This document shows positions 1 through 64,000 of a stretch of DNA of 64,000 nucleotides, piece by piece. The DNA comes from Bacteroidia bacterium. GTDB lineage: Bacteria; Bacteroidota; Bacteroidia; UKL13-3. Under the pieces are notes generated by a model. It ran no database searches, was not told the DNA's origin, and saw only the letters and a list, made by a program, of their open reading frames with translations. Made by a program: the position numbers and the translations under genes. The DNA lies in NCBI GenBank assembly GCA_041675505.1, contig JBAYTR010000010.1, forward strand, positions 67,895-131,894, read 5' to 3'. How positions within the stretch are numbered: position 1 is the stretch's first letter; each line of letters starts with the position of its first letter.

Positions 1-2306
1 TTGTTGGGGGTATTCAGTACGGGATGGTTGGGTAATTCAAAGTTTACTTTCGCTTCTTCATCTGTAATACGTTCGCGGGTAATTTTAAATTTATACGGAC
101 CGATATCACTGCTCAGCGGACCGGCCCAGCTGTTGGTGTTGTACTGCACAATGAGGTTGCCGCCATTGGCCACGTAGTCCATTAGTTTTTGTTTGAACGC
201 AGGTAGTTTTTCGTTGGTGTTGTAGGCGCGCACACCGGTAATAATAGCCTCAAACTGATTGAGGTTTTCTTTGGCCAGCATATCATCTGTAAGGGTGATT
301 ACCTCATAACCCAATTGTGTTAAACATGGTGCCACCTCATCACCTGCACCGGGGATGTAACCAATGCGCTTGAGTTTTTTCTTTACATCCAAACGAATGA
401 GTTTTATTTCTGCTTCAGGGAATAGTGTTTGAATAGGAATGTGGTCGTATTTAATTTCTTTGATGCCCTTGGAGTAGGACTTGCCCAGATAAGAGGCCGA
501 AGAAGTAATGGTAACTTCAGCCTGAGTGGCCGGTGGTGTTACCATAAATGTAAATGTTTTTTCATCACCCTTTTTCTTCAGCTCGTATGAAGCACTTACC
601 GGAATACATTTCCAGCCGTTAGGTGTGTTTAATTTTACCTCCCCCCGAAGGCTGTCCTTTCCTGCTTTTACACTAACCTTTACCTCTTTTGCTGCATTAA
701 TAGGGAAGGCCACAACATCGTTTACTACATTCACCATTATGGGTGGCGTAATCACAAGTGGTCTATACAGTTCTCCCTTTTCTGGGTCGACCCATTTGTA
801 TTGAAATAAGGATGTTTTTGGGCCCCAATAAGTGTCCTGTGTTTTGAAACCCACGGACCCCAACGGTATGGTTTTACTATGCTCATTTACTTCATTTATG
901 CCACGAGACAAAAGGGGAACATTGAACAAGTTGTTTTTTAATTTAGAATTTAACCAATAAGGATTTAATGGAGGGTTATCAATTGGAATAGCCATTTTGT
1001 GACTAAAAGAAACAATGCTATTCTCCTTAATTATACTGTCATCTGGGCTGAGAAAAAGACTTTGCTGCACACCGTGGCCCCACGAGAAACTAATTGGATC
1101 AATAATATAAACATTCGAAAGGATGATTGGTAAACGGGACCGATTCAAAATGCTTATTGTAAAAAGGCTTTCATCTGAAGACAAAGTATGACTTTTTGTT
1201 GTTGTCTCAACGTACACACCATGCAGATTGGCTATACAATCCCCCAAGGCCATTAGTGTTAGAGGTTCAACAAGAACTTTATTTTGAATTTTATCAAACT
1301 TGGCCAACCTTTTATAGTCTGCTTTTGTTATAAGAAGATTTTGAGCCGACAGAATTAAATCACTGGAGTTCGCTGGATTATTTGGGTCAAAAGAAGATAT
1401 TGCTCTTGTTAGTATTTCCGATATTTTCTCCCCCCCCTTCACCCTCTTCCACGTAAAATCAATTCCCTCAAAAATATCTTTCAATCCTGCCGTATCACCT
1501 TTAACGGGTTTGAAGTATTCAAAATATTCACCCCGTTGTTTGGCGCTTCCAAAGCCCTGGCTCTTGTGCATGCTGCGGCTTTCAGCGGCTATTTCTCCGT
1601 AACTTTTTCCCAGCAACGGATTGTAACCACCCACATCCAATTTGATAAACGCACTCATGTCGGCATTGGGGTCGCGAAAGCGGTTGGTGGCGTTGTAAAA
1701 CAACCTGCGGGGCTGCCACACTTCTACATGTTGCAGTTGTTCAGGAAAACGTTTGGGGTCTCCGGCTGCGTCAAAAGCCTCTTCAGCTAAAATGGCCGAG
1801 GCCGTGTGGTGTCCGTGTCCACCGCTGCCATCTGTAGCAAAGCGGGTAATGATAATATCAGGACGAAAGTTGCGAATCACCCACACCACGTCACTCAGCA
1901 CCGAGTCTTTGTTCCACTTTTTAAATGTTTCTTCAGGCGTTTTGCTGTAACCAAAATCATAGGCGCGGGTAAAAAACTGTTCGCCACCGTCAATTCTTCG
2001 GGCAGCTAAAAGTTCCTGTGTGCGTATCACACCTAACTCCACACCTTGCTCCGGGCCAATAAGGTTTTGTCCACCATCACCGCGGGTAAGGCTGAGGTAA
2101 CCGGTGCGCAAACATTTTTCGTTGGCGAGGTAAGCTATCAGGCGTGTATTTTCATCATCAGGGTGCGCAGCAATGTAGAGCACGCTGCCCACAGTGTTCA
2201 ACTTTTTAAGTTGCAATAAAATTTCAGAGGAAGTATACGAGCGCGGTGGTTGTGCGTGTAAAACACCCCACCACAAAAAGACAACTATAAAAGCAATACG
2301 TTTCAT
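1..2306 (-). CDS. PIG-L/LmbE-family deacetylase with a long C-terminal extension. Partial: the C-terminus runs off the window start.
   Basis: The ORF track omits this gene because it is truncated by the window edge. A manual minus-strand translation from the ATG at 2306-2304 gives MKRIAFIVVFLWWGVLHAQPP (signal peptide) followed by ...VLYIAAHPDDENTRL...LTRGDGGQN...DGSGGHGHHTASA, the hallmark motifs of GlcNAc-PI de-N-acetylase-like (LmbE) proteins. The reading frame stays open for more than 760 codons to position 1. Confidence 0.7.
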   Translation of the reverse strand, partial: MKRIAFIVVFLWWGVLHAQPPRSYTSSEILLQLKKLNTVGSVLYIAAHPDDENTRLIAYLANEKCLRTGYLSLTRGDGGQNLIGPEQGVELGVIRTQELLAARRIDGGEQFFTRAYDFGYSKTPEETFKKWNKDSVLSDVVWVIRNFRPDIIITRFATDGSGGHGHHTASAILAEEAFDAAGDPKRFPEQLQHVEVWQPRRLFYNATNRFRDPNADMSAFIKLDVGGYNPLLGKSYGEIAAESRSMHKSQGFGSAKQRGEYFEYFKPVKGDTAGLKDIFEGIDFTWKRVKGGEKISEILTRAISSFDPNNPANSSDLILSAQNLLITKADYKRLAKFDKIQNKVLVEPLTLMALGDCIANLHGVYVETTTKSHTLSSDESLFTISILNRSRLPIILSNVYIIDPISFSWGHGVQQSLFLSPDDSIIKENSIVSFSHKMAIPIDNPPLNPYWLNSKLKNNLFNVPLLSRGINEVNEHSKTIPLGSVGFKTQDTYWGPKTSLFQYKWVDPEKGELYRPLVITPPIMVNVVNDVVAFPINAAKEVKVSVKAGKDSLRGEVKLNTPNGWKCIPVSASYELKKKGDEKTFTFMVTPPATQAEVTITSSASYLGKSYSKGIKEIKYDHIPIQTLFPEAEIKLIRLDVKKKLKRIGYIPGAGDEVAPCLTQLGYEVITLTDDMLAKENLNQFEAIITGVRAYNTNEKLPAFKQKLMDYVANGGNLIVQYNTNSWAGPLSSDIGPYKFKITRERITDEEAKVNFELPNHPVLNTPN

Positions 2307-2351
2307 ACAATTGGAATACAAGGGTTGAACAGATAAATGCGGGAAAGGGTT

Positions 2352-5294
2352 TTAGTCTTCGCAGTGGTAGTTGCGAGGCGGGCGCGAGCGACCTTCGCGG
2401 GCGGGTTCTCCGGCTGCCTGTGCTTCGAGCATTTTTTTAAACAGCCAGTTGCGTAACTCTATGTTTTGTTGGTAGAGTTTCAGGTCTTCTTCTGCATCAA
2501 AATACCGTTTGCCGTCTATCCAGGTTTTTTCTACTTTAGCGTAAATACTCAGGGGGTCGTTGCTCCACAATACCACGTCAGCATCTTTACCTACTTTAAT
2601 ACTCCCTACGCGGTTATCTACGTGCAGCATTTTAGCCGGGTTGAGTGTAACCATTTTCCAGGCTTCTTCTCTGCTCATGTTGCAGTAGCGGATACTCTTG
2701 GCCGCCTCCTGATTAAGTCTGCGACCCATTTCGGCATCATCGCTGTTAATGGCTGTGGTTACTCCGGCTTTGGTAAGTAAGCACGCATTCTGCGGAATGG
2801 CATCAATTACTTCGTATTTGTAGGCCCACCAATCACTAAAGGTGCTGGCCGAGGCTCCGTGTTTTTTCATTTCATCGGCTACTTTGTAACCCTCCAGAAT
2901 GTGTGTGAACGTATTGACCTTAAACCCGAGTGAATCGGCCACGCGCATCAGCATGGAAATTTCAGATTGCACATACGAGTGGCAGGTGATGAATCTTTTT
3001 TTGTTGAGAATTTCATTCAGTGTTTCCATTTCCAAATCGGTACGGAAAGGTGTTTTGTTTTTAACAGCGGCTGATTTGTCGAGCGCATATTGTTTGGCGC
3101 GTGTAAAATCATTCACCATCACCTGCTCTACGCCCATGCGGGTTTGCGGGAACCTGAATGTAGGATCGTTCCAACCTCCGCGTTTTACATTTTCACCTAA
3201 TGCGAATTTGATAAAGCCATCAGCTCCTTCAAATTTCATTTGCTCGGGCAAGGCACCCCAACGCAGTTTAATGAGTTGAGATTGTCCGCCAATGGGGTTG
3301 CAGGAACCGTGCAGCAATTGCGCACCCGTTACCCCACCGGCCAGCTGACGGTAGATGTTGATGTCTTCATTGTCGACCACATCACCTATGCGCACTTCGG
3401 CTGTGTTGCTGTGGGTACATTCATTCACTCCGTTATCAATGGCAATGTGTGAATGTTCGTCAATTATACCGTTGGCCAAATGTTTATTGGTTCCGTCAAG
3501 AGTGGTGTAATTGCTCTTGCCGAAAATGCCGGCAGCATTCAGCTTTTTACCTACCGCAGCAATTTTTCCGTCTTTGATGGCCACATCGGTTTGTTCCAGA
3601 ATACCCTCCACTTCATTGGTCCACACGGTTGTGTTTTGTATGAGTACGTTGTCGTAATTCGGAAGGGTAGTTCTGCCGTAATCACCAAACGGGTAGCTCA
3701 CGCGGAATACGGAATCAACTTTATTTTCTTTGACTTTCTTTTTATCCTCGGGCGCAGCTTTTTTTGTTCCGTTCACTTGTTGCGCCAGGTAAACCAAAGC
3801 AATTTCTTTGGCTTCGGGCAAGGCGGCATCGGTAAGTTCTTTTATCCATCCGGTAACCGACAAGGCGTTTTTCGAACACTGGCAAATGGCAGCAAAACCT
3901 TTGCTTCCCTGCACATATTCCAAAGTGCCTTTGCAACTGTCGTTGCTCAGTTTCAGTTCTACGCTGTTGCCTTTAACCGTAAAAGTTCCGTTGTTACTAA
4001 GGGCAAAAGTTCCCTCCAGCATTTTTTTGTTTTTACCGGGAAGAACGTGCTGCTCACCTTTAATCCAGTGCTCGGTAATTTCAAAATCTTCTTCACCCAA
4101 AGGTGTGGTGGCGATAAAAAAGTTGGCCAGTTTTCCTGCGGCAATGCTGCCGGTTATATCTTCTATTTTGAGTAGGCGTGCCGGTTCAGTACACAAGGCT
4201 TTCACCAGGTCGGTTGCATTCAGGCCGCCTGATTGTACCTTGGCTAAGTTTTTCCAGAAAGTTTCTTTATCCAATCCTTCGGCAGTGAAGGCAAAGGGCA
4301 CGTTGTTTTGTTTGAGTATGGAGGCGTTTTTAGGTGCCATGTACCAATGCAGCAAATCAGCGGTGTTGATGAACTCGGCCATCTCAGCACTTTGTATGTT
4401 GTAGGTTTTCGGAAGTTGTAAAGGCACAATAAATGAGGCTCCGGTTTGTTTCAGTTCAGCGGCCCATTGGTACTCCGTACCGTTGCCTTTTACAATCCAG
4501 TTTTTGTTAAACTCTTTGGCAATTTTTAATGCACGCAAAGCTGATTGTTTGCTTTCCACTTCAAATATCACGGGTAAATTCTGCAGCTGATTAAAACGCT
4601 CCAGGGTGTAGTTGTACTCCAGTTTGTTTCCGCCCGCAGCATACCATTGCGCATCTAAATGTGTTTGACGCAACAAGGCGATTGAACCCATCAATGAAGA
4701 AGGATATTGATTGGGTGAGGTACCCTTATCAAAAGAATAATGCAAGGCCGATTGTTTGCGCAAAACAAGTTCGTTATCGGGTTTATTACCGGGTAACACC
4801 AACGTTGATGCACCGCGCACAATGCCGTCACGCACAAAGGAAGATACACAGCCGTAACCCATTTCGAGCAGTTGTTTCCATTGCTTATCATCGGGTTCAA
4901 AATGTTCAAAGGCATCTACATCGCTGCGGATAGCTTCGTTCCAACCCAGTGCGGCTTTTTTCGGAGCATTGTTTTTATCTGTTTTTTGGTTGATGCCGTA
5001 GGTGCTGAACGGGTCAATAAAAGAAGGATAAATCCACTGGCCTTTTACATCGGTTACTACGGCATCCGTTGGAATAACAACTCCTTTGCCCGCTGCCACA
5101 ATTTTACCGCCACGGATAACCAGTGTATAATCCAATCCTGTAGTTTGTTCATTGAGCTGTATGTTGGCATGGGTAAACGCAAAGCACGTAAGCTTAGGAT
5201 CTTTAACAGTTAACTGTGGAAAGGAGGGTTGAGCAAAAACGAAGACAGGGAAAAGTGCGGTAAACACTACCGCCAGCAGTTTATTTTTTATCAT
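2352..5294 (-). CDS. Secreted amidohydrolase-family protein with two amidohydrolase domains in tandem (about 980 aa)
   Basis: The 992-aa ORF has an internal start MIKNKLLAVVFTALFPVFVFAQP (signal peptide) at 5294. There are two metal-dependent amidohydrolase N-terminal blocks (GGKIVAAGKG...PSFIDPFS and DGKIAAVGKK...GIIDEHSHIAIDNG). This start gives a 14-bp overlap with the upstream gene. Confidence 0.7.
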   Translation of the reverse strand: MIKNKLLAVVFTALFPVFVFAQPSFPQLTVKDPKLTCFAFTHANIQLNEQTTGLDYTLVIRGGKIVAAGKGVVIPTDAVVTDVKGQWIYPSFIDPFSTYGINQKTDKNNAPKKAALGWNEAIRSDVDAFEHFEPDDKQWKQLLEMGYGCVSSFVRDGIVRGASTLVLPGNKPDNELVLRKQSALHYSFDKGTSPNQYPSSLMGSIALLRQTHLDAQWYAAGGNKLEYNYTLERFNQLQNLPVIFEVESKQSALRALKIAKEFNKNWIVKGNGTEYQWAAELKQTGASFIVPLQLPKTYNIQSAEMAEFINTADLLHWYMAPKNASILKQNNVPFAFTAEGLDKETFWKNLAKVQSGGLNATDLVKALCTEPARLLKIEDITGSIAAGKLANFFIATTPLGEEDFEITEHWIKGEQHVLPGKNKKMLEGTFALSNNGTFTVKGNSVELKLSNDSCKGTLEYVQGSKGFAAICQCSKNALSVTGWIKELTDAALPEAKEIALVYLAQQVNGTKKAAPEDKKKVKENKVDSVFRVSYPFGDYGRTTLPNYDNVLIQNTTVWTNEVEGILEQTDVAIKDGKIAAVGKKLNAAGIFGKSNYTTLDGTNKHLANGIIDEHSHIAIDNGVNECTHSNTAEVRIGDVVDNEDINIYRQLAGGVTGAQLLHGSCNPIGGQSQLIKLRWGALPEQMKFEGADGFIKFALGENVKRGGWNDPTFRFPQTRMGVEQVMVNDFTRAKQYALDKSAAVKNKTPFRTDLEMETLNEILNKKRFITCHSYVQSEISMLMRVADSLGFKVNTFTHILEGYKVADEMKKHGASASTFSDWWAYKYEVIDAIPQNACLLTKAGVTTAINSDDAEMGRRLNQEAAKSIRYCNMSREEAWKMVTLNPAKMLHVDNRVGSIKVGKDADVVLWSNDPLSIYAKVEKTWIDGKRYFDAEEDLKLYQQNIELRNWLFKKMLEAQAAGEPAREGRSRPPRNYHCED

Positions 5295-6651
5295 GTTGTT
5301 CTCTCCACAATTCATTGAATGATTTGGCACTTAGTTCAGGAAACACCCTGCGCTCTCCCCAGCTGCTTTTAAACAACGATTTAATGAGGAAACCTTTAAT
5401 GCTAGGGGCGCGGTTCATTTTTTTGCGATCGAGCATGGCTTTTTTCCAGGCTATCCACATCAGCTTTTCGCTGGTTTTACCATGACCCTCATCTACAAAA
5501 TCTTTTCTGTTGGCCAGCAGTGTTTGGTGTATGGGAATGTTTACCGGGCACACATCGGTACAGGCCCCGCAAAGGGTGGAGGCGTGGCTCAGGTGCTTGA
5601 ATTCTTTGGCACCAAATTGCAACGGACTCACTACTGAGCCGATGGGTCCGATGTTGGTGCTTTCATATCCATGTCCGCCAATGGTTTTAAAAATGGGGCA
5701 CACATTGGAGCAGGCACCGCAACGAATGCATTTTAGCGCTGCCCGTTGTTCCTGTTTTTCGAGTACGTTGGTGCGGCCGTTGTCCAGCAGTATCACATAC
5801 ATTTCAGCAGGTCCGTCTCCTTCGTCCTGAAAACGCGGACCCATAAAAAGAGAGTTGTAAGTCGTGAGGTTTTGTCCGGTACCGTAAGTGGCCAGCATGG
5901 GCAGCAACACTTCCAGATCACCCATTCCCGGAATTATTTTTTCAATACCCGCCAGTACAATGTGTACCGCAGGAGCCGAAGTTCCTACACGCACATTGCC
6001 CTCGTTTTCGGTAATTACCACCGCACCGGTTTCGGCCACCAGAAAGTTGGCCCCTGTAATGCTTACCTGGGCATTGCGTAAATGTGTTTTTATATTGCCG
6101 CAGCCTTTTGCGGTAAGTTGCTCGGCTGTGGTCTCGTGGCTGTTGGGCAGATTAAATAAAGCACCTACCTCTTCCAATGATTTGTGCATGGCCGGTGTTA
6201 CCGGATGAAAAGGAGCTTCGTTGGCCAGTTGAACAATGTATTCGCCCAAATCAGTTTCGTGAACGGCTACCTGTTTTTGTGTAAAGTGTTTTTGCAAACC
6301 AATTTCTTGTGCCGTGGTTGATTTGCTTATGACAATTTCACTGGCTGCATGTTGGGTAACAATGTTTTCAATTTCGCTGAGTGCGGCAACCGCATCGGGA
6401 GCCCAAAGAACCTTCCCGCCCCTTTTGGTAAAGGCGTTTTCAAACTCCAGCAAAAACTTATCTAGGCTTTCAATGGCTCTCCACCGGGAAAAAGAGGCGC
6501 GCTCTTTGGCCAGTTCCAGCTGTTCAAACTGTGTGATTCCCTTGTGGTGTTGTACCCGATAATTGGCCAAAGCAGCATCTATCTTCTGGCGCCTTTCCGC
6601 ATCAAAAGCTGTTTTTTCAGCTAACCGAAGAAAACTTTCCAGATCTGCCAT
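5281..6651 (-). CDS. LutB-like LUD-domain iron-sulfur oxidoreductase
   Basis: Two ferredoxin-type 4Fe-4S motifs (CIRCGACSNVCP and CGACTDVCP) are embedded in a LUD-domain-like sequence of 456 aa. Confidence 0.65.
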   Translation of the reverse strand: MADLESFLRLAEKTAFDAERRQKIDAALANYRVQHHKGITQFEQLELAKERASFSRWRAIESLDKFLLEFENAFTKRGGKVLWAPDAVAALSEIENIVTQHAASEIVISKSTTAQEIGLQKHFTQKQVAVHETDLGEYIVQLANEAPFHPVTPAMHKSLEEVGALFNLPNSHETTAEQLTAKGCGNIKTHLRNAQVSITGANFLVAETGAVVITENEGNVRVGTSAPAVHIVLAGIEKIIPGMGDLEVLLPMLATYGTGQNLTTYNSLFMGPRFQDEGDGPAEMYVILLDNGRTNVLEKQEQRAALKCIRCGACSNVCPIFKTIGGHGYESTNIGPIGSVVSPLQFGAKEFKHLSHASTLCGACTDVCPVNIPIHQTLLANRKDFVDEGHGKTSEKLMWIAWKKAMLDRKKMNRAPSIKGFLIKSLFKSSWGERRVFPELSAKSFNELWREQHDKK

Positions 6652-6654
6652 TCG

Positions 6655-7497
6655 CTATTTTATCACCAGGTTATCAATCAACCGAACACCGCCCAGGTGC
6701 ACGGCAACGCAAGCTACAATTTTTTGTGCATCTGCCCAAGCGAGTACGGGCAACAACTCTTCCCCTTCAGCTATCTCTACATAATCAAGGGTAAAATCAG
6801 GGTCTTGTTTAAGTAGGCTGATAATTTCTTCCCTCACTTCAGCCGGAGTGTGGCCGCTTATTTTTTGACTTCCGCCAAGCAATGCTTCATGAATACGCGT
6901 GGCTTTTTGGCGAAAGTGTGCTGATAGCAAGGTGTTGCGGGAACTCATGGCCAGTCCGTCTGTTTCGCGAATGAGCGGGCACACACGTACGTCAATATTT
7001 AAGTCAAAGTGTTTAACCAGTTTTTTCACCACCAGACACTGTTGCAGGTCCTTCTGACCAAAGTAGGCCCTATGAGGTGTCACAATATCAAACAGTCGTT
7101 TTAAAACGTTGATAACTCCGCTAAAGTGACCCGGACGGTGAGCAGCTTCCATCACCCGGTTCAGGTTGCCCAGCTCAAAGGAATAGTCGGTTGAATCCGT
7201 ATAAACATCAGCCGTTTCGGGGGCATACACCATATCGCAGCCGGTTTGTGCCAGCAGGTGCAGGTCGAGGTCAAGTGTACGCGGGTAGCTCGACAAATCC
7301 TTGGCGTTGTTGAATTGGCTGGGGTTTACAAACACACTGCACACCGTAAAATCGTTCTCGCGCTGTGAGTTTTCAATGAGCGAAAGGTGCCCCTGGTGCA
7401 GGGCTCCCATGGTAGGAACAAAGCCAATCTGTTTTCCACGCTGTTTAAGGCGGGCAATATGGGCATGTAAATCGGCTCTTAACTTAAAGACTATCAA
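6655..7497 (-). CDS. panC: Pantoate--beta-alanine ligase
   Basis: N-terminal GFVPTMGALHQGHLSL HIGH-type motif, typical PanC length (280 aa) and typical PanC body. Confidence 0.9.
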   Translation of the reverse strand: MIVFKLRADLHAHIARLKQRGKQIGFVPTMGALHQGHLSLIENSQRENDFTVCSVFVNPSQFNNAKDLSSYPRTLDLDLHLLAQTGCDMVYAPETADVYTDSTDYSFELGNLNRVMEAAHRPGHFSGVINVLKRLFDIVTPHRAYFGQKDLQQCLVVKKLVKHFDLNIDVRVCPLIRETDGLAMSSRNTLLSAHFRQKATRIHEALLGGSQKISGHTPAEVREEIISLLKQDPDFTLDYVEIAEGEELLPVLAWADAQKIVACVAVHLGGVRLIDNLVIK

Positions 7498-7574
7498 TGA
7501 TTAAGGTGGTGTTAAACGGTCGCTCCCCAAAGAAAAACTGACAAATTTATACGCAAAGTCTGCAGATTTTTATA

Positions 7575-7582
7575 TATTTTTG
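7575..7582 (+). promoter_or_regulatory. Candidate Bacteroidetes sigma-A -7 box (TAnnTTTG), 30 bp upstream of the 7612 start
   Basis: TATTTTTG matches the TAnnTTTG consensus. It lies in the divergent intergenic region between panC and the 7612 gene. Confidence 0.3.
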
Positions 7583-7611
7583 CACACTAATTTCATTTAA
7601 CTACACATCTT

Positions 7612-8451
7612 ATGGTAAAAAGTTCTAATCGTAAACGAGTTCTCTTCGTTTCTTCAGAGATGAGTCCCTTTCTAAAAGTTTCCAGTGTAGCCGAGTTAGC
7701 CCGCAGTCTCCCGCAAGCCATTCAGGAAAAAGACAACGAGATTCGTGTGCTAATGCCACGTTTCGGTTGTATCAATGAACGCAGAAACCGTTTGCACGAA
7801 GTTGTAAGGCTCTCCGGTATCAACATTACCATTGACGACAACGACAACCCGCTTACTATTAAAGTAGCTTCATTACCTGAAGCCAAAATGCAGGTTTATT
7901 TTCTTGATAACGAGGATTATTTCCACCGCAAGTTTGTTTACGCCAACGAAAAAGAAGAGTTTTATGCCGACAATGATGAGCGTACTATTTTCTTTTGCAA
8001 AGGCGCCCTCGAAACAGTTAAAAAATTAGGCTGGGCCCCTGATATTATTCATTGCCAGGGTTGGATGACCAGTCTTATTCCGCTTTACATTAAAACCATT
8101 TACAAAGACGAACCCGTTTTCCGTAATGCTAAAATTGTGTTCTCGGTATTTGAAAACGAATTTGAAGCCAATCTGGGCAAAGACTTCGGACGCAAAGCCA
8201 GCTTGAACAACATAGACGCTAAACAAATGGGTACCTTCAAAGACGGAGATTGCCAGAGTTTATACATGGGCGCTATTGAGCATGCTGATGCCATTGTAAA
8301 ATGCAGCGATAATATAGATCCTAAGGTGGTGAAACAGCTTACTGCACAAACCAAAAAAGGTACGGTAGTATTGGAGCACGCTGAGAATGGTGATGGTTTT
8401 GCAGATAGATACACCGACTTGTATGATGCCCTTCTTGTCAGACAGAACTAA
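7612..8451 (+). CDS. Short glycogen/starch-synthase-like protein (GT5 N-terminal catalytic-domain homolog only)
   Basis: MVKSSNRKRVLFVSSEMSPFLKVSSVAELARSLP resembles the N-terminus of bacterial glycogen synthase (K...GG/S-VA-LP). The protein is only 279 aa, so the C-terminal GT domain is absent. Confidence 0.55.
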   Translation: MVKSSNRKRVLFVSSEMSPFLKVSSVAELARSLPQAIQEKDNEIRVLMPRFGCINERRNRLHEVVRLSGINITIDDNDNPLTIKVASLPEAKMQVYFLDNEDYFHRKFVYANEKEEFYADNDERTIFFCKGALETVKKLGWAPDIIHCQGWMTSLIPLYIKTIYKDEPVFRNAKIVFSVFENEFEANLGKDFGRKASLNNIDAKQMGTFKDGDCQSLYMGAIEHADAIVKCSDNIDPKVVKQLTAQTKKGTVVLEHAENGDGFADRYTDLYDALLVRQN

Positions 8452-9763
8452 ACTCCACCGACTTTTTCTTTTTGCACTTCTTCTTTTTTCCTTCGCCTGT
8501 AAAAAAACAGACGAAGGATTTATAGGGGGAGACATTTTGCCCGCAAGTGACAACCTTAACTTTGTGGCAACCGATACATTTTCATTGTTGATGTATACGG
8601 TAAAAGATGATTCAGTACGAACAGACGAACGCTCTGTTAACCCGCTCGGTTTTATACACGACCCCTACTTTGGCCGTACCCAAAGCTCCATTTACACTCA
8701 GATTCGTTTGCCGGAGAACAACCTTAATTTTTCTGCGGTAAAGCTCGACTCCATTGTGCTTACGCTTAAGTACCAGAACAAAACAGCCTCCTACGGAAAC
8801 ACCGCCACTACTCAAACCATCAAGGTGTATGAGTTAAGCAACTCGTTGTACATTGACAGTGTTTATTACTCCAATGCCCGCCCCGCTTATTACCCGCAGG
8901 AAATTGGCAGCTGGACCGGCAAGTTTAACCTTAACGACAGCATTACACTCCAACACGGTAGCAAAACCAGAAAATTACCTCCGCATTTACGCATCAGAAT
9001 AACCAACAATGCCTTTATTGACAAAATAAAAAACGGAGGTACCAGCTTTTCAACCAACGAGGCGTTTATCAACTACATGAAAGGCCTGGCCATTGTGCCG
9101 CACGACTTTGCCATTAACCCCGGTGAAGGAGCCGTAGTGAACATGGATTTGGTGTCAACGGTTTCTAACCTTACCATTTATTACAACGACTCCCTGTACA
9201 AAGACCTGCTCATTAATGAGAACTCCCCGCGCTTAAGCAGTTATGAGCATAACTATTTCGGTACTGCACTTTCTTTGCAACTGGGTTTGAAACAACACCG
9301 CGATACCTGCTACGCACAATCCATGGGTAGTGTAAAAACATTTTTTAAAGTACCCCACATTCTTGACCTGATTAAGAAAAACGGGAACAAAGCCGTAACC
9401 GTTGCTGCAGCTGAACTTACCGTGCCGGTTCTTCCCGGAGCAGGTACAGCGCAATACGGTTTACCGTTGGAGGTTTTCTTTGTTACGGCTGATTCAACGG
9501 GCAAAAACTTCACGTTACCCGGAGGAATTTTAATCGGCTATTCAGGAAAATACAACGCTACTAAAACAGCCATTACAGTTAACCTGAGTTCTTATTTTCA
9601 AAGCATATTGAACGCGTACAAAAAATCAGGCATTGAAAAGGATTACGGCTTGTACATAGTGCCTTCCTATAATTATTCAGGCATGGAGCGAATTGTGTTT
9701 AATACCAATAAATTTGCACCCCTTCCACCGAAACTTAAATTGACCTATAGCGTTATTCAATAG
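8423..9763 (+). CDS. DUF4270-like lipoprotein
   Basis: An internal ATG at 8423 gives MMPFLSDRTKLHRLFLFALLLFSFACKK (lipoprotein signal, LxxC). It overlaps the upstream gene by 29 bp. The gene order panC, short GlgA-like, DUF4270 recurs in Bacteroidetes. Confidence 0.6.
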   Translation: MMPFLSDRTKLHRLFLFALLLFSFACKKTDEGFIGGDILPASDNLNFVATDTFSLLMYTVKDDSVRTDERSVNPLGFIHDPYFGRTQSSIYTQIRLPENNLNFSAVKLDSIVLTLKYQNKTASYGNTATTQTIKVYELSNSLYIDSVYYSNARPAYYPQEIGSWTGKFNLNDSITLQHGSKTRKLPPHLRIRITNNAFIDKIKNGGTSFSTNEAFINYMKGLAIVPHDFAINPGEGAVVNMDLVSTVSNLTIYYNDSLYKDLLINENSPRLSSYEHNYFGTALSLQLGLKQHRDTCYAQSMGSVKTFFKVPHILDLIKKNGNKAVTVAAAELTVPVLPGAGTAQYGLPLEVFFVTADSTGKNFTLPGGILIGYSGKYNATKTAITVNLSSYFQSILNAYKKSGIEKDYGLYIVPSYNYSGMERIVFNTNKFAPLPPKLKLTYSVIQ

Positions 9764-10821
9764 TGGTTATAGTACTTGATAAAAACATTACACGAGAAGA
9801 TGCGGCAGCTATACTGTTGCGCTTAGAGGGTTACGGACTAAAGAATCATGCGGTTCACCTCAACGGGCAATCGGTTATTACCGTTTCCAACTTTCCGGCT
9901 GATTTTGATATCCGCAAAATTCAATTAATTGACGGAGTAAAAGAGGTGGTTGAAGTAAGCGAGCCATATAAACTGGCCAGCAAAAGCTGGAAAAAAGAAC
10001 GCACCTCCTTTAACGTAAACGGAACTCCCGTAGGTACCGATACCATTAACGTAATGGCCGGCCCTTGCGCAGTAGAGTCGGAAAAACAGATTTTTGAGAT
10101 TGCTGAATTTCTTCATCAACAGAACATAAAATTTATTCGCGGTGGAGCTTACAAGCCCCGCACCTCTCCTTACTCTTTTCAGGGTTTAGGATTGGAAGGA
10201 CTCAAAATGTTGAGGGCCGCAGCAGATAAGTACCAACTCAATGTAATTACCGAAGTAATTGATTTGAGCGTACTGGACGAGGTATACAAGTATGCTGATG
10301 TGTTGCAGATAGGCACACGCAATATGCAAAACTATTACTTGCTGGCTGAACTGGGTAAACAAGACAAACCCGTTCTTTTGAAACGAGGCATGCAGGCCAA
10401 AATACCGGAATGGTTGATGGCTGCAGAATACATACTTTCAGGAGGAAATGAGCGCGTTATTTTGTGCGAGCGCGGCATACGTACTTTTGATAACAGCACC
10501 CGCAATACTCTCGACATCGGAGCAATTCCGTTGGTGAAAGAACTGAGTCACCTGCCTGTTTTTGCCGACCCCAGCCACGGCACCGGTATTCGTACCCGTG
10601 TTGAACCACTGGCACTGGCTGCTGTTGCTGCCGGAGCAGATGGTTTACTTATTGAAGTACACAATCACCCCGACCAGGCTCTGTCTGACGGACCTCAATC
10701 CATCTATCCCGATCAGCTGGTGCAGCTCATGAACAAACTCTCACCGTTGGCACAAGTTATCGGCAGAAAGTTAGATTATGAATCGCAAAACAATTATTTT
10801 AGTGCCGAATCTGCGCAGTAG
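9763..10821 (+). CDS. 3-deoxy-7-phosphoheptulonate (DAHP) synthase, AroA(G)/KDO8PS-like class with an N-terminal regulatory domain
   Basis: The catalytic domain carries GPCAVES...[18 protein letters not shown]...ADPSHG motifs. The GTG start overlaps the preceding stop. Confidence 0.8.
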
Positions 10822-10865
10822 CACAGACTAAACCAACCCTACTTAACTTTAATTACTGACTAACT

Positions 10866-12704
10866 ATGTGTGGAATTGTAGCTTACATAGGTAAGCAGGA
10901 AGCTTACCCTATTCTTATTAAAGGACTTAAACGCCTGGAGTACCGCGGTTATGATAGTGCCGGAGTAGCACTGCTTAATGACGGGATAACGGTATATAAA
11001 AAAGCAGGGAAGGTTTCTGACCTGGAGCAGTCCGTAGGTGGTCAGGACACTACCTCTCACGTGGGCATAGGCCACACACGCTGGGCCACACACGGAGAGC
11101 CTAACGACCGCAACGCACATCCGCACCTTTCTCAGGATGGTGACTTGGCCATTATTCACAACGGTATAATCGAGAATTATGCGCCCTTAAAAGAAGAACT
11201 CATTAAGCGTGGCCACACGTTTAAAAGTGATACCGATACGGAAGTACTGGTGCACCTGATAGAAGACGTAAAGAAAAAAATGGAGGTTTCTTTACAAGAA
11301 GCCGTTCGTATTGCGCTCTCTGAAGTAGTGGGTGCATACGCCATTGTGGTGTTGTCTAAAAACGACAACAACATGCTCATCGGGGCACGCAAAGGCAGCC
11401 CCATGGTGGTGGGTATTGGCAAAGACGGGGAATACTTTATCGCCTCCGATGCTTCACCCATTATTGAGTACACTAAAAACGTTTATTACTTAGACGACAA
11501 CGAAATCGTTTACATCGAAAACGGGGAAATGACCGTAAAAACGATTGACAACGTGGTGCGCACACCATACATCCAGGAACTGGAAATGAACTTGGAGGCT
11601 TTGGAAAAAGGCGGATACGAGCACTTTATGCTCAAAGAAATTTACGAACAACCCCGTTCCATCATTGACAACTTTCGCGGACGCATTCGTTTAAACAACG
11701 CACAAATTGTGATGGCCGGAGTTGACCAGTTTGAACACAAGTTTAAAAACCTGCCCCGCATTCTTATTGTGGGTTGCGGCACCTCATGGCATGCCGGCCT
11801 GGTGGGTGAATACCTTTTTGAAGAGTTTGCCCGCATACCTGTGGAAGTGGAATACGCCTCAGAGTTTCGTTACCGCAATCCGGTGGTAAATGAAAATGAT
11901 TTTGTAATTGCTATTTCACAATCAGGCGAAACCGCAGATACGTTAGCGGCCATTCAAATGGCCAAAGAAAAAGGAGCTACTATTTTCGGGGTATGTAATG
12001 TGGTGGGCTCATCTATTCCAAGGGCTACACATGCGGGAGCGTACACACATGCCGGTCCGGAGATTGGTGTGGCTTCTACCAAAGCCTTTACGGCTCAGGT
12101 AACCGTTTTAACACTGATGGCTTTAAGCATAGCACAAAAACGCGGTACCATTACCCAAAGCCGAATGCGCGATGTACTTACTGAGTTGGAATCCATTCCA
12201 TCTAAGATTGAAAAAGTTCTGCAACTGAATGACTACATCAAAACCATAGCTGAGCAATACAAGGATGCGCGCAACTTCCTTTACCTCGGTCGCGGATACA
12301 ATTTCCCGGTGGCTTTGGAAGGTGCGTTAAAACTGAAAGAAATCTCTTACATACATGCTGAGGGTTATCCTGCTGCTGAAATGAAGCACGGCCCTATTGC
12401 GCTGATAGATGAAGAAATGCCGGTGGTTGTAGTAGCTACCAAAGACAGCATTTATGAAAAAGTAATCAGCAATATACAGGAAGTAAAAGCGCGCAAAGGA
12501 AAAGTAATTGCCGTGGTAACAGAGGGTGATGATAAGGTAAAAGGCATGGCCGATTACGTAATTGAAATACCTGAAGTGGAAGAATCGCTGGCCCCGCTGG
12601 TTACTACCATTCCGTTGCAACTGCTTTCATACCACATTGCCGTAATGCGTGGCTGTAATGTTGATCAACCCCGTAACCTGGCCAAGTCGGTAACGGTGGA
12701 ATAA
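10866..12704 (+). CDS. glmS: Glutamine--fructose-6-phosphate aminotransferase
   Basis: MCGIVAYIG Ntn start followed by two SIS domains; 612 aa. Confidence 0.95.
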   Translation: MCGIVAYIGKQEAYPILIKGLKRLEYRGYDSAGVALLNDGITVYKKAGKVSDLEQSVGGQDTTSHVGIGHTRWATHGEPNDRNAHPHLSQDGDLAIIHNGIIENYAPLKEELIKRGHTFKSDTDTEVLVHLIEDVKKKMEVSLQEAVRIALSEVVGAYAIVVLSKNDNNMLIGARKGSPMVVGIGKDGEYFIASDASPIIEYTKNVYYLDDNEIVYIENGEMTVKTIDNVVRTPYIQELEMNLEALEKGGYEHFMLKEIYEQPRSIIDNFRGRIRLNNAQIVMAGVDQFEHKFKNLPRILIVGCGTSWHAGLVGEYLFEEFARIPVEVEYASEFRYRNPVVNENDFVIAISQSGETADTLAAIQMAKEKGATIFGVCNVVGSSIPRATHAGAYTHAGPEIGVASTKAFTAQVTVLTLMALSIAQKRGTITQSRMRDVLTELESIPSKIEKVLQLNDYIKTIAEQYKDARNFLYLGRGYNFPVALEGALKLKEISYIHAEGYPAAEMKHGPIALIDEEMPVVVVATKDSIYEKVISNIQEVKARKGKVIAVVTEGDDKVKGMADYVIEIPEVEESLAPLVTTIPLQLLSYHIAVMRGCNVDQPRNLAKSVTVE

Positions 12705-12739
12705 GGTTGGTACCGTTGTGTTTTAAACGGACTACGAAA

Positions 12740-12764
12740 CAGCAGCTACAGTTGTTTAACCAAC
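12740..12764. repeat. 25-bp direct repeat, copy 1 (cagcagctacagttgtttaaccaac)
   Basis: 23 of 25 positions are identical to the copy at 13199-13223. The two copies bracket a 434-bp segment. Confidence 0.6.
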
Positions 12765-12905
12765 TTTTATGTGAATACTCTGTAAACGTCTTTCCTGTGA
12801 GTAATCACAATCAGCCTTATGGTATTGGATGAAATTTTTCAAATATAGTCTTGTCCTTAACATTATTTAAAGACCTTTCAAATGATTTATCAAATTCGAC
12901 AATCA

Positions 12906-13100
12906 TTAAGATTTTAATTTTTTGAGGATGGTGGATTTAGGAACAGTTTTTCCGGTCTTAACTTTATCCATTAAGGTTCCCATCATCAAATCCTCAAATT
13001 GCTCATCCTTTACACTCAGAACATCCGCCCCAAGTTTTTTGGCAAGTTCAGACAGGATTTTATTGCTCTGTTTGTCGGCCCTTATAAGAATTGCACTCAT
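12906..13100 (-). CDS. Hypothetical small protein (64 aa)
   Basis: Isolated 64-aa ORF (MSAILIRADKQSNKILSELAKKLGADVL...) lying between the 25-bp direct repeats. No family was recognised. Confidence 0.3.
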   Translation of the reverse strand: MSAILIRADKQSNKILSELAKKLGADVLSVKDEQFEDLMMGTLMDKVKTGKTVPKSTILKKLKS

Positions 13101-13198
13101 GATGTAAAGATATTAAAAATGATTATCAGCGAAAGACTTCAAACATTGTTAGCTAACGGTAGAGGAGAAAAACTCATCCATACTTTTTATTTCCGCTC

Positions 13199-13223
13199 CA
13201 GCAGCTAAGGTTGTTTAACCAAC
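13199..13223. repeat. 25-bp direct repeat, copy 2 (cagcagctaaggttgtttaaccaac)
   Basis: Matches the copy at 12740-12764 and overlaps the 3' end of the 13205-13546 gene. Confidence 0.6.
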
Positions 13224-13546
13224 GCAGCCAGTTGAGCAGGTGCCACTTCGCAATAAGCTGAGGTGAGTGCAGCTGTAAACAGACGCTTGCTTACCTTACT
13301 TAGTTCCACCATGGTCCACCCTTGTTTGCCCCACTTATTGTTTACAGGATACACGATGCTTTTGTCAGCCAGTGAAAACAGGTCCTGATTTATTTCAGAT
13401 AATTTAAGGCAGGCCCTGTTGTTTTTTTCGTCACAGGTGGCAAATATTTTTCCCTTTACCCGAAAGGAAATTTTTTCAAAGTGGGCCGCTTCTGTAGCCT
13501 CAGGAAAAGAAAGTGCAATAGTTCGGAAGGCTGCTAAACTCACCAC
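13205..13546 (-). CDS. MmcQ/YjbR-family protein (DUF419-like)
   Basis: The block EATEAAHFEKISFRVKGKIFATC is characteristic of YjbR-like proteins; 113 aa. Confidence 0.55.
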   Translation of the reverse strand: MVSLAAFRTIALSFPEATEAAHFEKISFRVKGKIFATCDEKNNRACLKLSEINQDLFSLADKSIVYPVNNKWGKQGWTMVELSKVSKRLFTAALTSAYCEVAPAQLAALVKQP

Positions 13547-13568
13547 GTGAGCAATGGTTCAGTGTGCA

Positions 13569-14180
13569 TTAAAAATTACCGTACGAGAGGAAGAACGAAC
13601 CGTTGGTAACTGTTTTCGACTGGGTACCTGTTTCGTTGTACAACTTACATGTGAAGGTGCCTTTTACATCCACATAGGTATCGCCAAAGATGCTGAACTG
13701 CTGTGTGCTGGTAATGTTAAACGTTGCCCCGCTTTGTGTACCGTTAATGCTGCTCCACACCTGTCCGGTGGCATCTACATGCAAAATTTCTACACCATCG
13801 GTAGTAGGGGTGGAATACATGTAATTTCCGGGAGCAAAATAGGCTACAAAATCAGCATCATCAGGGTAGGCACCCTGAAAGCTCATTTCACCCTTGTATA
13901 TGCTCACACCTCCTACGGTATTGTCAGAAAAAATATTGGAATAATAGTAAGCGGTAGAAAACTCAGGCAACGGGCGGGTTTCTTTACTGGAGCCGGCTGC
14001 TTGTTCAAAACCGTTTTTTCCGTCAGTGTAGGTGAGGGAACTGCCATCTACGGTAAGGGCAACATTATATCGGTTGGGAGTAGGAGTTGGGGTGGGTGTA
14101 ACGTTGTTATCATCATCGTCTTTTTTACAACCGGTAAACGCCAAAGCCAAAAGAGCTGCAGCAAAGAATAAATTTTTCAT
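13569..14180 (-). CDS. Hypothetical lipoprotein
   Basis: MKNLFFAAALLALAFTGCKKDDDD lipobox followed by a Thr-Pro linker (TPTPTPTP). Confidence 0.6.
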   Translation of the reverse strand: MKNLFFAAALLALAFTGCKKDDDDNNVTPTPTPTPNRYNVALTVDGSSLTYTDGKNGFEQAAGSSKETRPLPEFSTAYYYSNIFSDNTVGGVSIYKGEMSFQGAYPDDADFVAYFAPGNYMYSTPTTDGVEILHVDATGQVWSSINGTQSGATFNITSTQQFSIFGDTYVDVKGTFTCKLYNETGTQSKTVTNGSFFLSYGNF

Positions 14181-14354
14181 ACGTATTAAAATTTAGGTAA
14201 GACAAAAATATACTTTTTGGGATAAAAACCACAGGGAAGTGCAAGTTTTTTGAGGGAGCTGTTGTGTTGCCTTTCTGTTTGATAATTTGAAAGAGACCTT
14301 GTGGTTGCTGTTTGCTGAGCGTTTATTTAGGTAGGGTATTATTTTAGCTATAAG

Positions 14355-14390
14355 CTACATAAAAGAAAAGCGTAGGCGCAACCTACGCTT
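14355..14390 (-). terminator. Rho-independent terminator closing the minus-strand island operon
   Basis: 9-bp stem aagcgtagg / cctacgctt with loop cgcaa at 14368-14390. On the minus strand it is followed by ttcttttatg. Confidence 0.5.
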
Positions 14391-14459
14391 AGGTTGACCT
14401 CCCATAATTCATACATGTGGCATAATGCTTTATTCAAATCATTATTTGCAAGCTGCTTT

Positions 14460-15212
14460 TTATTTCCATTTCAGAAGTGTCTTTTCAAAAAGATAAATGA
14501 TTCTCGAAAACAAAAGAGCCAAAAGAATTATGCAGATTACAGCAGCCAAAACCAACGAAACATCATAAGTTCCACCAGCTTTAAAAACCCTATGTCCCAA
14601 ACCTTCGTGGGCTGAAATAAATTCGGCAATGAAGGCACCAAGTAAAGCAAAACTAATGTTCAGTTTAAGCGAATTAAAAAGCCAAACCAATGAAGAAGGC
14701 ACGATTAGTTTTGAAAATATCTGCGTCCGTGATGCTCCAAAGGAGTGAAACAGTTTTATTTGTTGAACATCAACTTGTCTTGCACCTTCATAGGATTGAG
14801 TGATTGCAATTACTACTGTTGAAAGTGCAGCCATTATAACCTTTGCATACATACCAGTTCCAAACCACATTATCATCATAGGTGCAATGGAAAAAATTGG
14901 AATTGCTCCAATTGCAATGATGTAAGGTCTTGTCAAGTCAGCAACTCGTTTTGAATACCAAAGGGAAAGTCCGATTGCTGCACCGCAAATGTTGCCAATT
15001 AGAAAACCATAAATCGCTTCCTGTCCTGTAATAAAAATGTCCCTTGGTAAAATACCATTGGAGATGTTTTCAATCAGCGAATGAAAAACTTTGGATGGAG
15101 AAGAAAACAAAAAGAGTTTCTTTTCAGTAGTTGAAATTACAAACTGCCATAACAGCAAGAAAACTGTTAATGGCAACAAACCCAAAATGATACTTATGAT
15201 TTTTCTTTTCAT
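14460..15212 (-). CDS. ABC transporter permease, NitT/TauT (SsuC-like) family
   Basis: Six-TM binding-protein-dependent permease with the EAA-like loop SYEGARQVDVQQIKLFHSFGASRTQIF. The ATG at 15212 forms an ATGA overlap with the upstream stop. Confidence 0.85.
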   Translation of the reverse strand: MKRKIISIILGLLPLTVFLLLWQFVISTTEKKLFLFSSPSKVFHSLIENISNGILPRDIFITGQEAIYGFLIGNICGAAIGLSLWYSKRVADLTRPYIIAIGAIPIFSIAPMMIMWFGTGMYAKVIMAALSTVVIAITQSYEGARQVDVQQIKLFHSFGASRTQIFSKLIVPSSLVWLFNSLKLNISFALLGAFIAEFISAHEGLGHRVFKAGGTYDVSLVLAAVICIILLALLFSRIIYLFEKTLLKWK

Positions 15213-15970
15213 TGTTCGTCTTGCTTTGGAAGTGATTGCCACATTTCAGTAAAGTATTTAGAAAACTTTTGGTCTTGCTTAACTGAAATTGGACTTCTCT
15301 TTTCTACATCAAAAGTTATCTGTAATTCCTTGAATGTTTCGTTTGGCTTGTGATTAAAAATTATTGTCCTATCGCTTACTGTTATTGCTTCATCAATGTC
15401 GTGAGTAATCAGTAAAACAGTTTTGTGATTCTCTTTTGACAAAGCATGTATTTGTGCTTGTAGTTCAAGCCTCGTGTTGTAATCAATTGCTGAAAATGGT
15501 TCGTCCAAAAGCATTATTTCAGAATCTAACATCAGTGTTCTGATAAGAGCAACTTTTTGTCTTTCACCGCCTGAAAGTTGTGAGGGATAACTATGAACCA
15601 AATTTGAGATGCCAAAGCGTTTCAAATACTGCATTACATTTTCTTTTGTTGAGGAATTTATTTTGCCTTGAATTTCAATACCGACAATTATGTTTTGATA
15701 AACTGTTTTCCAAGGGAGCAATAAATCCTTTTGCATCATGTATGCTATTGCAGTTCTCCTGTCTGCAATGTGGTCAAGTTTTACTTCTCCGCTATATTCA
15801 TTGTCAAGTCCGATTATCAAGTTGAAAAGAGTTGTTTTCCCACAACCATTTGGCCCCAAAATGGAAACAAACTCCCCTGAACGAATAGTGAGATTGAGGT
15901 TTTTAAAAACCTCAACGTTACCCGTTGGAGTGCTAAATGACTTGGTTATGTTTTTTAACTCAATGTTCAT
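15209..15970 (-). CDS. ABC transporter ATP-binding protein, NitT/TauT (SsuB/TauB-like) family
   Basis: Walker A GPNGCGKTT, signature LSGGERQKVAL, Walker B LLDEPFSAID and H-loop ITHD. Confidence 0.9.
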   Translation of the reverse strand: MNIELKNITKSFSTPTGNVEVFKNLNLTIRSGEFVSILGPNGCGKTTLFNLIIGLDNEYSGEVKLDHIADRRTAIAYMMQKDLLLPWKTVYQNIIVGIEIQGKINSSTKENVMQYLKRFGISNLVHSYPSQLSGGERQKVALIRTLMLDSEIMLLDEPFSAIDYNTRLELQAQIHALSKENHKTVLLITHDIDEAITVSDRTIIFNHKPNETFKELQITFDVEKRSPISVKQDQKFSKYFTEMWQSLPKQDEQ

Positions 15971-17514
15971 TAGTGCTTGACAATTTCCTTTTGTGCATTT
16001 GTAACTCTTGATTTTGCAAATGTCGCTTTAGAATAAATTTGATTAAATATTTTATAGCAATATGTTTCTTCTTTATCTCTCAAGGAAAATTGAGAATTGT
16101 TTTTTTGAATGTTTTGATATTCTTCTTCACTCAAATTGTTGTTTGCAAATTCATGTAGCAAACCCTTTCCTCTTTCAACGCCTCCAATTCCAGCCCCTTC
16201 CATCAAAGTCATTTTCTCTCTCGAATAAATGTAGTCAGGCAATAAATCTTTAAATGCTTCTCTCAAAACAAACTTTGTTGTTGTATCTCCTGTTTTTGTC
16301 TTTGCCACTTTTAAAGACGGATGAATGCTCAAAGCATATTCAACTAAAGTTCTGTCAAGAAAGGGTTCACGAACTTCAACGGCATATTTCATTCCTGTTT
16401 TGTCAACTCTCAAAAGTTGTGTCCTGTATAAATCGTTTAGAAGATTTTTAATTTCATTTTGAAATTCTGTTTCATCAGGAAGGGAAAGAAAATCACCATA
16501 GCCGCCAAATATTTCATCGCTGCCCTCGCCACACAAAACAATTTTGAAACCTTTGTCGTGTGCTAACTCTGCCAATTTCATTGAAAGTAAAGAGCCACGA
16601 ATAGGATTTGGTTCAAATGTCTCAATGGAATAAATCACATCAGGAACATTTTGAAGCAAATTTTCTTTGCTTGTTTTAATATGATGAAACTTCAAATTCA
16701 AATCATTGCAAAGTCGCTTTGCATAAATCACGTCTTCGCCTGAATCTTCACCGACAATTAAAGCTGTAACATCATTGTGATAACTGCAACACAATAAATG
16801 AACTATTGAACTGTCAATGCCACCACTTAAAAAAGTAGCAATAGGCAAATCTGTTTCAACTCTTTTCTTTACAGCCAATTCAACAAGTTCACGAACATTA
16901 TTTGTAATTGTGCTTACTGAATCAGTATTCCATTTTGTGCTTGGCGTTTTATAATACTGGAAAACTCCTTCATTGGTTATGTAGTGTGCTGGTTTAAGTT
17001 CTTCAAATGTTTCTACTTCCAAATCAGTAAAGGATTTCATTTCAGAAGAAATATAAACTACATTCTCACTCTTGCAGTAGAAGAATGGTTTCACTCCAAA
17101 AAAATCTCTTGCTCCGAAAAACTTATTTTGAACGGAATCATAAATTAGAAATGCAAACATTCCTTCTAACTGCTGCAAGAAATTTATTCCGTGTTCTTCA
17201 TAAAGATGAACCAAAACTTCTGTGTCGCAATCTGAAATAAACTTGTGTCCTTTCATTTGCAATTCTGATTTCAAATTTTTGTAGTTGTAAATCTCACCGT
17301 TAAAAACAACTCCTATTGTTTTGTTCTCATTGAAAAAAGGTTGTGTGCCATTTGGTCTGTCAACTATTTTAAGGCGAACACTTCCTAAGATTGAATTTCC
17401 TATTTGAACTTGTTTAGGTGCAGTATCTCCCCGATGCTCAATTTTTTTGAGCATAAACTCCATTTCTGTTTTGCCTTTTGGAGTAGGATTAATAATTGCT
17501 GCGATACCACACAT
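15970..17514 (-). CDS. Asparagine-synthetase-B-like class II glutamine amidotransferase with adenylating domain
   Basis: MCGIAAII Ntn nucleophile start and an SGGIDSS PP-loop, in the AsnB architecture; 514 aa. The substrate specificity is unknown. Confidence 0.8.
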   Translation of the reverse strand: MCGIAAIINPTPKGKTEMEFMLKKIEHRGDTAPKQVQIGNSILGSVRLKIVDRPNGTQPFFNENKTIGVVFNGEIYNYKNLKSELQMKGHKFISDCDTEVLVHLYEEHGINFLQQLEGMFAFLIYDSVQNKFFGARDFFGVKPFFYCKSENVVYISSEMKSFTDLEVETFEELKPAHYITNEGVFQYYKTPSTKWNTDSVSTITNNVRELVELAVKKRVETDLPIATFLSGGIDSSIVHLLCCSYHNDVTALIVGEDSGEDVIYAKRLCNDLNLKFHHIKTSKENLLQNVPDVIYSIETFEPNPIRGSLLSMKLAELAHDKGFKIVLCGEGSDEIFGGYGDFLSLPDETEFQNEIKNLLNDLYRTQLLRVDKTGMKYAVEVREPFLDRTLVEYALSIHPSLKVAKTKTGDTTTKFVLREAFKDLLPDYIYSREKMTLMEGAGIGGVERGKGLLHEFANNNLSEEEYQNIQKNNSQFSLRDKEETYCYKIFNQIYSKATFAKSRVTNAQKEIVKH

Positions 17515-17518
17515 TTTA

Positions 17519-18322
17519 TTATTTTTGTTCTTCTTTATTAAAATTTGAAAACCAAGGTCTGCTTCTTATTCCTTTACGAAAAGAGTAAATCTGTAAACTC
17601 GGAAGGTCGGGGGCAATCAATTCTTTTTCTTCATCCGATGTGTATGTGAGAAAAACATTTTGAAAAAAATTCTTTTCTACATACTGCTTTTCAATTTGAT
17701 TCATTGTAATGTAAGCATATGCCGATTCATCAGTTGAATTAAAACGCAAGTCGCCAAAAATTTGATTGTTTGAATATCTGTAAGAATGTTTACCTGCTGA
17801 TTTTTTTAAAAGTTCAAATGATTCTCTACCTTTTAAAAACTCTGGTATGTTATGACTTCCATTCTCATTTATAATTGCATTGATTAATGCATTCATGTCT
17901 TTTAAGTGATGTGATTTTGCAAAAGGCATTAGCACTTCGGACATGAGAACATGTGTGTAATTGAATTCATTTACAACGTTTCTTATCCCTTTGAAATAGC
18001 TTTTGTAATCTTCGGGCTTATAGCCATTAAGCATTGCATGTGTGTCAGTAAAAATTAATGTTAGCTGAGCATCCAATTTGTAATGCTTTTCAATAACTCG
18101 CAGAAAACCGAAAAGATTTAGCAACGCATCAAAGTCGTATTTGTCGGGGTACTTTTTATCGGATGCGCCCCAATATGAAATGAAACGAATATATTTCTTG
18201 TTATGCTTTACTCTTTCATTAACATACTTATCTAACTCCGCAATTTGTTTCTTGCGAACCTCAATCTTTTTTGCTGCTAAAAAAGAGCCGATTGTTTTTC
18301 CGTTTCGCAAATTGCTATTCAT
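17519..18322 (-). CDS. Hypothetical protein (267 aa), family not recognised
   Basis: AT-rich ORF coupled to its neighbours by an 8-bp overlap upstream and a 4-bp gap downstream. Confidence 0.6.
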   Translation of the reverse strand: MNSNLRNGKTIGSFLAAKKIEVRKKQIAELDKYVNERVKHNKKYIRFISYWGASDKKYPDKYDFDALLNLFGFLRVIEKHYKLDAQLTLIFTDTHAMLNGYKPEDYKSYFKGIRNVVNEFNYTHVLMSEVLMPFAKSHHLKDMNALINAIINENGSHNIPEFLKGRESFELLKKSAGKHSYRYSNNQIFGDLRFNSTDESAYAYITMNQIEKQYVEKNFFQNVFLTYTSDEEKELIAPDLPSLQIYSFRKGIRSRPWFSNFNKEEQK

Positions 18323-20189
18323 TGCGATAAAAATATTTGCTTTCGTGTTTTAGTTTAAACAATTCCCGTGAAGACAAAAAAACAATAACTAAACAAATTA
18401 AGAAACAATAAAAAATATAATTGCCATATTTAATTGTATGTAAAACTTCTTTGTATTCTATAGGGTCGCTATTCGGAACAACTTCTTGCCTTGCAAATTC
18501 ATGTTTCAATTCATCTAATTTTGGAGTTTTAGGATGTAAAATGTGAAACATACTTGATGTAATCTCAAGTAAAATAAATAACGAGCCTATAAAGTAAAGT
18601 AACGTGGGTTTTCTTACATGCTTCCATAATGAACTTTCTATAAACAGTCGAAAGTTTTCAACTTTATTAGTGAACAGTTTTAAGAGATATAAAAAGGGCA
18701 ACAATGGTGTTAAAAATATTCGCCAACCTGCCCACTTTTTTGTGTGTAACGTTTTTCTTTCAAGTTCAAAATAATGCTTTTCATTTTGACGATATTCAGC
18801 TAACAAATCATCAGCTACGAACAAACTGTAATCAATAGTTTGAGGAACAGGTATGCCCTCAGCCCTATATCGCAAAAGCGTTAATTCTTTCAAATCATCT
18901 TTAATCGGATTAGTTTTTGAGTAATACAAATTGCCAATATCTCTCCACTCTCTTAATCTATCTACATAGTATTTAAGAATTTCTTCAAGTGAAAATTTCT
19001 CTTTTTTATTATTGATAAGAAACTGGATATAACTTTTAATAGTTTCATCTGCGATTAAGAGGTTAAGCAATTCGTCTTGGGTATCATCATCATATTTGAG
19101 TTTTGTTTTCAGAAAGTGAATTAAGCCCGTTGTATCGCTTTTCTTTAGATACGAATGAATTCTGTGTAAATTTTTATCAATGCCGTAGAGCAACCCTTTA
19201 AGTTTTTCTGAATTTTCAGGTGCATTATTACCTAAGATGCCCGTAAACATGAAACTTTGATCGTTGTCATACGCTAAGTTTTCTAATTCAATAATTTTTT
19301 TGTTTGCTTCTCCATTATGCTTATCAAGTAAGAAATCAATACTTATAAAATCACATGAGAATGAGACAGAATTATTGCAATAGTCATCGTTATCTACTTC
19401 TTCGTCAATGGTTCCATTATTTTTATATGTTTTTTTACTTACTTTACGAAGTTCATATCCAAAATCTTTTCTTTCTTCTACCAATGTAGATGTAGATGTT
19501 TTGTATTGCTCATAATAGATATGACCAATACAAAATCCTGTTGAAGGAGTATCATAACAGATGATTGATTGAGTAATATTTTCTTTTCCGTATTGAGACG
19601 GAAAATTTTGTGGATTCTTATATAATCTACCTAAGTCATTAGACGAACTAGTTAAATCTCCACTTCCTACAGCCAGAAAAGCAATTTTTGAAACTAATCC
19701 ACCAATAACCTTTGTATTGGTTTTTAATATTTTCTCTTTAAAGAGGTTTACCCCATTCTCTTTAAAGACTAAATTGTTACTATTGTCAACATCTAAACAT
19801 TGTGAAAGATTGAGATTAAACTCTTTATTACAAATATCTTTCTTTGTTTTAATGTCAAGCAAGTCCTGAAACTTTTTAAGTTCTGCTTGTAGCTTGGTGG
19901 CATCGCAATGGTTCAAATAGATAAGATGAGATGGGTCGCAAATGGCTGCGTCTGCTAAACCAAGCAAAACGGAAAAGGTTGCAAATCCATCACCCTTTAA
20001 TTTCTTGCTCTGGTCAAACCTGAAATCATTTTTTGTTCCAATTATAACTACTTCTAATTCCGAAAATGGTGTGTCATGGAAATCATTGCCATAGTATGCA
20101 ACATAAAATGGAAGGTATAATACCGTGTCAGTTGATACGGCAATTTCAAGTTTGTCTTTTGTTCGTATGGAAGAAAATCCTGAATCCAT
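18315..20189 (-). CDS. Membrane-anchored protein with an N-terminal NMT1/THI5-like (SBP-fold) domain and three C-terminal TM helices
   Basis: N-terminal LYLPFYVAYYGNDF...GDGFATFSVLLGLADAAICDP parallels IYLPFYIAQEKGFF...GNDDQVFATVLKGEAQFGIGDP in the adjacent lipoprotein SBP. The C-terminus carries hydrophobic helices (WAGWRIFLTPLLPFLYLL, LLYFIGSLFILLEI, IFYCFLICLVIVFL). Confidence 0.6.
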   Translation of the reverse strand: MDSGFSSIRTKDKLEIAVSTDTVLYLPFYVAYYGNDFHDTPFSELEVVIIGTKNDFRFDQSKKLKGDGFATFSVLLGLADAAICDPSHLIYLNHCDATKLQAELKKFQDLLDIKTKKDICNKEFNLNLSQCLDVDNSNNLVFKENGVNLFKEKILKTNTKVIGGLVSKIAFLAVGSGDLTSSSNDLGRLYKNPQNFPSQYGKENITQSIICYDTPSTGFCIGHIYYEQYKTSTSTLVEERKDFGYELRKVSKKTYKNNGTIDEEVDNDDYCNNSVSFSCDFISIDFLLDKHNGEANKKIIELENLAYDNDQSFMFTGILGNNAPENSEKLKGLLYGIDKNLHRIHSYLKKSDTTGLIHFLKTKLKYDDDTQDELLNLLIADETIKSYIQFLINNKKEKFSLEEILKYYVDRLREWRDIGNLYYSKTNPIKDDLKELTLLRYRAEGIPVPQTIDYSLFVADDLLAEYRQNEKHYFELERKTLHTKKWAGWRIFLTPLLPFLYLLKLFTNKVENFRLFIESSLWKHVRKPTLLYFIGSLFILLEITSSMFHILHPKTPKLDELKHEFARQEVVPNSDPIEYKEVLHTIKYGNYIFYCFLICLVIVFLSSRELFKLKHESKYFYRNE

Positions 20190-20191
20190 AT

Positions 20192-21205
20192 TTAATTTGT
20201 CTTGGTATCTGAAATAGATTTTTCGGCAAAGGAATTATCTACTGCATCTGATGTTGGTTTCATTTCCTTCATGTCGCCTATATCAACTCTTACTTGTATC
20301 GCTTTCTGCCAAGCTTCATCACTCATTACAGCATGGTCTGGAATTGTTTTATCTGCTACCATTCTTTTTACAGCATTTGCAACAACTGCTTTGTCAAGGT
20401 TGGGGAAAAGTTTTGCTGCAATTTCTGCCGTTCCTGCTTCATCTGTGTGGCAATACTGTAATGCCTTTTCAATTGCGTTTACAAATTTTTGAACAGTTTC
20501 CTTATTGGCGTTTATGTATTCCTCTGTCGTTGTTAAGCCAGTGAAAGCAAATCTTCCATAAAACTGCGGTGAGGAGTAAACAACTTTGTAACCTTTACTT
20601 TCAGCTATTGATGTTCCTGGTTCTAAGTCCATCGCAATATCGGCACTTCCATTTTCAAGTAAAGCCAACTGTGAACCAATTGGGGCTTGAACAATGATTG
20701 TGTTTTTTAATAAATCTCCTCCTTTCATGAGTGTCTTTTTCATCAAAGCGTAATTTGTTGACGGGTCGGGGAATGTTCCAACTTTCAAACCAGCCAAATC
20801 ACCAGGCTGTTCTATGGTTTTGATGTTATCCTTGTTTGTTACACCCCAAATTGTTACTCCGTCAACGATGGAACCAATTACTTTTCCTTTTGCTCCTTTC
20901 TCTCGTGATATGGCAGTGAATACAGGGTCGCCAATTCCAAATTGTGCTTCGCCTTTCAAAACGGTTGCAAAAACCTGGTCGTCATTACCTGAAAACTTTA
21001 CAGTAATTTCAAGTCCTTCGTCTTTGAAAAAACCCTTCTCCTGTGCAATGTAGAAAGGTAGGTAAATTAGATACTTCTCTTGTCCCCACTGCGCTACTAT
21101 TACTTTGGTGACTTCGGTGGTTTTTGGCTTTTCAGTGTTGCATGAATTGCATCCTCCCAAAATGATTGTGAGAACCAGTAATGCTGCTAAAACTATTTTA
21201 TTCAT
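20192..21205 (-). CDS. ABC transporter substrate-binding lipoprotein, NMT1/THI5-like (NitT/TauT family)
   Basis: Lipoprotein signal LVLTIILGGCNSC followed by an SBP of the SsuA/THI5 type. Confidence 0.75.
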   Translation of the reverse strand: MNKIVLAALLVLTIILGGCNSCNTEKPKTTEVTKVIVAQWGQEKYLIYLPFYIAQEKGFFKDEGLEITVKFSGNDDQVFATVLKGEAQFGIGDPVFTAISREKGAKGKVIGSIVDGVTIWGVTNKDNIKTIEQPGDLAGLKVGTFPDPSTNYALMKKTLMKGGDLLKNTIIVQAPIGSQLALLENGSADIAMDLEPGTSIAESKGYKVVYSSPQFYGRFAFTGLTTTEEYINANKETVQKFVNAIEKALQYCHTDEAGTAEIAAKLFPNLDKAVVANAVKRMVADKTIPDHAVMSDEAWQKAIQVRVDIGDMKEMKPTSDAVDNSFAEKSISDTKTN

Positions 21206-21261
21206 TTTGACGGTTTTAATTGCTATTTTATATTGTAAAGATAGTTATTCACTCGATAAAT

Positions 21262-22788
21262 TCAACAATTGCTTCCCTTCTCAAAAAGTGTTTTCCAAAG
21301 GAATGTATCAAACAATTGTGCTAAGTTGTAAGTCAAAAACAAAAATAAAGTTCCTCCCAATAGTATTGCCAAAAACCATTTCCAAAGGTTGCTGTAAATT
21401 TTGAGTTTGCCATCAATGAATGCTACATCAGCATTGAATTCTTTATCATTATTAAGGATTCTCTGAATGTCTTCTTTTTCTAAAAGGTCAGTGTAGCGTT
21501 CTTTCAAATTTGTGTAGCTGTCAACGAATCTTTTGCGTTGCTCTTTCACTTCCCACTTTGCTACTAAGTAATAAAGGAATGAGCCGAACAAAAAAACAAT
21601 TGAAAGAACTGCTGTGTCAAGTGTAAACACATTTACAAAATCTCCATTGCCCAAAACTTTTATTGCGATTGCAGAAAAGTAAAAAGTGATTAGCGCCAAA
21701 GAACTTTTTTGAAAACCACTTGCAAATGTTTCAATGACTTTGTTTGCTCTGTTGTTGAAGTCAAGCAACTGGTCAGAAATTTTATTTCTGATTTCAATGT
21801 ATTGCTTGATGTTCTGCTTCTCGTAAACTTTGTAACTTGATTGAATAGATTGAAATGGATGCCCTTTCAATTCTAATTCACCACTATTTTCAAAGTGAAG
21901 TGAAATAATGTTTCTGGCTAAACCAATTTTATCATTGAGGTTTCCGCCACAATAAACCCAATTGTATATATTGAAATATTCTTTCGTTCCATCTATCGGC
22001 AATGCTTTTACATCAACTTTTCCTTTGATTGATTTATAACCGTTGATTTTAAATTCAAGTTCGTTGGCTTTTAGCGAAGTAATGTCAAACAAATAAACAA
22101 CGGAAAGCACAACAGCATAATGATTGAAAAGCAAACACAGCTTGCTGTGTTTTGCATTTTCAATTTGCAACTGAAAATCATCAGGCGTTAAGTTGTGTTC
22201 TTCAATGTTGGTGTAATTACTTGCTGAAAGAATGCTATCAAGGCGTTTATGCCTGTCAGCAAATGTTTGAGTAGGTGTGGTAGCACCTATTTGTGTAAAG
22301 AAAATATTTGCTGTATTGAATGGCTTGTCAAGATTCAACACTTTGAAGTTTACAAAAGGTGTGTTTGATAAAACACGATTGAAAACCGCATACGCTTCTG
22401 CTACTGACAAACTTTCAAGTGTTGCTGTGAAGATTTCTAAATCATATATAGAAATATTGTTTGAAATATTTCCTTTAGTGATTTTGAAGGTTGCTGTGAT
22501 TGGTTCGCCTTCCTGATGCAAATATTCCTTATCAAGTTCAGTTTTGAAATCGGTAAAATTTGAACTGGTTGAATAAAATGATTTTGGGTCGGCTTCTCCA
22601 AATTTGATTGTGAATGTTAATTGGTCGTTAGGCTCTAAAAAGTTGTAGGCGGTTTGAATGCTTGCAACCTCTGTCGATGAAAAGTTTGTTGCTGACAATT
22701 CACAAATAAATTCTTTGTCATTCTCTGAAACAGTTGTTTGAGAATAAGTAGAGAAAAAAGAGTGAATGAATTTATCAGCAAATTGCAT
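21262..22788 (-). CDS. Hypothetical protein with a soluble N-terminal 370 aa and three C-terminal TM helices (508 aa)
   Basis: Translationally coupled (TAATG) to the upstream NA37-like gene. It has no nucleotide-binding motifs. The TM helices are LALITFYFSAIAIKVL, AVLSIVFLFGSFLYYLVA and WFLAILLGGTLFLFLTY. Confidence 0.55.
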   Translation of the reverse strand: MQFADKFIHSFFSTYSQTTVSENDKEFICELSATNFSSTEVASIQTAYNFLEPNDQLTFTIKFGEADPKSFYSTSSNFTDFKTELDKEYLHQEGEPITATFKITKGNISNNISIYDLEIFTATLESLSVAEAYAVFNRVLSNTPFVNFKVLNLDKPFNTANIFFTQIGATTPTQTFADRHKRLDSILSASNYTNIEEHNLTPDDFQLQIENAKHSKLCLLFNHYAVVLSVVYLFDITSLKANELEFKINGYKSIKGKVDVKALPIDGTKEYFNIYNWVYCGGNLNDKIGLARNIISLHFENSGELELKGHPFQSIQSSYKVYEKQNIKQYIEIRNKISDQLLDFNNRANKVIETFASGFQKSSLALITFYFSAIAIKVLGNGDFVNVFTLDTAVLSIVFLFGSFLYYLVAKWEVKEQRKRFVDSYTNLKERYTDLLEKEDIQRILNNDKEFNADVAFIDGKLKIYSNLWKWFLAILLGGTLFLFLTYNLAQLFDTFLWKTLFEKGSNC

Positions 22789-23825
22789 TAGCTATTGCCG
22801 TTTTGTCTGTTGCTGAAATATTGATAGCCTTGTTCCGATTTGATTTTCACATATCTTGTTCCGTCTGCATCTTTTTCCGCTGTGATTATTGTTTCAAGGT
22901 TCGGAATATCTTCTTTCAAGTGCAAATCAATTTGGCTTGTCAAGGGGATAGTGTTTAGAAATTTTGCCCTAATCTTTGCCTTTACAATCGTGAACTGTTC
23001 GTCAAAAGGTGTTCTTGGTTTTGATGGCAATTGTCGGATTTGAGTTTTGATTTCTGCAACATCAAGGTTGGAATCGAAGGGAGTGTAGTTTCCAATTGCT
23101 GTGTCCAAATACTCTTGCATGTCAAAATTGTCGTTGGCTCTGAAATAGCGAACGGTGCTATTACGCAAATGCAAATAATCTTGTGGGTGTTTCTTTTTCA
23201 GTTTTGTAAATATGCCTTTGTCAATTGCTTCAAAAGCATTTTCTGTATTGTCCTCGTCTGAATAAACTTTGGTGAGTTCTAAAAAATCTTTCCACCAATA
23301 ATGAGAAAGGTTTGGATTGGTGTCATACACCAAAACATTAGTTACAGTTTGGTCGCTGTTTAGCGAACAAACAAATGCTTTGAAAACCTTTTTCTTTAAT
23401 GGAAGTCCTCTTGAAATAGTAAAATTTATTTCGTTTAAGAAATCGCTGTGGTCTGCTTTACAGATTACAAGTTTGTTGACGCTGTTTTCTGTTACCAATG
23501 CTTGAACAACAATTCCCTTTTGAATCTCAACTCCAAGTTTCAACATTTTTGCTTGTGCCTCTTGCTCTTTCTTCAAAAGTCGTGTTACTATTGTTGATGC
23601 AATTGCAGGAAATTCTTCACCTGCAATAATTTTCGTAATCTGTCCTCTTACTTCTGTTGTGTCGCTGTCAAACTTGAAGTTTCTACCACTGCTGCCTGTC
23701 GTAATGAGATTTACCAGTCCTTGCAAGTATGTGTTGAAGTCAGCACCATAAATTGATTGCTCAATTGATTCAACCGCTTGTTCATGAATGTCAACCTTAA
23801 ATATTTGTATGGCTGTTATGTCCAT
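22788..23825 (-). CDS. Nucleoid-associated protein NdpA/YejK-like (NA37 family), tentative
   Basis: MDITAIQIFKVDIHEQ resembles the YejK N-terminus MSLDINQIALHQLIKRDEQ, and the later block GIVVQALVTENSVNKLVICKADHSDFL parallels GGFVLFCHY...LLVAVL. The upstream 22 codons of the listed ORF look non-coding. Confidence 0.45.
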   Translation of the reverse strand: MDITAIQIFKVDIHEQAVESIEQSIYGADFNTYLQGLVNLITTGSSGRNFKFDSDTTEVRGQITKIIAGEEFPAIASTIVTRLLKKEQEAQAKMLKLGVEIQKGIVVQALVTENSVNKLVICKADHSDFLNEINFTISRGLPLKKKVFKAFVCSLNSDQTVTNVLVYDTNPNLSHYWWKDFLELTKVYSDEDNTENAFEAIDKGIFTKLKKKHPQDYLHLRNSTVRYFRANDNFDMQEYLDTAIGNYTPFDSNLDVAEIKTQIRQLPSKPRTPFDEQFTIVKAKIRAKFLNTIPLTSQIDLHLKEDIPNLETIITAEKDADGTRYVKIKSEQGYQYFSNRQNGNS

Positions 23826-24284
23826 GTTGTATATTTTAAAATGTGAAAAATTGTTGGTTAACGGGTGCTGATAAAGCGTTGGCGATTGCACACTTTTGAT
23901 TTCGCCTTTGGGTTGGCTTGTACGTGAGCTGCAAATGCAAATGTGTACTGGTGTTTTTTGTTTTCCAGCTGAAGCGTTTACAATTCAAGGAGGTGTCGTT
24001 GGTGTCAAGTTTTGTCAAAAAGTTCATTTTTCATCTGTCAGTTTAATGTTAACACTGTTGCCATAGGGTTTCCGGCAGCTTTTTTATATGCGAAGGTTTG
24101 CCTGGTTTTGTAAATATATCAATTTGCTCATAACTCTTCAAAAAGGGGGTTGTTTTTTGAATACTTTGTGATGTAAATCGCTTTGAAAATCTTGGCCAAT
24201 TAGGCCACGGGAATTTGCAAGACAGGTGAACAGGTTAGGTTGCATAGCATATTGGTTTTCAACGGCAAATTAGAAGGTTTTTTA

Positions 24285-24615
24285 TTACTGTGCAAATTTA
24301 TTATTGTGCTCGCATTGGGAGACTGCTTCTCCCGATAGCCATCGGGTCTCGGTGGCATTGCTTTTTGGGGTGCCGCGCTAGGCTCAATAAGACGTTTCTT
24401 TTTTGAAGAGAGATAGACTTTAAGCACATCGTCTTTGCGATGAACTTCTGGGTAGTGTGTTGGGTAGTCAAGAAGCAAACTTTAGTTCAGGGAAGCAACC
24501 TCCTATTACAACTTTGTGCTCACATTGGGGGACTGCCACGGGCTCTCATCACACAGGCTAAGCTTCGCCCTCGCAGTGACGTTGGTTTTGACAGTGACGT
24601 TCTTTTTTGAGTGCC
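24285..24615 (+). repeat. Two tandem units of about 207 bp sharing a 24-nt 5' core (ttgtgctcRcattgggRgactgc) and a 3' gacgtt(t)cttttttga motif
   Basis: The cores sit at 24304-24326 and 24514-24537. The 3' motifs sit at 24391-24408 and 24597-24612. Unit 1 contains internal hairpins gggagactgcttctccc and cccgatagccatcggg. Confidence 0.5.
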
Positions 24616-24627
24616 TTTGAAGTAATG

Positions 24628-25035
24628 TTACTTCATCTCCTGGCACAACTCAATCAGTACTCCGTTGGTGGCTTTGGGGTGCAGGAAACAAATGAGTTTA
24701 TTATCAGCACCGCGCTTGGGTGTTTCATGGATAAATTGAAATCCGGCTGCTTCTAAACGGGTTATTTCTGCTTCAATGTCTTCTACATCAAATGCAATGT
24801 GGTGTATGCCCTCGCCTTTTTTCTCAATAAATTTTGCAATGGCACTGTCGGCTGAGGTGGCTTGCAGCAACTCTACTTTGCTTTCTCCGGTTTTAAAAAA
24901 AGCGGTGATTACGTGTTCGCTTTCCACGCCCTCTTCTTTGTAGCAGGGTGTTCCCAAAAGTGCGGCAAACAGGCTTTTGGATGCTTCTATATCTTTAACG
25001 GCTATGCCCAGGTGTTCAATCTTGCGTAAATTCAT
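24628..25035 (-). CDS. Methylmalonyl-CoA epimerase (VOC/glyoxalase family)
   Basis: MNLRKIEHLGIAVKDIEAS...GEGIHHIAFDVEDIEA...LHPKATNGVLIEL, 135 aa. Confidence 0.8.
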   Translation of the reverse strand: MNLRKIEHLGIAVKDIEASKSLFAALLGTPCYKEEGVESEHVITAFFKTGESKVELLQATSADSAIAKFIEKKGEGIHHIAFDVEDIEAEITRLEAAGFQFIHETPKRGADNKLICFLHPKATNGVLIELCQEMK

Positions 25036-25228
25036 GCAGCAAAGTAACCTCAAAAAATAAAAACCCGCCAAGGTTTACTTTCCCCGGCAGGGAAGAAGCC
25101 CGTAAACGCTCAGTAGTTAAGAGGTAAAATAACCGTTCCGTCTACAGGATTTAACCTGAAAACAGGGCAGGAGTGGATATTATTTAGAATTGTTCTAACT
25201 TTGCATACATTTTGAATAGCACGAACGC

Positions 25229-25555
25229 ATGATTACAGTATCAGATAAAGCAAAACACCGGTTGGTTGACCTTAAAAAAGAGTCCAACTACGATGACAGT
25301 TATTTTTTGCGTGTTTCCGTGAAGAGTGGCGGTTGCTCAGGCCTTTCCTACGATTTAGGTTTTGACAACGAAGCCAAGCCGGGCGATCAGGAGTTTAATG
25401 ACGAGGGGGTAAAAGTGGTGGTTGACACCCGCAGCATGCTGTACCTGTTTGGTACGGAGCTCGATTTTTCTGACGGACTCAACGGCAAAGGATTTAACTT
25501 TATTAACCCCAACGCCAGCCGTACCTGCAGTTGCGGGGAAAGTTTTTCGGTATAA
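25229..25555 (+). CDS. Iron-sulfur cluster insertion/assembly protein, IscA/ErpA/HesB family
   Basis: VKSGGCSGLSY and C-terminal CSCGESF motifs; 108 aa. Confidence 0.9.
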   Translation: MITVSDKAKHRLVDLKKESNYDDSYFLRVSVKSGGCSGLSYDLGFDNEAKPGDQEFNDEGVKVVVDTRSMLYLFGTELDFSDGLNGKGFNFINPNASRTCSCGESFSV

Positions 25556-25576
25556 CAGAAAGAAATTACGGCATTA

Positions 25577-25616
25577 AGATGTCCTGTGTGGTTTACTGCG
25601 CAGGACATTTTTTATT
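25577..25616 (+). terminator. Rho-independent terminator
   Basis: 8-bp stem atgtcctg / caggacat followed by tttttta. Confidence 0.6.
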
Positions 25617-25671
25617 TACAATAATTTAAATTCGAAAATCAACGGGCAACAATTAAATTGCCGCAGATTTT

Positions 25672-28533
25672 ATGCGCCAACATTTACCTTTTATTTTCTT
25701 ATTGCTGTTTACACTGAGCCGTAGTTTTGTGGCGGCACAAACGGCCAAAACGGGCACCATCAGTGGTAAGGTGGCCGATAAAAAAGATAAGTCGGAGTTG
25801 GTGGGCGTAAACGTAGTCATTAAAGGCACCAAGCTGGTGGCTCAAACCGATATTAACGGAAAGTTTGAATTCAAGAACGTAAAAACCGGGGAATACACGC
25901 TGGAGTTTACCTACATAGGCTACGAAAAAATTGTATACACGGGAGTAAAAGTAAAAGAAAACCAAACCACCACCATTGATATTCAAATGGGCAGCAGTGC
26001 CGCCACCATTGACCAGGATGTGGTGGTAATAGGTCGCAGGCCGCTGGTTGACATTGAGCGTCCGCAAAGTAACAACACGGTAAGTCAGGAGCAGATTGAA
26101 TCAGCACCCGTGAGGCAATTGCAGCAAATCATCAACACACAACCCGGTGTGGTTACCACGCCCTCGGGGGTGCACATTCGTGGTGGCCGCACGTATGAAA
26201 CAGGGTATTTTGTAGATGGTGTTTCGGTTCAGGATCCCTTGTCGGGCACAGGTTTCGGGTTAGACTTGGGCAGCAATTCGCTCTCTTCCATTGATGTATT
26301 AACGGGTGGTATAGGAGCTGAGTTTGGTAATGCTACCTCAGGCGTGGTAAATGCCAAAACAAAATCAGGCGGAGATAAACATGACTTTGCGGTGTTGTAC
26401 AAGCGCGATAACCTGGGTTTTAACCAACAGTGGAAATCGGTATTTAATACACAGGTGTTGGAATTGGGCGGAGGTGGCCCGGCTATGAAAAAACTGCTCA
26501 ACAACAAGCTGAAGTTTTACGCCTCACTTCGCACGTATTTCACTGATGACTATTTTAAAAACCCTGCGAAGCAACTGCACTCTTCTTTGTTTGAGAACGA
26601 AACCTTTTTTGCGCCTTATCAGGACAACCGCTGGTCGGCCTCACTCAAAATGAACTACGATGTTTCCAATAAACAGAAGTTAGCGTTTACGTATTTGCGT
26701 TCGTTCTCCATTAACCAGGACATGAACAACCTGCGCATTACCGGCAACGATGTACCGTATTTACCCGGTTATCCGTTTTTGTTTTCACAACAAATGGACA
26801 ATGCCAATACGTATACCAACAGTTCTAACCTGATGGTGCTTAGCTGGACCGAATTTTTATCCAAACGTTTCTCCTACAAAGCCACCGTTTCGCGTTTGTT
26901 TATCAAACAACGTACGGATGCCAACGGCCGCGACTGGAGACCCAAAACTGTTGACGGAGAATTTGACCCCAATTCCATTGTAACGTATCCGGTTATTCCG
27001 TTTAACCCCGCAGATAGTGTGGTGTTTGTAAATGCACCATCGGGCTTTTACAACAACGGAGGCATAGCCACCCTGTGGCACGATCACTATGTAGAAGAAT
27101 ACACCGTAAATGCAAATGCAACGCTTTATTCAAAAAATACCTTTAACAAACTCACCTTTGGTGTGGAGCAGGTGTTACAGGATATGCAGTGGGTGGATAT
27201 TCGCAGGCCCTGGGTAGGTGCGCCTATTCCTTTGCCTGACGGCACTTACTCCCAGTCTTTCCGTTTAGGAGATTACAGCGATTTGTGGAAAGTAAAACCC
27301 CGCAAAGGCGCCCTGTTCATCAACGACCAGATAAAATACAAAGGTTTAATTGCCAACGTGGGCGCACGTTTTGAGTACTGGGCTCCGGGAAAATTTGTAG
27401 ACGATGCGGTAAAAGATTCCCGCTCACCCATACGCGATGAAATACGCAGTGAGTACAACAGCAGTACCGTTAACTTTTTAGGTCTGCGTCACAAGTTCCG
27501 TTTTTTGCCCCGGGTGTCGGCCAGTTTTCCCATCAAAGAAAACCAGATGTTGTTTTTTAACTACGGGCACACCACCAAAATGCCGCACCCTTCCTTTTTG
27601 TATGCCGGTTTAAATCCGTTGTATACCGACAGGTCAACCGCCAGTGTGTTGGGAAATCCTAACCTTAATCCGGAGGTGGCCATTTCGTATGAACTGGGTT
27701 ACCGTTCGCAAATTACCTCCAACGATGCCATTACCATCTCTGCCTTTTGGGTAGATAATTACGATTTCATCTTGCGTGTACCCATTTTGGTAAAAGATGT
27801 AACCGGCAGAGAAGTACAACGCACCATGGCCATTAACTCCGATTACTCGCGTAAGCGTGGCATTGAAGTAGGTTACATCAGACGCATAGGCAACTGGTTT
27901 ATGGGGCAGGTGAGCGGAAACTTTATGGTGGCCACGGGACAGAGTGCTTCGGCCTCTGAAGCCTTGAAAGAAATTTTAAACACCGGAGCTGCGGAAGACA
28001 CCCGTGAGTTTTTTATGCCCTGGGATACCCGCTTTGACGTGAAAGCCAATGCCTTGTTTAAGGTTGACCGCAAAGGCGGATTGTTCGGAGCCGGATTTTT
28101 AAACAAGTGTTCCTTCTATTTGGAGAATGTGTGGCGCGCAGGTCGCAGGTATACGCCCTATGTACTGGAAGGTTACGAGCCCATTACCGGCAGGCCCATT
28201 TGGGTGCAGGACAACCGTCCGGAAGCCCGCTGGAGTAAGATTGGGCAGAACTGGTTCTGGATAGATTTTAATTTCCGCAAGTGGTACGACTACAAAAAAG
28301 TAAAAGTAGCGTGGACCATTGAGGTAACCAATGTGTTGAACAATAAAAACTCAGCCATTATCAACCCGGTAACCGGCAGGGCCTACACCTCGGGCGATGA
28401 TGTTCCTACGGAATGGCGCGACCCCCGATACAATGACCCCCGCGACCCGCGCTCATCAGGCACCCCACCCAACGACCCTTCGAGGTACTTGCAGCAGCGC
28501 AACTATCTTATAGGCCTGGCCGTTCAGTTCTGA
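25672..28533 (+). CDS. TonB-dependent receptor with N-terminal carboxypeptidase-regulatory-like domain
   Basis: Signal peptide, a CarbopepD_reg-like block (GTISGKVADKKDKSELVGVNVVIKGT), a plug domain (DVVVIGRRP...) and a C-terminal beta-barrel ending in an aromatic residue (F). 953 aa. Confidence 0.85.
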   Translation: MRQHLPFIFLLLFTLSRSFVAAQTAKTGTISGKVADKKDKSELVGVNVVIKGTKLVAQTDINGKFEFKNVKTGEYTLEFTYIGYEKIVYTGVKVKENQTTTIDIQMGSSAATIDQDVVVIGRRPLVDIERPQSNNTVSQEQIESAPVRQLQQIINTQPGVVTTPSGVHIRGGRTYETGYFVDGVSVQDPLSGTGFGLDLGSNSLSSIDVLTGGIGAEFGNATSGVVNAKTKSGGDKHDFAVLYKRDNLGFNQQWKSVFNTQVLELGGGGPAMKKLLNNKLKFYASLRTYFTDDYFKNPAKQLHSSLFENETFFAPYQDNRWSASLKMNYDVSNKQKLAFTYLRSFSINQDMNNLRITGNDVPYLPGYPFLFSQQMDNANTYTNSSNLMVLSWTEFLSKRFSYKATVSRLFIKQRTDANGRDWRPKTVDGEFDPNSIVTYPVIPFNPADSVVFVNAPSGFYNNGGIATLWHDHYVEEYTVNANATLYSKNTFNKLTFGVEQVLQDMQWVDIRRPWVGAPIPLPDGTYSQSFRLGDYSDLWKVKPRKGALFINDQIKYKGLIANVGARFEYWAPGKFVDDAVKDSRSPIRDEIRSEYNSSTVNFLGLRHKFRFLPRVSASFPIKENQMLFFNYGHTTKMPHPSFLYAGLNPLYTDRSTASVLGNPNLNPEVAISYELGYRSQITSNDAITISAFWVDNYDFILRVPILVKDVTGREVQRTMAINSDYSRKRGIEVGYIRRIGNWFMGQVSGNFMVATGQSASASEALKEILNTGAAEDTREFFMPWDTRFDVKANALFKVDRKGGLFGAGFLNKCSFYLENVWRAGRRYTPYVLEGYEPITGRPIWVQDNRPEARWSKIGQNWFWIDFNFRKWYDYKKVKVAWTIEVTNVLNNKNSAIINPVTGRAYTSGDDVPTEWRDPRYNDPRDPRSSGTPPNDPSRYLQQRNYLIGLAVQF

Positions 28534-28628
28534 TAAAAAGAGTCGCATTAAACCGCGTATTTTCCACACGTTTACAATTTTTTAACAAGGGATAGCTAAT
28601 ATTGCAGTTCAATTAATTCTTTAAAAAG

Positions 28629-31600
28629 ATGAAATCAACATTACGATTATTTGTCGCAGGCGCAATGCTCTTTGCTTTAAGCACAGAGACCAGAGCGCAG
28701 GGCCCGTCTAACAACCCGGCCACACCGGGAGCGGCCACCATTTCAGCCAAAAACACTCCTTACTTTCAAAACTTTGATGGTTTGGACATTACAGGAACCA
28801 ACCAGATTAACTTACCTGTTGGCTGGCAAACCAGTGAAAGCGGAAGCGGAGGCAGGTACAACGGTGGTTATGCAGCAGATAACGGTGCAGGCACATCAGG
28901 CGACCTTATCAGTTACGGTGCAACCAGCACAACCGACAGAGCCTTGGGTACCTTGTTGAGTTCCAGCATTGCTCCGCGTTTCGGGGTGTTTGTTAAAAAC
29001 ACTACCGGTTCAGTGGTGGATTCTGTAAGAATAGAATTTACACTCGAACAATGGCGTTGTGGTACAATCAACAGAACCGATTCTTTTATAGTAGAATACA
29101 ACATTAACCGTGGAGGAATAGATACCAACGCTGTGAACAACAGCGGCTGGAGCAGATTCCCCAATCTGTTGTTGAACGGTAAAACATACACGGCAACCGG
29201 TGCGTTGGATGGCAACATTGCCGCCAACCAAACCCGTTTTACAGCTATGCTCACCGGCATTACACTAAACAACAACGACACCCTGGTGATTCGTTTTGTG
29301 GATTACAACGCCACAGGTTCTGATGACGGAATGGCCATTGATTCTTTCTCCATGATTTTTGATCCGTTGATTTTAACACCACAACCCGTAACAGGAATCA
29401 ACGTTACACCTACTTTAACAACAGCAGGAGTTAACTACACTGCACCCGGCAATTTCAGTTCAGCTACCCAACAGTTTGTAGCGTTTTTGAAACAAGGTAC
29501 AGCCATTACAGCAGGTACTCCAACCATGAACCCCGCAGGTTACACCGCCAACAGCGATTTCTCAGCCAACGGTACAGCTTACCAAAACGATGCAGCAGCA
29601 AAATGTGTGTACAAAGGAACAGGAACCAACTTCAACGTAACCGGCCTTCAAGCCAACACAGCGTATCACTTAATGATTTTAACTGTATCCACAGCCGATT
29701 CAGTGTATTCATCAGGCGCAACAGCACAGTTTAGCTCAGGCCGCACCACCATAAACTTCACAGCTAAATCAGGTTCGCAAATTGAAGGAGCAGTGAGCAA
29801 TATCATCAGCGTATCCATTGCCAATCCTTCTACTACGGTAACCGATACTACCTTTGTAGAACTCCAACTTACCGGAGGTGATGCCACCAACGGAGTGGAT
29901 TTAGCTACCACCTTCAACACCACTGTTCTGAAATTCCCGGGTAACTCCACATCGGCACAAACCGTTTCTTTCGGAATTACCAACGATAACACAGACGAGT
30001 GGAACGAGACATTGCAGTTTACCTTACGCAACGTAAGCGGAGGAGCCGCAGCAACTATCGGAGCCGACTCATTGTTTACGTATACCATTGTAGATAATGA
30101 TGGCATTGCTAATCCGGCTTCAGGAGACATTGCGTTTACACAGGTGCAGGCTACCAGCAGCACAGGTGTTTTTGATAACTCGGAATTTATTACACTTAAG
30201 CGTCTTGATTTACGCAACATGGGTGTTACCGACAGAGGAGTATTGACAGACGGAGCGCTTTCTACTACAGAATCAGTATATAACCTGCCTACTACCTCAG
30301 CACTGGCTGATGTTCCTGCGGGAACAGTGGTACGTTTTGTTGCTACTACCGGAACAGACGACACCAATTGGGCAGACGGCATCATGACTTTTTATACTAC
30401 GGCCATGAACCTTTCAACCGGTGGCGACCAGATTATTGCCTTCACCGGATTTAATAACTATGTAGCAGGTATCAACTTTGCCAACAGCGGCTGGACAAGC
30501 GGTTCAACCAATACCAATACCTCAAAAGCACCAGGTACTTTAGCTGATTTGCATGCAGGCACTAAACCCAACGTGCGTTTTAAAGGAATGGTTTCAGGTG
30601 CAGCATCGTTGCTTCGCGACAGCTTAATCAACGTTTCCAGCTGGGATACTTCAGCTACCCGTTTTGCCACTGACTTCGCTACATTCACCTCACAGTTTAA
30701 CGAGCCTGCTTCACAAGCAACCAACCTTACGGTAGCCGGCACCTCATTAAGCAACATTACCCTGAGCTGGAAAGCCTCTGCTGCTGCTCAGCGTTATGCC
30801 GTGGTGATGAATACCTCTTCCACCATCAGCAACCCTGCAGATAGTTTTACCTACAACAACACCAACAATTATAATCAGGCAGATACCGTAATTCTTTCCG
30901 CTTCAGCAATGACCAAAGGAAACGGAAGAGTTGTTTACAGCGGACACGATACCATGGTTGTGGTAAACGGACTGGCCAACGGCACCCGCTACTACTACAA
31001 AGTGTTTGCCTTGAACGGAAACGGTAGTAATGCGAATTACAATGCCAACTCACCACTTTCAGGTGATACTACCACACAAAATCCTGTTGTTCCTGTAGTG
31101 AAATTCGGAACACTTTCTACTACTACTTCTGAAGATTCTACGTCTATAAAAATTCCGGTTAGCTTAACCAACTCCACCAACACAGCGGTGAGCGTTAGTG
31201 TGGCCATTAAAGGCGGAACAGCTACATCAACCAGCGATTACCAGTTGGGTGCTGCTTCAATCAACTTCTCAGGTAACGCAGATACCACCACACACGTTAC
31301 AGTAACCATTGTAAACGACAACCTGGTAGAGGGTGCGGAGAACGTAGTACTTGTTCTGCAAAACATTTCTTCACCGGCTATACTGGATGCCGACTCTGTG
31401 CATACCTTAACCATCAACGACAACGACTTTACTAAAATTGGTTTTGAAGTAAACAGACAAACCATTGCTGAAACCATTGACACCGCCCGCATACGTGTAG
31501 TGATGAAAGATTTGGGTCCGAATGCACCTTACACCGTTAATGTATCAGCTACTCCGTTAACAGCTACAGCAACTCAGGATTATGCTTTAATCACCACTTC

Positions 31601-32990
31601 ACTTACTTTTAGCGGTGCTGCCGATTCTGTAAAAACTGTTTTGGTAAAAGTGTTTAACACCCTGCCACTTGAAGCAAACGAAAGTTTTGTACTTCAACTG
31701 AGCAGCCCCAGCACAGGAGCTGCATTGGATGTAAACGCTACCGACACCATTACCATTAACAACTTCAGCTACCCGTACTATCCTATCGGACAAATTAACA
31801 AAACGGATGCTAACGGAGTATTGGACTCAGCCGGCAGAAGATATGAAGTGCGCGGTATAGTTTACGGAGTAAATATTCGTACAACAGGCCTTCAGTTCAC
31901 CATCCATGACGGCACAGGTGGCTTAGGTACATTTAATACTCCGGCCACCTTTGGCTATACCGTTAAAGAAGGAGATAGTATTATCCTTTTTGGCCGCCTG
32001 AATCAGTTCAACGGTTTAGCTCAGATAGAAGCCATTGATACAATTATTGTAGCAGGTACCAACAAAGCCACGAAAGCACCGGTAACTGTGAGTGCTCTGA
32101 GTGAAGCAACAGAATCAGAATATGTAATGTTCCCATCGCTTACACTTGCTCCTTCAGCTAACTGGCCGGTGACTCCGTTTACCGGAACAGGTCGCAACAT
32201 GTATGCTTACGTTAACGGCAACCCTGCCGATAGTATACAAATCAGAATTGTAGTGACCAGCCCGTTGAACGGCTCACCTCGCCCAACAGAGAAATTTGCT
32301 ATGATTGGTATAGGCGGACAGTTTGATAACAGCAACCCTTTCACCAGCGGTCACCAGTTGTTCCCTATGTTCCTTAACCACATCATTAACGGAGATACAG
32401 TTGGTTTCACCACAGCTTCTGCCACAGTAAATGAAGCAGCAGGTACAGTTAACATCAGTGTGAGCCTTAAAAATCCAACTGCATTACCTACCACGGTTCA
32501 GGTAGCTGTTAATGGCGGATCAGCGGCCGGAAGCAGCGATTATACTTACACCACACAAACCGTTACGTTCCCGGCCAACAGCAATGCAGCGCAAACCGTT
32601 ACGTTAAGCATAACTGACGACAACCTGTTCGAAAGCAACGAGACCATTGCCTTCACCTTGCAAAATGCTACCAACAACGCTACCATTGACCCTGCTGCCG
32701 GTGCTTACATCATCACCATTACCGACAATGATCCTAATGGAGTGAAAGAGTTGAACGCAGTACAATTTAATGTATATCCTAACCCTGCCCGCGAAGTGTT
32801 GAACATTGCAGCAGACAAGGAAATGAACAGCGTAGTAGTAACCGACATTATCGGTAACGTGGTGTTGAACGTTAACGATGTGAATGCGAAGAAAGCTACA
32901 TTAAACACCGCCTCATTGAACGCAGGGGTTTACTTTGTACGGGTATACTCAGCAGAAGGAAGCAGTGTGAAGAAGGTTATAATTAAGTAA
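28629..32990 (+). CDS. Giant secreted T9SS cargo protein with repeated Calx-beta-like/Ig-like domains (1453 aa)
   Basis: Signal peptide. Blocks of the type TVSFGITNDNTDEWNETLQFTL and TVTLSITDDNLFESNETIAFTL recur (Calx-beta-like). The C-terminal roughly 80 aa, VYPNPAREVLNIA...VYFVRVYSAEGSSVKKVIIK, match the Por-secretion C-terminal sorting domain. Confidence 0.8.
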   Translation: MKSTLRLFVAGAMLFALSTETRAQGPSNNPATPGAATISAKNTPYFQNFDGLDITGTNQINLPVGWQTSESGSGGRYNGGYAADNGAGTSGDLISYGATSTTDRALGTLLSSSIAPRFGVFVKNTTGSVVDSVRIEFTLEQWRCGTINRTDSFIVEYNINRGGIDTNAVNNSGWSRFPNLLLNGKTYTATGALDGNIAANQTRFTAMLTGITLNNNDTLVIRFVDYNATGSDDGMAIDSFSMIFDPLILTPQPVTGINVTPTLTTAGVNYTAPGNFSSATQQFVAFLKQGTAITAGTPTMNPAGYTANSDFSANGTAYQNDAAAKCVYKGTGTNFNVTGLQANTAYHLMILTVSTADSVYSSGATAQFSSGRTTINFTAKSGSQIEGAVSNIISVSIANPSTTVTDTTFVELQLTGGDATNGVDLATTFNTTVLKFPGNSTSAQTVSFGITNDNTDEWNETLQFTLRNVSGGAAATIGADSLFTYTIVDNDGIANPASGDIAFTQVQATSSTGVFDNSEFITLKRLDLRNMGVTDRGVLTDGALSTTESVYNLPTTSALADVPAGTVVRFVATTGTDDTNWADGIMTFYTTAMNLSTGGDQIIAFTGFNNYVAGINFANSGWTSGSTNTNTSKAPGTLADLHAGTKPNVRFKGMVSGAASLLRDSLINVSSWDTSATRFATDFATFTSQFNEPASQATNLTVAGTSLSNITLSWKASAAAQRYAVVMNTSSTISNPADSFTYNNTNNYNQADTVILSASAMTKGNGRVVYSGHDTMVVVNGLANGTRYYYKVFALNGNGSNANYNANSPLSGDTTTQNPVVPVVKFGTLSTTTSEDSTSIKIPVSLTNSTNTAVSVSVAIKGGTATSTSDYQLGAASINFSGNADTTTHVTVTIVNDNLVEGAENVVLVLQNISSPAILDADSVHTLTINDNDFTKIGFEVNRQTIAETIDTARIRVVMKDLGPNAPYTVNVSATPLTATATQDYALITTSLTFSGAADSVKTVLVKVFNTLPLEANESFVLQLSSPSTGAALDVNATDTITINNFSYPYYPIGQINKTDANGVLDSAGRRYEVRGIVYGVNIRTTGLQFTIHDGTGGLGTFNTPATFGYTVKEGDSIILFGRLNQFNGLAQIEAIDTIIVAGTNKATKAPVTVSALSEATESEYVMFPSLTLAPSANWPVTPFTGTGRNMYAYVNGNPADSIQIRIVVTSPLNGSPRPTEKFAMIGIGGQFDNSNPFTSGHQLFPMFLNHIINGDTVGFTTASATVNEAAGTVNISVSLKNPTALPTTVQVAVNGGSAAGSSDYTYTTQTVTFPANSNAAQTVTLSITDDNLFESNETIAFTLQNATNNATIDPAAGAYIITITDNDPNGVKELNAVQFNVYPNPAREVLNIAADKEMNSVVVTDIIGNVVLNVNDVNAKKATLNTASLNAGVYFVRVYSAEGSSVKKVIIK

Positions 32991-33007
32991 CCTGACTAAT
33001 ACAGTAT

Positions 33008-33046
33008 AAAAAAGGTCTCCTGATTAATTCAGGAGACCTTTTTTAT
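33008..33046. terminator. Bidirectional rho-independent terminator
   Basis: Stem ggtctcctg (loop attaatt) caggagacc, flanked by an A-tract and a T-tract. It lies between convergent genes. Confidence 0.8.
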
Positions 33047-33068
33047 TTAGTGCTGAACTAGTGTTAAC

Positions 33069-33521
33069 TTATGTGAGTAGTTTTTCAAAGCACACACTAC
33101 TTTCCACATCGGCATATTGGCCATAGTTTTTGATAGTAGTGTAATTGTTCTTTTGGTATAAGCGAATGGCTTCCGGTTGTTTTTTACCGGTTTCCAAAAT
33201 GCATTTTTGGTAGCCCAACTCTTTTGCCCAATTTTCCAGTTCACCTAAAACTATTGATGCAATTCCTTTACCTCGTTTTTCTAACGGAACAAACATTCTT
33301 TTTACTTCCATTACATTCTCCTCATACTCTTTTATTGCGCCACAGCCCACAGCAGCTCCCTCTTCATAAGCCACTACTACGTGTTTAATAGCCGCAATTT
33401 TGTTGAACTGAGCAAAAAATGCATGGTCCTCTCCATCCCGTATGGCAAGGTCTTTATCCAGCGCAGTTACTAATTTTTGAAAATCTGAATTGTCAGAATC
33501 GGTTCTTTTAATTTTGTACAT
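33069..33521 (-). CDS. GNAT-family N-acetyltransferase
   Basis: Acetyl-CoA-binding motif RGKGIASIVLGELENWAKELG; 150 aa. Confidence 0.8.
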   Translation of the reverse strand: MYKIKRTDSDNSDFQKLVTALDKDLAIRDGEDHAFFAQFNKIAAIKHVVVAYEEGAAVGCGAIKEYEENVMEVKRMFVPLEKRGKGIASIVLGELENWAKELGYQKCILETGKKQPEAIRLYQKNNYTTIKNYGQYADVESSVCFEKLLT

Positions 33522-33535
33522 GTTTAATTTATTTT

Positions 33536-34111
33536 TTATTCCAGTCGTTTTTGTTGTTCGCTCGTAGTAATCGCTTTATCCAATCGTGAAAGTCTGGTCT
33601 TTTCTTGTTTGGCATTCATTATCCAATGGATGATTGTTTTTTGGTAAGAAGGTGTTTGAGTTTTAAAGAAACCCCAGGCCTGTTTGTTCTTTTTAAACAG
33701 CTTTTCGTATGCGGGGTCAAGAATATCAGGCTCTTTTTCGTGCGAATAAACAGCTGTTTTTTCGTCTGTTCTTAAATCAAATGCCTTTTGTCCTTCAGCG
33801 GTCATGAGCCCGGCCTTGGTGAGCTCTTCCACCTTTTTAATGTTGATGGTGCTCCAGATACTGTTAGGTCTTCGCGGGGTAAAACGGATGCAGTAACTTT
33901 CATTATCTATGGATCTTCTTACACCGTCAATCCAACCAAAACAAAGTGCTTGATCAACCGACTGCGACCAAGTGATGGAAGGTTTACCGCTACCCACTTT
34001 GTAGAAACCAACAATCAGTTCTGTTTCTTTTTTGTGGTGTTTTTTAAACCACTGCCTGAATGCAGCCGGTGTTGCAAAAAAGGTTACGGTTGTTTTATTG
34101 GTTGGCGCCAT
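33536..34111 (-). CDS. YdeI/OmpD-associated family protein (DUF1801-like)
   Basis: ATG at 34111 (MAPTNK...). The C-terminal QKTIIHWIMNAKQEKTRLSRLDKAI is typical of the YdeI family. Confidence 0.5.
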   Translation of the reverse strand: MAPTNKTTVTFFATPAAFRQWFKKHHKKETELIVGFYKVGSGKPSITWSQSVDQALCFGWIDGVRRSIDNESYCIRFTPRRPNSIWSTINIKKVEELTKAGLMTAEGQKAFDLRTDEKTAVYSHEKEPDILDPAYEKLFKKNKQAWGFFKTQTPSYQKTIIHWIMNAKQEKTRLSRLDKAITTSEQQKRLE

Positions 34112-34152
34112 GAAAATGTTTGACAATATTCACTCAAGTTCAGTTCACAGAT

Positions 34153-34863
34153 TTAAATCGTTCGGCCTTCTTTAACTTTTATTTCAGAGCCCTCAGCCAG
34201 AAATACTGACACAGGTTTTTCGTTTGTGAGGAAACTGAAATCTTGTCCATATACATCACCGAAGTCTACATCAATCAGGTAATCCTTTGTTTCATAAACC
34301 TCCCATTTTGGATGCTCAACACCATACTCAGAAGTTCTCTCATTTGAAATTTTGGTATAACCCCAGTAGTGCTCTGTTATAAATTCCTCCTCGCTGCCGT
34401 CCTTAATGGGAGTTGGTTTTAGATCAGTTATTACTTTTAATGAATTCCATTGCCCTTTTCTCCAGTTGTATTCTATTATTAAACTATCGTTTGAATTTGT
34501 CCAGGAATGACTCATGGGCATAGTCTCGTATTTCTCTTTGTAAACGGTATTGGCCACAAAGGTTAACGCTGGTTTTGGAACAATCTCTTTTATGAAAACA
34601 ACTCCCCGTTTCCATTTTCCGTTGTCTTTGTATCGGACATAAAACCTAAGGTTTACTTCTTCAAAGTTGGTGTGAAACGGTATTTTAAGTCCTTTTACTT
34701 TTGTGTCTTTAAACAGGAACCCAACTAAGCTGACATAACAGGTGTTGTTCCATAAATCAATCTCTGTTTTAGGGGGTAGATACTTATCCAGTATTTTACT
34801 ATCAACTGAATAGTTAGCCATCGCTAACTTTCTCCATTCAGCTTCTAAAAATGTTTTAGACAT
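34153..34863 (-). CDS. DUF2071 (YqjF-like) family protein
   Basis: Internal ATG at 34863 (MSKTFLEAEWRKLAMANY...). The block WNNTCYVSLVGFLF is typical of DUF2071. Confidence 0.5.
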   Translation of the reverse strand: MSKTFLEAEWRKLAMANYSVDSKILDKYLPPKTEIDLWNNTCYVSLVGFLFKDTKVKGLKIPFHTNFEEVNLRFYVRYKDNGKWKRGVVFIKEIVPKPALTFVANTVYKEKYETMPMSHSWTNSNDSLIIEYNWRKGQWNSLKVITDLKPTPIKDGSEEEFITEHYWGYTKISNERTSEYGVEHPKWEVYETKDYLIDVDFGDVYGQDFSFLTNEKPVSVFLAEGSEIKVKEGRTI

Positions 34864-34943
34864 TATATTTTCATTTAACGCGATGGATACGTAAAGGAAT
34901 AACCGCCTCGTCTTATCAGTCAGTAAAGATATAATCCACACCC

Positions 34944-34980
34944 ATTAAAAAATAAAAAAACCCCGAATTTCTCCGGGGTT
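34944..34980 (-). terminator. Rho-independent terminator, bidirectional in structure
   Basis: A7-ccccg...cgggg-T9, 47 bp downstream of the 35027 stop. Confidence 0.7.
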
Positions 34981-35026
34981 TTTTTATTTTATAGCAAGAA
35001 GGCTCGAGAAGCATTAGAGAAGGGCG

Positions 35027-35611
35027 TTAGTTGAACTTGATGTCAAATCGGCATTGGGTTACATTTATTTTTTTCTGCCCGGTTTCATTTTTCATAGAGA
35101 AGTCTTCAAAATAACCCGCAATAATATTTTGAGCAGTGTCTAGGTGGCTGATGTGCAGGATAACAGAGTCATTAAGGTTGGGGGCATCGGTTGAGCGGTA
35201 CATATCGCCACGCCAGTTGATAAAAAGTCCCCGTACTTCGTGTTCAGAATCGTCAAAATAAAATACATACCTTCCTGGTTTTCTGATGTTGTCAAGTCTG
35301 AAATAAAAATGCTCGTCAATTCCCCAACTGATACTGGTTCTGTCGGCCATCATGTAAAGCAGCAATGACCCAGAATTTTCGTAGTAATATTTCGAAAAAA
35401 ATTTTTCAGACATTTCTTCATCGGGGAGCAGATTGCCGTTAATCAAACAGCCGAAAGTATTGTACCCGCCATGTGTTTTCGAAGGCAATAAATGTGCTTC
35501 ATTTTTTGGAGTATCTTTTGGAGTGGTGGTTTCATCCGGACGGCAACTCACACCAGCGAGTAGAAGCAAAACAAAAACTCCTTTAAGCAATTTAGCGACT
35601 TTGGCAGCCAT
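35027..35611 (-). CDS. Hypothetical lipoprotein
   Basis: ATG at 35611 gives MAAKVAKLLKGVFVLLLLAGVSC. Confidence 0.5.
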   Translation of the reverse strand: MAAKVAKLLKGVFVLLLLAGVSCRPDETTTPKDTPKNEAHLLPSKTHGGYNTFGCLINGNLLPDEEMSEKFFSKYYYENSGSLLLYMMADRTSISWGIDEHFYFRLDNIRKPGRYVFYFDDSEHEVRGLFINWRGDMYRSTDAPNLNDSVILHISHLDTAQNIIAGYFEDFSMKNETGQKKINVTQCRFDIKFN

Positions 35612-35729
35612 AAAAATATGGTTTAATATAGGCAAGATAAGGAATTGTCGTAACAAAAAGCAATAAGAATAAAGCAAACAAGCCCACTGTTTTTGCAGCG
35701 GGCTTGTTTAGCAGCGGATGCTGAAACGA

Positions 35730-37895
35730 TCAGCGAATAATTTTCAACTCGTTGATGAGGTTGTTGGCGTTGCCGTATTTCTCCATCACAAAAAGCACGT
35801 AGCGAATGTCTACGTTAATGGTACGTTTGTAGTTAGGGTCGAAAGCAATGTCACCGCTCATGGCTTCCCAGTTGCCGTCAAAAGCCAACCCAATCAGGTG
35901 GCCTTCTCCATTGATTACCGGGCTGCCGGAGTTACCACCGGTAATATCATTGGTGGTAATAAAGGCTACGGGAACATCTCCGTTTTCAGCATAGCTGCCA
36001 AAGTCTTTTTTCTCATACAACTCTTTCAGTTTAGCGGGCACGGCAAACTCATGGCTGTTGGGATTTTCTTTCTCCATAATGCCGCTGAGGTGCGTAGAGA
36101 TATCAAACTGCACTGCGTCTTTTGATTTATAACTTTTAACATTACCATAAGTTAAACGCAGGGTTGAGTTAGCATCTGGGTACATGGTTTTGCCTGCATT
36201 TTTTTCACGCAAGGCCTTCATGTAAGTTTTACCTTCAGCAGCAATTACGGTGTTGTATTCTTTAGCATATTTTGCGTAGTTGGTGTTGTAGTTGTCGATG
36301 AAAGCCTTTATGTAAATATACGCAGGGTCTTTCTGCAGTTTTTTCAAATCAGGTTTTTTCAACCAGGCTTTCACCTTATTGCTATCAGCAAACATGGACT
36401 TGGCAAAAATCATTTTAGCATAATCTTTCGCCTGCTCTTTGCCTTTATCCTTGTCGTCACTCTTTATAATTTTAGCCAACAAAGCCGGGTGTTGGTTTTT
36501 AGGAATGTCTTTGTAAAAATACCAAAGCATGGCAGCAAGTATTTTGCGGTCTGAAACATGATTGAGTGTTTTGTATTGTGCATCAAAACCTTTGGCAATC
36601 ATCTCCAGATTTTTGCGCGCTGTGCTGGTATCGGTACCCAAACGTTTCATGGCGGTATCGGTTAAGGCGTTTTCATATCCGCTGAACATGGAAGCAATGT
36701 TGAGCAGTGTTGAACCCATAATGCCTTCACGCAGGTATACCCCGTGTTTGTTGTAGGGTTGGTAAGCATCTGTAGCGGTTTTCATTTTATTCAGTACGCT
36801 GTTGTATTCTGCCTTGTTGGAGGCCCATTTCAGGTACTCTGTCTCTTCGGCTTGTTTTTGTTCGTACACTTTCAGGCGCTTCAACTGTTCGGTTTGGCCA
36901 ATGAAGTATTTCCAGTAGTTAGCAATTTGTGCATAGCGTGAAGCCAATTGAATACGTACAGCCACATCTTTGTCCATTTCTTCTTTCATCAACTCCAAAC
37001 GTTTGTCGCGAAGTTTAACAATAGACGGGTTGGTTTCATCAATAGCCAATTTAACTCCGAAAGAAGTTTCATAGCGGTTGGTACGACCGGGGAAACCGTA
37101 TACCATAGCAAAGTCACCGTCTTTAATGCCTTTGATGTTTACAGGCAAGTAGTGCTTGGGTTTGTAAGGAACGTTCTCCGGTGAGTAGCCCGCAGGCTTG
37201 TTATCTTTATTGGCATAAATGCGGAAGATGGAGAAGTCACCCGTGTGGCGGGGCCACATCCAGTTGTCGGTATCACCACCAAATTTACCAATCGCTTCAG
37301 GCGGTGTGGCTACCAAACGAATATCGGTGAACTTTTCAAACACATACAGGTAGTATTCGTTTCCGCGAAACATATCACGAACAAAAGCTTCGTAGTGTGT
37401 TCCTTCAGTGGCTTTTTTGCTCAATGCTTTGGTTACCTCAGCAACTTTAGCTGCTTGTTTATCGGCAGGAACACCGGCAATGGCCGCGTTAACCTGATCG
37501 GTAACGTCTTCCATGCGCACCAGAATGGAAACCCACATACCGGGGTTAGCCAGTTCTTCTTTGTTGTTTTTGGCCCAAAAGCCATCCTTCAAAATGTTGT
37601 TGGATGTGCTGCTGTGTGAGGCAATGGCACCGTATCCGCAATGGTGATTGGTAAGTAACAAACCCTGTTCAGAGATAATCTCTGAAGTGCAACCGCCATT
37701 GAACCAGGCTATGGCATCTTTGAGGCTGGAGTTGTTTACATCATACAATTGCTCGGGGGTAAGTTTAAGCCCCTTGGCTTTCATTTCTTCATAGTTGTAC
37801 TTCTTTAACAGAAGCGGGAGCCACATGCCCTCATCAGCTCTTAATGAACTGATAAATACGAGGCAAATAGCAAAAGAGAGTAATATTCTTTTCAT
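35730..37895 (-). CDS. S46-family dipeptidyl-peptidase (DPP7/DPP11-like)
   Basis: Signal peptide followed by the hallmark DEGMWLP motif, LLTNHHCG around the catalytic His, and NSGSPVIN around the catalytic Ser. Confidence 0.9.
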   Translation of the reverse strand: MKRILLSFAICLVFISSLRADEGMWLPLLLKKYNYEEMKAKGLKLTPEQLYDVNNSSLKDAIAWFNGGCTSEIISEQGLLLTNHHCGYGAIASHSSTSNNILKDGFWAKNNKEELANPGMWVSILVRMEDVTDQVNAAIAGVPADKQAAKVAEVTKALSKKATEGTHYEAFVRDMFRGNEYYLYVFEKFTDIRLVATPPEAIGKFGGDTDNWMWPRHTGDFSIFRIYANKDNKPAGYSPENVPYKPKHYLPVNIKGIKDGDFAMVYGFPGRTNRYETSFGVKLAIDETNPSIVKLRDKRLELMKEEMDKDVAVRIQLASRYAQIANYWKYFIGQTEQLKRLKVYEQKQAEETEYLKWASNKAEYNSVLNKMKTATDAYQPYNKHGVYLREGIMGSTLLNIASMFSGYENALTDTAMKRLGTDTSTARKNLEMIAKGFDAQYKTLNHVSDRKILAAMLWYFYKDIPKNQHPALLAKIIKSDDKDKGKEQAKDYAKMIFAKSMFADSNKVKAWLKKPDLKKLQKDPAYIYIKAFIDNYNTNYAKYAKEYNTVIAAEGKTYMKALREKNAGKTMYPDANSTLRLTYGNVKSYKSKDAVQFDISTHLSGIMEKENPNSHEFAVPAKLKELYEKKDFGSYAENGDVPVAFITTNDITGGNSGSPVINGEGHLIGLAFDGNWEAMSGDIAFDPNYKRTINVDIRYVLFVMEKYGNANNLINELKIIR

Positions 37896-38188
37896 GGGCG
37901 ATTTAATTTTTTGCAGCGCAAGTTTACGCCTTTTTAGAGAATGGAAGTGAGACGAAAGAGTCCTTTGAGGAAAAAATCGATTAAAGTATTGTTTTTCTGT
38001 TTGAAACACATAATTTCACGTATCAAAAAACAACACTAAATGAAACCAAAACGCCTGACTTTCTATGTTTTTACAGGCAATTGTCGCATAAGTATAAATA
38101 TGGCCACCTGCTCACCCGGCCTGTACCTGGTACAACTAGTAAATAACGGCAGTATTTTAAAAACACAAAAACTACTAAAACAACGCTG

Positions 38189-39709
38189 ATGAGCACACAC
38201 AGCTATAAAAAGTTGGTTGCGGTAGTATCGTTGCTTACCTCGCTTACCACACAGGCGCAGTTTAGGCACTTTAACAAAATGTACAACCACAAGGGTTGGT
38301 GGGACAATGCAGTGGGTGTAGTTGATTTAGGCAACCACTACCTTGTTGCAGGCACCACTGCCGATTTGCTTTCTCCTGATTCCAGCTACTACCGTTCGCT
38401 TTGGCTTTATTATCTTGATAGCGCGGGTAACAAAGGTAATGAGCGACTAATACATTTCCCTTACCAGTTTGCAGGTGTAGGGCCTGTTGGTTCTGGACGG
38501 AATTTCTTAACAAAAGCTTCTGAAGGAAAGTATCTATTTACCGGTACGCTTTCAGATACAAATCAAAATGCGCGAATATTGTTGATGGAACTTGACTCAT
38601 CTTTGCAGCCGTTATGGATAACAATAGATAGCACAAAAGGCTATATGCTTCCCTACGATGCTACTAAACTTTTGGATGGAGGCTATATGGTTTGCGGCTA
38701 TTCCGGTGAAAACTATGCAAGTAAATTGGAGGGCTTTTTAGCTCGATATGATCAGTGGGGGAATCGTATATGGGTTAAGCAATACTCTGGCATTGGAAAC
38801 ACAGGTTTTAGTAGCATTATTCTATTTGATTCATCTTCACTATTAACCACCAGAACGTATTCTCAATCGGGAAGTAAGACCTCCATTTTAAAGATTGACA
38901 CCTCAGGTGTTATGATATGGAGTAAAGAGACTAGCCTTAGTAGCGTTTCTTTTAATATTAAGAAAAGTACTGATAGCACTTATATTATTTATGGAGTAGC
39001 AGGAAAGACGAATAATATTTATGGGTTAGTTGGCAAGTTTAAACTTAATAATGAAGTAAGTCTAATGTGGGCAGACTCCTTTCGCTTAGCACGCTTTAGT
39101 CATTTTATTGATGTTTTTGAATTACCCGGTGGCAATATTATAGCTGTGGGTGAAACTGACAATGTCAACGCGTTTAATGGTACCACCATTGCTTGGTGTG
39201 TTAAGGTTTCTTCAAACGGCCAATATTTGAGAGAAAAGTTATACTTTTATGAAGACGGTCGCCCCAGCCACATGTGGGGCGCATCTTCTACCAGCGATGG
39301 GGGTATTATATGCGTAGGAACCGCACAAAACGATTATGAGCCTTCACCTTATGGGCAAGATGCCTGGGTTATGAAAATTGACACCAACCTGTGTGATACC
39401 CCTGGTTGTTCAGGAGTTATTATTGGTACTACAGCAGATGAAGAATTTAAAACAAATGATGTTAAGGTTTATCCCAATCCATTCAACAATGATGTAAATC
39501 TTATTTATTCTTTAAGACAGGGCGCATCAGAAATGTGTGTAAAGGTATACAACATGATGGGAACAGAGATTTATAGGCAGGAAAATTTACCCAATAGCTG
39601 GATTAATAGCATAGCCTTAAATTTAAGCCAACACCAAACAGGTATTTACCTGATAAAACTGTTTTGTAACGGCACACAAATAGCAACAAAAAAGGTGATT
39701 AAAAATTAA
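38189..39709 (+). CDS. Hypothetical secreted protein with T9SS C-terminal sorting domain
   Basis: Signal peptide and the C-terminal block VYPNPFNNDVNLIYS...IYLIKLFCNGTQIATKKVIKN. Confidence 0.7.
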   Translation: MSTHSYKKLVAVVSLLTSLTTQAQFRHFNKMYNHKGWWDNAVGVVDLGNHYLVAGTTADLLSPDSSYYRSLWLYYLDSAGNKGNERLIHFPYQFAGVGPVGSGRNFLTKASEGKYLFTGTLSDTNQNARILLMELDSSLQPLWITIDSTKGYMLPYDATKLLDGGYMVCGYSGENYASKLEGFLARYDQWGNRIWVKQYSGIGNTGFSSIILFDSSSLLTTRTYSQSGSKTSILKIDTSGVMIWSKETSLSSVSFNIKKSTDSTYIIYGVAGKTNNIYGLVGKFKLNNEVSLMWADSFRLARFSHFIDVFELPGGNIIAVGETDNVNAFNGTTIAWCVKVSSNGQYLREKLYFYEDGRPSHMWGASSTSDGGIICVGTAQNDYEPSPYGQDAWVMKIDTNLCDTPGCSGVIIGTTADEEFKTNDVKVYPNPFNNDVNLIYSLRQGASEMCVKVYNMMGTEIYRQENLPNSWINSIALNLSQHQTGIYLIKLFCNGTQIATKKVIKN

Positions 39710-39716
39710 AACTACG

Positions 39717-40607
39717 CTACTCCTGCGATAGCCAACCCAGCGTACCTCCGGTATGTAACAACAGCAGCTTTTCTCCGGTTTTTATGTCTCCGCGTTCTAC
39801 CAGTTGATGGGCGGCCAGCAACATTTTTCCCGTGTATACCTGATCAAACAAAATACCCGTTTGAGCAGCGGTGTTTTTAATGAGGGTGATTAATCGGTCG
39901 GTAGTTTTAGCATATCCTCCTTCATGAAACTCCGTATGCAGGGTAAGGTTGTTGAGCGCGGGAGCAAGAGTATGAATGTCCTTGCGTAAAAAATCAGCAC
40001 CTTTTAAAACAGCTATGCTGTGCACGTGTGCGTTCGGTTGGTGGCGGGCAAACCCTTTGGCTACACCGGCTGTAGTGCCTCCGGTACCGGAAGCCAGCAA
40101 CACGTGGTTGAACGACTGATTTACTTCTGCGGCTATTTCTTCACAGCCTTTTACTGCCAGCAGGTTGGTACCTCCTTCAGGCAATACGTACGACTGTGCT
40201 TGTGCATATTGTTGTGCCAATACTTCTTTGTCGCGGTATGCCTCGCGCGACACAAAAATGATTTCCATACCAAACGTTTGGCAAATGTGCAGCATGTAAT
40301 TGTGTGTACCCGCATCGCCCCGCACCAAACCCGTTGATTGGAATCCGCACAAAGCCCCTGCGCAGGCTACCGCCACTAAATGGTTGCTGTAAGCGCCACC
40401 AAAGGTAAGCAGGTGTGATTTGCCTTGTTGTTCAGCCTCCATTAAGTTGTATTTGAGTTTGCGCCACTTGTTGCCGCTTACAAACGGATGAATTAAATCA
40501 TCGCGCTTTAGCCACACCTCAACACCGGCCTTTTCAAAAGCAGGCAGCACAAAACGTTGCAAAGGAGCATGAACGGGAGCACTGAAAATAGCTGTAGCAC
40601 GAAGCAT
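39717..40607 (-). CDS. 1-aminocyclopropane-1-carboxylate deaminase/D-cysteine desulfhydrase-family PLP enzyme
   Basis: KRDDLIHPFVSGNKWRKL (the PLP-binding lysine context) and HTGGT; 296 aa. Confidence 0.75.
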   Translation of the reverse strand: MLRATAIFSAPVHAPLQRFVLPAFEKAGVEVWLKRDDLIHPFVSGNKWRKLKYNLMEAEQQGKSHLLTFGGAYSNHLVAVACAGALCGFQSTGLVRGDAGTHNYMLHICQTFGMEIIFVSREAYRDKEVLAQQYAQAQSYVLPEGGTNLLAVKGCEEIAAEVNQSFNHVLLASGTGGTTAGVAKGFARHQPNAHVHSIAVLKGADFLRKDIHTLAPALNNLTLHTEFHEGGYAKTTDRLITLIKNTAAQTGILFDQVYTGKMLLAAHQLVERGDIKTGEKLLLLHTGGTLGWLSQE

Positions 40608-40647
40608 GGCACGAAAGTAATATCAAATTCTGTATCTTTGATTTACG

Positions 40648-42144
40648 ATGAGTGACAGTAAGCAGAAACCTCTGCATTTGTTTACCGTGTTTATATTGGC
40701 ACAGGCGGTGTTGTTTTGGATAACTCGGCACGACCCGTTTTTTGGAGATGCTGTTTCAGGCGTATCGCGCGCAGCGGTACACATTTTTGAGCAACAACTA
40801 AGCACTGTTTTTTTTCTTCCGCAACATGACCCCGGTCATCCTACCTTGTTCCCGGTATTGATATCGGCCAGCTGGATGGTGCTGGGTAAAAAACTGTGGG
40901 TGGCACATTTGCTCGTTAACCTTTTTGCAACAGGCACACTTTACCTCACGTGGCGATTGGCCAATAAGTGTTTAACCGGTTGGTGGCCCTATTTGCCTGT
41001 ATTGTTTTTAACGCTTTCAGCTACGTACCTCGCGCAAAGTGCGATGCTCACCAACCACATGCCGCTTACGTTTTTTTACCTGCTCGCCTTTACTGCACTG
41101 TTGGAGAAACGTTCCTTTATTTTTATAATCGCTTCTTGTGCTATGGTGCTCTTGCATTTGCAAGCTGTTTTTATGTTGGCAGCTATGGCTCTGGCGGAGA
41201 TGTATATTCACACCGGTGTAAATCGGCAAAGTGTAGTTCAGTTTTTTAAACAAAAACTCTGGTGGTTTATTCCTTCGGCTGCAGTGTTTTTTTGTTGGGG
41301 TTATTTGCATGCGCAACAAACGGGCTGGGCTTTCAGTTCTCCTGTTTTTGCGGAACACCGGCAAGCAGTTGGCTTTGCAGGATTTATAAAACACGTACTC
41401 ATTTCCTTTTGGCGATTGGCCGATTATGGATACTTTATTTTTTATGTGCCGTTGCTGATACTTTTTTTTCGTGAGCGGAAAAAACTTGCTCAACTTTTAA
41501 CGCAGCATACACTAACCGTTTCGTGGATAATTCATTTAAGTGTTACAGCCCTGCTTATTTGCGCTACGTTAAACTATTCTCCAGGTCACCGGTACTTTTT
41601 TCCGTTCAGTGCCTTGTTGAGCATAGTGGCTGTGGTGGCGTTGAAAGAAGCATTTCGGCAAAAACCTGCGCGGTGGATGTTGGGCGTTTCTATAGCCGTG
41701 GTATTGGTGTTGGGCAACTACTGGTATTATCCGGGTAAATGTTTGGGTGACGCCACGCTGGCCTACAGAAATTATTTCGCTTTGGAAAAACAGATTCAGC
41801 AGGAGCTGCCCGATAGTGTAATAATCTATACTTATGCACCACTGGCGTCTGAGACGAAGTACACCACACTTAAAGAAACAGGTAATCTTCAGGTAAAAGA
41901 ACTGTACGGTAAAAATATTCAAGAAACACCTGTGGTGTTGCAAAGCAACTGCAACTGTGAATTTTCTACGGAAGAGTTAAATGCATTGCAACAGTGGAAA
42001 GGTAAAAGCTATGAGCAACATGCCGTGTATGTGAATGTATTGTTTAATCCGCAGTATTTTCAGACACCGCCACTGAATGAAACTTTGCGCGAAAAAAGTG
42101 CTGTGGAGTTGTGGATGGAGAAGAGCAAACAAGCGGCTCAATAA
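40648..42144 (+). CDS. Polytopic membrane protein, probably a GT39/ArnT-like glycosyltransferase (tentative)
   Basis: At least ten hydrophobic segments; the general architecture resembles PMT_2/ArnT. Confidence 0.4.
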   Translation: MSDSKQKPLHLFTVFILAQAVLFWITRHDPFFGDAVSGVSRAAVHIFEQQLSTVFFLPQHDPGHPTLFPVLISASWMVLGKKLWVAHLLVNLFATGTLYLTWRLANKCLTGWWPYLPVLFLTLSATYLAQSAMLTNHMPLTFFYLLAFTALLEKRSFIFIIASCAMVLLHLQAVFMLAAMALAEMYIHTGVNRQSVVQFFKQKLWWFIPSAAVFFCWGYLHAQQTGWAFSSPVFAEHRQAVGFAGFIKHVLISFWRLADYGYFIFYVPLLILFFRERKKLAQLLTQHTLTVSWIIHLSVTALLICATLNYSPGHRYFFPFSALLSIVAVVALKEAFRQKPARWMLGVSIAVVLVLGNYWYYPGKCLGDATLAYRNYFALEKQIQQELPDSVIIYTYAPLASETKYTTLKETGNLQVKELYGKNIQETPVVLQSNCNCEFSTEELNALQQWKGKSYEQHAVYVNVLFNPQYFQTPPLNETLREKSAVELWMEKSKQAAQ

Positions 42145-42240
42145 AAAAAGACTCTCACAACCAGTTGGCTGAAGAGAGATTTATTTCTTGATACAACGCC
42201 TGCTTGCCCGCTGTTGTCTTGTTGGCACAAAACCGTTTTT

Positions 42241-42804
42241 ATGAGAAAAGTAAAACTCTTTATTGCGTGCAGTGCTGATGGCTACATTGCCACACCGGAT
42301 GGGGGCCTTGATTTTTTGTCAACCGTAGAACAGCCGGGTGAAGATTATGGCTACGCAACTCATTATGCCACCATTGATACCGTAGTGTTGGGTCGGAAAA
42401 CCTACGAGAAGGTACTTTCTTTCGGTATGCCGTTTCCGCACAGTTGCACCACCTACATTATTACATCTAAACCTCAACCCCCGCAAGGCAATATTCATTT
42501 TTATCATCAAGGTCCGGTCGCGCTTATTCGCGAGTTACTGCAGCAACCCGGTAAGGATATTTTTGTAGACGGTGGTGCAGAGGTTATTCATGCGTTGATG
42601 CAGGAACAGTTGATTCATGAAATGACCATCTCGGTTATTCCCGTTTTGTTGGGTAGCGGTATTCGACTATTTAAAGAAGGGTTTAGTCAACAGGTGCTTA
42701 CACTTATGGAGAGCAAATCGTTCCCCAGCGGATTGGTACAGATGACATATTCCGTTAACTCACCCAAAGCAGCAGTTCACACGCCCAAACAGCCGGTTCA
42801 GTAA
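42241..42804 (+). CDS. Dihydrofolate-reductase-like (RibD C-terminal domain) family protein
   Basis: MRKVKLFIACSADGYIATPDGGLDFL is typical of the RibD_C/DHFR-like family. Confidence 0.75.
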   Translation: MRKVKLFIACSADGYIATPDGGLDFLSTVEQPGEDYGYATHYATIDTVVLGRKTYEKVLSFGMPFPHSCTTYIITSKPQPPQGNIHFYHQGPVALIRELLQQPGKDIFVDGGAEVIHALMQEQLIHEMTISVIPVLLGSGIRLFKEGFSQQVLTLMESKSFPSGLVQMTYSVNSPKAAVHTPKQPVQ

Positions 42805-42855
42805 AAGGCATCAAATTGTTTTTTACCACCCCTCTACTTTTGTTCCGTCAATCAG

Positions 42856-43617
42856 ATGTATATGAAACACGCAGTTGCAGCCGCATTTTTATTTCTCACT
42901 ATTCCGGTATTTGCTCAGGATTATTGGGCCAAGGTGCCGGCTTTCAGTAACCAATGTTACAGCCTAAACGATAAGCTGACGGAACAGGTTCAGGTTTACC
43001 ACGATGAGGTAAGCGGACGTATAGCTCAGCTGCAGGAAAAGCAGGAGAAAAAAATTCAAAACATGACGGAGGCTGAGCGCACACAAATGGCCATGAAAGC
43101 ATCTACCCAATACCAGAACATGACGCCCGATGCCATTCGTAAAATGCAGGAAGAGCAGCTATTGCAAATGACACTGATGCAGGAAACCGAAGCAAAACAT
43201 ACAGCCATTATTGATAAGATAACAGCGGCACAAAGTGCTTACAGGGCTGAGTGTGTTACTCAACTGGAACCCATTATGGCAGAGTACCGCAAATTGCCTG
43301 ATGGCGAAGGAACACCCGATTGGGCCATAACCAAAGGAAGGGCACTTATGCAACAATACAACAAAGCCTACGAGACCATCTGTTCTAAATACATTACCGG
43401 TGCAAATGCGGTATTTAAACCATTGCTGGAAGAGTACAGGTTGTTTCAAATCAATACCGCCATTCCCAACGGGAAAAAGAGGATGGAATTTCAAATGAAA
43501 CAATTCGGCTTAACCCCGGAAAATTATGATGGTATTGTGCTGGAAGGCGTTAAGGCTTACCTCGAAAAAATGAAAGAGGTGTATGACCTGCGTCAACTGC
43601 AAAAACAGGGAGAATAA
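42856..43617 (+). CDS. Hypothetical secreted protein, predicted coiled-coil and helical
   Basis: Signal peptide AAAFLFLTIPVFAQ; Q/E/K-rich. Confidence 0.5.
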   Translation: MYMKHAVAAAFLFLTIPVFAQDYWAKVPAFSNQCYSLNDKLTEQVQVYHDEVSGRIAQLQEKQEKKIQNMTEAERTQMAMKASTQYQNMTPDAIRKMQEEQLLQMTLMQETEAKHTAIIDKITAAQSAYRAECVTQLEPIMAEYRKLPDGEGTPDWAITKGRALMQQYNKAYETICSKYITGANAVFKPLLEEYRLFQINTAIPNGKKRMEFQMKQFGLTPENYDGIVLEGVKAYLEKMKEVYDLRQLQKQGE

Positions 43618-43670
43618 ACTCCTTACTGAAAGAGACTAGCTTTTTTATTAAGAAAGCCTGTACTGCCTGA

Positions 43671-43705
43671 AGCTTGTCGGTAAACGACAAGCTTTTTTGT
43701 TTTAA
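43671..43705 (+). terminator. Rho-independent terminator
   Basis: Stem agcttgtcg (loop gtaaa) cgacaagct followed by tttttgtttt. Confidence 0.7.
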
Positions 43706-45357
43706 AGAATGCTTAAGTTTTTAAATGAAGTGAAAACGTCAACATCAGTATCTGGATTGGTTTTTACTTCGATGATGCGGGCGCGTGAAGGTGTAGTGTT
43801 TTGTAGTGCCTTCGTAAGTTCAGATTCATTGGCTGCTGAAGTGTAACTCAGCGTATACTGCTCAGCTACTTCTTTAACGCTTCTGTTAACAGGCGTGGCA
43901 AAAAGCAATTCGCGTTCCGGCTGTTGGCGAGGTCCGTCAATCAAGCGGAATATACCACCACCGTTGTTGTTGATGACCACCACCGTGAGGTTGGCAGGAA
44001 CAAAATCATTCCAGAAAGCATGTTCATCATAAAAGAAAGAAAGGTCTCCGGTGAGCAAAACTACCGGAGCATCAGTAGCCAGTGCAGCACCCACAGCCGT
44101 GGAGGTAGAGCCGTCAATACCACTGGTGCCGCGGTTGCTGTAGAAAGTATAATCTGGAGAATGGCTGAGGTAATTCATGTAACGAACGCTCATGCTGTTG
44201 GCCAACTGTAGCTGCGTATTTTTCGCCAGATTTTTCAGGAGTATAGCTACGGCCTTTAACTCACCAAAATCAACTGATTCCGTAAATTGTTCAAGTGCTT
44301 TTGCAGCGCGTTGATTGTGTTGTTCCCATAACGTGTGGTAATTGGAGTTGTTGAACTCCACGTTTTGCAAAAGAGCAACTAATCCGTGAATGTCTGTTCT
44401 TAAATGTTTGGGTTGTGTGGCAAAGGTATCGGGTGCCTTTTCCGACACGGTAAAATGAAAATGCTTTTTAGGGGAATATTTCTTTAAAAATAATTTGAGG
44501 TTTTTCGATACGTGATTATCGCCCACAGTAATCAAAACATCGGGTGCAAGTTGTTGACGAATGACATCATCAGCAGTACCCAATAACACATCATAATAAC
44601 TCATGTCACCCATTCCCCGCAGGTTAGCACACACATCATTGAGCCATACTATTTTTTTATTCTGCACTAAGGACTTCACTTTTTTACGCAGCTTTTCTTC
44701 AGCAGGTAAGGAGGCACAGGCTACAAGCACTGAATTGGCAAAGTTTAACGCCTCGAGCAGCTCTGTTGTGTCGGGTGCCGATAAAGAAAAGGTTACCTGC
44801 GATTGTTTGGTGCCGGGAAAAACAAACGCATCAGAAGTGTACAACGGTTCACGTAAAGGCACGTTCACATGCACCGGACCAGCATCAGGGAATACAGCAT
44901 TGAGCAAAGCCGCTTTTAGTGCGTGGATGTGGTCTTTTGTTTGGGCCGTATAGGTGTCAGGTAATTGATAGCTTGCCTTTACATGGCGGCCATAAATTTC
45001 CTGTTGGAAAATAGTTTGTCCGTCCTGGTTACCTACCAGTTCAGGGGGGCGGTCGGCTGTTAAAACGAGTAAGGGTATTTTTTGAAAATACGCTTCAGCA
45101 ATGGCAGGAGCATAGTTGAGCGAAGCAGTACCTGAGGTGCAGATGAGTACTACCGGTTTTCTTTTTTGCTGTGCTATACCCAAAGCTATAAATGCGGCAC
45201 TGCGTTCATCCACCACCACCCGCAGGTTAAATTTGTTGTATCGGTAAAAGGCCAATGTAAGCGGTGCTGAACGGGAGCCGGGAGAAACAATCACATCCTC
45301 TACTCCGTATTGTGCACAGATAACAGGAAGGTGGTTGATTTGCTGCTGTTGGTACAT
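43702..45357 (-). CDS. menD: 2-succinyl-5-enolpyruvyl-6-hydroxy-3-cyclohexene-1-carboxylate synthase
   Basis: N-terminal GVEDVIVSPGSRSAPLTLAF and ThDP-binding motifs, with MenD-typical length (551 aa). Confidence 0.85.
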   Translation of the reverse strand: MYQQQQINHLPVICAQYGVEDVIVSPGSRSAPLTLAFYRYNKFNLRVVVDERSAAFIALGIAQQKRKPVVLICTSGTASLNYAPAIAEAYFQKIPLLVLTADRPPELVGNQDGQTIFQQEIYGRHVKASYQLPDTYTAQTKDHIHALKAALLNAVFPDAGPVHVNVPLREPLYTSDAFVFPGTKQSQVTFSLSAPDTTELLEALNFANSVLVACASLPAEEKLRKKVKSLVQNKKIVWLNDVCANLRGMGDMSYYDVLLGTADDVIRQQLAPDVLITVGDNHVSKNLKLFLKKYSPKKHFHFTVSEKAPDTFATQPKHLRTDIHGLVALLQNVEFNNSNYHTLWEQHNQRAAKALEQFTESVDFGELKAVAILLKNLAKNTQLQLANSMSVRYMNYLSHSPDYTFYSNRGTSGIDGSTSTAVGAALATDAPVVLLTGDLSFFYDEHAFWNDFVPANLTVVVINNNGGGIFRLIDGPRQQPERELLFATPVNRSVKEVAEQYTLSYTSAANESELTKALQNTTPSRARIIEVKTNPDTDVDVFTSFKNLSIL

Positions 45358-45418
45358 AATGGGAGTAACTAAAATACGTTTTTAAGGTTTTGAAAAATAA
45401 TGAAAGATTTACTGCGAC

Positions 45419-46675
45419 TTATAAAATGATTAATTTCTTAGTTATTGAATGATATTGAGATGAGATACGGACAAAATAGATGCCCTGCTGAAGCCCCATC
45501 TCAATGGGAACTTCTCCCTGAGCTGCTAAGTGTTTATGTGAACGTACAATCATTCCCTTGCAGTCAAATATCTGAACAGCAACTTCAGTTTTGAAATTAC
45601 CGTATTTTGCTTTTGCTCCCTTCACCGCTGGATTAGGAAAAACTTCTGCAAATGCCTTTATTGAGATATTAGTTGTTTCTTTTATGCGTGTTATTGTTCC
45701 AGTATCTGAATTAGCACCTGTCAATTTAAACAATCCCTTATTATTAGATGTAACCCAAAGTGTATTATTTTTATCAAATGCACCTTCTATAAACCAACCA
45801 CTTTGGGCTCTTGAGTTTCCAACATTGGTTGCCCACTCTGTGCCATTAAATTTAAAAACATCCCCTGATGCGGCAATAAACCAGACTTTACCTATTTTAT
45901 CTTCAATAATTTTATTTACTCCAAGTAAACCAGTTGCATTTACAGGGCTTTCGGATTTAATAGTGTTTTGATTTACGTCAAAATGTACAATTTTATTTGA
46001 AAAGCACCCTGCCCATATATGTGAGTTTTTATCAGCATGTATGCTAGTCATATCGCTTGGTAAATCCTGGCCGTTTGATAGTTTTAAATACGTAGTAAAA
46101 GATGCCTGATTGAATTTAATCAATGCCTTATATGAGATTAACCACACATTATTATTACGATCAATTGTTAGTCTGGTTACAAAGTTTGTAGGAATTTGAG
46201 AGTTAGAAGTATTGAAAAGTGTAAATGTACCATTGTTAAATTTTCCAATCCCATTTATATCAAACACACACCAAATGTTCCCATTCTTGTCTGCCTGTAT
46301 ATGGAGTATCTTTTGCCCTGGATGCCCTGAATTTGAAGAATTATATTTCTTCCAAACGCTATCTCCATCAAGTTCGAGTAACTCAGCCCCATTTCCAATC
46401 CAAATATGATCATTTGCGTCAACACAAAGTCCTGGGCCCAAGTTTTCATATGGAGAGTTACTGGAATTATAAATTTTTAGACCTCCTGATTTCGTTATTT
46501 TGAATAGTCCTTGCTCTCCTCGTACCCACAAATTATCTTTTGAATCAATTGCGATTTCAGAGAGAAAAGTGTCAACAGAGCTGTATGGGAATTGTTGTAA
46601 ATTTTCCCAAACATATGTTTGACTTTTTGCTGTTATCCAACCAACAGCACAGACTAGGAAAAGAAGCTTCTTCAT
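45419..46675 (-). CDS. Secreted beta-propeller repeat protein (two-component-regulator-propeller-like repeats) with T9SS C-terminal sorting domain
   Basis: Repeated N-x-W/NNVW motifs (DNLWV, NGNIWC, NNVWLIS, HIWAG, GKVWF, NTLWVT) and the C-terminal block EVFPNPA...GIYFVRISSQYHSITKKLIIL. Confidence 0.65.
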   Translation of the reverse strand: MKKLLFLVCAVGWITAKSQTYVWENLQQFPYSSVDTFLSEIAIDSKDNLWVRGEQGLFKITKSGGLKIYNSSNSPYENLGPGLCVDANDHIWIGNGAELLELDGDSVWKKYNSSNSGHPGQKILHIQADKNGNIWCVFDINGIGKFNNGTFTLFNTSNSQIPTNFVTRLTIDRNNNVWLISYKALIKFNQASFTTYLKLSNGQDLPSDMTSIHADKNSHIWAGCFSNKIVHFDVNQNTIKSESPVNATGLLGVNKIIEDKIGKVWFIAASGDVFKFNGTEWATNVGNSRAQSGWFIEGAFDKNNTLWVTSNNKGLFKLTGANSDTGTITRIKETTNISIKAFAEVFPNPAVKGAKAKYGNFKTEVAVQIFDCKGMIVRSHKHLAAQGEVPIEMGLQQGIYFVRISSQYHSITKKLIIL

Positions 46676-46787
46676 ATAATTTAAGTTTTAACAACACAAT
46701 AATAGAGAATGAGGTTTGAATTTTCTCAATTAAAACATATGAGTAAAGCCACAGTAATTAATGTCTGTCAGCTGTTGGTACATGATG

Positions 46788-49289
46788 CTACAACTTAAAC
46801 TGCAACGACAATTTCACGCCAAATTTACTTGCTTTGGGATGATTTAAATAAGACAGGCGATGAACAAAATCAACACGTAAAAGCCGGAAAATATTTTCTA
46901 TGCCATAGCCTACTTCCCAATAAGGCTTCGATTCTAAAGTATAAAAAGCCACTTTCTTCGGGTCACTAAAGAGTGATGTTGGCAACAAATCAATGTTCTC
47001 TTGTCGCATGCCCCCCCATAAAATTTTGCTGTTGGCAAAGGTGCGCCACTTGAGTCTGCGAACAAGCGGAACACGGTTGGTAATTAATCCTTCGAAATAA
47101 TGTTCATAGGTGGCAGCTACATAATGGTCGCTTACAAACTCAAAAAAGCGCATGAGGTTAAACGTTTGGCTGTTGTACAACAACGATTGATTACCCCGGT
47201 GTATTTCCAAAGCAGGATAAGGCAATCGCGAAAAATAGTTGGCTGCATGTACGGTGTATTTCGCATTACCGAATACCCCTAAACCCAGCTTTTGCTCTAC
47301 ATCAACACTCAACCTGTTCATGTCAAAATCACCACCGGCAATACTGCGGTTACCGTAACTCCAGGAAAGGGTCACCTCAGGTCCGCGATCAACACCTAAG
47401 CTGATGCGTTCGTTGTCGTTTTGCAAAAAAGTTTCACCGTAGGCAAAACGAGTTTCCAGAGTGACGTAGTTAAGTGTATAGTTGGTGTGAATACTTGAAG
47501 TACCGGGTGTTTCGGGAGTTCTGTAATACGAGAAATTAAAATCACCTTCAGGGGCAAAGGAGGTGTTTTGCAGTATAATTTTCTGACTGAAGTTTTTATT
47601 CAGGGAGCGCTCCAGCCACACCCTGTTATCCTCTGTCCAGCCAAACCTGCGTATGCCCGTAATGGTGGAAACGGCATTGAATAAATTATCGCCACTGGCA
47701 TCAGGCTTATCTACTATACCCATGGGGTTTAAATCAACCTTTCGGTAGGCTACCAGTTTGGTCCACGGCTTGCGCGACATGATGTATTCGAACTGTCCTG
47801 AATATTTGAAGCGGTTGTCTTGCTCACCATAGGCTACATAACCTTTCATCACGTACTTTCTGCTAAAGTTGGCGTTGGTTTTTCCACCCGCCCTGAAACG
47901 AAAACCTTCCACCATGTTGTAGCCCAAAACATATATGTAAGGCCCTGCATCAACTTTATTAAAACTATAATATCCGTTTACGGCAATGTCAGCTAACTCG
48001 GCTATGGTTTTAAGTGCAGGTACTTTTTTAACAGAGTCCACCATGCTGTAAACATATTTCTCTTCCTGTGTCAGGGAGTCGTGTCGGGCGGTTGCCCAAT
48101 AACTATCCGTGAAGTTCTGTGCTTCTTCATCCACCTCTATTTTCTGGTCATAAAACCTGGGAGGTTTGGGTTGGTTAAGCACGTAGTTTTTGTGTGAGCT
48201 GTAAAAGCGGGCCAGCATACCTGCAGTAGTTTTACTTACCTGTGCTACATCTACCAGTATGCGTGCTTTGCTTTGTACCCAGGGCCCTTCAACGGTAGGC
48301 ATCAGCTCCTGTTGTATTTTTATTTTTTCAATAAAGTTGAGGTTGGCACCTTTGCCAATTTCCAGCACCACACGCTTTAAAGCAAACGAAGTATCGGCTA
48401 CCCAAATGGTACCGGTAAAGGCCAGGTCTTCTTTTCGTTTGGGGTTTACCTGAATCTCATAGCACCAGTGGTTGTCAATCCACATGGTATCACGTAGCGT
48501 ATAGATGTAATACATATTGCCGCTATTGGCAAGGGGTGATACAAAATCTTTATCCAGAATGCGGTTCCAGTTTTCATAAAAATTGTACTGCTGAAAAGTA
48601 GAACCCAGCAATTGTGACACCAGAGATCCGTCTTCTATTCCTACACCACTCAGGTGGGTGGCACGAATGTACTCTTTGATGCGTTTAGGGGAATTGGCAA
48701 AGTAAAAATCAGAAACTGTTTCAGAAACAAAAACGGGTAATAAAGGTTTTCCATCTTCACCGGAGAGTTTTATTACACTATCCATTAATTCTCTTATGGA
48801 ACGGAATATTTTTTTGTTCTTCATTTTCTCCGAGATGTTATCTACGGATATTTCAATGCGGTTAAACGTTTCGCAATTGTAGGCCAATAACTGATCGGGG
48901 TTGTTTTTACTTTTATGATCCAATACCTGCCGCATAATTTTTAATGCCGGATTTTCTCCCGGTTTAACAACCACTTCATTCAGCAGGTAACCGTCTTCTT
49001 CCATTTGAAAATGGATAATTTGTGTTACCCCTGCTTTCACTTTTTTTGTACGGGGTTTGTAGCCTATAAACGTTACGGTTATGCTATCGGCTTTTTGTGA
49101 GGTGCGTATGCGGTAGTTGCCGTCAAAATCAGTGTTTACACCAATGGTAGTGCCTTTAAAGAATACATTGGCAAAGGGAACAGCTTCGCCCGTGCGGGCA
49201 TCGGTTACCTTGCCCGTTACAATGGTTTCCTGTGCAAAGGCAACCAGGCAAAAAAGACTAAAAAAAAGTAGACCGGATAAACGTTTCAC
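46788..49289 (-). CDS. Carboxypeptidase-regulatory-like domain plus DUF5686-type outer-membrane protein
   Basis: Signal peptide and GKVTDARTGEAVPFANVFF (CarbopepD_reg-like). Large beta-rich protein of 833 aa ending in F. Confidence 0.65.
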   Translation of the reverse strand: MKRLSGLLFFSLFCLVAFAQETIVTGKVTDARTGEAVPFANVFFKGTTIGVNTDFDGNYRIRTSQKADSITVTFIGYKPRTKKVKAGVTQIIHFQMEEDGYLLNEVVVKPGENPALKIMRQVLDHKSKNNPDQLLAYNCETFNRIEISVDNISEKMKNKKIFRSIRELMDSVIKLSGEDGKPLLPVFVSETVSDFYFANSPKRIKEYIRATHLSGVGIEDGSLVSQLLGSTFQQYNFYENWNRILDKDFVSPLANSGNMYYIYTLRDTMWIDNHWCYEIQVNPKRKEDLAFTGTIWVADTSFALKRVVLEIGKGANLNFIEKIKIQQELMPTVEGPWVQSKARILVDVAQVSKTTAGMLARFYSSHKNYVLNQPKPPRFYDQKIEVDEEAQNFTDSYWATARHDSLTQEEKYVYSMVDSVKKVPALKTIAELADIAVNGYYSFNKVDAGPYIYVLGYNMVEGFRFRAGGKTNANFSRKYVMKGYVAYGEQDNRFKYSGQFEYIMSRKPWTKLVAYRKVDLNPMGIVDKPDASGDNLFNAVSTITGIRRFGWTEDNRVWLERSLNKNFSQKIILQNTSFAPEGDFNFSYYRTPETPGTSSIHTNYTLNYVTLETRFAYGETFLQNDNERISLGVDRGPEVTLSWSYGNRSIAGGDFDMNRLSVDVEQKLGLGVFGNAKYTVHAANYFSRLPYPALEIHRGNQSLLYNSQTFNLMRFFEFVSDHYVAATYEHYFEGLITNRVPLVRRLKWRTFANSKILWGGMRQENIDLLPTSLFSDPKKVAFYTLESKPYWEVGYGIENIFRLLRVDFVHRLSYLNHPKASKFGVKLSLQFKL

Positions 49290-49295
49290 CTCAGC

Positions 49296-49958
49296 TTATT
49301 TCTTCACTACTTTCATCCACATTTTTAATGGAAACACGGGGCGGCCGTTGCTTTGGGTGCGCACAGCCATCAGCTTATCCAGTACGTCCAGTCCTTCTAC
49401 AATCTCACCAAAAACAGTGTATTGTTTATCGTAAGAAGGGAGCCCGCCAACGGTAGTATAGAGTTCTCGTTGCGCTTCACTGATGGTATCTTTTTTCTGG
49501 CGCTCAATAATGTTGAGTTCTGAAAGCGAAAACTTTCTGCCCTGTACTATAAAAAACTGTGAACCGTTGGATTCTCTGTTGGGGTTTGCTTTATCGCCTA
49601 CCCTTGAGGCTACCAGTGTGCCTTTTTTGAGGTATAGCCCTTCCACAATTTCTGATTCCAGCGTGTAGCCCGGGCCACCGCCACCCAACACGGCATCGTC
49701 ACTTGCTTCGTAGGAGTTGGGGTCTCCGCCCTCAATAATGGAGCCCGGTTTTACCAAATGAAACAACAGTTCATTGTAGTATTTTTGTTTAACCAGCGAA
49801 ATAAAATTGTCGCGGTGTAAAGGTGTTTCATTGTACAGTTTCACTTTCATGTCACCTGAGTCGGTCATGATAAGCACGTACTTGAATTTTTCCTTTTTTT
49901 GTGCCTGAGCAACCGTGCACAGCACCAGTAAGCCGAAGATGAAAAGCAGTTTTCTCAT
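49296..49958 (-). CDS. Cyclophilin-type peptidyl-prolyl cis-trans isomerase
   Basis: Signal peptide and FHRVI-type core (LFHLVKPGSIIEGGDP...GTLVASR...QFFIV). Confidence 0.85.
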   Translation of the reverse strand: MRKLLFIFGLLVLCTVAQAQKKEKFKYVLIMTDSGDMKVKLYNETPLHRDNFISLVKQKYYNELLFHLVKPGSIIEGGDPNSYEASDDAVLGGGGPGYTLESEIVEGLYLKKGTLVASRVGDKANPNRESNGSQFFIVQGRKFSLSELNIIERQKKDTISEAQRELYTTVGGLPSYDKQYTVFGEIVEGLDVLDKLMAVRTQSNGRPVFPLKMWMKVVKK

Positions 49959-50341
49959 GGGTTTATCGGTATTTGTTCTTCTTCAAAATAACGCACTATG
50001 TGTTTTTTCAAAAATATTTCCTGACTAAACAAATCGTAAGCCGGCAAAGGTTTCTGTAACTCCCACTGCGGCCAACCGTCCTGATCTAAGGCCGTTAACT
50101 GGTAGTAGCCGGAGTAGCTCAGAATTTTGCAGGTAGCAATGTGCATCAGGTCCATCTTTTCTTCTTTGGTGAACTCGCGCAAAGCACCCAACTCCCGCAT
50201 CCCGATTAAAAACAGTACTGCGTTTAAATCAGGTTTTTTGCGAAACTGCTTCTTCAGTGAAAAAGTAATTTGTATATATTTTTCTTTGGTCTCCTCGTCA
50301 ATGGTTTCAAAGACGCGGTCAAAGTAGTGTTCGTTGCTCAT
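49955..50341 (-). CDS. Hypothetical protein
   Basis: 128 aa from the ATG at 50341; 4-bp overlap with the downstream PPIase gene. Confidence 0.45.
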   Translation of the reverse strand: MSNEHYFDRVFETIDEETKEKYIQITFSLKKQFRKKPDLNAVLFLIGMRELGALREFTKEEKMDLMHIATCKILSYSGYYQLTALDQDGWPQWELQKPLPAYDLFSQEIFLKKHIVRYFEEEQIPINP

Positions 50342-50460
50342 GCTAATCGCCAAAGATAGGGAAAATGCAGATTATGCCCTGTTTTTGTGCTCATTTTAGG
50401 GCAAAACAGCGAAAGGGACTGCTGAAACGCAGACCAAAACCAATGAAAGGAAGCAGGTGA

Positions 50461-50667
50461 CTACTCTTTTACCTTGCAGGTGCTTATACCGAAAATCTGG
50501 TACAGCGGGCAATAACTGAGCAGGCTGGTTAAGGTAAACACTGCAGCTAAAGCCAGCAGTACCTTGCCTAAAACTCCGTCAACCACACCGGTAAAGTGAA
50601 GCACTACAAAAACGATTGAAACCAGTATACGAATGATACGGTCGGCATTGCTCATGTTTTTTTTCAT
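50461..50667 (-). CDS. DUF2892 (YgaP-like) small membrane protein
   Basis: N-terminal DRIIRI motif and two TM helices; 68 aa. Confidence 0.65.
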   Translation of the reverse strand: MKKNMSNADRIIRILVSIVFVVLHFTGVVDGVLGKVLLALAAVFTLTSLLSYCPLYQIFGISTCKVKE

Positions 50668-50834
50668 ATCTGATAAATTAAAAAAGTTGTGCTATACCCA
50701 CAGCTATGGCAATACAAACTATACAAGCCAATATAAAACGAATAACCTTGGGCATAACCTTTCTTTGTTCAAAGATGAGCATTTTAGGTAAACAGCAAAA
50801 ATGATTTTCATCAGCTAATGAGATGGGTTAGAGT

Positions 50835-50891
50835 GGGCAAAAGGTGTTTCGCTGTTTCGGAAACTTGGTGTATTTTGCCTTTCTAAAATTA
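50835..50891 (+). promoter_or_regulatory. Conserved 57-bp upstream element, copy A
   Basis: 46 of 57 positions are identical to 51524-51580. It ends just before the downstream start codon. Confidence 0.5.
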
Positions 50892-50937
50892 CGTATGTTT
50901 GTTATACAGTAATTCACATGATGAGTTTTATAGAATA

Positions 50938-51381
50938 ATGCCAATGGCTTTTAGAATCTGCCTTTCTGTACTGTCTCTTTTCTTCATATACGCATGTGAA
51001 ACAACCACAGACCCTGCTTCCAGAAATGATATTACCATTATTAACTCATTCAATCAGGAGGTAACAATTACCCTGTATGAATCAATGTTTACATTCAAGG
51101 TTAAGCCCGGTAAATCCTACACGTATTATCAGGGAGCAGGTGACGGCCCGCCACCTTTGGATTTTAATGGTTCTGACTCCATTGTTGTAACGTTTGCAGA
51201 TGGCAAGAAGAAAGCAGACTATAACTGTAATGATAGAGCAGTTACTTCTATTATTCAGAATTGTCGCGCAGACACTATCAGCTTATTCAACAGCTTTCGC
51301 TATATCTCGCAAGAGTTAAGTAAACACAACTTCATGAATTATTATACTATTACGCAGGAAGATTATAATGAAGCAAAATAA
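50938..51381 (+). CDS. Hypothetical lipoprotein
   Basis: MPMAFRICLSVLSLFFIYAC lipobox. The listed ORF begins at an upstream TTG. Confidence 0.5.
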   Translation: MPMAFRICLSVLSLFFIYACETTTDPASRNDITIINSFNQEVTITLYESMFTFKVKPGKSYTYYQGAGDGPPPLDFNGSDSIVVTFADGKKKADYNCNDRAVTSIIQNCRADTISLFNSFRYISQELSKHNFMNYYTITQEDYNEAK

Positions 51382-51523
51382 TTAAGAGGTTCCAAACAGT
51401 CAGGGAGGATATTCATCCTCCCTTCTTCCAAGAAACACTCCACAAAGCAATACACCTCTCGCAGGATATTTATCCTGCAAGCACAATTCAATTAGAACCT
51501 AACAGCAGCCAGTAACAAGGCCT

Positions 51524-51580
51524 GGGCAAAACGCATTTCGCTGTTTCGCACATTTACCGTATTTTGCCCTTCTAAAATTA
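51524..51580 (+). promoter_or_regulatory. Conserved 57-bp upstream element, copy B
   Basis: Lies immediately 5' of the M1 peptidase ATG at 51592. Confidence 0.5.
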
Positions 51581-51591
51581 TATTTTAACAC

Positions 51592-54030
51592 ATGAAGTTT
51601 TTTGTTTCCCTTTTCGCCATGCTGGCAGTTGTTCAACTGCAGGCACAAACGCTTACCACCCACAACTGTTATGTACGCGACCCCAATGCCAGTCCGCGGG
51701 AGCACAACATTGACATCGAGCGTCAAAAACTGGAGGTAGAGTTTGAACCCGCCAAGGGTTTGGTAAAGGGCAAAGTAACCCACAGCTTTACCGTTATTCA
51801 AAAGCAAGTGGATTCTATATTTTTTGATGGTCCCGGCATTCGTATCCAAGAGGCATCTATAGATGCTCAAACCCTTCGTTACAAAACCAATGCGGAGGGT
51901 GTGTGGGTATATCCGGCCAAAACACTGAACTGGGATGAGAAACATTTTATCACCTTTGTGTACGAGTGTAACCCGCGCAAAGGCATTTATTTCATCGGCT
52001 GGCACAACGATAACAGCAACAAGGGAGACGCCTTTAACCGCACCCGCAACCAGATATGGACACAGGGGCAGGGTATTGATAACCGCCACTGGATACCCAG
52101 CTACGATACACCCAACGACAAAATGCTTACCGAGGTGTTGGTTAAGTTTGATAAGGAGTATCAGGTATTAAGCAACGGAACGGCTTTAGGCATTAAAGAC
52201 AACAAAGACGGCACAAAAACCTGGCACTACAGCATGACCCGCCCGCATGCGAGTTACCTGCTCATGTTGGGCATTGGTAAATATGCGGTGAAATCAACTA
52301 AAAGCACGGCCAGCAAAACACCGGTGCATTTTTGGTACTACCCTGAGTTCAAAGAAAAAGTAGAACTCACCTCCGTTTACACCGAGCGTATGGTAGATTT
52401 TATGGAGAACGAAACCGGCATGAAATACCCTTGGGAAAGTTACTCGCAAATTATGGTGCAGGAGTTTTTATACGGTGCCATGGAAAACACCACGGCTACC
52501 ATTTTCGGAGACTTTATGGCCGTTGACCAACGCCAGTTCATTGATAAAAACTACATTGGTGTTAACTGCCATGAGTTTGTACACCAGTGGTTCGGAGATT
52601 TTATCACCGCCCGTACCTACAACGATACTTGGTTGCAGGAGAGTTATGCTACCTATTATCCCAAAAAGTTTTTCCGCCAGTTGTATGGTGATGAACACTA
52701 TGAATGGCAAAAGCGCGGAGAACAAAATTCCGCTTTAGATGCATCCAAAAAAGACCGTTTGGCCGTTGGTCATTCCAATGGCGGTACTGCACGTGTGTAT
52801 CCTAAAGGTTCATTTGTAATTGGCATGCTCAACTATGTGCTGGGCGAAGAACAATACAAAAGGGGATTAAACCATTACCTCAAAAACCACGCATACGGCA
52901 ATGTACAAACCAACGACCTGATGATGGCCTTTCACGATAAGCTGGGCATTACCCTCGATTGGTTTTTTGACCAGTGGATATACCGTGGTGCAGAGCCACA
53001 CTATGAGGTAAATTATCAGGATATAAAAGGCAGCAGCCGTTACACACAAATTCAGGTAAAACAAATTCAACAGGTAGATGAAGTGGTGGGCTACTTTAAA
53101 ATGCCGGTGGTTTTTGAAGTGAACTATACTGACGGTTCAAAGGAAAGTGTTAAAGAGTGGGTGCAGGGTAACGCTACCACCGTTCAAGTTCCCAACAAGA
53201 ACAACAAAGAAATTGCTTTTGTATTGTTCGATCCCGGGAATGAAATTTTGAGACAGCTCACCTTTAAAAAATCAACAGAGGAATTAAAGGCACAAGCCCT
53301 AAAAGCCGCACACATGATTGACCGCTACGATGCCTTGTTGGGTTTGCGCGAGGTAAGCATCGAGGAGAAGCGTCAAACATTGGTAGAGGTATTTAACAAA
53401 GAAACTTTCCATGCCACACGTAATGAAGTTATCAGCCAACTGGCGAAAGACAAGGATGGAAGGAGCTTGGAAATACTGCGCAAAGCATTTTCGGATAAAG
53501 ACGTGAATGTGCGTCAGGCGGCAGTTAATGCAGTGGATGCACAAGGTGAGTGGGTAGAGTATTTTAAGAAGTCGCTGACCGATTCTTCTTACAACATTAT
53601 CAGAACAGCCTTAACCAAACTAGGCGAACAACAACCCGCTGAAATAAATGCGTGGTTACAAACCACCGACAACCTTTACGGGCACAACCACGACCTGCGC
53701 ATCAAGTGGCTGGAGTTGGCCATTCGCAGCGGCAAGGACAACTACAAAGAGGAACTCATAGGCTACAGTAGCCGTCAGTTTGAGTTCAGAACACGTAATG
53801 CCTGCTTTACTGCACTTAAATCACTTAACCTGTTTAATGAGCAGGTGGCAAATAATTTACTAAATGCCGCCATGAGTCCAAACGGAAGATTAAAAGGCCC
53901 TGCCGTGGAAACCCTACAGTACTTTATGCAGCAATCGGGTGCTATGGGTACACTAAAACAACATTACAACAAAGCCGATTATTCAGCAGAACAAAAAGAC
54001 CTGATTAAGAAAGCCGGTATTAATCTCTGA
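51592..54030 (+). CDS. M1-family zinc aminopeptidase (aminopeptidase N-like) with C-terminal HEAT-like repeats
   Basis: Signal peptide, GAMEN exopeptidase motif and HEFVHQWFGD(X18)E zinc-binding motif; 812 aa. Confidence 0.9.
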   Translation: MKFFVSLFAMLAVVQLQAQTLTTHNCYVRDPNASPREHNIDIERQKLEVEFEPAKGLVKGKVTHSFTVIQKQVDSIFFDGPGIRIQEASIDAQTLRYKTNAEGVWVYPAKTLNWDEKHFITFVYECNPRKGIYFIGWHNDNSNKGDAFNRTRNQIWTQGQGIDNRHWIPSYDTPNDKMLTEVLVKFDKEYQVLSNGTALGIKDNKDGTKTWHYSMTRPHASYLLMLGIGKYAVKSTKSTASKTPVHFWYYPEFKEKVELTSVYTERMVDFMENETGMKYPWESYSQIMVQEFLYGAMENTTATIFGDFMAVDQRQFIDKNYIGVNCHEFVHQWFGDFITARTYNDTWLQESYATYYPKKFFRQLYGDEHYEWQKRGEQNSALDASKKDRLAVGHSNGGTARVYPKGSFVIGMLNYVLGEEQYKRGLNHYLKNHAYGNVQTNDLMMAFHDKLGITLDWFFDQWIYRGAEPHYEVNYQDIKGSSRYTQIQVKQIQQVDEVVGYFKMPVVFEVNYTDGSKESVKEWVQGNATTVQVPNKNNKEIAFVLFDPGNEILRQLTFKKSTEELKAQALKAAHMIDRYDALLGLREVSIEEKRQTLVEVFNKETFHATRNEVISQLAKDKDGRSLEILRKAFSDKDVNVRQAAVNAVDAQGEWVEYFKKSLTDSSYNIIRTALTKLGEQQPAEINAWLQTTDNLYGHNHDLRIKWLELAIRSGKDNYKEELIGYSSRQFEFRTRNACFTALKSLNLFNEQVANNLLNAAMSPNGRLKGPAVETLQYFMQQSGAMGTLKQHYNKADYSAEQKDLIKKAGINL

Positions 54031-54037
54031 TAACACC

Positions 54038-54727
54038 ATGAAAAAAAACTGTGCACTATTCATCATCAGCCTGCTTGCTGCTTTGCCGTTAAAGGCGCAG
54101 GTGAGCAAATACAGGTCTGAAGGCTGGGAGTTGATTCATTCGTTTTCCGAGTATAATGTTGCCGGTAAGCGGGTTGACAATCGTTTGCGATTCTCAGCAT
54201 TTTTTCACGTTAACCAACGCAGGCACTTTGATTTTGGCAAATCCTTCGGAGTGTTTACAGGTTTTGCGGTGCGCAACGTAGGCTTTATTGCCCGTGAAAG
54301 CGATAGCCTTACCGTTAAACGAAGGGTATATACCATGGGCGTTCCGCTGGCTTTTAAGGTGGGCAACATGAGTAAGATGATTTTCTTTTATGCCGGTGGA
54401 GAGGCTGAACTGGCGCTAAACTACAAAGAAAAACACTTTGTTGACGGCAGCAAAGAGAAGAAGTTCAATGAGTGGTTCAGTGAACGTACCCCGTTGTTTA
54501 TGCCCTCGGTTTTCGCAGGGTTTCAGAACAAGAAGGGGTTCAACCTGTGTTTTAAATACTATTTGAATAATTTCTTCAATACCGGCTACAGCCATAGCGG
54601 GGTAAAACCCTATACACTTTCGAAGGCCAATGTGTTTTACGTGTCGGCTTCGTACAGTCGTAAGAACCGCAAAAGCGCACGGACAAAGGACAAAACAACG
54701 GTTAATCCCGTTACATTGGCCCGCTGA
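54038..54727 (+). CDS. Hypothetical outer-membrane beta-barrel protein
   Basis: Signal peptide and alternating amphipathic strands; 229 aa. Confidence 0.5.
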   Translation: MKKNCALFIISLLAALPLKAQVSKYRSEGWELIHSFSEYNVAGKRVDNRLRFSAFFHVNQRRHFDFGKSFGVFTGFAVRNVGFIARESDSLTVKRRVYTMGVPLAFKVGNMSKMIFFYAGGEAELALNYKEKHFVDGSKEKKFNEWFSERTPLFMPSVFAGFQNKKGFNLCFKYYLNNFFNTGYSHSGVKPYTLSKANVFYVSASYSRKNRKSARTKDKTTVNPVTLAR

Positions 54728-54811
54728 AAACGCCTCTTGTTTTTTGCCTGAAAAGCGTATTTTTGCTGCGCTTTAAAAAATGATTAACAATTAAATAGTT
54801 TTTACTACCAT

Positions 54812-56068
54812 ATGCCGTATTTATTTACATCCGAGTCCGTAAGTGAAGGACACCCAGACAAAGTAGCCGATCAGATATCGGATGCACTTATTGACCATTT
54901 TTTGGCTTTTGACCCAGATTCGAAAGTTGCCTGTGAAACACTGGTAACTACAGGACAGGTGGTTTTGGCCGGTGAAGTGAAATCAAAAGCTTACTTAGAC
55001 GTTCAAACCATTGCACGTGATGTAATCAAGAAAATTGGTTACACCAAAAGTGAATACATGTTTGAAGCCAATTCTTGCGGTGTGCTTTCAGCCATCCACG
55101 AACAAAGCGCTGATATCAACCAAGGTGTTGACCGTAAAAAGAAACAAGACCAAGGTGCAGGCGACCAGGGAATGATGTTTGGTTATGCTACCGCTGAAAC
55201 CGAAGACTATATGCCATTGGCACTTGACTTAGCGCACAAGGTATTGATTGAACTGGCTGCATTGCGCAGAGAGAACAAAGCCATCAAGTACCTTCGCCCC
55301 GATGCTAAATCACAGGTAACACTGGAATACAATGATAAGAATGAGCCGGTGCGCATTGACTCTATCGTGGTATCAACCCAACACGATGATTTTGACAGCG
55401 AAGCTAAAATGCTGGCTAAAATCAAAGAAGACATTGTAAAAATTCTTATCCCCCGCGTTAAAGCGAAATATAAGAAGTACGCCAAGTTGTTTAACAACGA
55501 TATCAAGTACCACATTAACCCAACCGGTAAATTCGTAATCGGTGGTCCGCATGGTGATACCGGCTTAACCGGCCGTAAGATTATTGTAGATACGTATGGT
55601 GGTAAAGGTGCACACGGTGGTGGTGCCTTCTCCGGAAAAGATCCTTCCAAAGTTGACCGTTCAGCAGCATATGCTACCCGTCACATTGCCAAAAATCTGG
55701 TAGCTGCCGGTGTGTGTACTGAAGTATTGGTTCAAGTTTCTTACGCCATTGGTGTAAAAGACCCTATGGGCATTTACGTGAATACCTACGGCACAGCAAA
55801 AGTTAAAATGACCGATGGTCAGATTGCCAAAGCAGTGGAGAAGGTATTTGACATGACCCCTTACGGTATTGAAAGCCGCCTTAAACTGCGTAACCCTATT
55901 TACAGCGAAACTGCTGCATACGGACACATGGGTCGCAAAAATGAGGTAGTAACCAAAACCTTTACCGGACCTGATGGTAAGAAGTTCACCAAAAAAGTGG
56001 AACTCTTTACCTGGGAGAAATTAGATTATGTAGAGAAGGTGAAAAAAGCCTTCGGAATCAAAAAATAA
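54812..56068 (+). CDS. metK: S-adenosylmethionine synthetase
   Basis: [14 protein letters not shown]-terminus and GGGAFSGKD motif; 418 aa. Confidence 0.95.
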
Positions 56069-56080
56069 AAGTGACTTAAA

Positions 56081-56115
56081 ATAACGCTCCGAATTTTCGG
56101 AGCGTTATTTGTTTA
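56081..56115 (+). terminator. Rho-independent terminator after metK
   Basis: Stem aacgctccg...cggagcgtt followed by atttgttt. Confidence 0.75.
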
Positions 56116-56144
56116 GTGACCATTTATAACATAATACATACCAC

Positions 56145-56522
56145 ATGAAAAAGTCTCTACTCCTAGTTTTGGCTCTTGCCTTGTTTTCTTTTTCTGCCTG
56201 CGATGAAGATGGTACAACCCCGGTAGACACCTCTGCTGAATATTTGGGAAAGCTGGAAGTAAAAGTTTTTGATAACAGCATTAACGTGGTAAGCAACACA
56301 CCGGTTTACCTGTACCGCAACCTGGATGATTTATACAACAACTTTTATTTAGAGGTAGATTACACAGCAGGTTCAGGTATTGCTGAGTTTGGTGAAACCA
56401 TTGAAGGGTTTTATTACCTGCGTACCGGCAGGTACATCTTTAACGAATGGTATGCTGATACCGGTGCCGTGCAAATTATTGGCGGGCAACTCACCAAGCG
56501 AGAAATGTATTTGCATAAGTAA
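56145..56522 (+). CDS. Hypothetical lipoprotein
   Basis: LLLVLALALFSFSAC lipobox; 125 aa. Confidence 0.55.
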   Translation: MKKSLLLVLALALFSFSACDEDGTTPVDTSAEYLGKLEVKVFDNSINVVSNTPVYLYRNLDDLYNNFYLEVDYTAGSGIAEFGETIEGFYYLRTGRYIFNEWYADTGAVQIIGGQLTKREMYLHK

Positions 56523-56661
56523 GCGGGGGATTGTGCTACTAAGGTTTGGCTATAATCAAGTGGCTGCTTTTGAAAACGTCTCTGTCCACAATGACCAAAC
56601 GTAATAGCATTATATTTACTCATCACCCGCCATTGGTTATAGCTTTTGTTCGCAGCGGGCT

Positions 56662-57123
56662 TTAGTCTGTAAAATGTCCATCATGTCCACTTGCTCTAAC
56701 TAAAGTATGTCCGTTTTTGAAAACGAGTTGGAGTCCGTGTTCTATCTCCCAGTCACACCCGCACGATACACATAAATAGAGGTCCCCATTTTCGTCCCAT
56801 TGAATTATTATCTCATTGGCGATAAGGTGGTTCCAAATCTCCGATGATGTCTTGATGTTTAGGGCTTTTGTGTAGCCAGACTTCAAAGTCTCGTTATAAT
56901 ATTTATAAACCAGTCCTGAGTCATTTATTCTGTCCTTAGAGTTCAACTTTAGAAAATTTTCTAAAACTTTGTCAGCGGATTCTAAATACGTTTGATGCCT
57001 TGCCTCTACAAATCCAATCGCTAATTTTTTGTTGTCAAAGTATGGAATTTCAAATGGTTCGCTCTCAAAATACTCTCCGTCTATTTCGTTTGCTTTTAAT
57101 TGTCCAACGATTTTTGATTCCAT
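56662..57123 (-). CDS. Hypothetical protein, AT-rich, with a Cys/His cluster
   Basis: 153 aa; C-terminal CVSCGCDWEIEHG...SGHDGH. Confidence 0.45.
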   Translation of the reverse strand: MESKIVGQLKANEIDGEYFESEPFEIPYFDNKKLAIGFVEARHQTYLESADKVLENFLKLNSKDRINDSGLVYKYYNETLKSGYTKALNIKTSSEIWNHLIANEIIIQWDENGDLYLCVSCGCDWEIEHGLQLVFKNGHTLVRASGHDGHFTD

Positions 57124-57165
57124 AGTCGTCTCTGTTTTTTGAAAGCTTGCTAACTCTAAAACAAC

Positions 57166-58002
57166 CTAAACTGCTCTCTTGCTCTTTTCTACGCGGTTGG
57201 CAATAACAATACTGAATTCATACAAACCATACAGCGGTATGGTCATCAAAATCTGACTGGTTACATCCGGTGGTGTAACAATAGCGGCTATTATTAATAT
57301 GATGAGGAAAGCGTGCCTGCGGTATTTTTTCATAAAGGCAGCACTCATTACCCCCAGTTTAGCTAAAAAGAAAACCACTATGGGCAATTCGAAAACAATA
57401 CCCGTTGCCAGTGTGAGGGTGGCCACAAAGTCAATGTACGACTCCAGGTTAATCTCGTTGATTACCTCTTCACTTACCCGGTAGCTACCCAAAAAACTTA
57501 ATGATACGGGAGTTAAGAAATAGTACCCGAATAAAATACCAATGAAGAAGAGGATGGAAGAATAAAAAACAATTCCCCTCACCTTGTTGCGCTCAGATTT
57601 TTTCAAAGCCGGGCGAATGAACTTCCACACCTCGAGCAGAATAAACGGAAAGGCTAAAATTACACCGGCTATAAACGCCACAAACATGTGCTGGGTAAAT
57701 TGCCCCGACATGGTGATGTTGCTCACCACAAATCCGATATCCGACAGGCACATGGTGTCATCGTGGTAAATTTTGTGCGACAACTCACACAGCATGCGGT
57801 AGGTCCAGAAATCAGTACGTTTTGGGCCGAAGATGAGGGTATCAAAAATGAAACTCTTTTGAACAAATGCGGCAATGGTACCCACCAGAATAGCTACCAC
57901 CGCCCGGAACAAGTGCTTGCGCAGGTCGTCCACATGGTCAAAGAAACTCATTTCTTTGGCATCCTGGTCGTGTAGTAGTTCGTCTTCCTGGTCGAGTGGC
58001 AT
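57166..58002 (-). CDS. tatC: Twin-arginine translocase subunit TatC
   Basis: Six-TM TatC topology with conserved HLxELR-like N-terminus (HVDDLRKHLFRAVVAIL) and C-terminal PPD-type motif (TPPDVTSQ). Confidence 0.85.
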   Translation of the reverse strand: MPLDQEDELLHDQDAKEMSFFDHVDDLRKHLFRAVVAILVGTIAAFVQKSFIFDTLIFGPKRTDFWTYRMLCELSHKIYHDDTMCLSDIGFVVSNITMSGQFTQHMFVAFIAGVILAFPFILLEVWKFIRPALKKSERNKVRGIVFYSSILFFIGILFGYYFLTPVSLSFLGSYRVSEEVINEINLESYIDFVATLTLATGIVFELPIVVFFLAKLGVMSAAFMKKYRRHAFLIILIIAAIVTPPDVTSQILMTIPLYGLYEFSIVIANRVEKSKRAV

Positions 58003-58070
58003 AAGGGCGCAAATATAATCAACTACCGTTTACTATTTGCTGTATCAACCCTTTCAAAAATGTTTCCGCT

Positions 58071-58814
58071 TTAATTACGTTTTTTATTCGCTCTGAAGTT
58101 GTAGTTTACCTGAAGCAAAAGGCTGTTTAACTTAGGAGAACTCCAGCCGTCTGATGAATATGTGTTTATGCGGTGGTTATAGTTGATTTTTGGGGTGTAA
58201 CCTTTAGCCACCTGATAATACAACCCAACATTGAATAAATGATTGGACACATCTTTCGATAGTCCAAGTACTAAGCAGTTATAACCACCGGATAAAGGAG
58301 AGGAGCTTCCATAATTTAATAATAGTGACCCGGGATTCTGACTTCTAAAATACACCGAAGAAGATTGATTTATACCGAGAATGTGTTTATAACCGTACCC
58401 AACATACAACCCGATGCTATCAAGTTTGCGGAGACAATAACTGATACCCGCCTCAGGAAGTACAATTATAAAAGTAGTTTTCTCAACGAATTTGCCACTG
58501 GTATTGCCATTGTCGGTGTTAAAATACTCTTTTAAAGTATAGCTTTCTTTTTGCGCTGCTAACGATAGATTTAATAAAAACTTATCGCTCAACTTAATTT
58601 TACAGGCATACCCGAATTTCCACCCTACAGCCATTGTATTGTAATCATAAAGATCGCTTCTGTAATGAGCAAAATCTTCTTCAACATTCCCAAATTGATT
58701 TGTAAAATTTACAACAGGTGCGATAAAGACAGAGGATGCTATTTTTCTCTGTGAGTAGGCGTTTTCAGTATAAAAGAAAGTACTAAAGAATAAAGTTAGT
58801 ATAACAAATCTCAT
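58071..58814 (-). CDS. Hypothetical outer-membrane beta-barrel (porin-family-like) protein
   Basis: Signal peptide; beta-strand-rich, ending in an aromatic residue. Confidence 0.45.
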   Translation of the reverse strand: MRFVILTLFFSTFFYTENAYSQRKIASSVFIAPVVNFTNQFGNVEEDFAHYRSDLYDYNTMAVGWKFGYACKIKLSDKFLLNLSLAAQKESYTLKEYFNTDNGNTSGKFVEKTTFIIVLPEAGISYCLRKLDSIGLYVGYGYKHILGINQSSSVYFRSQNPGSLLLNYGSSSPLSGGYNCLVLGLSKDVSNHLFNVGLYYQVAKGYTPKINYNHRINTYSSDGWSSPKLNSLLLQVNYNFRANKKRN

Positions 58815-58948
58815 TATAGGTTGTATTAGCACAAGGTACTGTACGGTTTAAAAATGTACCCCGATTTAGAAATAATTTTGAGTGATAACGGAGCAAACAT
58901 AATTTTTAGTTTCGCAGACCCTGATATTCCTTGGTTAGAACCAAATAC

Positions 58949-60301
58949 TTATTTTGATAGCTTAATATTTTCATCACCCGGCTGATAGGGTAAATACGTC
59001 ACAATCAACTGAAACATTTCATCGGTGGTGCGCATACTGCCTTCGCGGTCGCGCACTATGCGGGGCGGGCTGAACGGGTTGTTCGGGTTATCTTTTGTGT
59101 TATCAAATACTCCTTCTGCCACCAGTGTGCTGCCTGCCGGTATCTTAAGCATTTTGGGAAAAGTGTAAAAATACTGCCAGCGGAAATCCCATTTTTTTAA
59201 CCGCACCAGCCGGATGGTATCGCCTTGCGGGGTTAAGGCGTATGCCAGAAATGATTTGCCCAACAAATGCATGTGCGGGTTAACGGTAAGCACAGAAATG
59301 TCCTGCGGAACGGTATAGCGGGTCACATACGTTTTTATCACATCAGGCGGAATAACCAGTGGCGGTTCAATAGGAGATACCCCCAGCGTACCCATCTGAA
59401 ATTCCTGTAGCGGTCTTTGAGGCGGGCCTGGTGCAAAGAATACATTGAAGTACGATTGGTCGGAGTCGTGAATAGCCGAGGGGCCGTAATGCACATCGTT
59501 GAGGTACAGCGCACCTTTTTTGCTGATGCGCCAACCGCCAATACCATCAGGATATTGAGCGGGCTCTACACCGGGTAAATAATTGCTTACCGAAGGACTC
59601 ATAAGCGGATAGGTGCCGTCATCATTCAGTAAATCCAACATGCGGTGAATAACACGACTATCGTACGCTTCTGTGTTCACAGCCATTTCACCGGCATGTA
59701 TGTTTTGTTTTCCGTTGTCCGTGTAAGTGATGAGGTGACCGTTCATGTGATGCAGCAAACGTTTGTTACCGGGCACAAATTCAAACATTCGCACAAACGT
59801 ATCAAAGGGCAGCTCAAACGGCAGTTTCATTACCCTGAAATGGTCAGTATTGTTTCCTTCAATCTGAAATGTTTTTGGCATTTTAATCACCATATCCGGT
59901 TTTCCGAAAGAGGATCCTGAAGGATAAACAGGTGGTGGAGGGACCTTTGGCAAGTCACCCGGTTTTGCTCCGTTCTCCGCCCACTGCGCCAAAAGTTCAA
60001 TCTCTTCATTGCTCAATACTTTTTCGCCCACAAAATGAACGTACTCCGGGTCGGCCGGCCAGGGCGGCATAAAGCGCGTGGTGGTAACCTGCCGAATTAG
60101 TTTAGCCCGTTTCGATACGTCTTCAAATGTCATTAAAGGAAACGGTCCGGCCTCACCACTGCGGTGACAAGGTGTGCAGTTTTCATACACAATGGGCGCA
60201 ATGTGCTCGGCAAAGTTTACCTCTTCGGGCAACGGTTTTTTCTTACCGCAGGCAAAAAGAAAGAGTGATGCAAGAAGGGTGAATGCAAAAGAAAAGCGCA
60301 T
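58949..60301 (-). CDS. Lipoprotein with N-terminal c-type cytochrome domain (CXXCH) and a PHM/DBH-like copper monooxygenase-type domain (tentative)
   Basis: ATG at 60301 gives MRFSFAFTLLASLFLFACG. The heme motif is CTPCHR. Candidate Cu ligand clusters are HHM (LLHHMNGH) and HMH...M (NPHMHLLGKSF). Confidence 0.5.
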   Translation of the reverse strand: MRFSFAFTLLASLFLFACGKKKPLPEEVNFAEHIAPIVYENCTPCHRSGEAGPFPLMTFEDVSKRAKLIRQVTTTRFMPPWPADPEYVHFVGEKVLSNEEIELLAQWAENGAKPGDLPKVPPPPVYPSGSSFGKPDMVIKMPKTFQIEGNNTDHFRVMKLPFELPFDTFVRMFEFVPGNKRLLHHMNGHLITYTDNGKQNIHAGEMAVNTEAYDSRVIHRMLDLLNDDGTYPLMSPSVSNYLPGVEPAQYPDGIGGWRISKKGALYLNDVHYGPSAIHDSDQSYFNVFFAPGPPQRPLQEFQMGTLGVSPIEPPLVIPPDVIKTYVTRYTVPQDISVLTVNPHMHLLGKSFLAYALTPQGDTIRLVRLKKWDFRWQYFYTFPKMLKIPAGSTLVAEGVFDNTKDNPNNPFSPPRIVRDREGSMRTTDEMFQLIVTYLPYQPGDENIKLSK

Positions 60302-60362
60302 GGGCAAATATAGTGTTCTGTACTCTTTGTGAAAACCTTCAACCACAGCTTGGGTGAATACA

Positions 60363-60980
60363 CTACTCAATAAAACACCCGATAGCCTTGGTCTTTTTCA
60401 CTTTGATAGCTTTTCCGTTGCTGATGGCGGTGAGCACATCGAGTAATTCACGCTGGGTGATTACCCGCCTTTTTTTGCCCAGTTCATAGGCCCAGTTATC
60501 AATGCGTCCCCGATAAACGGTTGCTCCTTTTTCATTCACCACCACTACCTCAGGGGTAATGCTGGCTCCGGTGTATCGGGTTACTTTTTGTTCACTGTCG
60601 CGCAACAGGGGCATGGTAATTTTATACTGTTTAGCAAAAGCATTTACGTCTGTATCAGAAAAAGATTTATCGGGCACCAGGCCATAAAAATGAATGTTGT
60701 TGTTGGCAAACTTTTGCTGCAATTCATTCAGGGTAAGGGAATAACTCTGGCACAGCGGGCACTCAGGCGAAAGAAAAACCAAAACAGATGCCTTGTTCTT
60801 TTTGAGTTGCGAAAAAGCGAAATCCTTGTTAAAAGAATCTTTAAGTGTAAACGAAAAAATATCAGCAGTAACAAAAGCAAAACAGAACACAACGGTGGTA
60901 AGCAATGCTCCACACCGCAGTAGTTTTTTCTGTCGGCTGAAAAAACTATTCTCCTTTAAAAGCAGGTTTACGTTTTTCAT
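60363..60980 (-). CDS. Thioredoxin-fold redoxin (TlpA/AhpC-TSA-like), membrane-anchored
   Basis: TM anchor, then VLVFLSPECPLCQ (CXXC) within a thioredoxin-like region; 205 aa. Confidence 0.7.
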   Translation of the reverse strand: MKNVNLLLKENSFFSRQKKLLRCGALLTTVVFCFAFVTADIFSFTLKDSFNKDFAFSQLKKNKASVLVFLSPECPLCQSYSLTLNELQQKFANNNIHFYGLVPDKSFSDTDVNAFAKQYKITMPLLRDSEQKVTRYTGASITPEVVVVNEKGATVYRGRIDNWAYELGKKRRVITQRELLDVLTAISNGKAIKVKKTKAIGCFIE

Positions 60981-61728
60981 TGAATGAGGCTACTCCTTCT
61001 TTGTAGTCGGTTGTGTTGCCTGCAATACCCTGGCAGTACATTTCGTATTCAAGCATGGTATCCAAATCGCTTTGGAAAGATTTGTTGAGCATTTTTTTCA
61101 TCAATGCAATGGCTTTGGTGGGAGCATTGGCGTAGTACTCGGTTACTTTCGCTACTTCTGCGTCCAGGTCTTCAGCTTTTACCACACGGTTCAACATACC
61201 CCATTCCAGGGCTTGCTGCGCGCTTACCTTGTTGCCCATGGTAGACATTTCAAATGCACGAGCCGAACCCACCAAACGCGGCAGGAAATAGGAAGAACCC
61301 GAATCAAGCACCAGCCCTACGTTAATGAATACTTCAATGAGTGAAGCATTTTCAGCAGCCACAATAAAATCAGAGGCCAGTGCCAATGAACAGCCGGCCC
61401 CGGCAGCTACTCCGTTTAAACGGCAAATGATGGGCTTGGGCATGTTGCGCATGGCGCGGATGATGGGGTTGTATCTTTTCAGTAACGAATCGGCCAGGGA
61501 ACGTTTTTCAGCACCGGCAATGGCTTTCAAATCCTGACCCGAGCAAAAGGCTTTGCCGGCTCCGGTGAGTACTACCACCCGCACATCTTTATCGCGCTCT
61601 GCTTTCTTTAAAGCATCCTGCAAATCATAACTCTGCTGGTCGTTGAAGGCATTGAATGAATCGGGGCGATTCAGGGTAATGGTGCAAACGCGGTTAGTAA
61701 CGTCAAATAATAAGGTTTCGTAACTCAT
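60946..61728 (-). CDS. Enoyl-CoA hydratase/isomerase (crotonase) family protein
   Basis: RPDSFNAFN...VVLTGAGKAFCSGQDLK oxyanion-hole motifs; 260 aa. Confidence 0.9.
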   Translation of the reverse strand: MSYETLLFDVTNRVCTITLNRPDSFNAFNDQQSYDLQDALKKAERDKDVRVVVLTGAGKAFCSGQDLKAIAGAEKRSLADSLLKRYNPIIRAMRNMPKPIICRLNGVAAGAGCSLALASDFIVAAENASLIEVFINVGLVLDSGSSYFLPRLVGSARAFEMSTMGNKVSAQQALEWGMLNRVVKAEDLDAEVAKVTEYYANAPTKAIALMKKMLNKSFQSDLDTMLEYEMYCQGIAGNTTDYKEGVASFNEKRKPAFKGE

Positions 61729-61828
61729 GGAATTAATTTTTACGGCTCAAAAATACAAAAAGGAAAGAGGTTCCTGCACAAATTATCTGTCTCTCATTTT
61801 TGTTCGTGTTGACTGTGCCATGTTTCGT

Positions 61829-61854
61829 GTCATCACGAAACATTTTCTATGATT
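61829..61854. promoter_or_regulatory. Perfect palindrome atgtttcgtg-tcat-cacgaaacat, candidate operator
   Basis: 10-11 bp arms with a 4-nt spacer, about 100 bp upstream of the crotonase start on the minus strand. Confidence 0.4.
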
Positions 61855-61957
61855 TGTGTGTGCAGTCTTGCGTTGCGGGCCGAGGGGCTATCACCCCTCG
61901 CATTAATTAGTGCGCCCTTTCAGGGCTGGTGGATGCAAAAGAGTGTTCACACTAAAA

Positions 61958-63220
61958 CTAGTGCGTGCGTTTCATGCGCACTTCGTTAATGCGGGTATGG
62001 TATACGGAGATGATGGTGAACTCGTATTTACCAATCTGAATTTTTTCGTCTTTGAGCGGCAGGCTTTCGTGGTGTTCAATAATAAATCCGCCCAGGGTAC
62101 TGTATTCGCCTTCGGGGATATTCAAATCGTATTCGCGGTTGATGTAATCAATTTCTAAACGGGCAGAAAAAACAAATTCAGTATCGCTTATTTTTTGCTC
62201 GGTAAGTTGCTCCACATCGTACTCGTCTTCTATCTCACCAAAAATCTCTTCCATAATGTCTTCGTTGGTCACAATGCCGGCTGTTCCGCCAAACTCATCT
62301 ACTACCAGTGCCAGACTTTTTTTGTTGTTGGAGAATAATTTGAGCAATTCATTTGCCTGCATGGTTTCAGTTGCTATGATGGGCGAAATCATGATGGACC
62401 TAATGTTTTTGGGCTTTTTAAATACCTCTACCTGGTGCACATATCCGATAATGTTGTCGATAGAATCATGGTAAATAAGAATTTTGGAGTGACCTGACTC
62501 CAGAAATTTCGCATACAAATTTTCAATGGTATCGGTTACCTCAATGGCCACCAATTCAGTACGTGGAACCATGCACTCGCGAACTTTTACGTTGGCAAAA
62601 TCGAGCGCATTTTTAAACATTTCTGTATCAATGTCAGCGTCTTCATCCAAATCAAGTTTTGCACTTTCATTGATGTAGTTGTCCAAATCTATTTTACTGA
62701 AAACGGGTGTGCTTTCTGAAAACTCCAGCCGGAATATTTTAACGAAAATAAACTTGGAGAGGTAAACGATAAAATGCACAATGGGCCACAACAGATAATA
62801 AAAAATCATGAAGGGCAGGGTAAGCATAAACAACACCACATCAGGATTGATGCGGAACAGCGCTTTAGGAATAAACTCAGCAAACAGGAGCACGATAGCC
62901 GTTGAAACTATTGTGGTGCAAAAGAGCACCAAAAATTCATTGTCCTGTTCATACGGCAAATATTCGCGCATAACGGGCGATACGGCACCGTCCATGTACA
63001 AACTGTAAATTACCAGTGCAATGTTATTGCCTATAAGCGTAGTGCTGATAAACTTGGAAGGTTCTTTTACAAACTGGGAGAGTATTTTAGCGGTGTAACT
63101 TCCCTGCTTACTTTTAAGTTCAATGCGCAACTTGCTGGCCGTAATAAATGCAATCTCAATCCCGGAGAAAAATGCCGATAAGAGCATGGCCACAAGAATG
63201 ATATATAAGGAGTGGTCCAT
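61958..63220 (-). CDS. CNNM/CorC-HlyC-family transporter (DUF21 TM domain plus CBS pair plus CorC_HlyC C-terminal domain)
   Basis: N-terminal four-TM DUF21 domain, central CBS-pair region and C-terminal transporter-associated domain; 420 aa. Confidence 0.8.
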   Translation of the reverse strand: MDHSLYIILVAMLLSAFFSGIEIAFITASKLRIELKSKQGSYTAKILSQFVKEPSKFISTTLIGNNIALVIYSLYMDGAVSPVMREYLPYEQDNEFLVLFCTTIVSTAIVLLFAEFIPKALFRINPDVVLFMLTLPFMIFYYLLWPIVHFIVYLSKFIFVKIFRLEFSESTPVFSKIDLDNYINESAKLDLDEDADIDTEMFKNALDFANVKVRECMVPRTELVAIEVTDTIENLYAKFLESGHSKILIYHDSIDNIIGYVHQVEVFKKPKNIRSIMISPIIATETMQANELLKLFSNNKKSLALVVDEFGGTAGIVTNEDIMEEIFGEIEDEYDVEQLTEQKISDTEFVFSARLEIDYINREYDLNIPEGEYSTLGGFIIEHHESLPLKDEKIQIGKYEFTIISVYHTRINEVRMKRTH

Positions 63221-63372
63221 GTTAGCTGATTAAGTTTTTTTTGTATTTCCAAAGCAACACACACACGGCACTCAGCACAAAAAAGGTATATGCCTTTCCG
63301 TAAATAAATCCATCAGTAAGTGTAACCACAATACCGGTGAGTAAAGCAGCAATTGCCAGCATGAGCCACATT

Positions 63373-63942
63373 TTATTTACCCACTGCCCCATTGCCGTCC
63401 TCCATTCTGATTGTTCCGCTCAACTTGAATATTTTGTACTTCGAAAAATCTTCGTTTGATTCAAAGCCGTACCCGTATAATATTTCATCTGCTGTATGTA
63501 TGGTTACGTACTTATCTGAATGAATTTTCTTTCGCTGTTCGTCCCAAATTATTTCTTCGGTGTTTAATCGTTCACCTTTGGTGTTCACCAACACCACACT
63601 GTCACGAGCAATCATCTTTTTTTCATGCTCATACCTGATGGCATATTTGGCTTTGAGAAAATTTTCCACCACCTGATCTTTGTTGTAAAAGTAGCAGGTA
63701 ATCCCTTTAGTCATTTCAGTATACGGTTTTTCATCCTGGTAACGCTCAATGAGTGGTGCGAACATTTTTGCTTTAATAATGCCGGAGTCGGTATAAAGCA
63801 TTTCTACGTTAACACCTTTTTCTACAGGAAACTTAGTGGGTTCAGCGAGCAGCTTCACTTTTTCAATATCGTTTTTACACCCTGCGTGTACTAAAGTGCC
63901 TACCAAAAGTGCCAACAAAAAAGAAGGATAAAACCTACCCAT
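63373..63942 (-). CDS. lptC: LptC-like periplasmic LPS-export protein (tentative)
   Basis: ATG at 63942 gives MGRFYPSFLLALLVGTLV (a TM anchor) followed by a beta-rich domain of about 170 aa of LptC size. The listed ORF extends to an upstream start at 63999. Confidence 0.45.
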   Translation of the reverse strand: MGRFYPSFLLALLVGTLVHAGCKNDIEKVKLLAEPTKFPVEKGVNVEMLYTDSGIIKAKMFAPLIERYQDEKPYTEMTKGITCYFYNKDQVVENFLKAKYAIRYEHEKKMIARDSVVLVNTKGERLNTEEIIWDEQRKKIHSDKYVTIHTADEILYGYGFESNEDFSKYKIFKLSGTIRMEDGNGAVGK

Positions 63943-64000
63943 AATTTTACGAAAGGTACGAAAATCAATCAATTTTAATGCGGTTGAACCATTTTTCACC

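Follow-up and report, generated by a model that had tools for sequence, protein, structure and literature searches.

The minus-strand block at 14460-23825 of the window (the whole stretch of 64,000 nucleotides of Bacteroidia DNA that was analysed) is foreign to this Bacteroidia genome, and we moderately favour the view that it is a composite accessory island in which two independently mobile modules lie end to end: a gene pair (g1-g2) that is a candidate PANGU-like defence system, and a six-gene cassette (g3-g8) probably serving the import and modification of a small molecule (Table 1). The eight closely spaced genes have a GC content of 0.31-0.39 and a GC3 of 0.26-0.35, compared to about 0.44 and 0.42-0.55, respectively, outside the block, and the AT-rich character described in the first-pass annotation was borne out by both profiles, which fall below the rest of the window. 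A related contig (L093) aligned with the window by blastn at 84% identity over 13206-14226 and not at all past that point; in this relative the site holds genes for a HepT-like toxin and a DUF6855 protein in place of the block. The low GC, together with a relative carrying other genes at the site, agrees with the earlier suggestion of an acquired island: the block is compositionally foreign and its site variable. In nearly every host examined, the GC content of both modules is lower than that of the adjoining DNA. The block ends, as had been proposed, at an intrinsic-terminator-like hairpin with a T run, and Pfam, NCBIfam, PADLOC, Rfam and the literature yielded no characterised pathway that combines these genes, as the same annotation had supposed. 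The g2-g3 junction contained no terminator; its TATCTTTA resembles what we take to be the Bacteroidetes -7 promoter element and is a candidate internal promoter. Because the gap between the modules spans just 57 bp and no terminator separates them, g1-g8 may possibly be co-transcribed in this genome.

Table 1. Genes and other sequence features of the island, with positions in the window.
Feature	Position	Strand	Characteristics
g1, 345 aa, soluble partner	22788..23825	-	phage family phrog_30064; NA37/NdpA likeness sub-threshold
g2, 508 aa, candidate membrane effector	21262..22788	-	phrog_32650; weak match to SLATT model
Junction between the two modules, 57 bp	21206..21261	-	holds TATCTTTA, ~40 bp 5' of the g3 ATG
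g3, 337 aa, lipoprotein-type NMT1-family SBP	20192..21205	-	Pfam NMT1, E 2.8e-30
g4, 624 aa	18315..20189	-	~330-aa N-terminal SBP-fold paralogue, helical middle, C-terminal membrane helices
g5, 267 aa, isonitrile synthase (PvcA/IsnA/DIT1) fold	17519..18322	-	fold and superfamily residues
g6, 514 aa, AsnB-type glutamine amidotransferase/adenylating enzyme	15970..17514	-	GATase_7, E 2.8e-40; Asn_synthase, E 4.5e-52
g7, 253 aa, importer ABC ATPase	15209..15970	-	Pfam ABC_tran, E 9e-33
g8, 250 aa, NitT/TauT-type permease	14460..15212	-	Pfam BPD_transp_1, E 3e-28
Intrinsic-terminator-like hairpin, then T run	14368..14390	-	closing element of the block
Low-coordinate boundary zone of the island	14226..14367	.	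homology with contig L093 stops at ~14226

The distribution of the two modules contradicts the initial claim of a single eight-gene functional module, since they recur apart and their family sizes differ about 15-fold (24 clusters for the cassette among 5.8 billion proteins, more than 353 for g1-g2). The cassette, which is rare and has a patchy spread over phyla, is present complete and without g1/g2 at seven independent loci (L002/L014, L004, L005, L006-8, L015, L016 of a Zixibacteria host, and L082, where it is rearranged), and the g1-g2 pair is present without the cassette at five to six others (L010, L011, L012, L013, L087 and L102). Neighbours of the cassette loci include transposases of the DDE and IS3 types, part of an integrase beside a tRNA, R-M and Vsr/Dcm/SNF2/RadC genes, SLFN_AlbA_2 proteins, and TA genes. 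All eight genes could be read as one operon with one role, in which g1-g2 regulate or complete the importer and the enzyme set, as they are contiguous on the same strand, uniformly low in GC, separated at the g2-g3 gap by 57 bp without a terminator, and followed by a sole terminator at the block end. To judge by the sequences compared, however, this is highly improbable and already largely refuted by distribution: in addition to the gap in family size, the halves occur together in none of the 12 other loci examined, a prophage-type contig and Photobacterium carry the g1-g2 pair with no cassette nearby, and elsewhere the cassette has a separate intergenic region upstream. Of the alternative roles first suggested for the block, 'uptake and amidation' fits g3-g8 alone and 'defence system' g1-g2 alone.

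The two genes of the defence-like pair overlap at TAATG, both proteins matched their phage families over the full length, and the g2 homologues lie directly downstream of a g1 homologue in every case. The likely start of g1 is the ATG at 23825, with the ORF running on to a GTG at 23891. Hosts of the pair alone comprise Bacteroidota, Photobacterium, and the prophage-type contig, and defence genes adjoin: GmrSD is nearby in Myroides, an N6_N4 methylase is adjacent at L102, and the neighbours at L012 are DUF6602 and DUF2806. Three hydrophobic segments were found in the C-terminal part of g2 (about 362-380, 383-412 and 467-493); residues 1-120 have a net charge of -10 and a pI of 4.4, residues 1-355 a net charge of -10 and a pI of 5.4, and only the first 120 residues are clearly acidic. 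Against Pfam NA37, g1 scored 21.8 bits (cut-off 24.6) over 235 of 325 model positions, a likeness seen in one of six relatives; NCBIfam and PDB profiles gave no match, and hhalign with E. coli YejK returned a probability of 0.1, with shallow profiles. In PANGU, the PagA family corresponds to NA37/YejK/NdpA (IPR007358), and type II is bicistronic, combining the NAP Pag2A with Pag2B, a DNA-mimic/TM effector (bioRxiv 10.64898/2026.04.06.716658); it is the acidic N-terminal domain of PagB that mimics DNA and binds PagA. By analogy, g1-g2 most likely acts in abortive infection as a type II PANGU-like system, in which g1 would be a DNA-associated sensor that is released on infection, whereupon the membrane effector g2 would be activated.

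In the cassette, g3, g7 and g8 are, as judged from their domains, a NitT/TauT-type ABC importer: an NMT1 SBP, a BPD_transp_1 permease and an ABC ATPase are encoded in one operon, the ATG of g8 at 15212 overlapping g7 (ATGA). The N-terminus of g3 has a hydrophobic signal followed by Cys, and its closest solved relative is 3qsl, a structure without assigned ligand. No equivalog match to Ssu, Tau, Sao, Ntr or ThiXYZ was obtained, all being far under the NCBIfam cut-offs (SaoP 114 bits vs 295, SsuC 77 vs 347, SsuA_fam 69 vs 163); the best NCBIfam models for g7 were of the SaoA, TauB and SsuB types, each under cut-off, and the matches of g8 to SaoP, SsuC and TauC were partial. A second SBP-like domain, with large insertions (~70 aa) and cleft motifs in common with the SBP, forms the N-terminal part of g4, which has no signal peptide; from hydropathy and a model with a pLDDT of 77 we infer that it lies on the cytoplasmic side. 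The two to three C-terminal membrane helices of g4 contain invariant W522, G535, F538, E542, S545 and H549, and its tail a conserved KYFYRNE.

The three-dimensional fold of g5 is that of PvcA/IsnA, with eight residues invariant across the superfamily (W51, G52, H95, N99, Y109, Y204, P238 and W257) and others nearly so (D93, S128, E211, P241 and P256). Its score against Pfam PF05141 (DIT1_PvcA) was 17.9 bits (E 0.0024), below the gathering cut-off of 26.4; among the superfamily, 22 of 119 members matched this model at E<=0.01 (best 6.4e-8), and profile A7 reached PIsnA at a marginal E of 0.0054, D93-x-H95 of g5 aligning with the SDGH region, a conserved core motif of that family, and Y109 with Tyr. 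Neither the cassette nor any of the fusions has an IsnB/PvcB-type Fe/2OG dioxygenase; the partners are Asn_synthase, AMP-binding, NMT1 and CT_C_D. Isonitrile synthases convert the amine of an amino acid, with ribulose-5-phosphate, to an isonitrile (PMC7949033). Because g5 falls under the Pfam threshold and its link to PIsnA is marginal, its chemistry could be other than the making of isonitriles. Enzymes of related fold (class I aaRS and cyclodipeptide synthases) catalyse other reactions. In Alphaproteobacteria, relatives of g5 are instead partnered by subunits of the PxpB/C type alongside an EamA transporter.

Both domains of an AsnB-type enzyme are present in g6, with an N-terminal Cys nucleophile (MCGI), an SGGIDSS PP-loop and GEGSDE, and its alignment to E. 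coli AsnB (1ct9; E 3e-61) runs over the full length. It passes the generic model TIGR01536 (354 bits vs 267) and does not reach the NCBIfam AsnB equivalog NF006949 (406 bits vs 499). Nine residues of E. coli AsnB contact beta-aspartyl-AMP: L232, S346, G347, E352, Y357, K376, D384, R387 and K449 (PMC4659947). Three of the nine are replaced in g6 (S346C, K376L and D384Q) and L232 is F besides, G347, E352, Y357, R387 and K449 (E. coli numbering) are kept, and R382 is a new invariant. The altered acceptor site (S346C, K376L/Y/F, D384Q/H, R382) is common to all cassette and fusion AsnBs.

Since they are repeatedly fused in nature, g4, g5 and g6 form one intracellular functional unit: GATase, Asn_synthase, NMT1 and g5 domains are joined in P0242 and P0259, AsnB and g5 in P0308 and P0166, and NMT1 and g5 in P0200, and an AMP-binding (ANL) domain is fused to g5 in 18 of 119 representatives, one of these fusions lying within an NRPS cluster. 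The AsnB+NMT1+g5 triple fusion was found without an adjacent importer; import is thus not obligatory for the enzyme trio. Most likely, the cassette imports a small amino-acid-like carboxylate, which is then N-modified and amidated. A small, anionic compound of this type would enter through g3/g7/g8, and g4 would capture it at the inner membrane face and either pass it to the enzymes or gate the transporter in the manner of CmpC/NrtC; g5 might act on its amino group through C1 chemistry of the isonitrile or formamide type, and g6 would adenylate a carboxylate and then turn it into an amide using ammonia from glutamine. There is precedent for an intracellular SBP-like sensor within the same transporter family (PMC13287603). 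An N-modified carboxamide would result, more likely a metal-binding or antagonistic small molecule than a nutrient.

Alternatively, g4 might be a pure regulator instead of channelling substrate: an intracellular ligand sensor that either gates the ABC transporter in the way of the CmpC/NrtC CRD or signals via its membrane helices, with g5 and g6 acting independently on the imported compound. This seems rather improbable, as the ATPase is not fused to g4, and NMT1-like domains are fused to g5 or AsnB+g5 in soluble proteins with no transporter beside them, which argues for a role of g4 inside the enzyme unit. The six genes could also provide anti-phage defence, through an antiviral small molecule or as a nutrient- or ligand-sensing abortive system: their surroundings resemble defence islands in several hosts (Vsr/Dcm/SNF2/RadC, SLFN_AlbA_2, TA, transposases), they abut the candidate defence pair in the window, their AT content exceeds that of the flanks in almost every host, and they are rare, with a patchy spread over phyla. 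We consider such a role unlikely, however, because PADLOC yielded no cassette-specific match, only a generic ABC-ATPase likeness of g7, viral contigs are without the cassette, the enzyme trio also occurs in non-defence contexts, and an ANL-g5 fusion lies in an NRPS cluster; moreover, we know of no binding-protein-dependent importer in a defence system, and metabolic cargo also travels on mobile islands. Ordinary nutrient assimilation, with uptake of a compound of the sulfonate, pyrimidine or amino-acid type and a spare asparagine synthetase to supply nitrogen or asparagine, would suit a transporter family (NitT/TauT) that imports sulfonates, taurine, nitrate, HMP/FAMP, thiamin and PQQ, and an enzyme as close to E. 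coli AsnB and TIGR01536 as g6. Yet it is rather improbable for a cassette that is extremely rare and mobile instead of lineage-conserved, stays below the SsuABC, TauABC, ThiXYZ and AsnB equivalog cut-offs, has no riboswitch, shows systematic replacement of three of the nine aspartyl-AMP contacts, and is obligatorily tied or fused to an isonitrile-synthase-fold enzyme foreign to such pathways.

The preferred reading of a candidate defence pair beside a putative import-and-modify cassette draws on several known systems. With type II PANGU, g1-g2 shares a bicistronic arrangement of two overlapping genes, the first for a soluble protein of ~340 aa and the second for a partner that is acidic at its N-terminus and carries membrane helices at its C-terminus, as well as linkage to R-M and GmrSD genes, carriage by phages, and a distribution across phyla that is sporadic in Bacteroidota; the NA37 likeness of g1, in contrast, is sub-threshold and confined to one of six relatives, and the pair is likened to PANGU by architecture and not by Pag2A/Pag2B sequence. 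Like the intracellular CRD of NrtC/CmpC, g4 has the SBP fold, is paralogous to the SBP of its own system and putatively lies on the cytoplasmic side; however, the CRD sits at the C-terminus of one NBD subunit, whereas g4 is a separate gene product with its own membrane helices, a helical domain and the insertions of ~70 aa, and g7 is a plain ATPase. In other lineages, the fusion partners of this second SBP copy are enzymes and not transporters. The two-domain architecture, Cys nucleophile, SGGxDS, GEGSDE, R387 and K449 are common to g6 and E. coli AsnB, but g6-type forms are always linked or fused to g5. Identity of g5 to IsnA/PvcA/PIsnA/DIT1 (PF05141) is 14-16%, and it has motifs of its own (YWG-S-K, FTDTHAxLNG, RPWF); its partners are an AsnB-like or ANL adenylating enzyme and an SBP-fold domain, whereas that of IsnA/PvcA is the IsnB/PvcB dioxygenase. 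A parallel is offered by fungal CrmA, an ICS-NRPS hybrid whose crm/xan clusters are copper-responsive (PMC5974471): here too an ICS-fold domain is tied to a carboxylate-adenylating module and transporters are clustered, and the product class binds metals, a link known for crm/xan only. The domain order of CrmA is reversed in the bacterial fusions, in which ANL is N-terminal, and in the cassette an AsnB takes the place of the A-domain and the transporter is a binding-protein-dependent importer.

Eight genes follow one another on the minus strand of the window, itself part of a 196.8-kb contig in the MAG of an uncultured 'Bacteroidia bacterium'. Their junctions are, in order, TAATG, 57 bp, 2 bp, an 8-bp overlap, 4 bp, TAATG and ATGA. 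In 1-kb windows the GC content of the block dropped to 0.31-0.38 versus ~0.42-0.49 on either side, and GC3 was 0.26-0.35 in all eight genes versus 0.42-0.55 in almost all other long ORFs. The first-pass annotation, which had described a closely packed, AT-rich run of eight genes with a terminator at its end, was correct in all measurable respects. Two genes for T9SS cargo proteins (Por_Secre_tail, one of them also with Reg_prop repeats) are likewise low in GC3, so low GC in this genome is not confined to the island; the window has further low-GC patches (see the table).

The island was acquired, as the first-pass annotation had proposed, and its site is variable. The metagenomic contig L093 is 84% identical over the low-coordinate flank; where the homology ends, beside the gene for the flanking lipoprotein, it has instead genes for a DUF6855 protein and a HepT-like toxin, with no MNT antitoxin seen on this short contig. 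The locus is an accessory-gene hotspot, marked by these two genes in the close relative. A search for an empty site with the exact mce protein returned the same contig alone, the window contains no tRNA, and no convincing att site or direct or inverted repeat turned up around the island. The ~800-bp non-coding spacer between mce and g1 has two copies of a 22-nt motif, CAGTCYCCCAATGYGAGCACAA (zero expected by chance), each within a GC-richer patch with short hairpins; at this high-coordinate edge of the island the pair might be what is left of a repeat element, or a scar of integration.

The island is very probably a composite of two stacked cargo modules, the pair g1-g2 (345 and 508 aa) and the cassette g3-g8. 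The close family of g5 comprised 24 clusters in a set of 5.8 billion proteins, and every one came from uncultured Bacteroidia or Saprospiraceae; the loci of g5 homologues at 84%, 68%, 53% and 43% identity each showed six genes in constant order: SBP, a ~600-640 aa protein, a ~260-274 aa protein, AsnB, ABC ATPase and permease. The NA37-like gene and the gene for the 508-aa protein never adjoined the cassette at these loci. A scan of one genome per species recovered the full cassette also in a Cellulophaga MAG and a Zixibacteria MAG, and in a Saprospiraceae MAG (L082) its order was rearranged with all six functions retained. The g2 family (>353 clusters) includes cultured Niabella, Myroides, Flavobacterium and Dyadobacter; a g1 homologue preceded g2 at every locus examined, with overlapping stop and start codons, and the cassette was absent near g2 at every such locus outside the window. 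This separate distribution counts against one system formed by all eight genes, a reading that is largely excluded. Of the acquired single module proposed from the sequence, acquisition stands and unity does not, because the two parts each recur apart, the AsnB-like gene in a conserved six-gene order and the NA37-like gene in a separate conserved pair. Elsewhere the cassette neighbours a DDE transposase, an IS3 element or an integrase fragment beside a tRNA, as well as Vsr/Dcm/SNF2 genes, SLFN_AlbA_2 proteins and TA genes; its GC lies below that of the flanks in almost every host, and that of the g1-g2 pair does likewise. A neat-looking eight-gene 'operon' in a MAG would thus be a stack of two mobile modules at a variable site, a useful lesson for the annotation of defence and accessory islands.

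Features of the window and of the loci and proteins compared with it
Feature	Locus or protein	Position	Strand	Details
Eight successive ORFs, g1-g8	window	14460-23825	minus	
Terminator-like hairpin	window	14390-14368	minus	closes block
g4 gene	window	18315-20189	minus	
End of homology to L093	window	~14226		
CAGTCYCCCAATGYGAGCACAA	window	24304-24325, 24514-24535	minus	210 bp apart
mce	window	24628-25035		
T9SS cargo genes	window	45419-46675 (minus), 38189-39709 (plus)		GC3 0.27, 0.36
Low-GC patches	window	33-35 kb, 58-59 kb		
DUF6855 and HepT-like toxin genes	L093	221-1021		at island site
g1-g2 pair locus	Myroides			near GmrSD
g1-g2 pair loci	two Bacteroidetes MAG loci			
g1-g2 pair locus	Photobacterium replicon			
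g1-g2 pair locus	IMG/VR prophage-type contig			beside DNA methylase
Second SBP-fold protein	L082	2393-4015		
Extra 258-aa gene	L006 (also L007, L008)	5244-6020		between g5 homologue and AsnB
Fusion GATase + Asn_synthase + NMT1 + g5	P0242, P0259			one 1030-aa protein
P0242 triple-fusion gene	L089	4676-7768		
P0242 triple-fusion gene	L090	2677-5769		
Fusion AsnB + g5	P0308			Patescibacteria
Fusion NMT1 + g5	P0200			
Fusion AMP-binding (ANL) + g5	18/119 representatives			
Fusion AMP-binding + g5, NRPS cluster	L091, P0177	2291-4501		736 aa
Fusion g5 + CT_C_D	P0173			

Within the cassette, g3, g7 and g8 form a binding-protein-dependent importer of the NitT/TauT family, which reached no equivalog cut-off, and the closest solved SBP to g3 has no known ligand. 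A thiamine/HMP or sulfonate operon, the familiar kind of locus against which the first-pass annotation had set its reading, was rejected on these thresholds and on the absence of a TPP riboswitch. Rfam searches gave nothing between 13 and 26 kb of the window (E<=1) and, at gathering thresholds upstream of the cassette at seven loci, nothing but one tRNA (L005); upstream of the SBP gene the loci share no conserved sequence. The 624-aa g4 has no signal peptide, and its first ~300 residues adopt the SBP fold of g3 (BLASTP between the two, E 8e-4); then come a helical region and, at the C-terminus, membrane helices in which polar residues are invariant. The g4 sequence found no match in the PDB. 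In a predicted membrane helix W522, G535, F538, E542, S545 and H549 are invariant, and the tail KYFYRNE is nearly so family-wide; such conservation is more than a simple anchor usually shows, and suggests that this part of g4 binds something or signals within the membrane. The second SBP-fold protein of L082 has the reverse layout of g4, with hydrophobic helices N-terminal and NMT1 C-terminal; membrane anchoring of the second SBP copy is thus conserved, its topology perhaps not. The cleft motifs YxPxY, GDD/GDG, DP loop, PST/FST loop and FTG are common to periplasmic g3, g4 and the fused NMT1 domains, which would agree with one small anionic ligand for all of them, or with related ones. No description of an intracellular membrane-anchored SBP paralogue was found in the literature searched.

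The predicted structure of g5 (267 aa, pLDDT 91) found its best matches in the isonitrile synthases PIsnA and PvcA (Foldseek E 1.5e-6, TM 0.6), clearly ahead of TyrRS and cyclodipeptide synthases. PF05141 was the only Pfam family recurring on the g5 domain (22 of 119 relatives, best E 6.4e-8), the g5 family itself being without a Pfam model. Against the PDB, neither the single sequence nor the close-family profile A1 gave a match; the superfamily profile A7 placed PIsnA on top at a marginal E of 0.005, its alignment setting the invariant D-x-H of g5 on the SDGH of PIsnA. The sequence link to isonitrile synthases is weak but consistent. No IsnB-type partner of g5 was found. An exhaustive profile search gave about 424 g5-domain clusters at 50% identity, only eight of them at cassette-like similarity; fusion proteins are frequent among the others. 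The most divergent cassettes encode an additional 258-aa protein with two N-terminal TM helices and a weak DUF5919 match. Distant homologues (23-33% identity) occur at ~65 loci of Alphaproteobacteria (L017-L086, e.g., Bradyrhizobium glycinis, L017; Methylobacterium spp.; L035), where their neighbourhood is conserved and includes CT_C_D and CT_A_B subunits (PxpB/PxpC or KipI/KipA-type) and an EamA transporter, often adjoining a dCache-PAS-GGDEF-EAL protein. The enzyme family thus has another context, likewise uncharacterised, which was rejected as a guide to what the cassette does, since these relatives stand beside PxpB/C-type and EamA proteins and not AsnB or an ABC importer, and are uninformative on the cassette.

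The product of g6 can be aligned over its whole length with E. coli AsnB (E 3e-61) and retains the Cys nucleophile, the PP-loop and GEGSDE. In E. coli AsnB nine residues touch beta-aspartyl-AMP (PMC4659947). AsnBs associated with g5, whether in a cassette or fused, carry C for S346, a hydrophobic residue for K376 and Q or H for D384, and an invariant Arg is new at 382, with the catalytic residues retained. These altered contacts suggest an acceptor other than plain L-aspartate, and would fit a substrate with a modified amino group; an ordinary asnB was rejected for g6 on the altered acceptor site and the obligatory linkage to g5. The Rosetta-stone fusions (see the table) show that AsnB works together with the g5 domain and the SBP-fold domain within the cell, and that the g5 domain habitually pairs with carboxylate-activating enzymes; the importer is absent alongside the triple fusion of AsnB, NMT1 and g5. 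Translation with table 11 of the P0242 gene at both its loci does not give the query, and P0242 has W at otherwise conserved G/S positions (e.g., CWEWADE for CGEGSDE), a pattern suggestive of a recoded gene, or of a host in which a stop codon is reassigned. The NRPS cluster around P0177 encodes a CmlA_N/metallo-beta-lactamase hydroxylase, a RamC_N/Pkinase protein, a free PP-binding carrier protein and a C-A-T megasynthetase of >3000 aa.

Gene content, folds, fusions and six-gene linkage across phyla and across rearrangement are established for the cassette. We propose, with about equal weight for and against, that it imports and modifies a small molecule: the importer would bring a small amino-acid-like carboxylate into the cell, where g4, anchored on the inner side of the membrane, would bind it and either hand it to the enzymes or gate the transporter, as the CRD of CmpC/NrtC does (PMC13287603); g5 would alter the amine by isonitrile- or formamide-type chemistry, and g6 would adenylate and then amidate a carboxylate. 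A role of g4 as pure regulator is a live alternative within this scheme. Known isonitrile synthases condense the amino-acid nitrogen with carbon from ribulose-5-phosphate (PMC7949033); that g5 performs isonitrile chemistry specifically is rather improbable. Ordinary nutrient uptake with a spare asnB is an unlikely account of the cassette, which is rare and mobile, has an altered AsnB site and an obligatory g5 partner. Going by the known isocyanides, a metal-binding or antagonistic metabolite seems a more likely role than nutrient assimilation. The cassette might itself be a defence system, as its neighbours of defence-island type would allow, but specific support is lacking, PADLOC giving only a generic ABC-ATPase match, to g7.

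Literature searches on the gene combination gave nothing usable. The six-gene system matches no characterised pathway; all its parts belong to known superfamilies, and it is therefore not categorically new. Importation with g3 and modification as proposed would mean that an importer's binding protein has gained a second copy on the cytoplasmic side, which became part of an enzyme complex, a form of substrate hand-over or gating akin to, yet distinct from, the NrtC/CmpC regulatory domain. It would also define an unannotated enzyme family, with an isonitrile-synthase-fold domain consistently fused to adenylating enzymes, and predict new isocyanide-type or related N-C1 chemistry in Bacteroidota, Patescibacteria, Alphaproteobacteria and NRPS clusters. 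Hybrids of isocyanide synthase (ICS) with PF00501 are reported from fungi alone (CrmA), in copper-responsive, transporter-carrying clusters (PMC5974471), and obligate coupling of ICS-type enzymes to carboxylate-activating enzymes so far from fungal ICS-NRPS hybrids only; the L091 cluster looks like their bacterial counterpart, and the literature searched had no description of bacterial fusions that join an ICS-like domain to AsnB or ANL enzymes. A tentative, on the whole unlikely, extension is an undescribed pathway from importer through g4 to a new ICS-superfamily branch and the AsnB-like enzyme, yielding a metal-binding or antagonistic (possibly antiviral) isonitrile or formamide carboxamide, the g5 superfamily then being a new ICS-like class obligately coupled to carboxylate-activating enzymes in bacteria.

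For the g1-g2 pair the comparison lies with PANGU defence, in which a YejK/NA37-type nucleoid-associated protein leaves the nucleoid when infection has degraded it, and then activates an effector. The type II effector, Pag2B, has an acidic DNA-mimic N-terminal domain and a C-terminal TM domain; PANGU systems, which are sporadic in Bacteroidota, act by abortive infection (bioRxiv 10.64898/2026.04.06.716658). The pair has the same architecture, g2 being acidic over residues 1-120 with three C-terminal hydrophobic segments. PADLOC gave for the block a weak SLATT-model match (g2), generic ABC-ATPase similarity (g7) and nothing else. Full-length phage families without known function are matched by g1 (phrog_30064) and g2 (phrog_32650). 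The match of g1 to Pfam NA37 is below threshold and was seen in one of six relatives, and PDB profile, NCBIfam and hhalign against E. coli YejK were all negative; NA37 membership of g1 is thus not established, and the pair is said to work like a type II PANGU system, not classed as a member. Such a pair beside a cassette that imports and modifies a small molecule is, as the best joint explanation of the island, one towards which we lean slightly. If the NA37 relationship of g1 is confirmed, a defence type described only in 2026 would extend to a large family of Bacteroidota and phages.

Follow-up and report, generated by a model that had tools for sequence, protein, structure and literature searches.

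An overlapping gene pair for a remote YejK relative and a three-helix membrane protein: probably a mobile, divergent anti-phage module

The two genes and their junction

The window, that is, the whole stretch of 64,000 nucleotides that was analysed, carries two overlapping genes on its minus strand, called gene A and gene B here (Table 1). Both open reading frames lie where an earlier note on this DNA had placed them. The nucleotide that the note took to be shared by the stop of the first gene and the start of the second is there as well: the plus strand reads CATTA at the junction, which is TAATG on the coding strand, and base 22788 is common to the stop codon of gene A and the start codon of gene B. 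The length given for the first product (346 aa) had to be corrected to 345 aa, counted from the ATG at 23825. A GTG further upstream, at 23891, would extend this product to 367 aa; the homologues of gene A measure 338–345 aa, and Met-1 is invariant at the position of the ATG.

Table 1. Positions of the gene pair and its parts in the window.
Feature	Coordinates	Strand	Length	Remark
Gene A, predicted NA37/YejK-fold protein, proposed DNA-bound sensor	22788..23825	minus	345 aa	
Start and stop codons of gene A	ATG at 23825; TAA at 22790-22788	minus		
TAATG stop/start overlap, translational-coupling junction	22786..22790	minus		Read from sequence
Gene B, membrane protein, proposed effector	21262..22788	minus	508 aa	
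Part of gene B coding for the membrane module (residues ~362-508)	21262..21705	minus		Among the better conserved parts

Both reading frames are real genes: at E ≤ 1e-3, sequence searches brought up 353 and 154 homologues, and the gene B family comprises 1,070 clusters at 50% identity. A scan for sigma-70 promoters and terminators was uninformative, as the counts equalled the shuffled expectation, and the Bacteroidota -7 motif TAnnTTTG was not found directly upstream of gene A.

A remote YejK relative and a protein with three membrane helices

The product of gene A had been proposed to be an NA37/YejK-type protein on the basis of a similarity that was itself called weak, and the searches agree on both counts. 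The match to Pfam PF04245 (NA37) has an E-value of 1.4e-4; with 21.8 bits it lies below the gathering cut-off of 24.6 bits, though it spans residues 46–286. Only nine of 52 members of the gene A family reach PF04245 at E ≤ 0.01 (the best with 8e-7), and the members from E. coli, Acinetobacter and Vibrio have no Pfam NA37 match. The profile of the family aligned by hhalign with canonical NA37 sequences over 248 columns, with a probability of 91% and E=1e-6. An AlphaFold2 model of the protein (pLDDT 87) was compared with the PDB using Foldseek, and the sole significant match was E. coli YejK 9be2 (E=2e-5, prob 1.0, TM 0.43), with which gene A shares 14% sequence identity. Judged from Pfam, hhalign and Foldseek together, gene A can be assigned to the NA37/YejK superfamily, as a remote homologue only and with a predicted fold that is shared with YejK. 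The overall fold and length are those of the housekeeping nucleoid-associated protein YejK/NdpA (PF04245, 9be2). By contrast with housekeeping YejK, gene A is an accessory, mobile gene that is coupled to a membrane partner in every case.

For the 508-aa product of gene B, the earlier note had described a long soluble N-terminal region with no recognisable motif, three hydrophobic helices with a charged helix among them, and no NTPase motifs. This description holds. Hydropathy places TM1 at ~362–381, TM2 at ~390–410 and TM3 at ~468–492. The soluble region ahead of TM1 measures ~360 aa, and a charged helical hairpin lies between TM2 and TM3 at residues 411–465. The AlphaFold2 model (pLDDT 86) agrees with hydropathy on the topology, and a 70-residue helix (311–381) in this model continues into TM1. 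Given the three hydrophobic helices and the positive charges after TM2, gene B encodes a membrane protein with a cytoplasmic N-domain. This domain has a net charge of -10 over 355 aa and a pI of 5.4. Virtually every one of 339 homologues has a negatively charged N-domain (median net charge -11), and the E. coli homologue carries -21. The acidity in the protein of the window is modest, and was counted against a defence role of the pair.

Column conservation in the gene B family is 0.52–0.58 at residues 200–470 vs 0.33 at residues 1–200, and the E. coli homologue is 35% identical over residues 184–488. The invariant residues are W412, E413, Q417, R420, F421, Y425, K429, R431, Y432 and D434.

Whether the protein belongs to a known transporter or enzyme family had been put forward as a check. 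No family in Pfam, NCBIfam or PADLOC matched beyond a weak hit to RTasSLATT, neither Walker A nor Walker B was found, and the model had no fold match in the PDB or BFVD (best E=0.03). A transporter or an enzyme was rejected on these grounds. The RTasSLATT match of PADLOC (E=0.005, 14.6 bits) and that of TIGR04402 (E=0.04, 14 bits vs a cut-off of 70) cover residues 361–446, and the Pfam SLATT models match none of 52 gene B family members at E ≤ 0.05. Identification of the membrane module as a SLATT domain was rejected, since the matches are sub-threshold, and they are treated as a topological resemblance. The SLATT two-TM effectors, a subject of Burroughs et al. in 2015, reportedly combine a TM hairpin with a conserved cytoplasmic helix behind it, an arrangement that sits C-terminally in conflict-system proteins. 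Gene B likewise has a two-TM hairpin and a conserved cytoplasmic helix at its C-terminus, but it differs from the SLATT effectors in the additional third TM helix.

Linkage, neighbourhoods and mobility of the pair

Of 45 loci, which come from at least six phyla, 43 have gene A directly upstream of gene B and on the same strand; the other two are cut by contig ends. The junction is tight in all 39 intact pairs of other genomes, 26 of which overlap (12 by 1 nt and 11 by 4 nt), while the non-overlapping ones are separated by gaps of 1–23 nt. The pairwise distances of A and B correlate with r=0.87, a value that was reached in none of 2000 permutations. Taken together, adjacency, junctions and distance correlation make A and B an obligate pair, whose co-occurrence in other genomes the earlier note had named as a check.

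The same note placed the pair at the head of an island operon. The cluster downstream in the window encodes an NMT1-type binding protein (SBP), unknown proteins of 624 aa and 267 aa, an AsnB-like amidotransferase, an ABC ATPase and a permease. If A and B were the first two genes of this operon, they would work together with the transport and biosynthesis cluster. The arrangement invites such an explanation, as all genes lie on one strand, the gap between gene B and the gene after it measures only 56 nt and contains no terminator-like hairpin, and low GC is common to pair and cluster across 14.4–24 kb. However, in none of 45 other genomes do the SBP, 624-aa, 267-aa, AsnB and ABC genes lie beside the pair; the sole hits, to a generic ABC ATPase in two loci, are several kb away from it. 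Even the closest relatives of the pair, at 83% and 77% identity, have entirely different neighbours. Since other genomes do not conserve these neighbours, membership in the ABC/AsnB operon was rejected. Conservation already contradicts this explanation, and we consider it highly improbable. The link to the ABC/AsnB cluster is a local juxtaposition within one low-GC stretch, and the pair is an autonomous module rather than the head of that cluster.

The neighbours of the relatives are of other kinds. The 83%-identical relative has a gene for AbiJ (9e-30) at a distance of 2.3 kb, and the 77%-identical one has PD-DExK/NucC-like and TIR-like genes nearby. Among the nearest neighbours elsewhere are HamB of Hachiman (2e-213), GajA/AriA/PtuA-type ATPases, GmrSD, the HpaII restriction enzyme and PIN_8, and also relaxase, DUF4099, DUF3945, Toprim_Crpt and integrase genes. 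Genes without a defence function make up the majority of these neighbours, and the top PADLOC families each match only two of 143 neighbours. The neighbours in the window itself are transport, biosynthesis and housekeeping genes and not defence genes. Both observations were counted against a defence role.

The pair occurs in Bacteroidota, Bacillota, Gammaproteobacteria, Campylobacterota, Desulfobacterota and Verrucomicrobiota, and most of the retrieved homologues come from Bacteroidota. Only 30 of 5,426 complete E. coli genomes have it. There, the orthologous pair (WP_032082908.1 for A and WP_170228383.1 for B, annotated as ‘nucleoid-associated protein’ and ‘hypothetical protein’) sits in an island that also carries a recombinase, an integrase and IS3; in strain NCTC86, for example, it lies at 531617-534384 of NZ_CP019778.1. 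A Mu-like phage carries the pair, and gene A and gene B match the PHROG families phrog_30064 (9e-35) and phrog_32650 (4e-45), respectively. A tblastn search with gene B gave no match in the GenBank phage and PLSDB plasmid collections, and IMG/VR gave only two loci. In the window, the pair lies in the low-GC stretch mentioned above, with 31–38% GC vs 42–49% in the flanks; neither a tRNA nor convincing flanking direct repeats were found at the borders of the island. In two loci (Prevotellaceae, Akkermansia), a separate canonical NA37 gene directly follows the pair. The patchy distribution over phyla, the rarity in E. coli, the Mu-like phage, the PHROG matches and the low GC show that the module is clearly accessory and horizontally mobile.

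Such mobility might also mean that the pair serves the mobile element itself. It would then be a maintenance or regulatory module with no role in immunity, in which the YejK-like protein organises or silences the DNA of the element or the host, and the membrane partner tethers DNA or the nucleoid protein to the envelope; NdpA2, from the Pseudomonas ICE PAPI-1, is the comparable protein. The study on NdpA2 (PMC8565334) indicates that the transfer of an ICE can be regulated by NA37 paralogues that it carries. The presence of the pair in the Mu-like phage and the E. coli integrative island, and the relaxase, integrase and related genes among its neighbours, fit this explanation. However, many sites of the pair, the one in the window included, have no element genes within 8 kb, and the pair does not travel with any fixed set of such genes. 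In addition, a translationally coupled partner with three TM helices is not a usual requirement of regulatory nucleoid proteins. The element context does not discriminate, since defence systems ride on such elements too. We regard a role confined to the mobile element as unlikely.

Comparison with known systems and a proposed mechanism

Systems composed of a YejK-like protein and a TM effector were validated experimentally against phage in 2026 (10.64898/2026.04.06.716658; PMC13092281). One of these is type II PANGU, a bicistronic system (Pag2A and Pag2B) in which the gene for a YejK-like nucleoid-associated protein comes first (bioRxiv 10.64898/2026.04.06.716658, Li et al., April 2026). Pag2B begins with an acidic domain (‘DMK’) and ends in a TM domain. 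Type II PANGU is spread across phyla, often near defence genes, and PANGU is sporadic in Bacteroidota (10.64898/2026.04.06.716658), whereas most of the retrieved homologues of the present family come from that phylum. Each of the two has a member in E. coli.

The PANGU pipeline selects nucleoid-associated proteins (NAPs) of at least 300 aa with E<1e-10 against an NdpA-domain HMM and an intergenic distance of <40 bp (10.64898/2026.04.06.716658). Gene A with its 345 aa is long enough, and the operon, with a non-NAP partner, is within the permitted distance, given the 1-nt overlap in the window and the overlaps or gaps (up to 23 nt) of all 39 intact homologous pairs. Gene B corresponds by description to a Pag2B-type partner, with a net charge of -10 in the N-domain and three C-terminal TMs. 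The E-value of gene A, 1.4e-4, refers to Pfam NA37, which is a different HMM, and the pipeline would probably miss the family. As the gene A family, its E. coli member included, mostly fails E ≤ 0.01 against Pfam NA37, it may lie outside PANGU Cluster 2, the comparison with Pag2A and Pag2B being one of description and not of sequence. Two unrelated pairs occur in E. coli, the orthologues of A and B and the DS-1 pair described below, and PANGU-Ecu could be either of them.

DS-1 (working ID D390), a validated two-gene system of E. coli (WP_000355468.1 and WP_000150292.1), was reported with DefensePredictor in Science in 2026 (PMC13092281), and some RefSeq records name it ‘nucleoid-associated anti-phage protein’. 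The layout is that of A and B: an NA37/YejK-domain protein is followed, after a 2-nt gap, by a partner with a soluble N-terminal region. The C-terminal hydrophobic helices of DS-1B are split by a charged helix, as in gene B, and DS-1 also resides on a mobile element, a lambdoid prophage, beside the antiterminator Q. However, DS-1A is a canonical NA37 protein (HHpred 100%, PMC13092281) with an N-terminal zinc ribbon, whereas gene A is a remote one, and the profile of the gene A family gave no significant match to DS-1A as a single sequence. DS-1B is also shorter (404 aa vs 508 aa). Homology between gene B and DS-1B was rejected, as three methods were negative: the HMM of the gene B family (340 sequences) scored -9.9 bits against DS-1B in hmmsearch, profile–profile hhalign of the two families gave a probability of 0.1%, and a further hhalign comparison against DS-1B (WP_000150292.1) gave E=0.47. 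The relatives of DS-1B found in metagenomes are only those at 75–100% identity, which is too close for a useful profile. The unlikeness of gene B to DS-1B was counted against the defence reading, as were the sub-cut-off score of gene A and the finding that PADLOC 2.0 has no model matching gene A. The E. coli orthologue of gene A, WP_032082908.1, appears in the DefensePredictor tables as a ‘Predicted novel defense gene’ with a mean log-odds of ~8 (PMC13092281).

The superfamily of gene A, the topology of gene B, the obligate linkage, the mobility, the defence neighbourhoods, the DefensePredictor listing and the architecture in common with PANGU and DS-1 all point to defence. By this analogy, the pair is probably a self-contained, mobile two-gene abortive-infection module with a nucleoid-associated protein as sensor and a membrane protein as effector, and most likely a divergent form of the ‘suicide’ systems against phage that were first reported in 2026. 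The likeness to two-gene defence modules, which the earlier note offered as an analogy, has in this way become the best-supported reading, owing to the validated systems of 2026 and to the defence-gene and mobile-element contexts.

The mechanism that we infer by analogy with PANGU and DS-1 would be as follows. The YejK-fold protein of gene A would normally be bound to chromosomal DNA, and gene B would reside in the inner membrane with its acidic N-terminal domain facing the cytoplasm. When a phage degrades or remodels the host DNA, the gene A protein would be released, and the free protein would bind the cytoplasmic domain of B. This contact would switch on the conserved module of TM1–TM2, amphipathic helix and TM3, which may be able to damage or depolarise the membrane. 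The infected cell would stop growing or die before phage progeny are made, and protection against the phage would result.

A toxin–antitoxin or addiction module would assign the opposite role to the nucleoid protein: B would be a membrane toxin that is restrained by the binding of A, loss of the locus would kill, and any effect on phage would be secondary. An overlapping two-gene operon with the membrane protein downstream, the patchy and mobile occurrence of the pair and the weak SLATT-type resemblance of the TM module would suit such a module. However, none of 52 gene B family members matches Pfam SLATT, and gene A is large (345 aa), with a predicted DNA-clamp fold, unlike typical antitoxins. 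In PANGU, which has the same architecture, neither gene alone is toxic, and the nucleoid protein is an activator, not an antitoxin (10.64898/2026.04.06.716658). We consider an addiction module quite unlikely.

Within the abortive-infection reading, the pair may belong to an independent lineage, the third one of membrane effectors that a nucleoid protein triggers, whose sequences would differ from those of both PANGU-Ecu and DS-1, a proposal that we make tentatively and hold to be slightly doubtful. In such a lineage, the sensor would have diverged so far from NA37 that HMM-based censuses miss it, the N-domain and the three-TM module of the effector would be without a solved or annotated relative, and the signal might be something other than phage-induced degradation of the genome.

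The idea that a protein coating the chromosome can act as a sensor of infection dates only from 2026 and comes from a few examples in Proteobacteria and Bacillota. The present pair shows the two-part design in a much more diverged form, with a sensor below the Pfam cut-off and a partner of no known family or fold, in at least six phyla and with good representation among the retrieved Bacteroidota sequences. The E. coli orthologue (WP_032082908.1/WP_170228383.1) would make testing simple. If the pair gave no protection against phage, a non-immune role for mobile YejK-like proteins would be indicated. If it is validated, any census of nucleoid-protein-based immunity built on the NA37 HMM is an undercount, and a structurally new membrane effector would become available for study. 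Should the pair indeed stand for a third lineage, its family, which has at least 1,000 clusters (50% identity) and is abundant among the retrieved Bacteroidota homologues, would amount to a large share of bacterial immunity that has gone unrecognised.

A YejK-like protein and its membrane partner

The NA37/YejK-like gene (gene A) and the membrane-protein gene that follows it (gene B) both lie on the minus strand, and their junction on the coding strand reads TAATG, with one base common to stop and start. Hydropathy analysis placed three hydrophobic segments in B, at residues ~362-381, ~390-410 and ~468-492. The coupled pair described in the earlier note was thus borne out, except that its length of 346 aa for gene A is off by one; the 367 aa also given there corresponds to an alternative GTG start at 23891. 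Since A homologues measure 338-345 aa and Met-1, at the ATG of gene A, is invariant in their alignment, the shorter product is likely.

Features of the pair and of the cluster downstream
Feature	Coordinates	Strand	Description
Gene A	ATG at 23825 to TAA at 22790-22788	minus	345 aa (likely)
Gene B	ATG at 22788-22786 to 21262	minus	508 aa
Low-GC cluster directly downstream of the pair	14460-21205	minus	NMT1/THI5-type binding lipoprotein to ABC permease
NMT1/THI5-type binding lipoprotein	within 14460-21205	minus	337 aa
624-aa protein	within 14460-21205	minus	C-terminal TM helices, no family
267-aa protein	within 14460-21205	minus	weak DIT1_PvcA match, E = 0.002
AsnB-like glutamine amidotransferase	within 14460-21205	minus	514 aa
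ABC ATPase and permease	within 14460-21205	minus	

The match of gene A to Pfam NA37 covers most of the domain and is marginal (E = 1.4e-4; 21.8 bits, below the cut-off of 24.6). Only nine of 52 A-family members reach E <= 0.01, and the match is absent in those from E. coli, Acinetobacter and Vibrio. The A-family profile aligned with canonical NA37 proteins over 248 columns (91% probability, E = 1e-6), and the sole significant PDB match of the AlphaFold2 model of A (pLDDT 87.1) was E. coli YejK (9be2; E = 2e-5, probability 1.0, TM 0.43). By these two matches the gene A product belongs to the YejK/NA37 superfamily, as a divergent member, and the relationship is real despite the marginal Pfam score. 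Gene A also matches a full-length PHROG family of unknown function, phrog_30064 (9e-35). No TM-like segment was found in A by hydropathy analysis, and neither protein sequence contains Walker motifs.

No family in Pfam, NCBIfam or PADLOC could be assigned to gene B, which matches the full-length PHROG family phrog_32650 (function unknown; 4e-45). Residues ~361-446 gave sub-threshold SLATT-type matches (PADLOC RTasSLATT, E = 0.005; TIGR04402, 14 bits with the cut-off at 70), and the Pfam SLATT models were matched by none of 52 B-family members. The AlphaFold2 model (mean pLDDT 86.3), which has no significant structural match in PDB or BFVD, consists of mixed alpha/beta domains as far as residue ~300, a helix of 70 residues (311-381) terminating as TM1, a TM2 that runs on into a charged helix (390-432), and another long helix (446-493) terminating as TM3. 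Because the positive residues KWEVKEQRKRF follow TM2 and the TM1-TM2 loop is short and uncharged, the positive-inside rule suggests that the N-domain and the helical hairpin are cytoplasmic and the C-terminal tail is outside. The N-domain is acidic (net charge -10 in the window protein, median -11 over 339 homologues, -21 in E. coli) and shows the lowest conservation within B, with a column identity of 0.33 against 0.52-0.58 at residues 200-470. W412, E413, Q417, R420, Y425, K429, R431 and D434 are invariant in the TM module. The third TM helix is not universal in the family, since the Vibrio (L041:7677-9086; 469 aa) and Arcobacter (L044:7626-9077; 483 aa) versions stop short of it. Past this helix, the E. 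coli NCTC86 homologue (WP_170228383.1, 572 aa; L050:10050-11768) ends in ~22 Pro-Gln repeats, presumably periplasmic, which are missing from the window's protein.

Linkage, mobility and genome neighbourhoods

When one genome was scanned for each species, 45 loci encoding a B homologue were found. An A homologue lies directly upstream on the same strand in 43, and the remaining two are interrupted by a contig end. Stop and start overlap in 26 of 39 intact pairs (by 1 nt in 12 pairs and by 4 nt in 11), and the gap is 1-23 nt in the rest. The pairwise distances among A proteins correlate strongly with those among B proteins (r = 0.87, a value reached in 0 of 2000 permutations), which indicates that A and B are passed on together. 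Judged from these sequences, the pair is an obligate, autonomous and mobile module. The A gene of Dyadobacter luteus (L006:5877-7995) is in two pieces, one covering profile positions 1-224 and the other 224-340, with ~1.1 kb between them, probably an insertion element disrupting the sensor gene, and one or both genes are frameshifted at L018, L019 and L042. At L025:9461-10498 (Prevotellaceae MAG) and L026:9281-10315 (Akkermansia MAG), the pair is directly followed by a third gene, whose product is a canonical NA37 protein (Pfam E = 4e-35 and 2e-31, respectively), so that two YejK-like genes, one divergent and one canonical, surround the membrane protein.

The earlier note had placed the pair at the head of an island operon, a claim that gained no support. 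The downstream genes resemble a small cluster for transport and biosynthesis and share a low-GC stretch with the pair (31-38% GC vs 42-49% outside), at the edges of which neither tRNA nor flanking repeats were found. None of these genes (binding protein, 624-aa, 267-aa, AsnB-like, ABC ATPase, permease) accompanies the pair elsewhere among the 45 loci, and relatives of the pair with 83% and 77% identity have quite different surroundings. The pair is therefore not, in any conserved sense, the head of this cluster, the common low-GC stretch being their one association, and that it belongs to a local operon is very improbable.

The 45 loci come from Bacteroidota (32 loci), Bacillota, Gammaproteobacteria, Campylobacterota, Desulfobacterota and Verrucomicrobiota, and an exhaustive profile search found 1,070 clusters of the B family at 50% identity. 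A complete pair, scoring 365 bits for A and 444 bits for B, also occurs on a 4.4-kb contig labelled Promethearchaeota MAG (L017, JAFGOA010000168.1), the result either of contamination during binning or of transfer to archaea. The E. coli orthologues are WP_032082908.1 (350 aa) and WP_170228383.1 (35% identity to the window's B over 315 residues, E = 2e-57), named 'nucleoid-associated protein' and 'hypothetical protein' in every record listed. Only 30 of the 5,426 complete E. coli genomes have them, in an island between ybaA and ffs with recombinase, integrase and IS3. The pair, with products of 379 aa and 502 aa and an overlap of 8 nt, is also carried by a Mu-like transposable phage (IMGVR_UViG_3300009379_000003, L072:8590-11230), in a moron-like position between the early (transposition) and packaging regions; the phage contig has genes for transposase, terminase, portal, protease and major head protein. 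Such settings might also suit a nucleoid protein that serves element maintenance and has a tether in the membrane, a reading which we consider unlikely.

An AbiJ homologue (9e-30) adjoins the 83%-identical relative, and PD-DExK/NucC-like and TIR-like proteins lie near the 77%-identical one. The 143 nearest neighbours at the 45 loci include Hachiman HamB (2e-213), GajA/AriA/PtuA-type ATPases, GmrSD, an HpaII restriction enzyme and PIN_8, together with relaxase, integrase, conjugative-transposon and plain housekeeping genes. These neighbourhoods point to conflict systems; the defence-island argument is suggestive rather than conclusive, since it draws on individual loci, and in the window itself the pair has no defence genes as neighbours.

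Relation to PANGU and DS-1

Two 2026 reports describe the same design. In PANGU, degradation of host DNA by phage T4 causes YejK-like nucleoid proteins to leave the nucleoid and activate a partner effector (10.64898/2026.04.06.716658). The E. coli type II system pairs the nucleoid protein Pag2A with Pag2B, whose acidic N-terminal 'DNA-mimicking' domain binds Pag2A at 19 nM and precedes a C-terminal TM domain; it acts by abortive infection, both genes are needed and neither is toxic alone (10.64898/2026.04.06.716658). A toxin-antitoxin module, which the overlapping genes might also bring to mind, is in our view still less likely than the maintenance function. DS-1, validated by DefensePredictor, comprises an NA37 protein of E. 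coli and, after it, a protein of 404 aa whose C-terminal helices are hydrophobic; the DefensePredictor tables also list WP_032082908.1, the orthologue of gene A, as a 'Predicted novel defense gene' (mean log-odds ~8) (PMC13092281). The DS-1 pair (hits H13-H72), unrelated to the window's, is present in 106 of 5,426 complete E. coli genomes, adjoins the antiterminator Q gene of lambdoid prophages, and is now named 'nucleoid-associated anti-phage protein' in some 2026 RefSeq records.

The B family shares an acidic N-domain with Pag2B as the preprint describes it. DS-1B has no similarity to the B family by HMM and profile-profile comparison, and DS-1A is a canonical NA37 protein whereas gene A is not. 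The bioinformatic filter of the PANGU preprint was NA37-HMM E<1e-10 (10.64898/2026.04.06.716658), which would probably exclude the A family, given the E-value of gene A and the few members that match Pfam NA37. On these grounds it is possible but rather doubtful that PANGU-Ecu, the E. coli PANGU system, and this family's E. coli pair are one and the same, and membership of the pair in either validated family is at present unproven or negative.

The folds, topology, linkage, mobility and contexts found here can be joined, by analogy with these systems, into a mechanism of which every dynamic step is conditional. A would reside on chromosomal DNA until nucleoid damage or remodelling by phage frees it. 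Freed A may then bind the cytoplasmic N-domain of B, whose low conservation fits a partner-specific interface, and so turn on the conserved module of TM1-TM2, amphipathic helix and TM3; loss of membrane integrity would abort the infection. The defence analogy of the earlier note gains support and a link to a named, very recent class, and a defence module of nucleoid-protein sensor and membrane effector is the reading that we moderately favour. The pair is best filed as a new, divergent, candidate variant of this kind. The concept has already been published; the A/B family is large and spans several phyla, its sensor is mostly missed by curated NA37 thresholds, and no structural relative of its effector is known. 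The E. coli orthologue makes the family directly testable.
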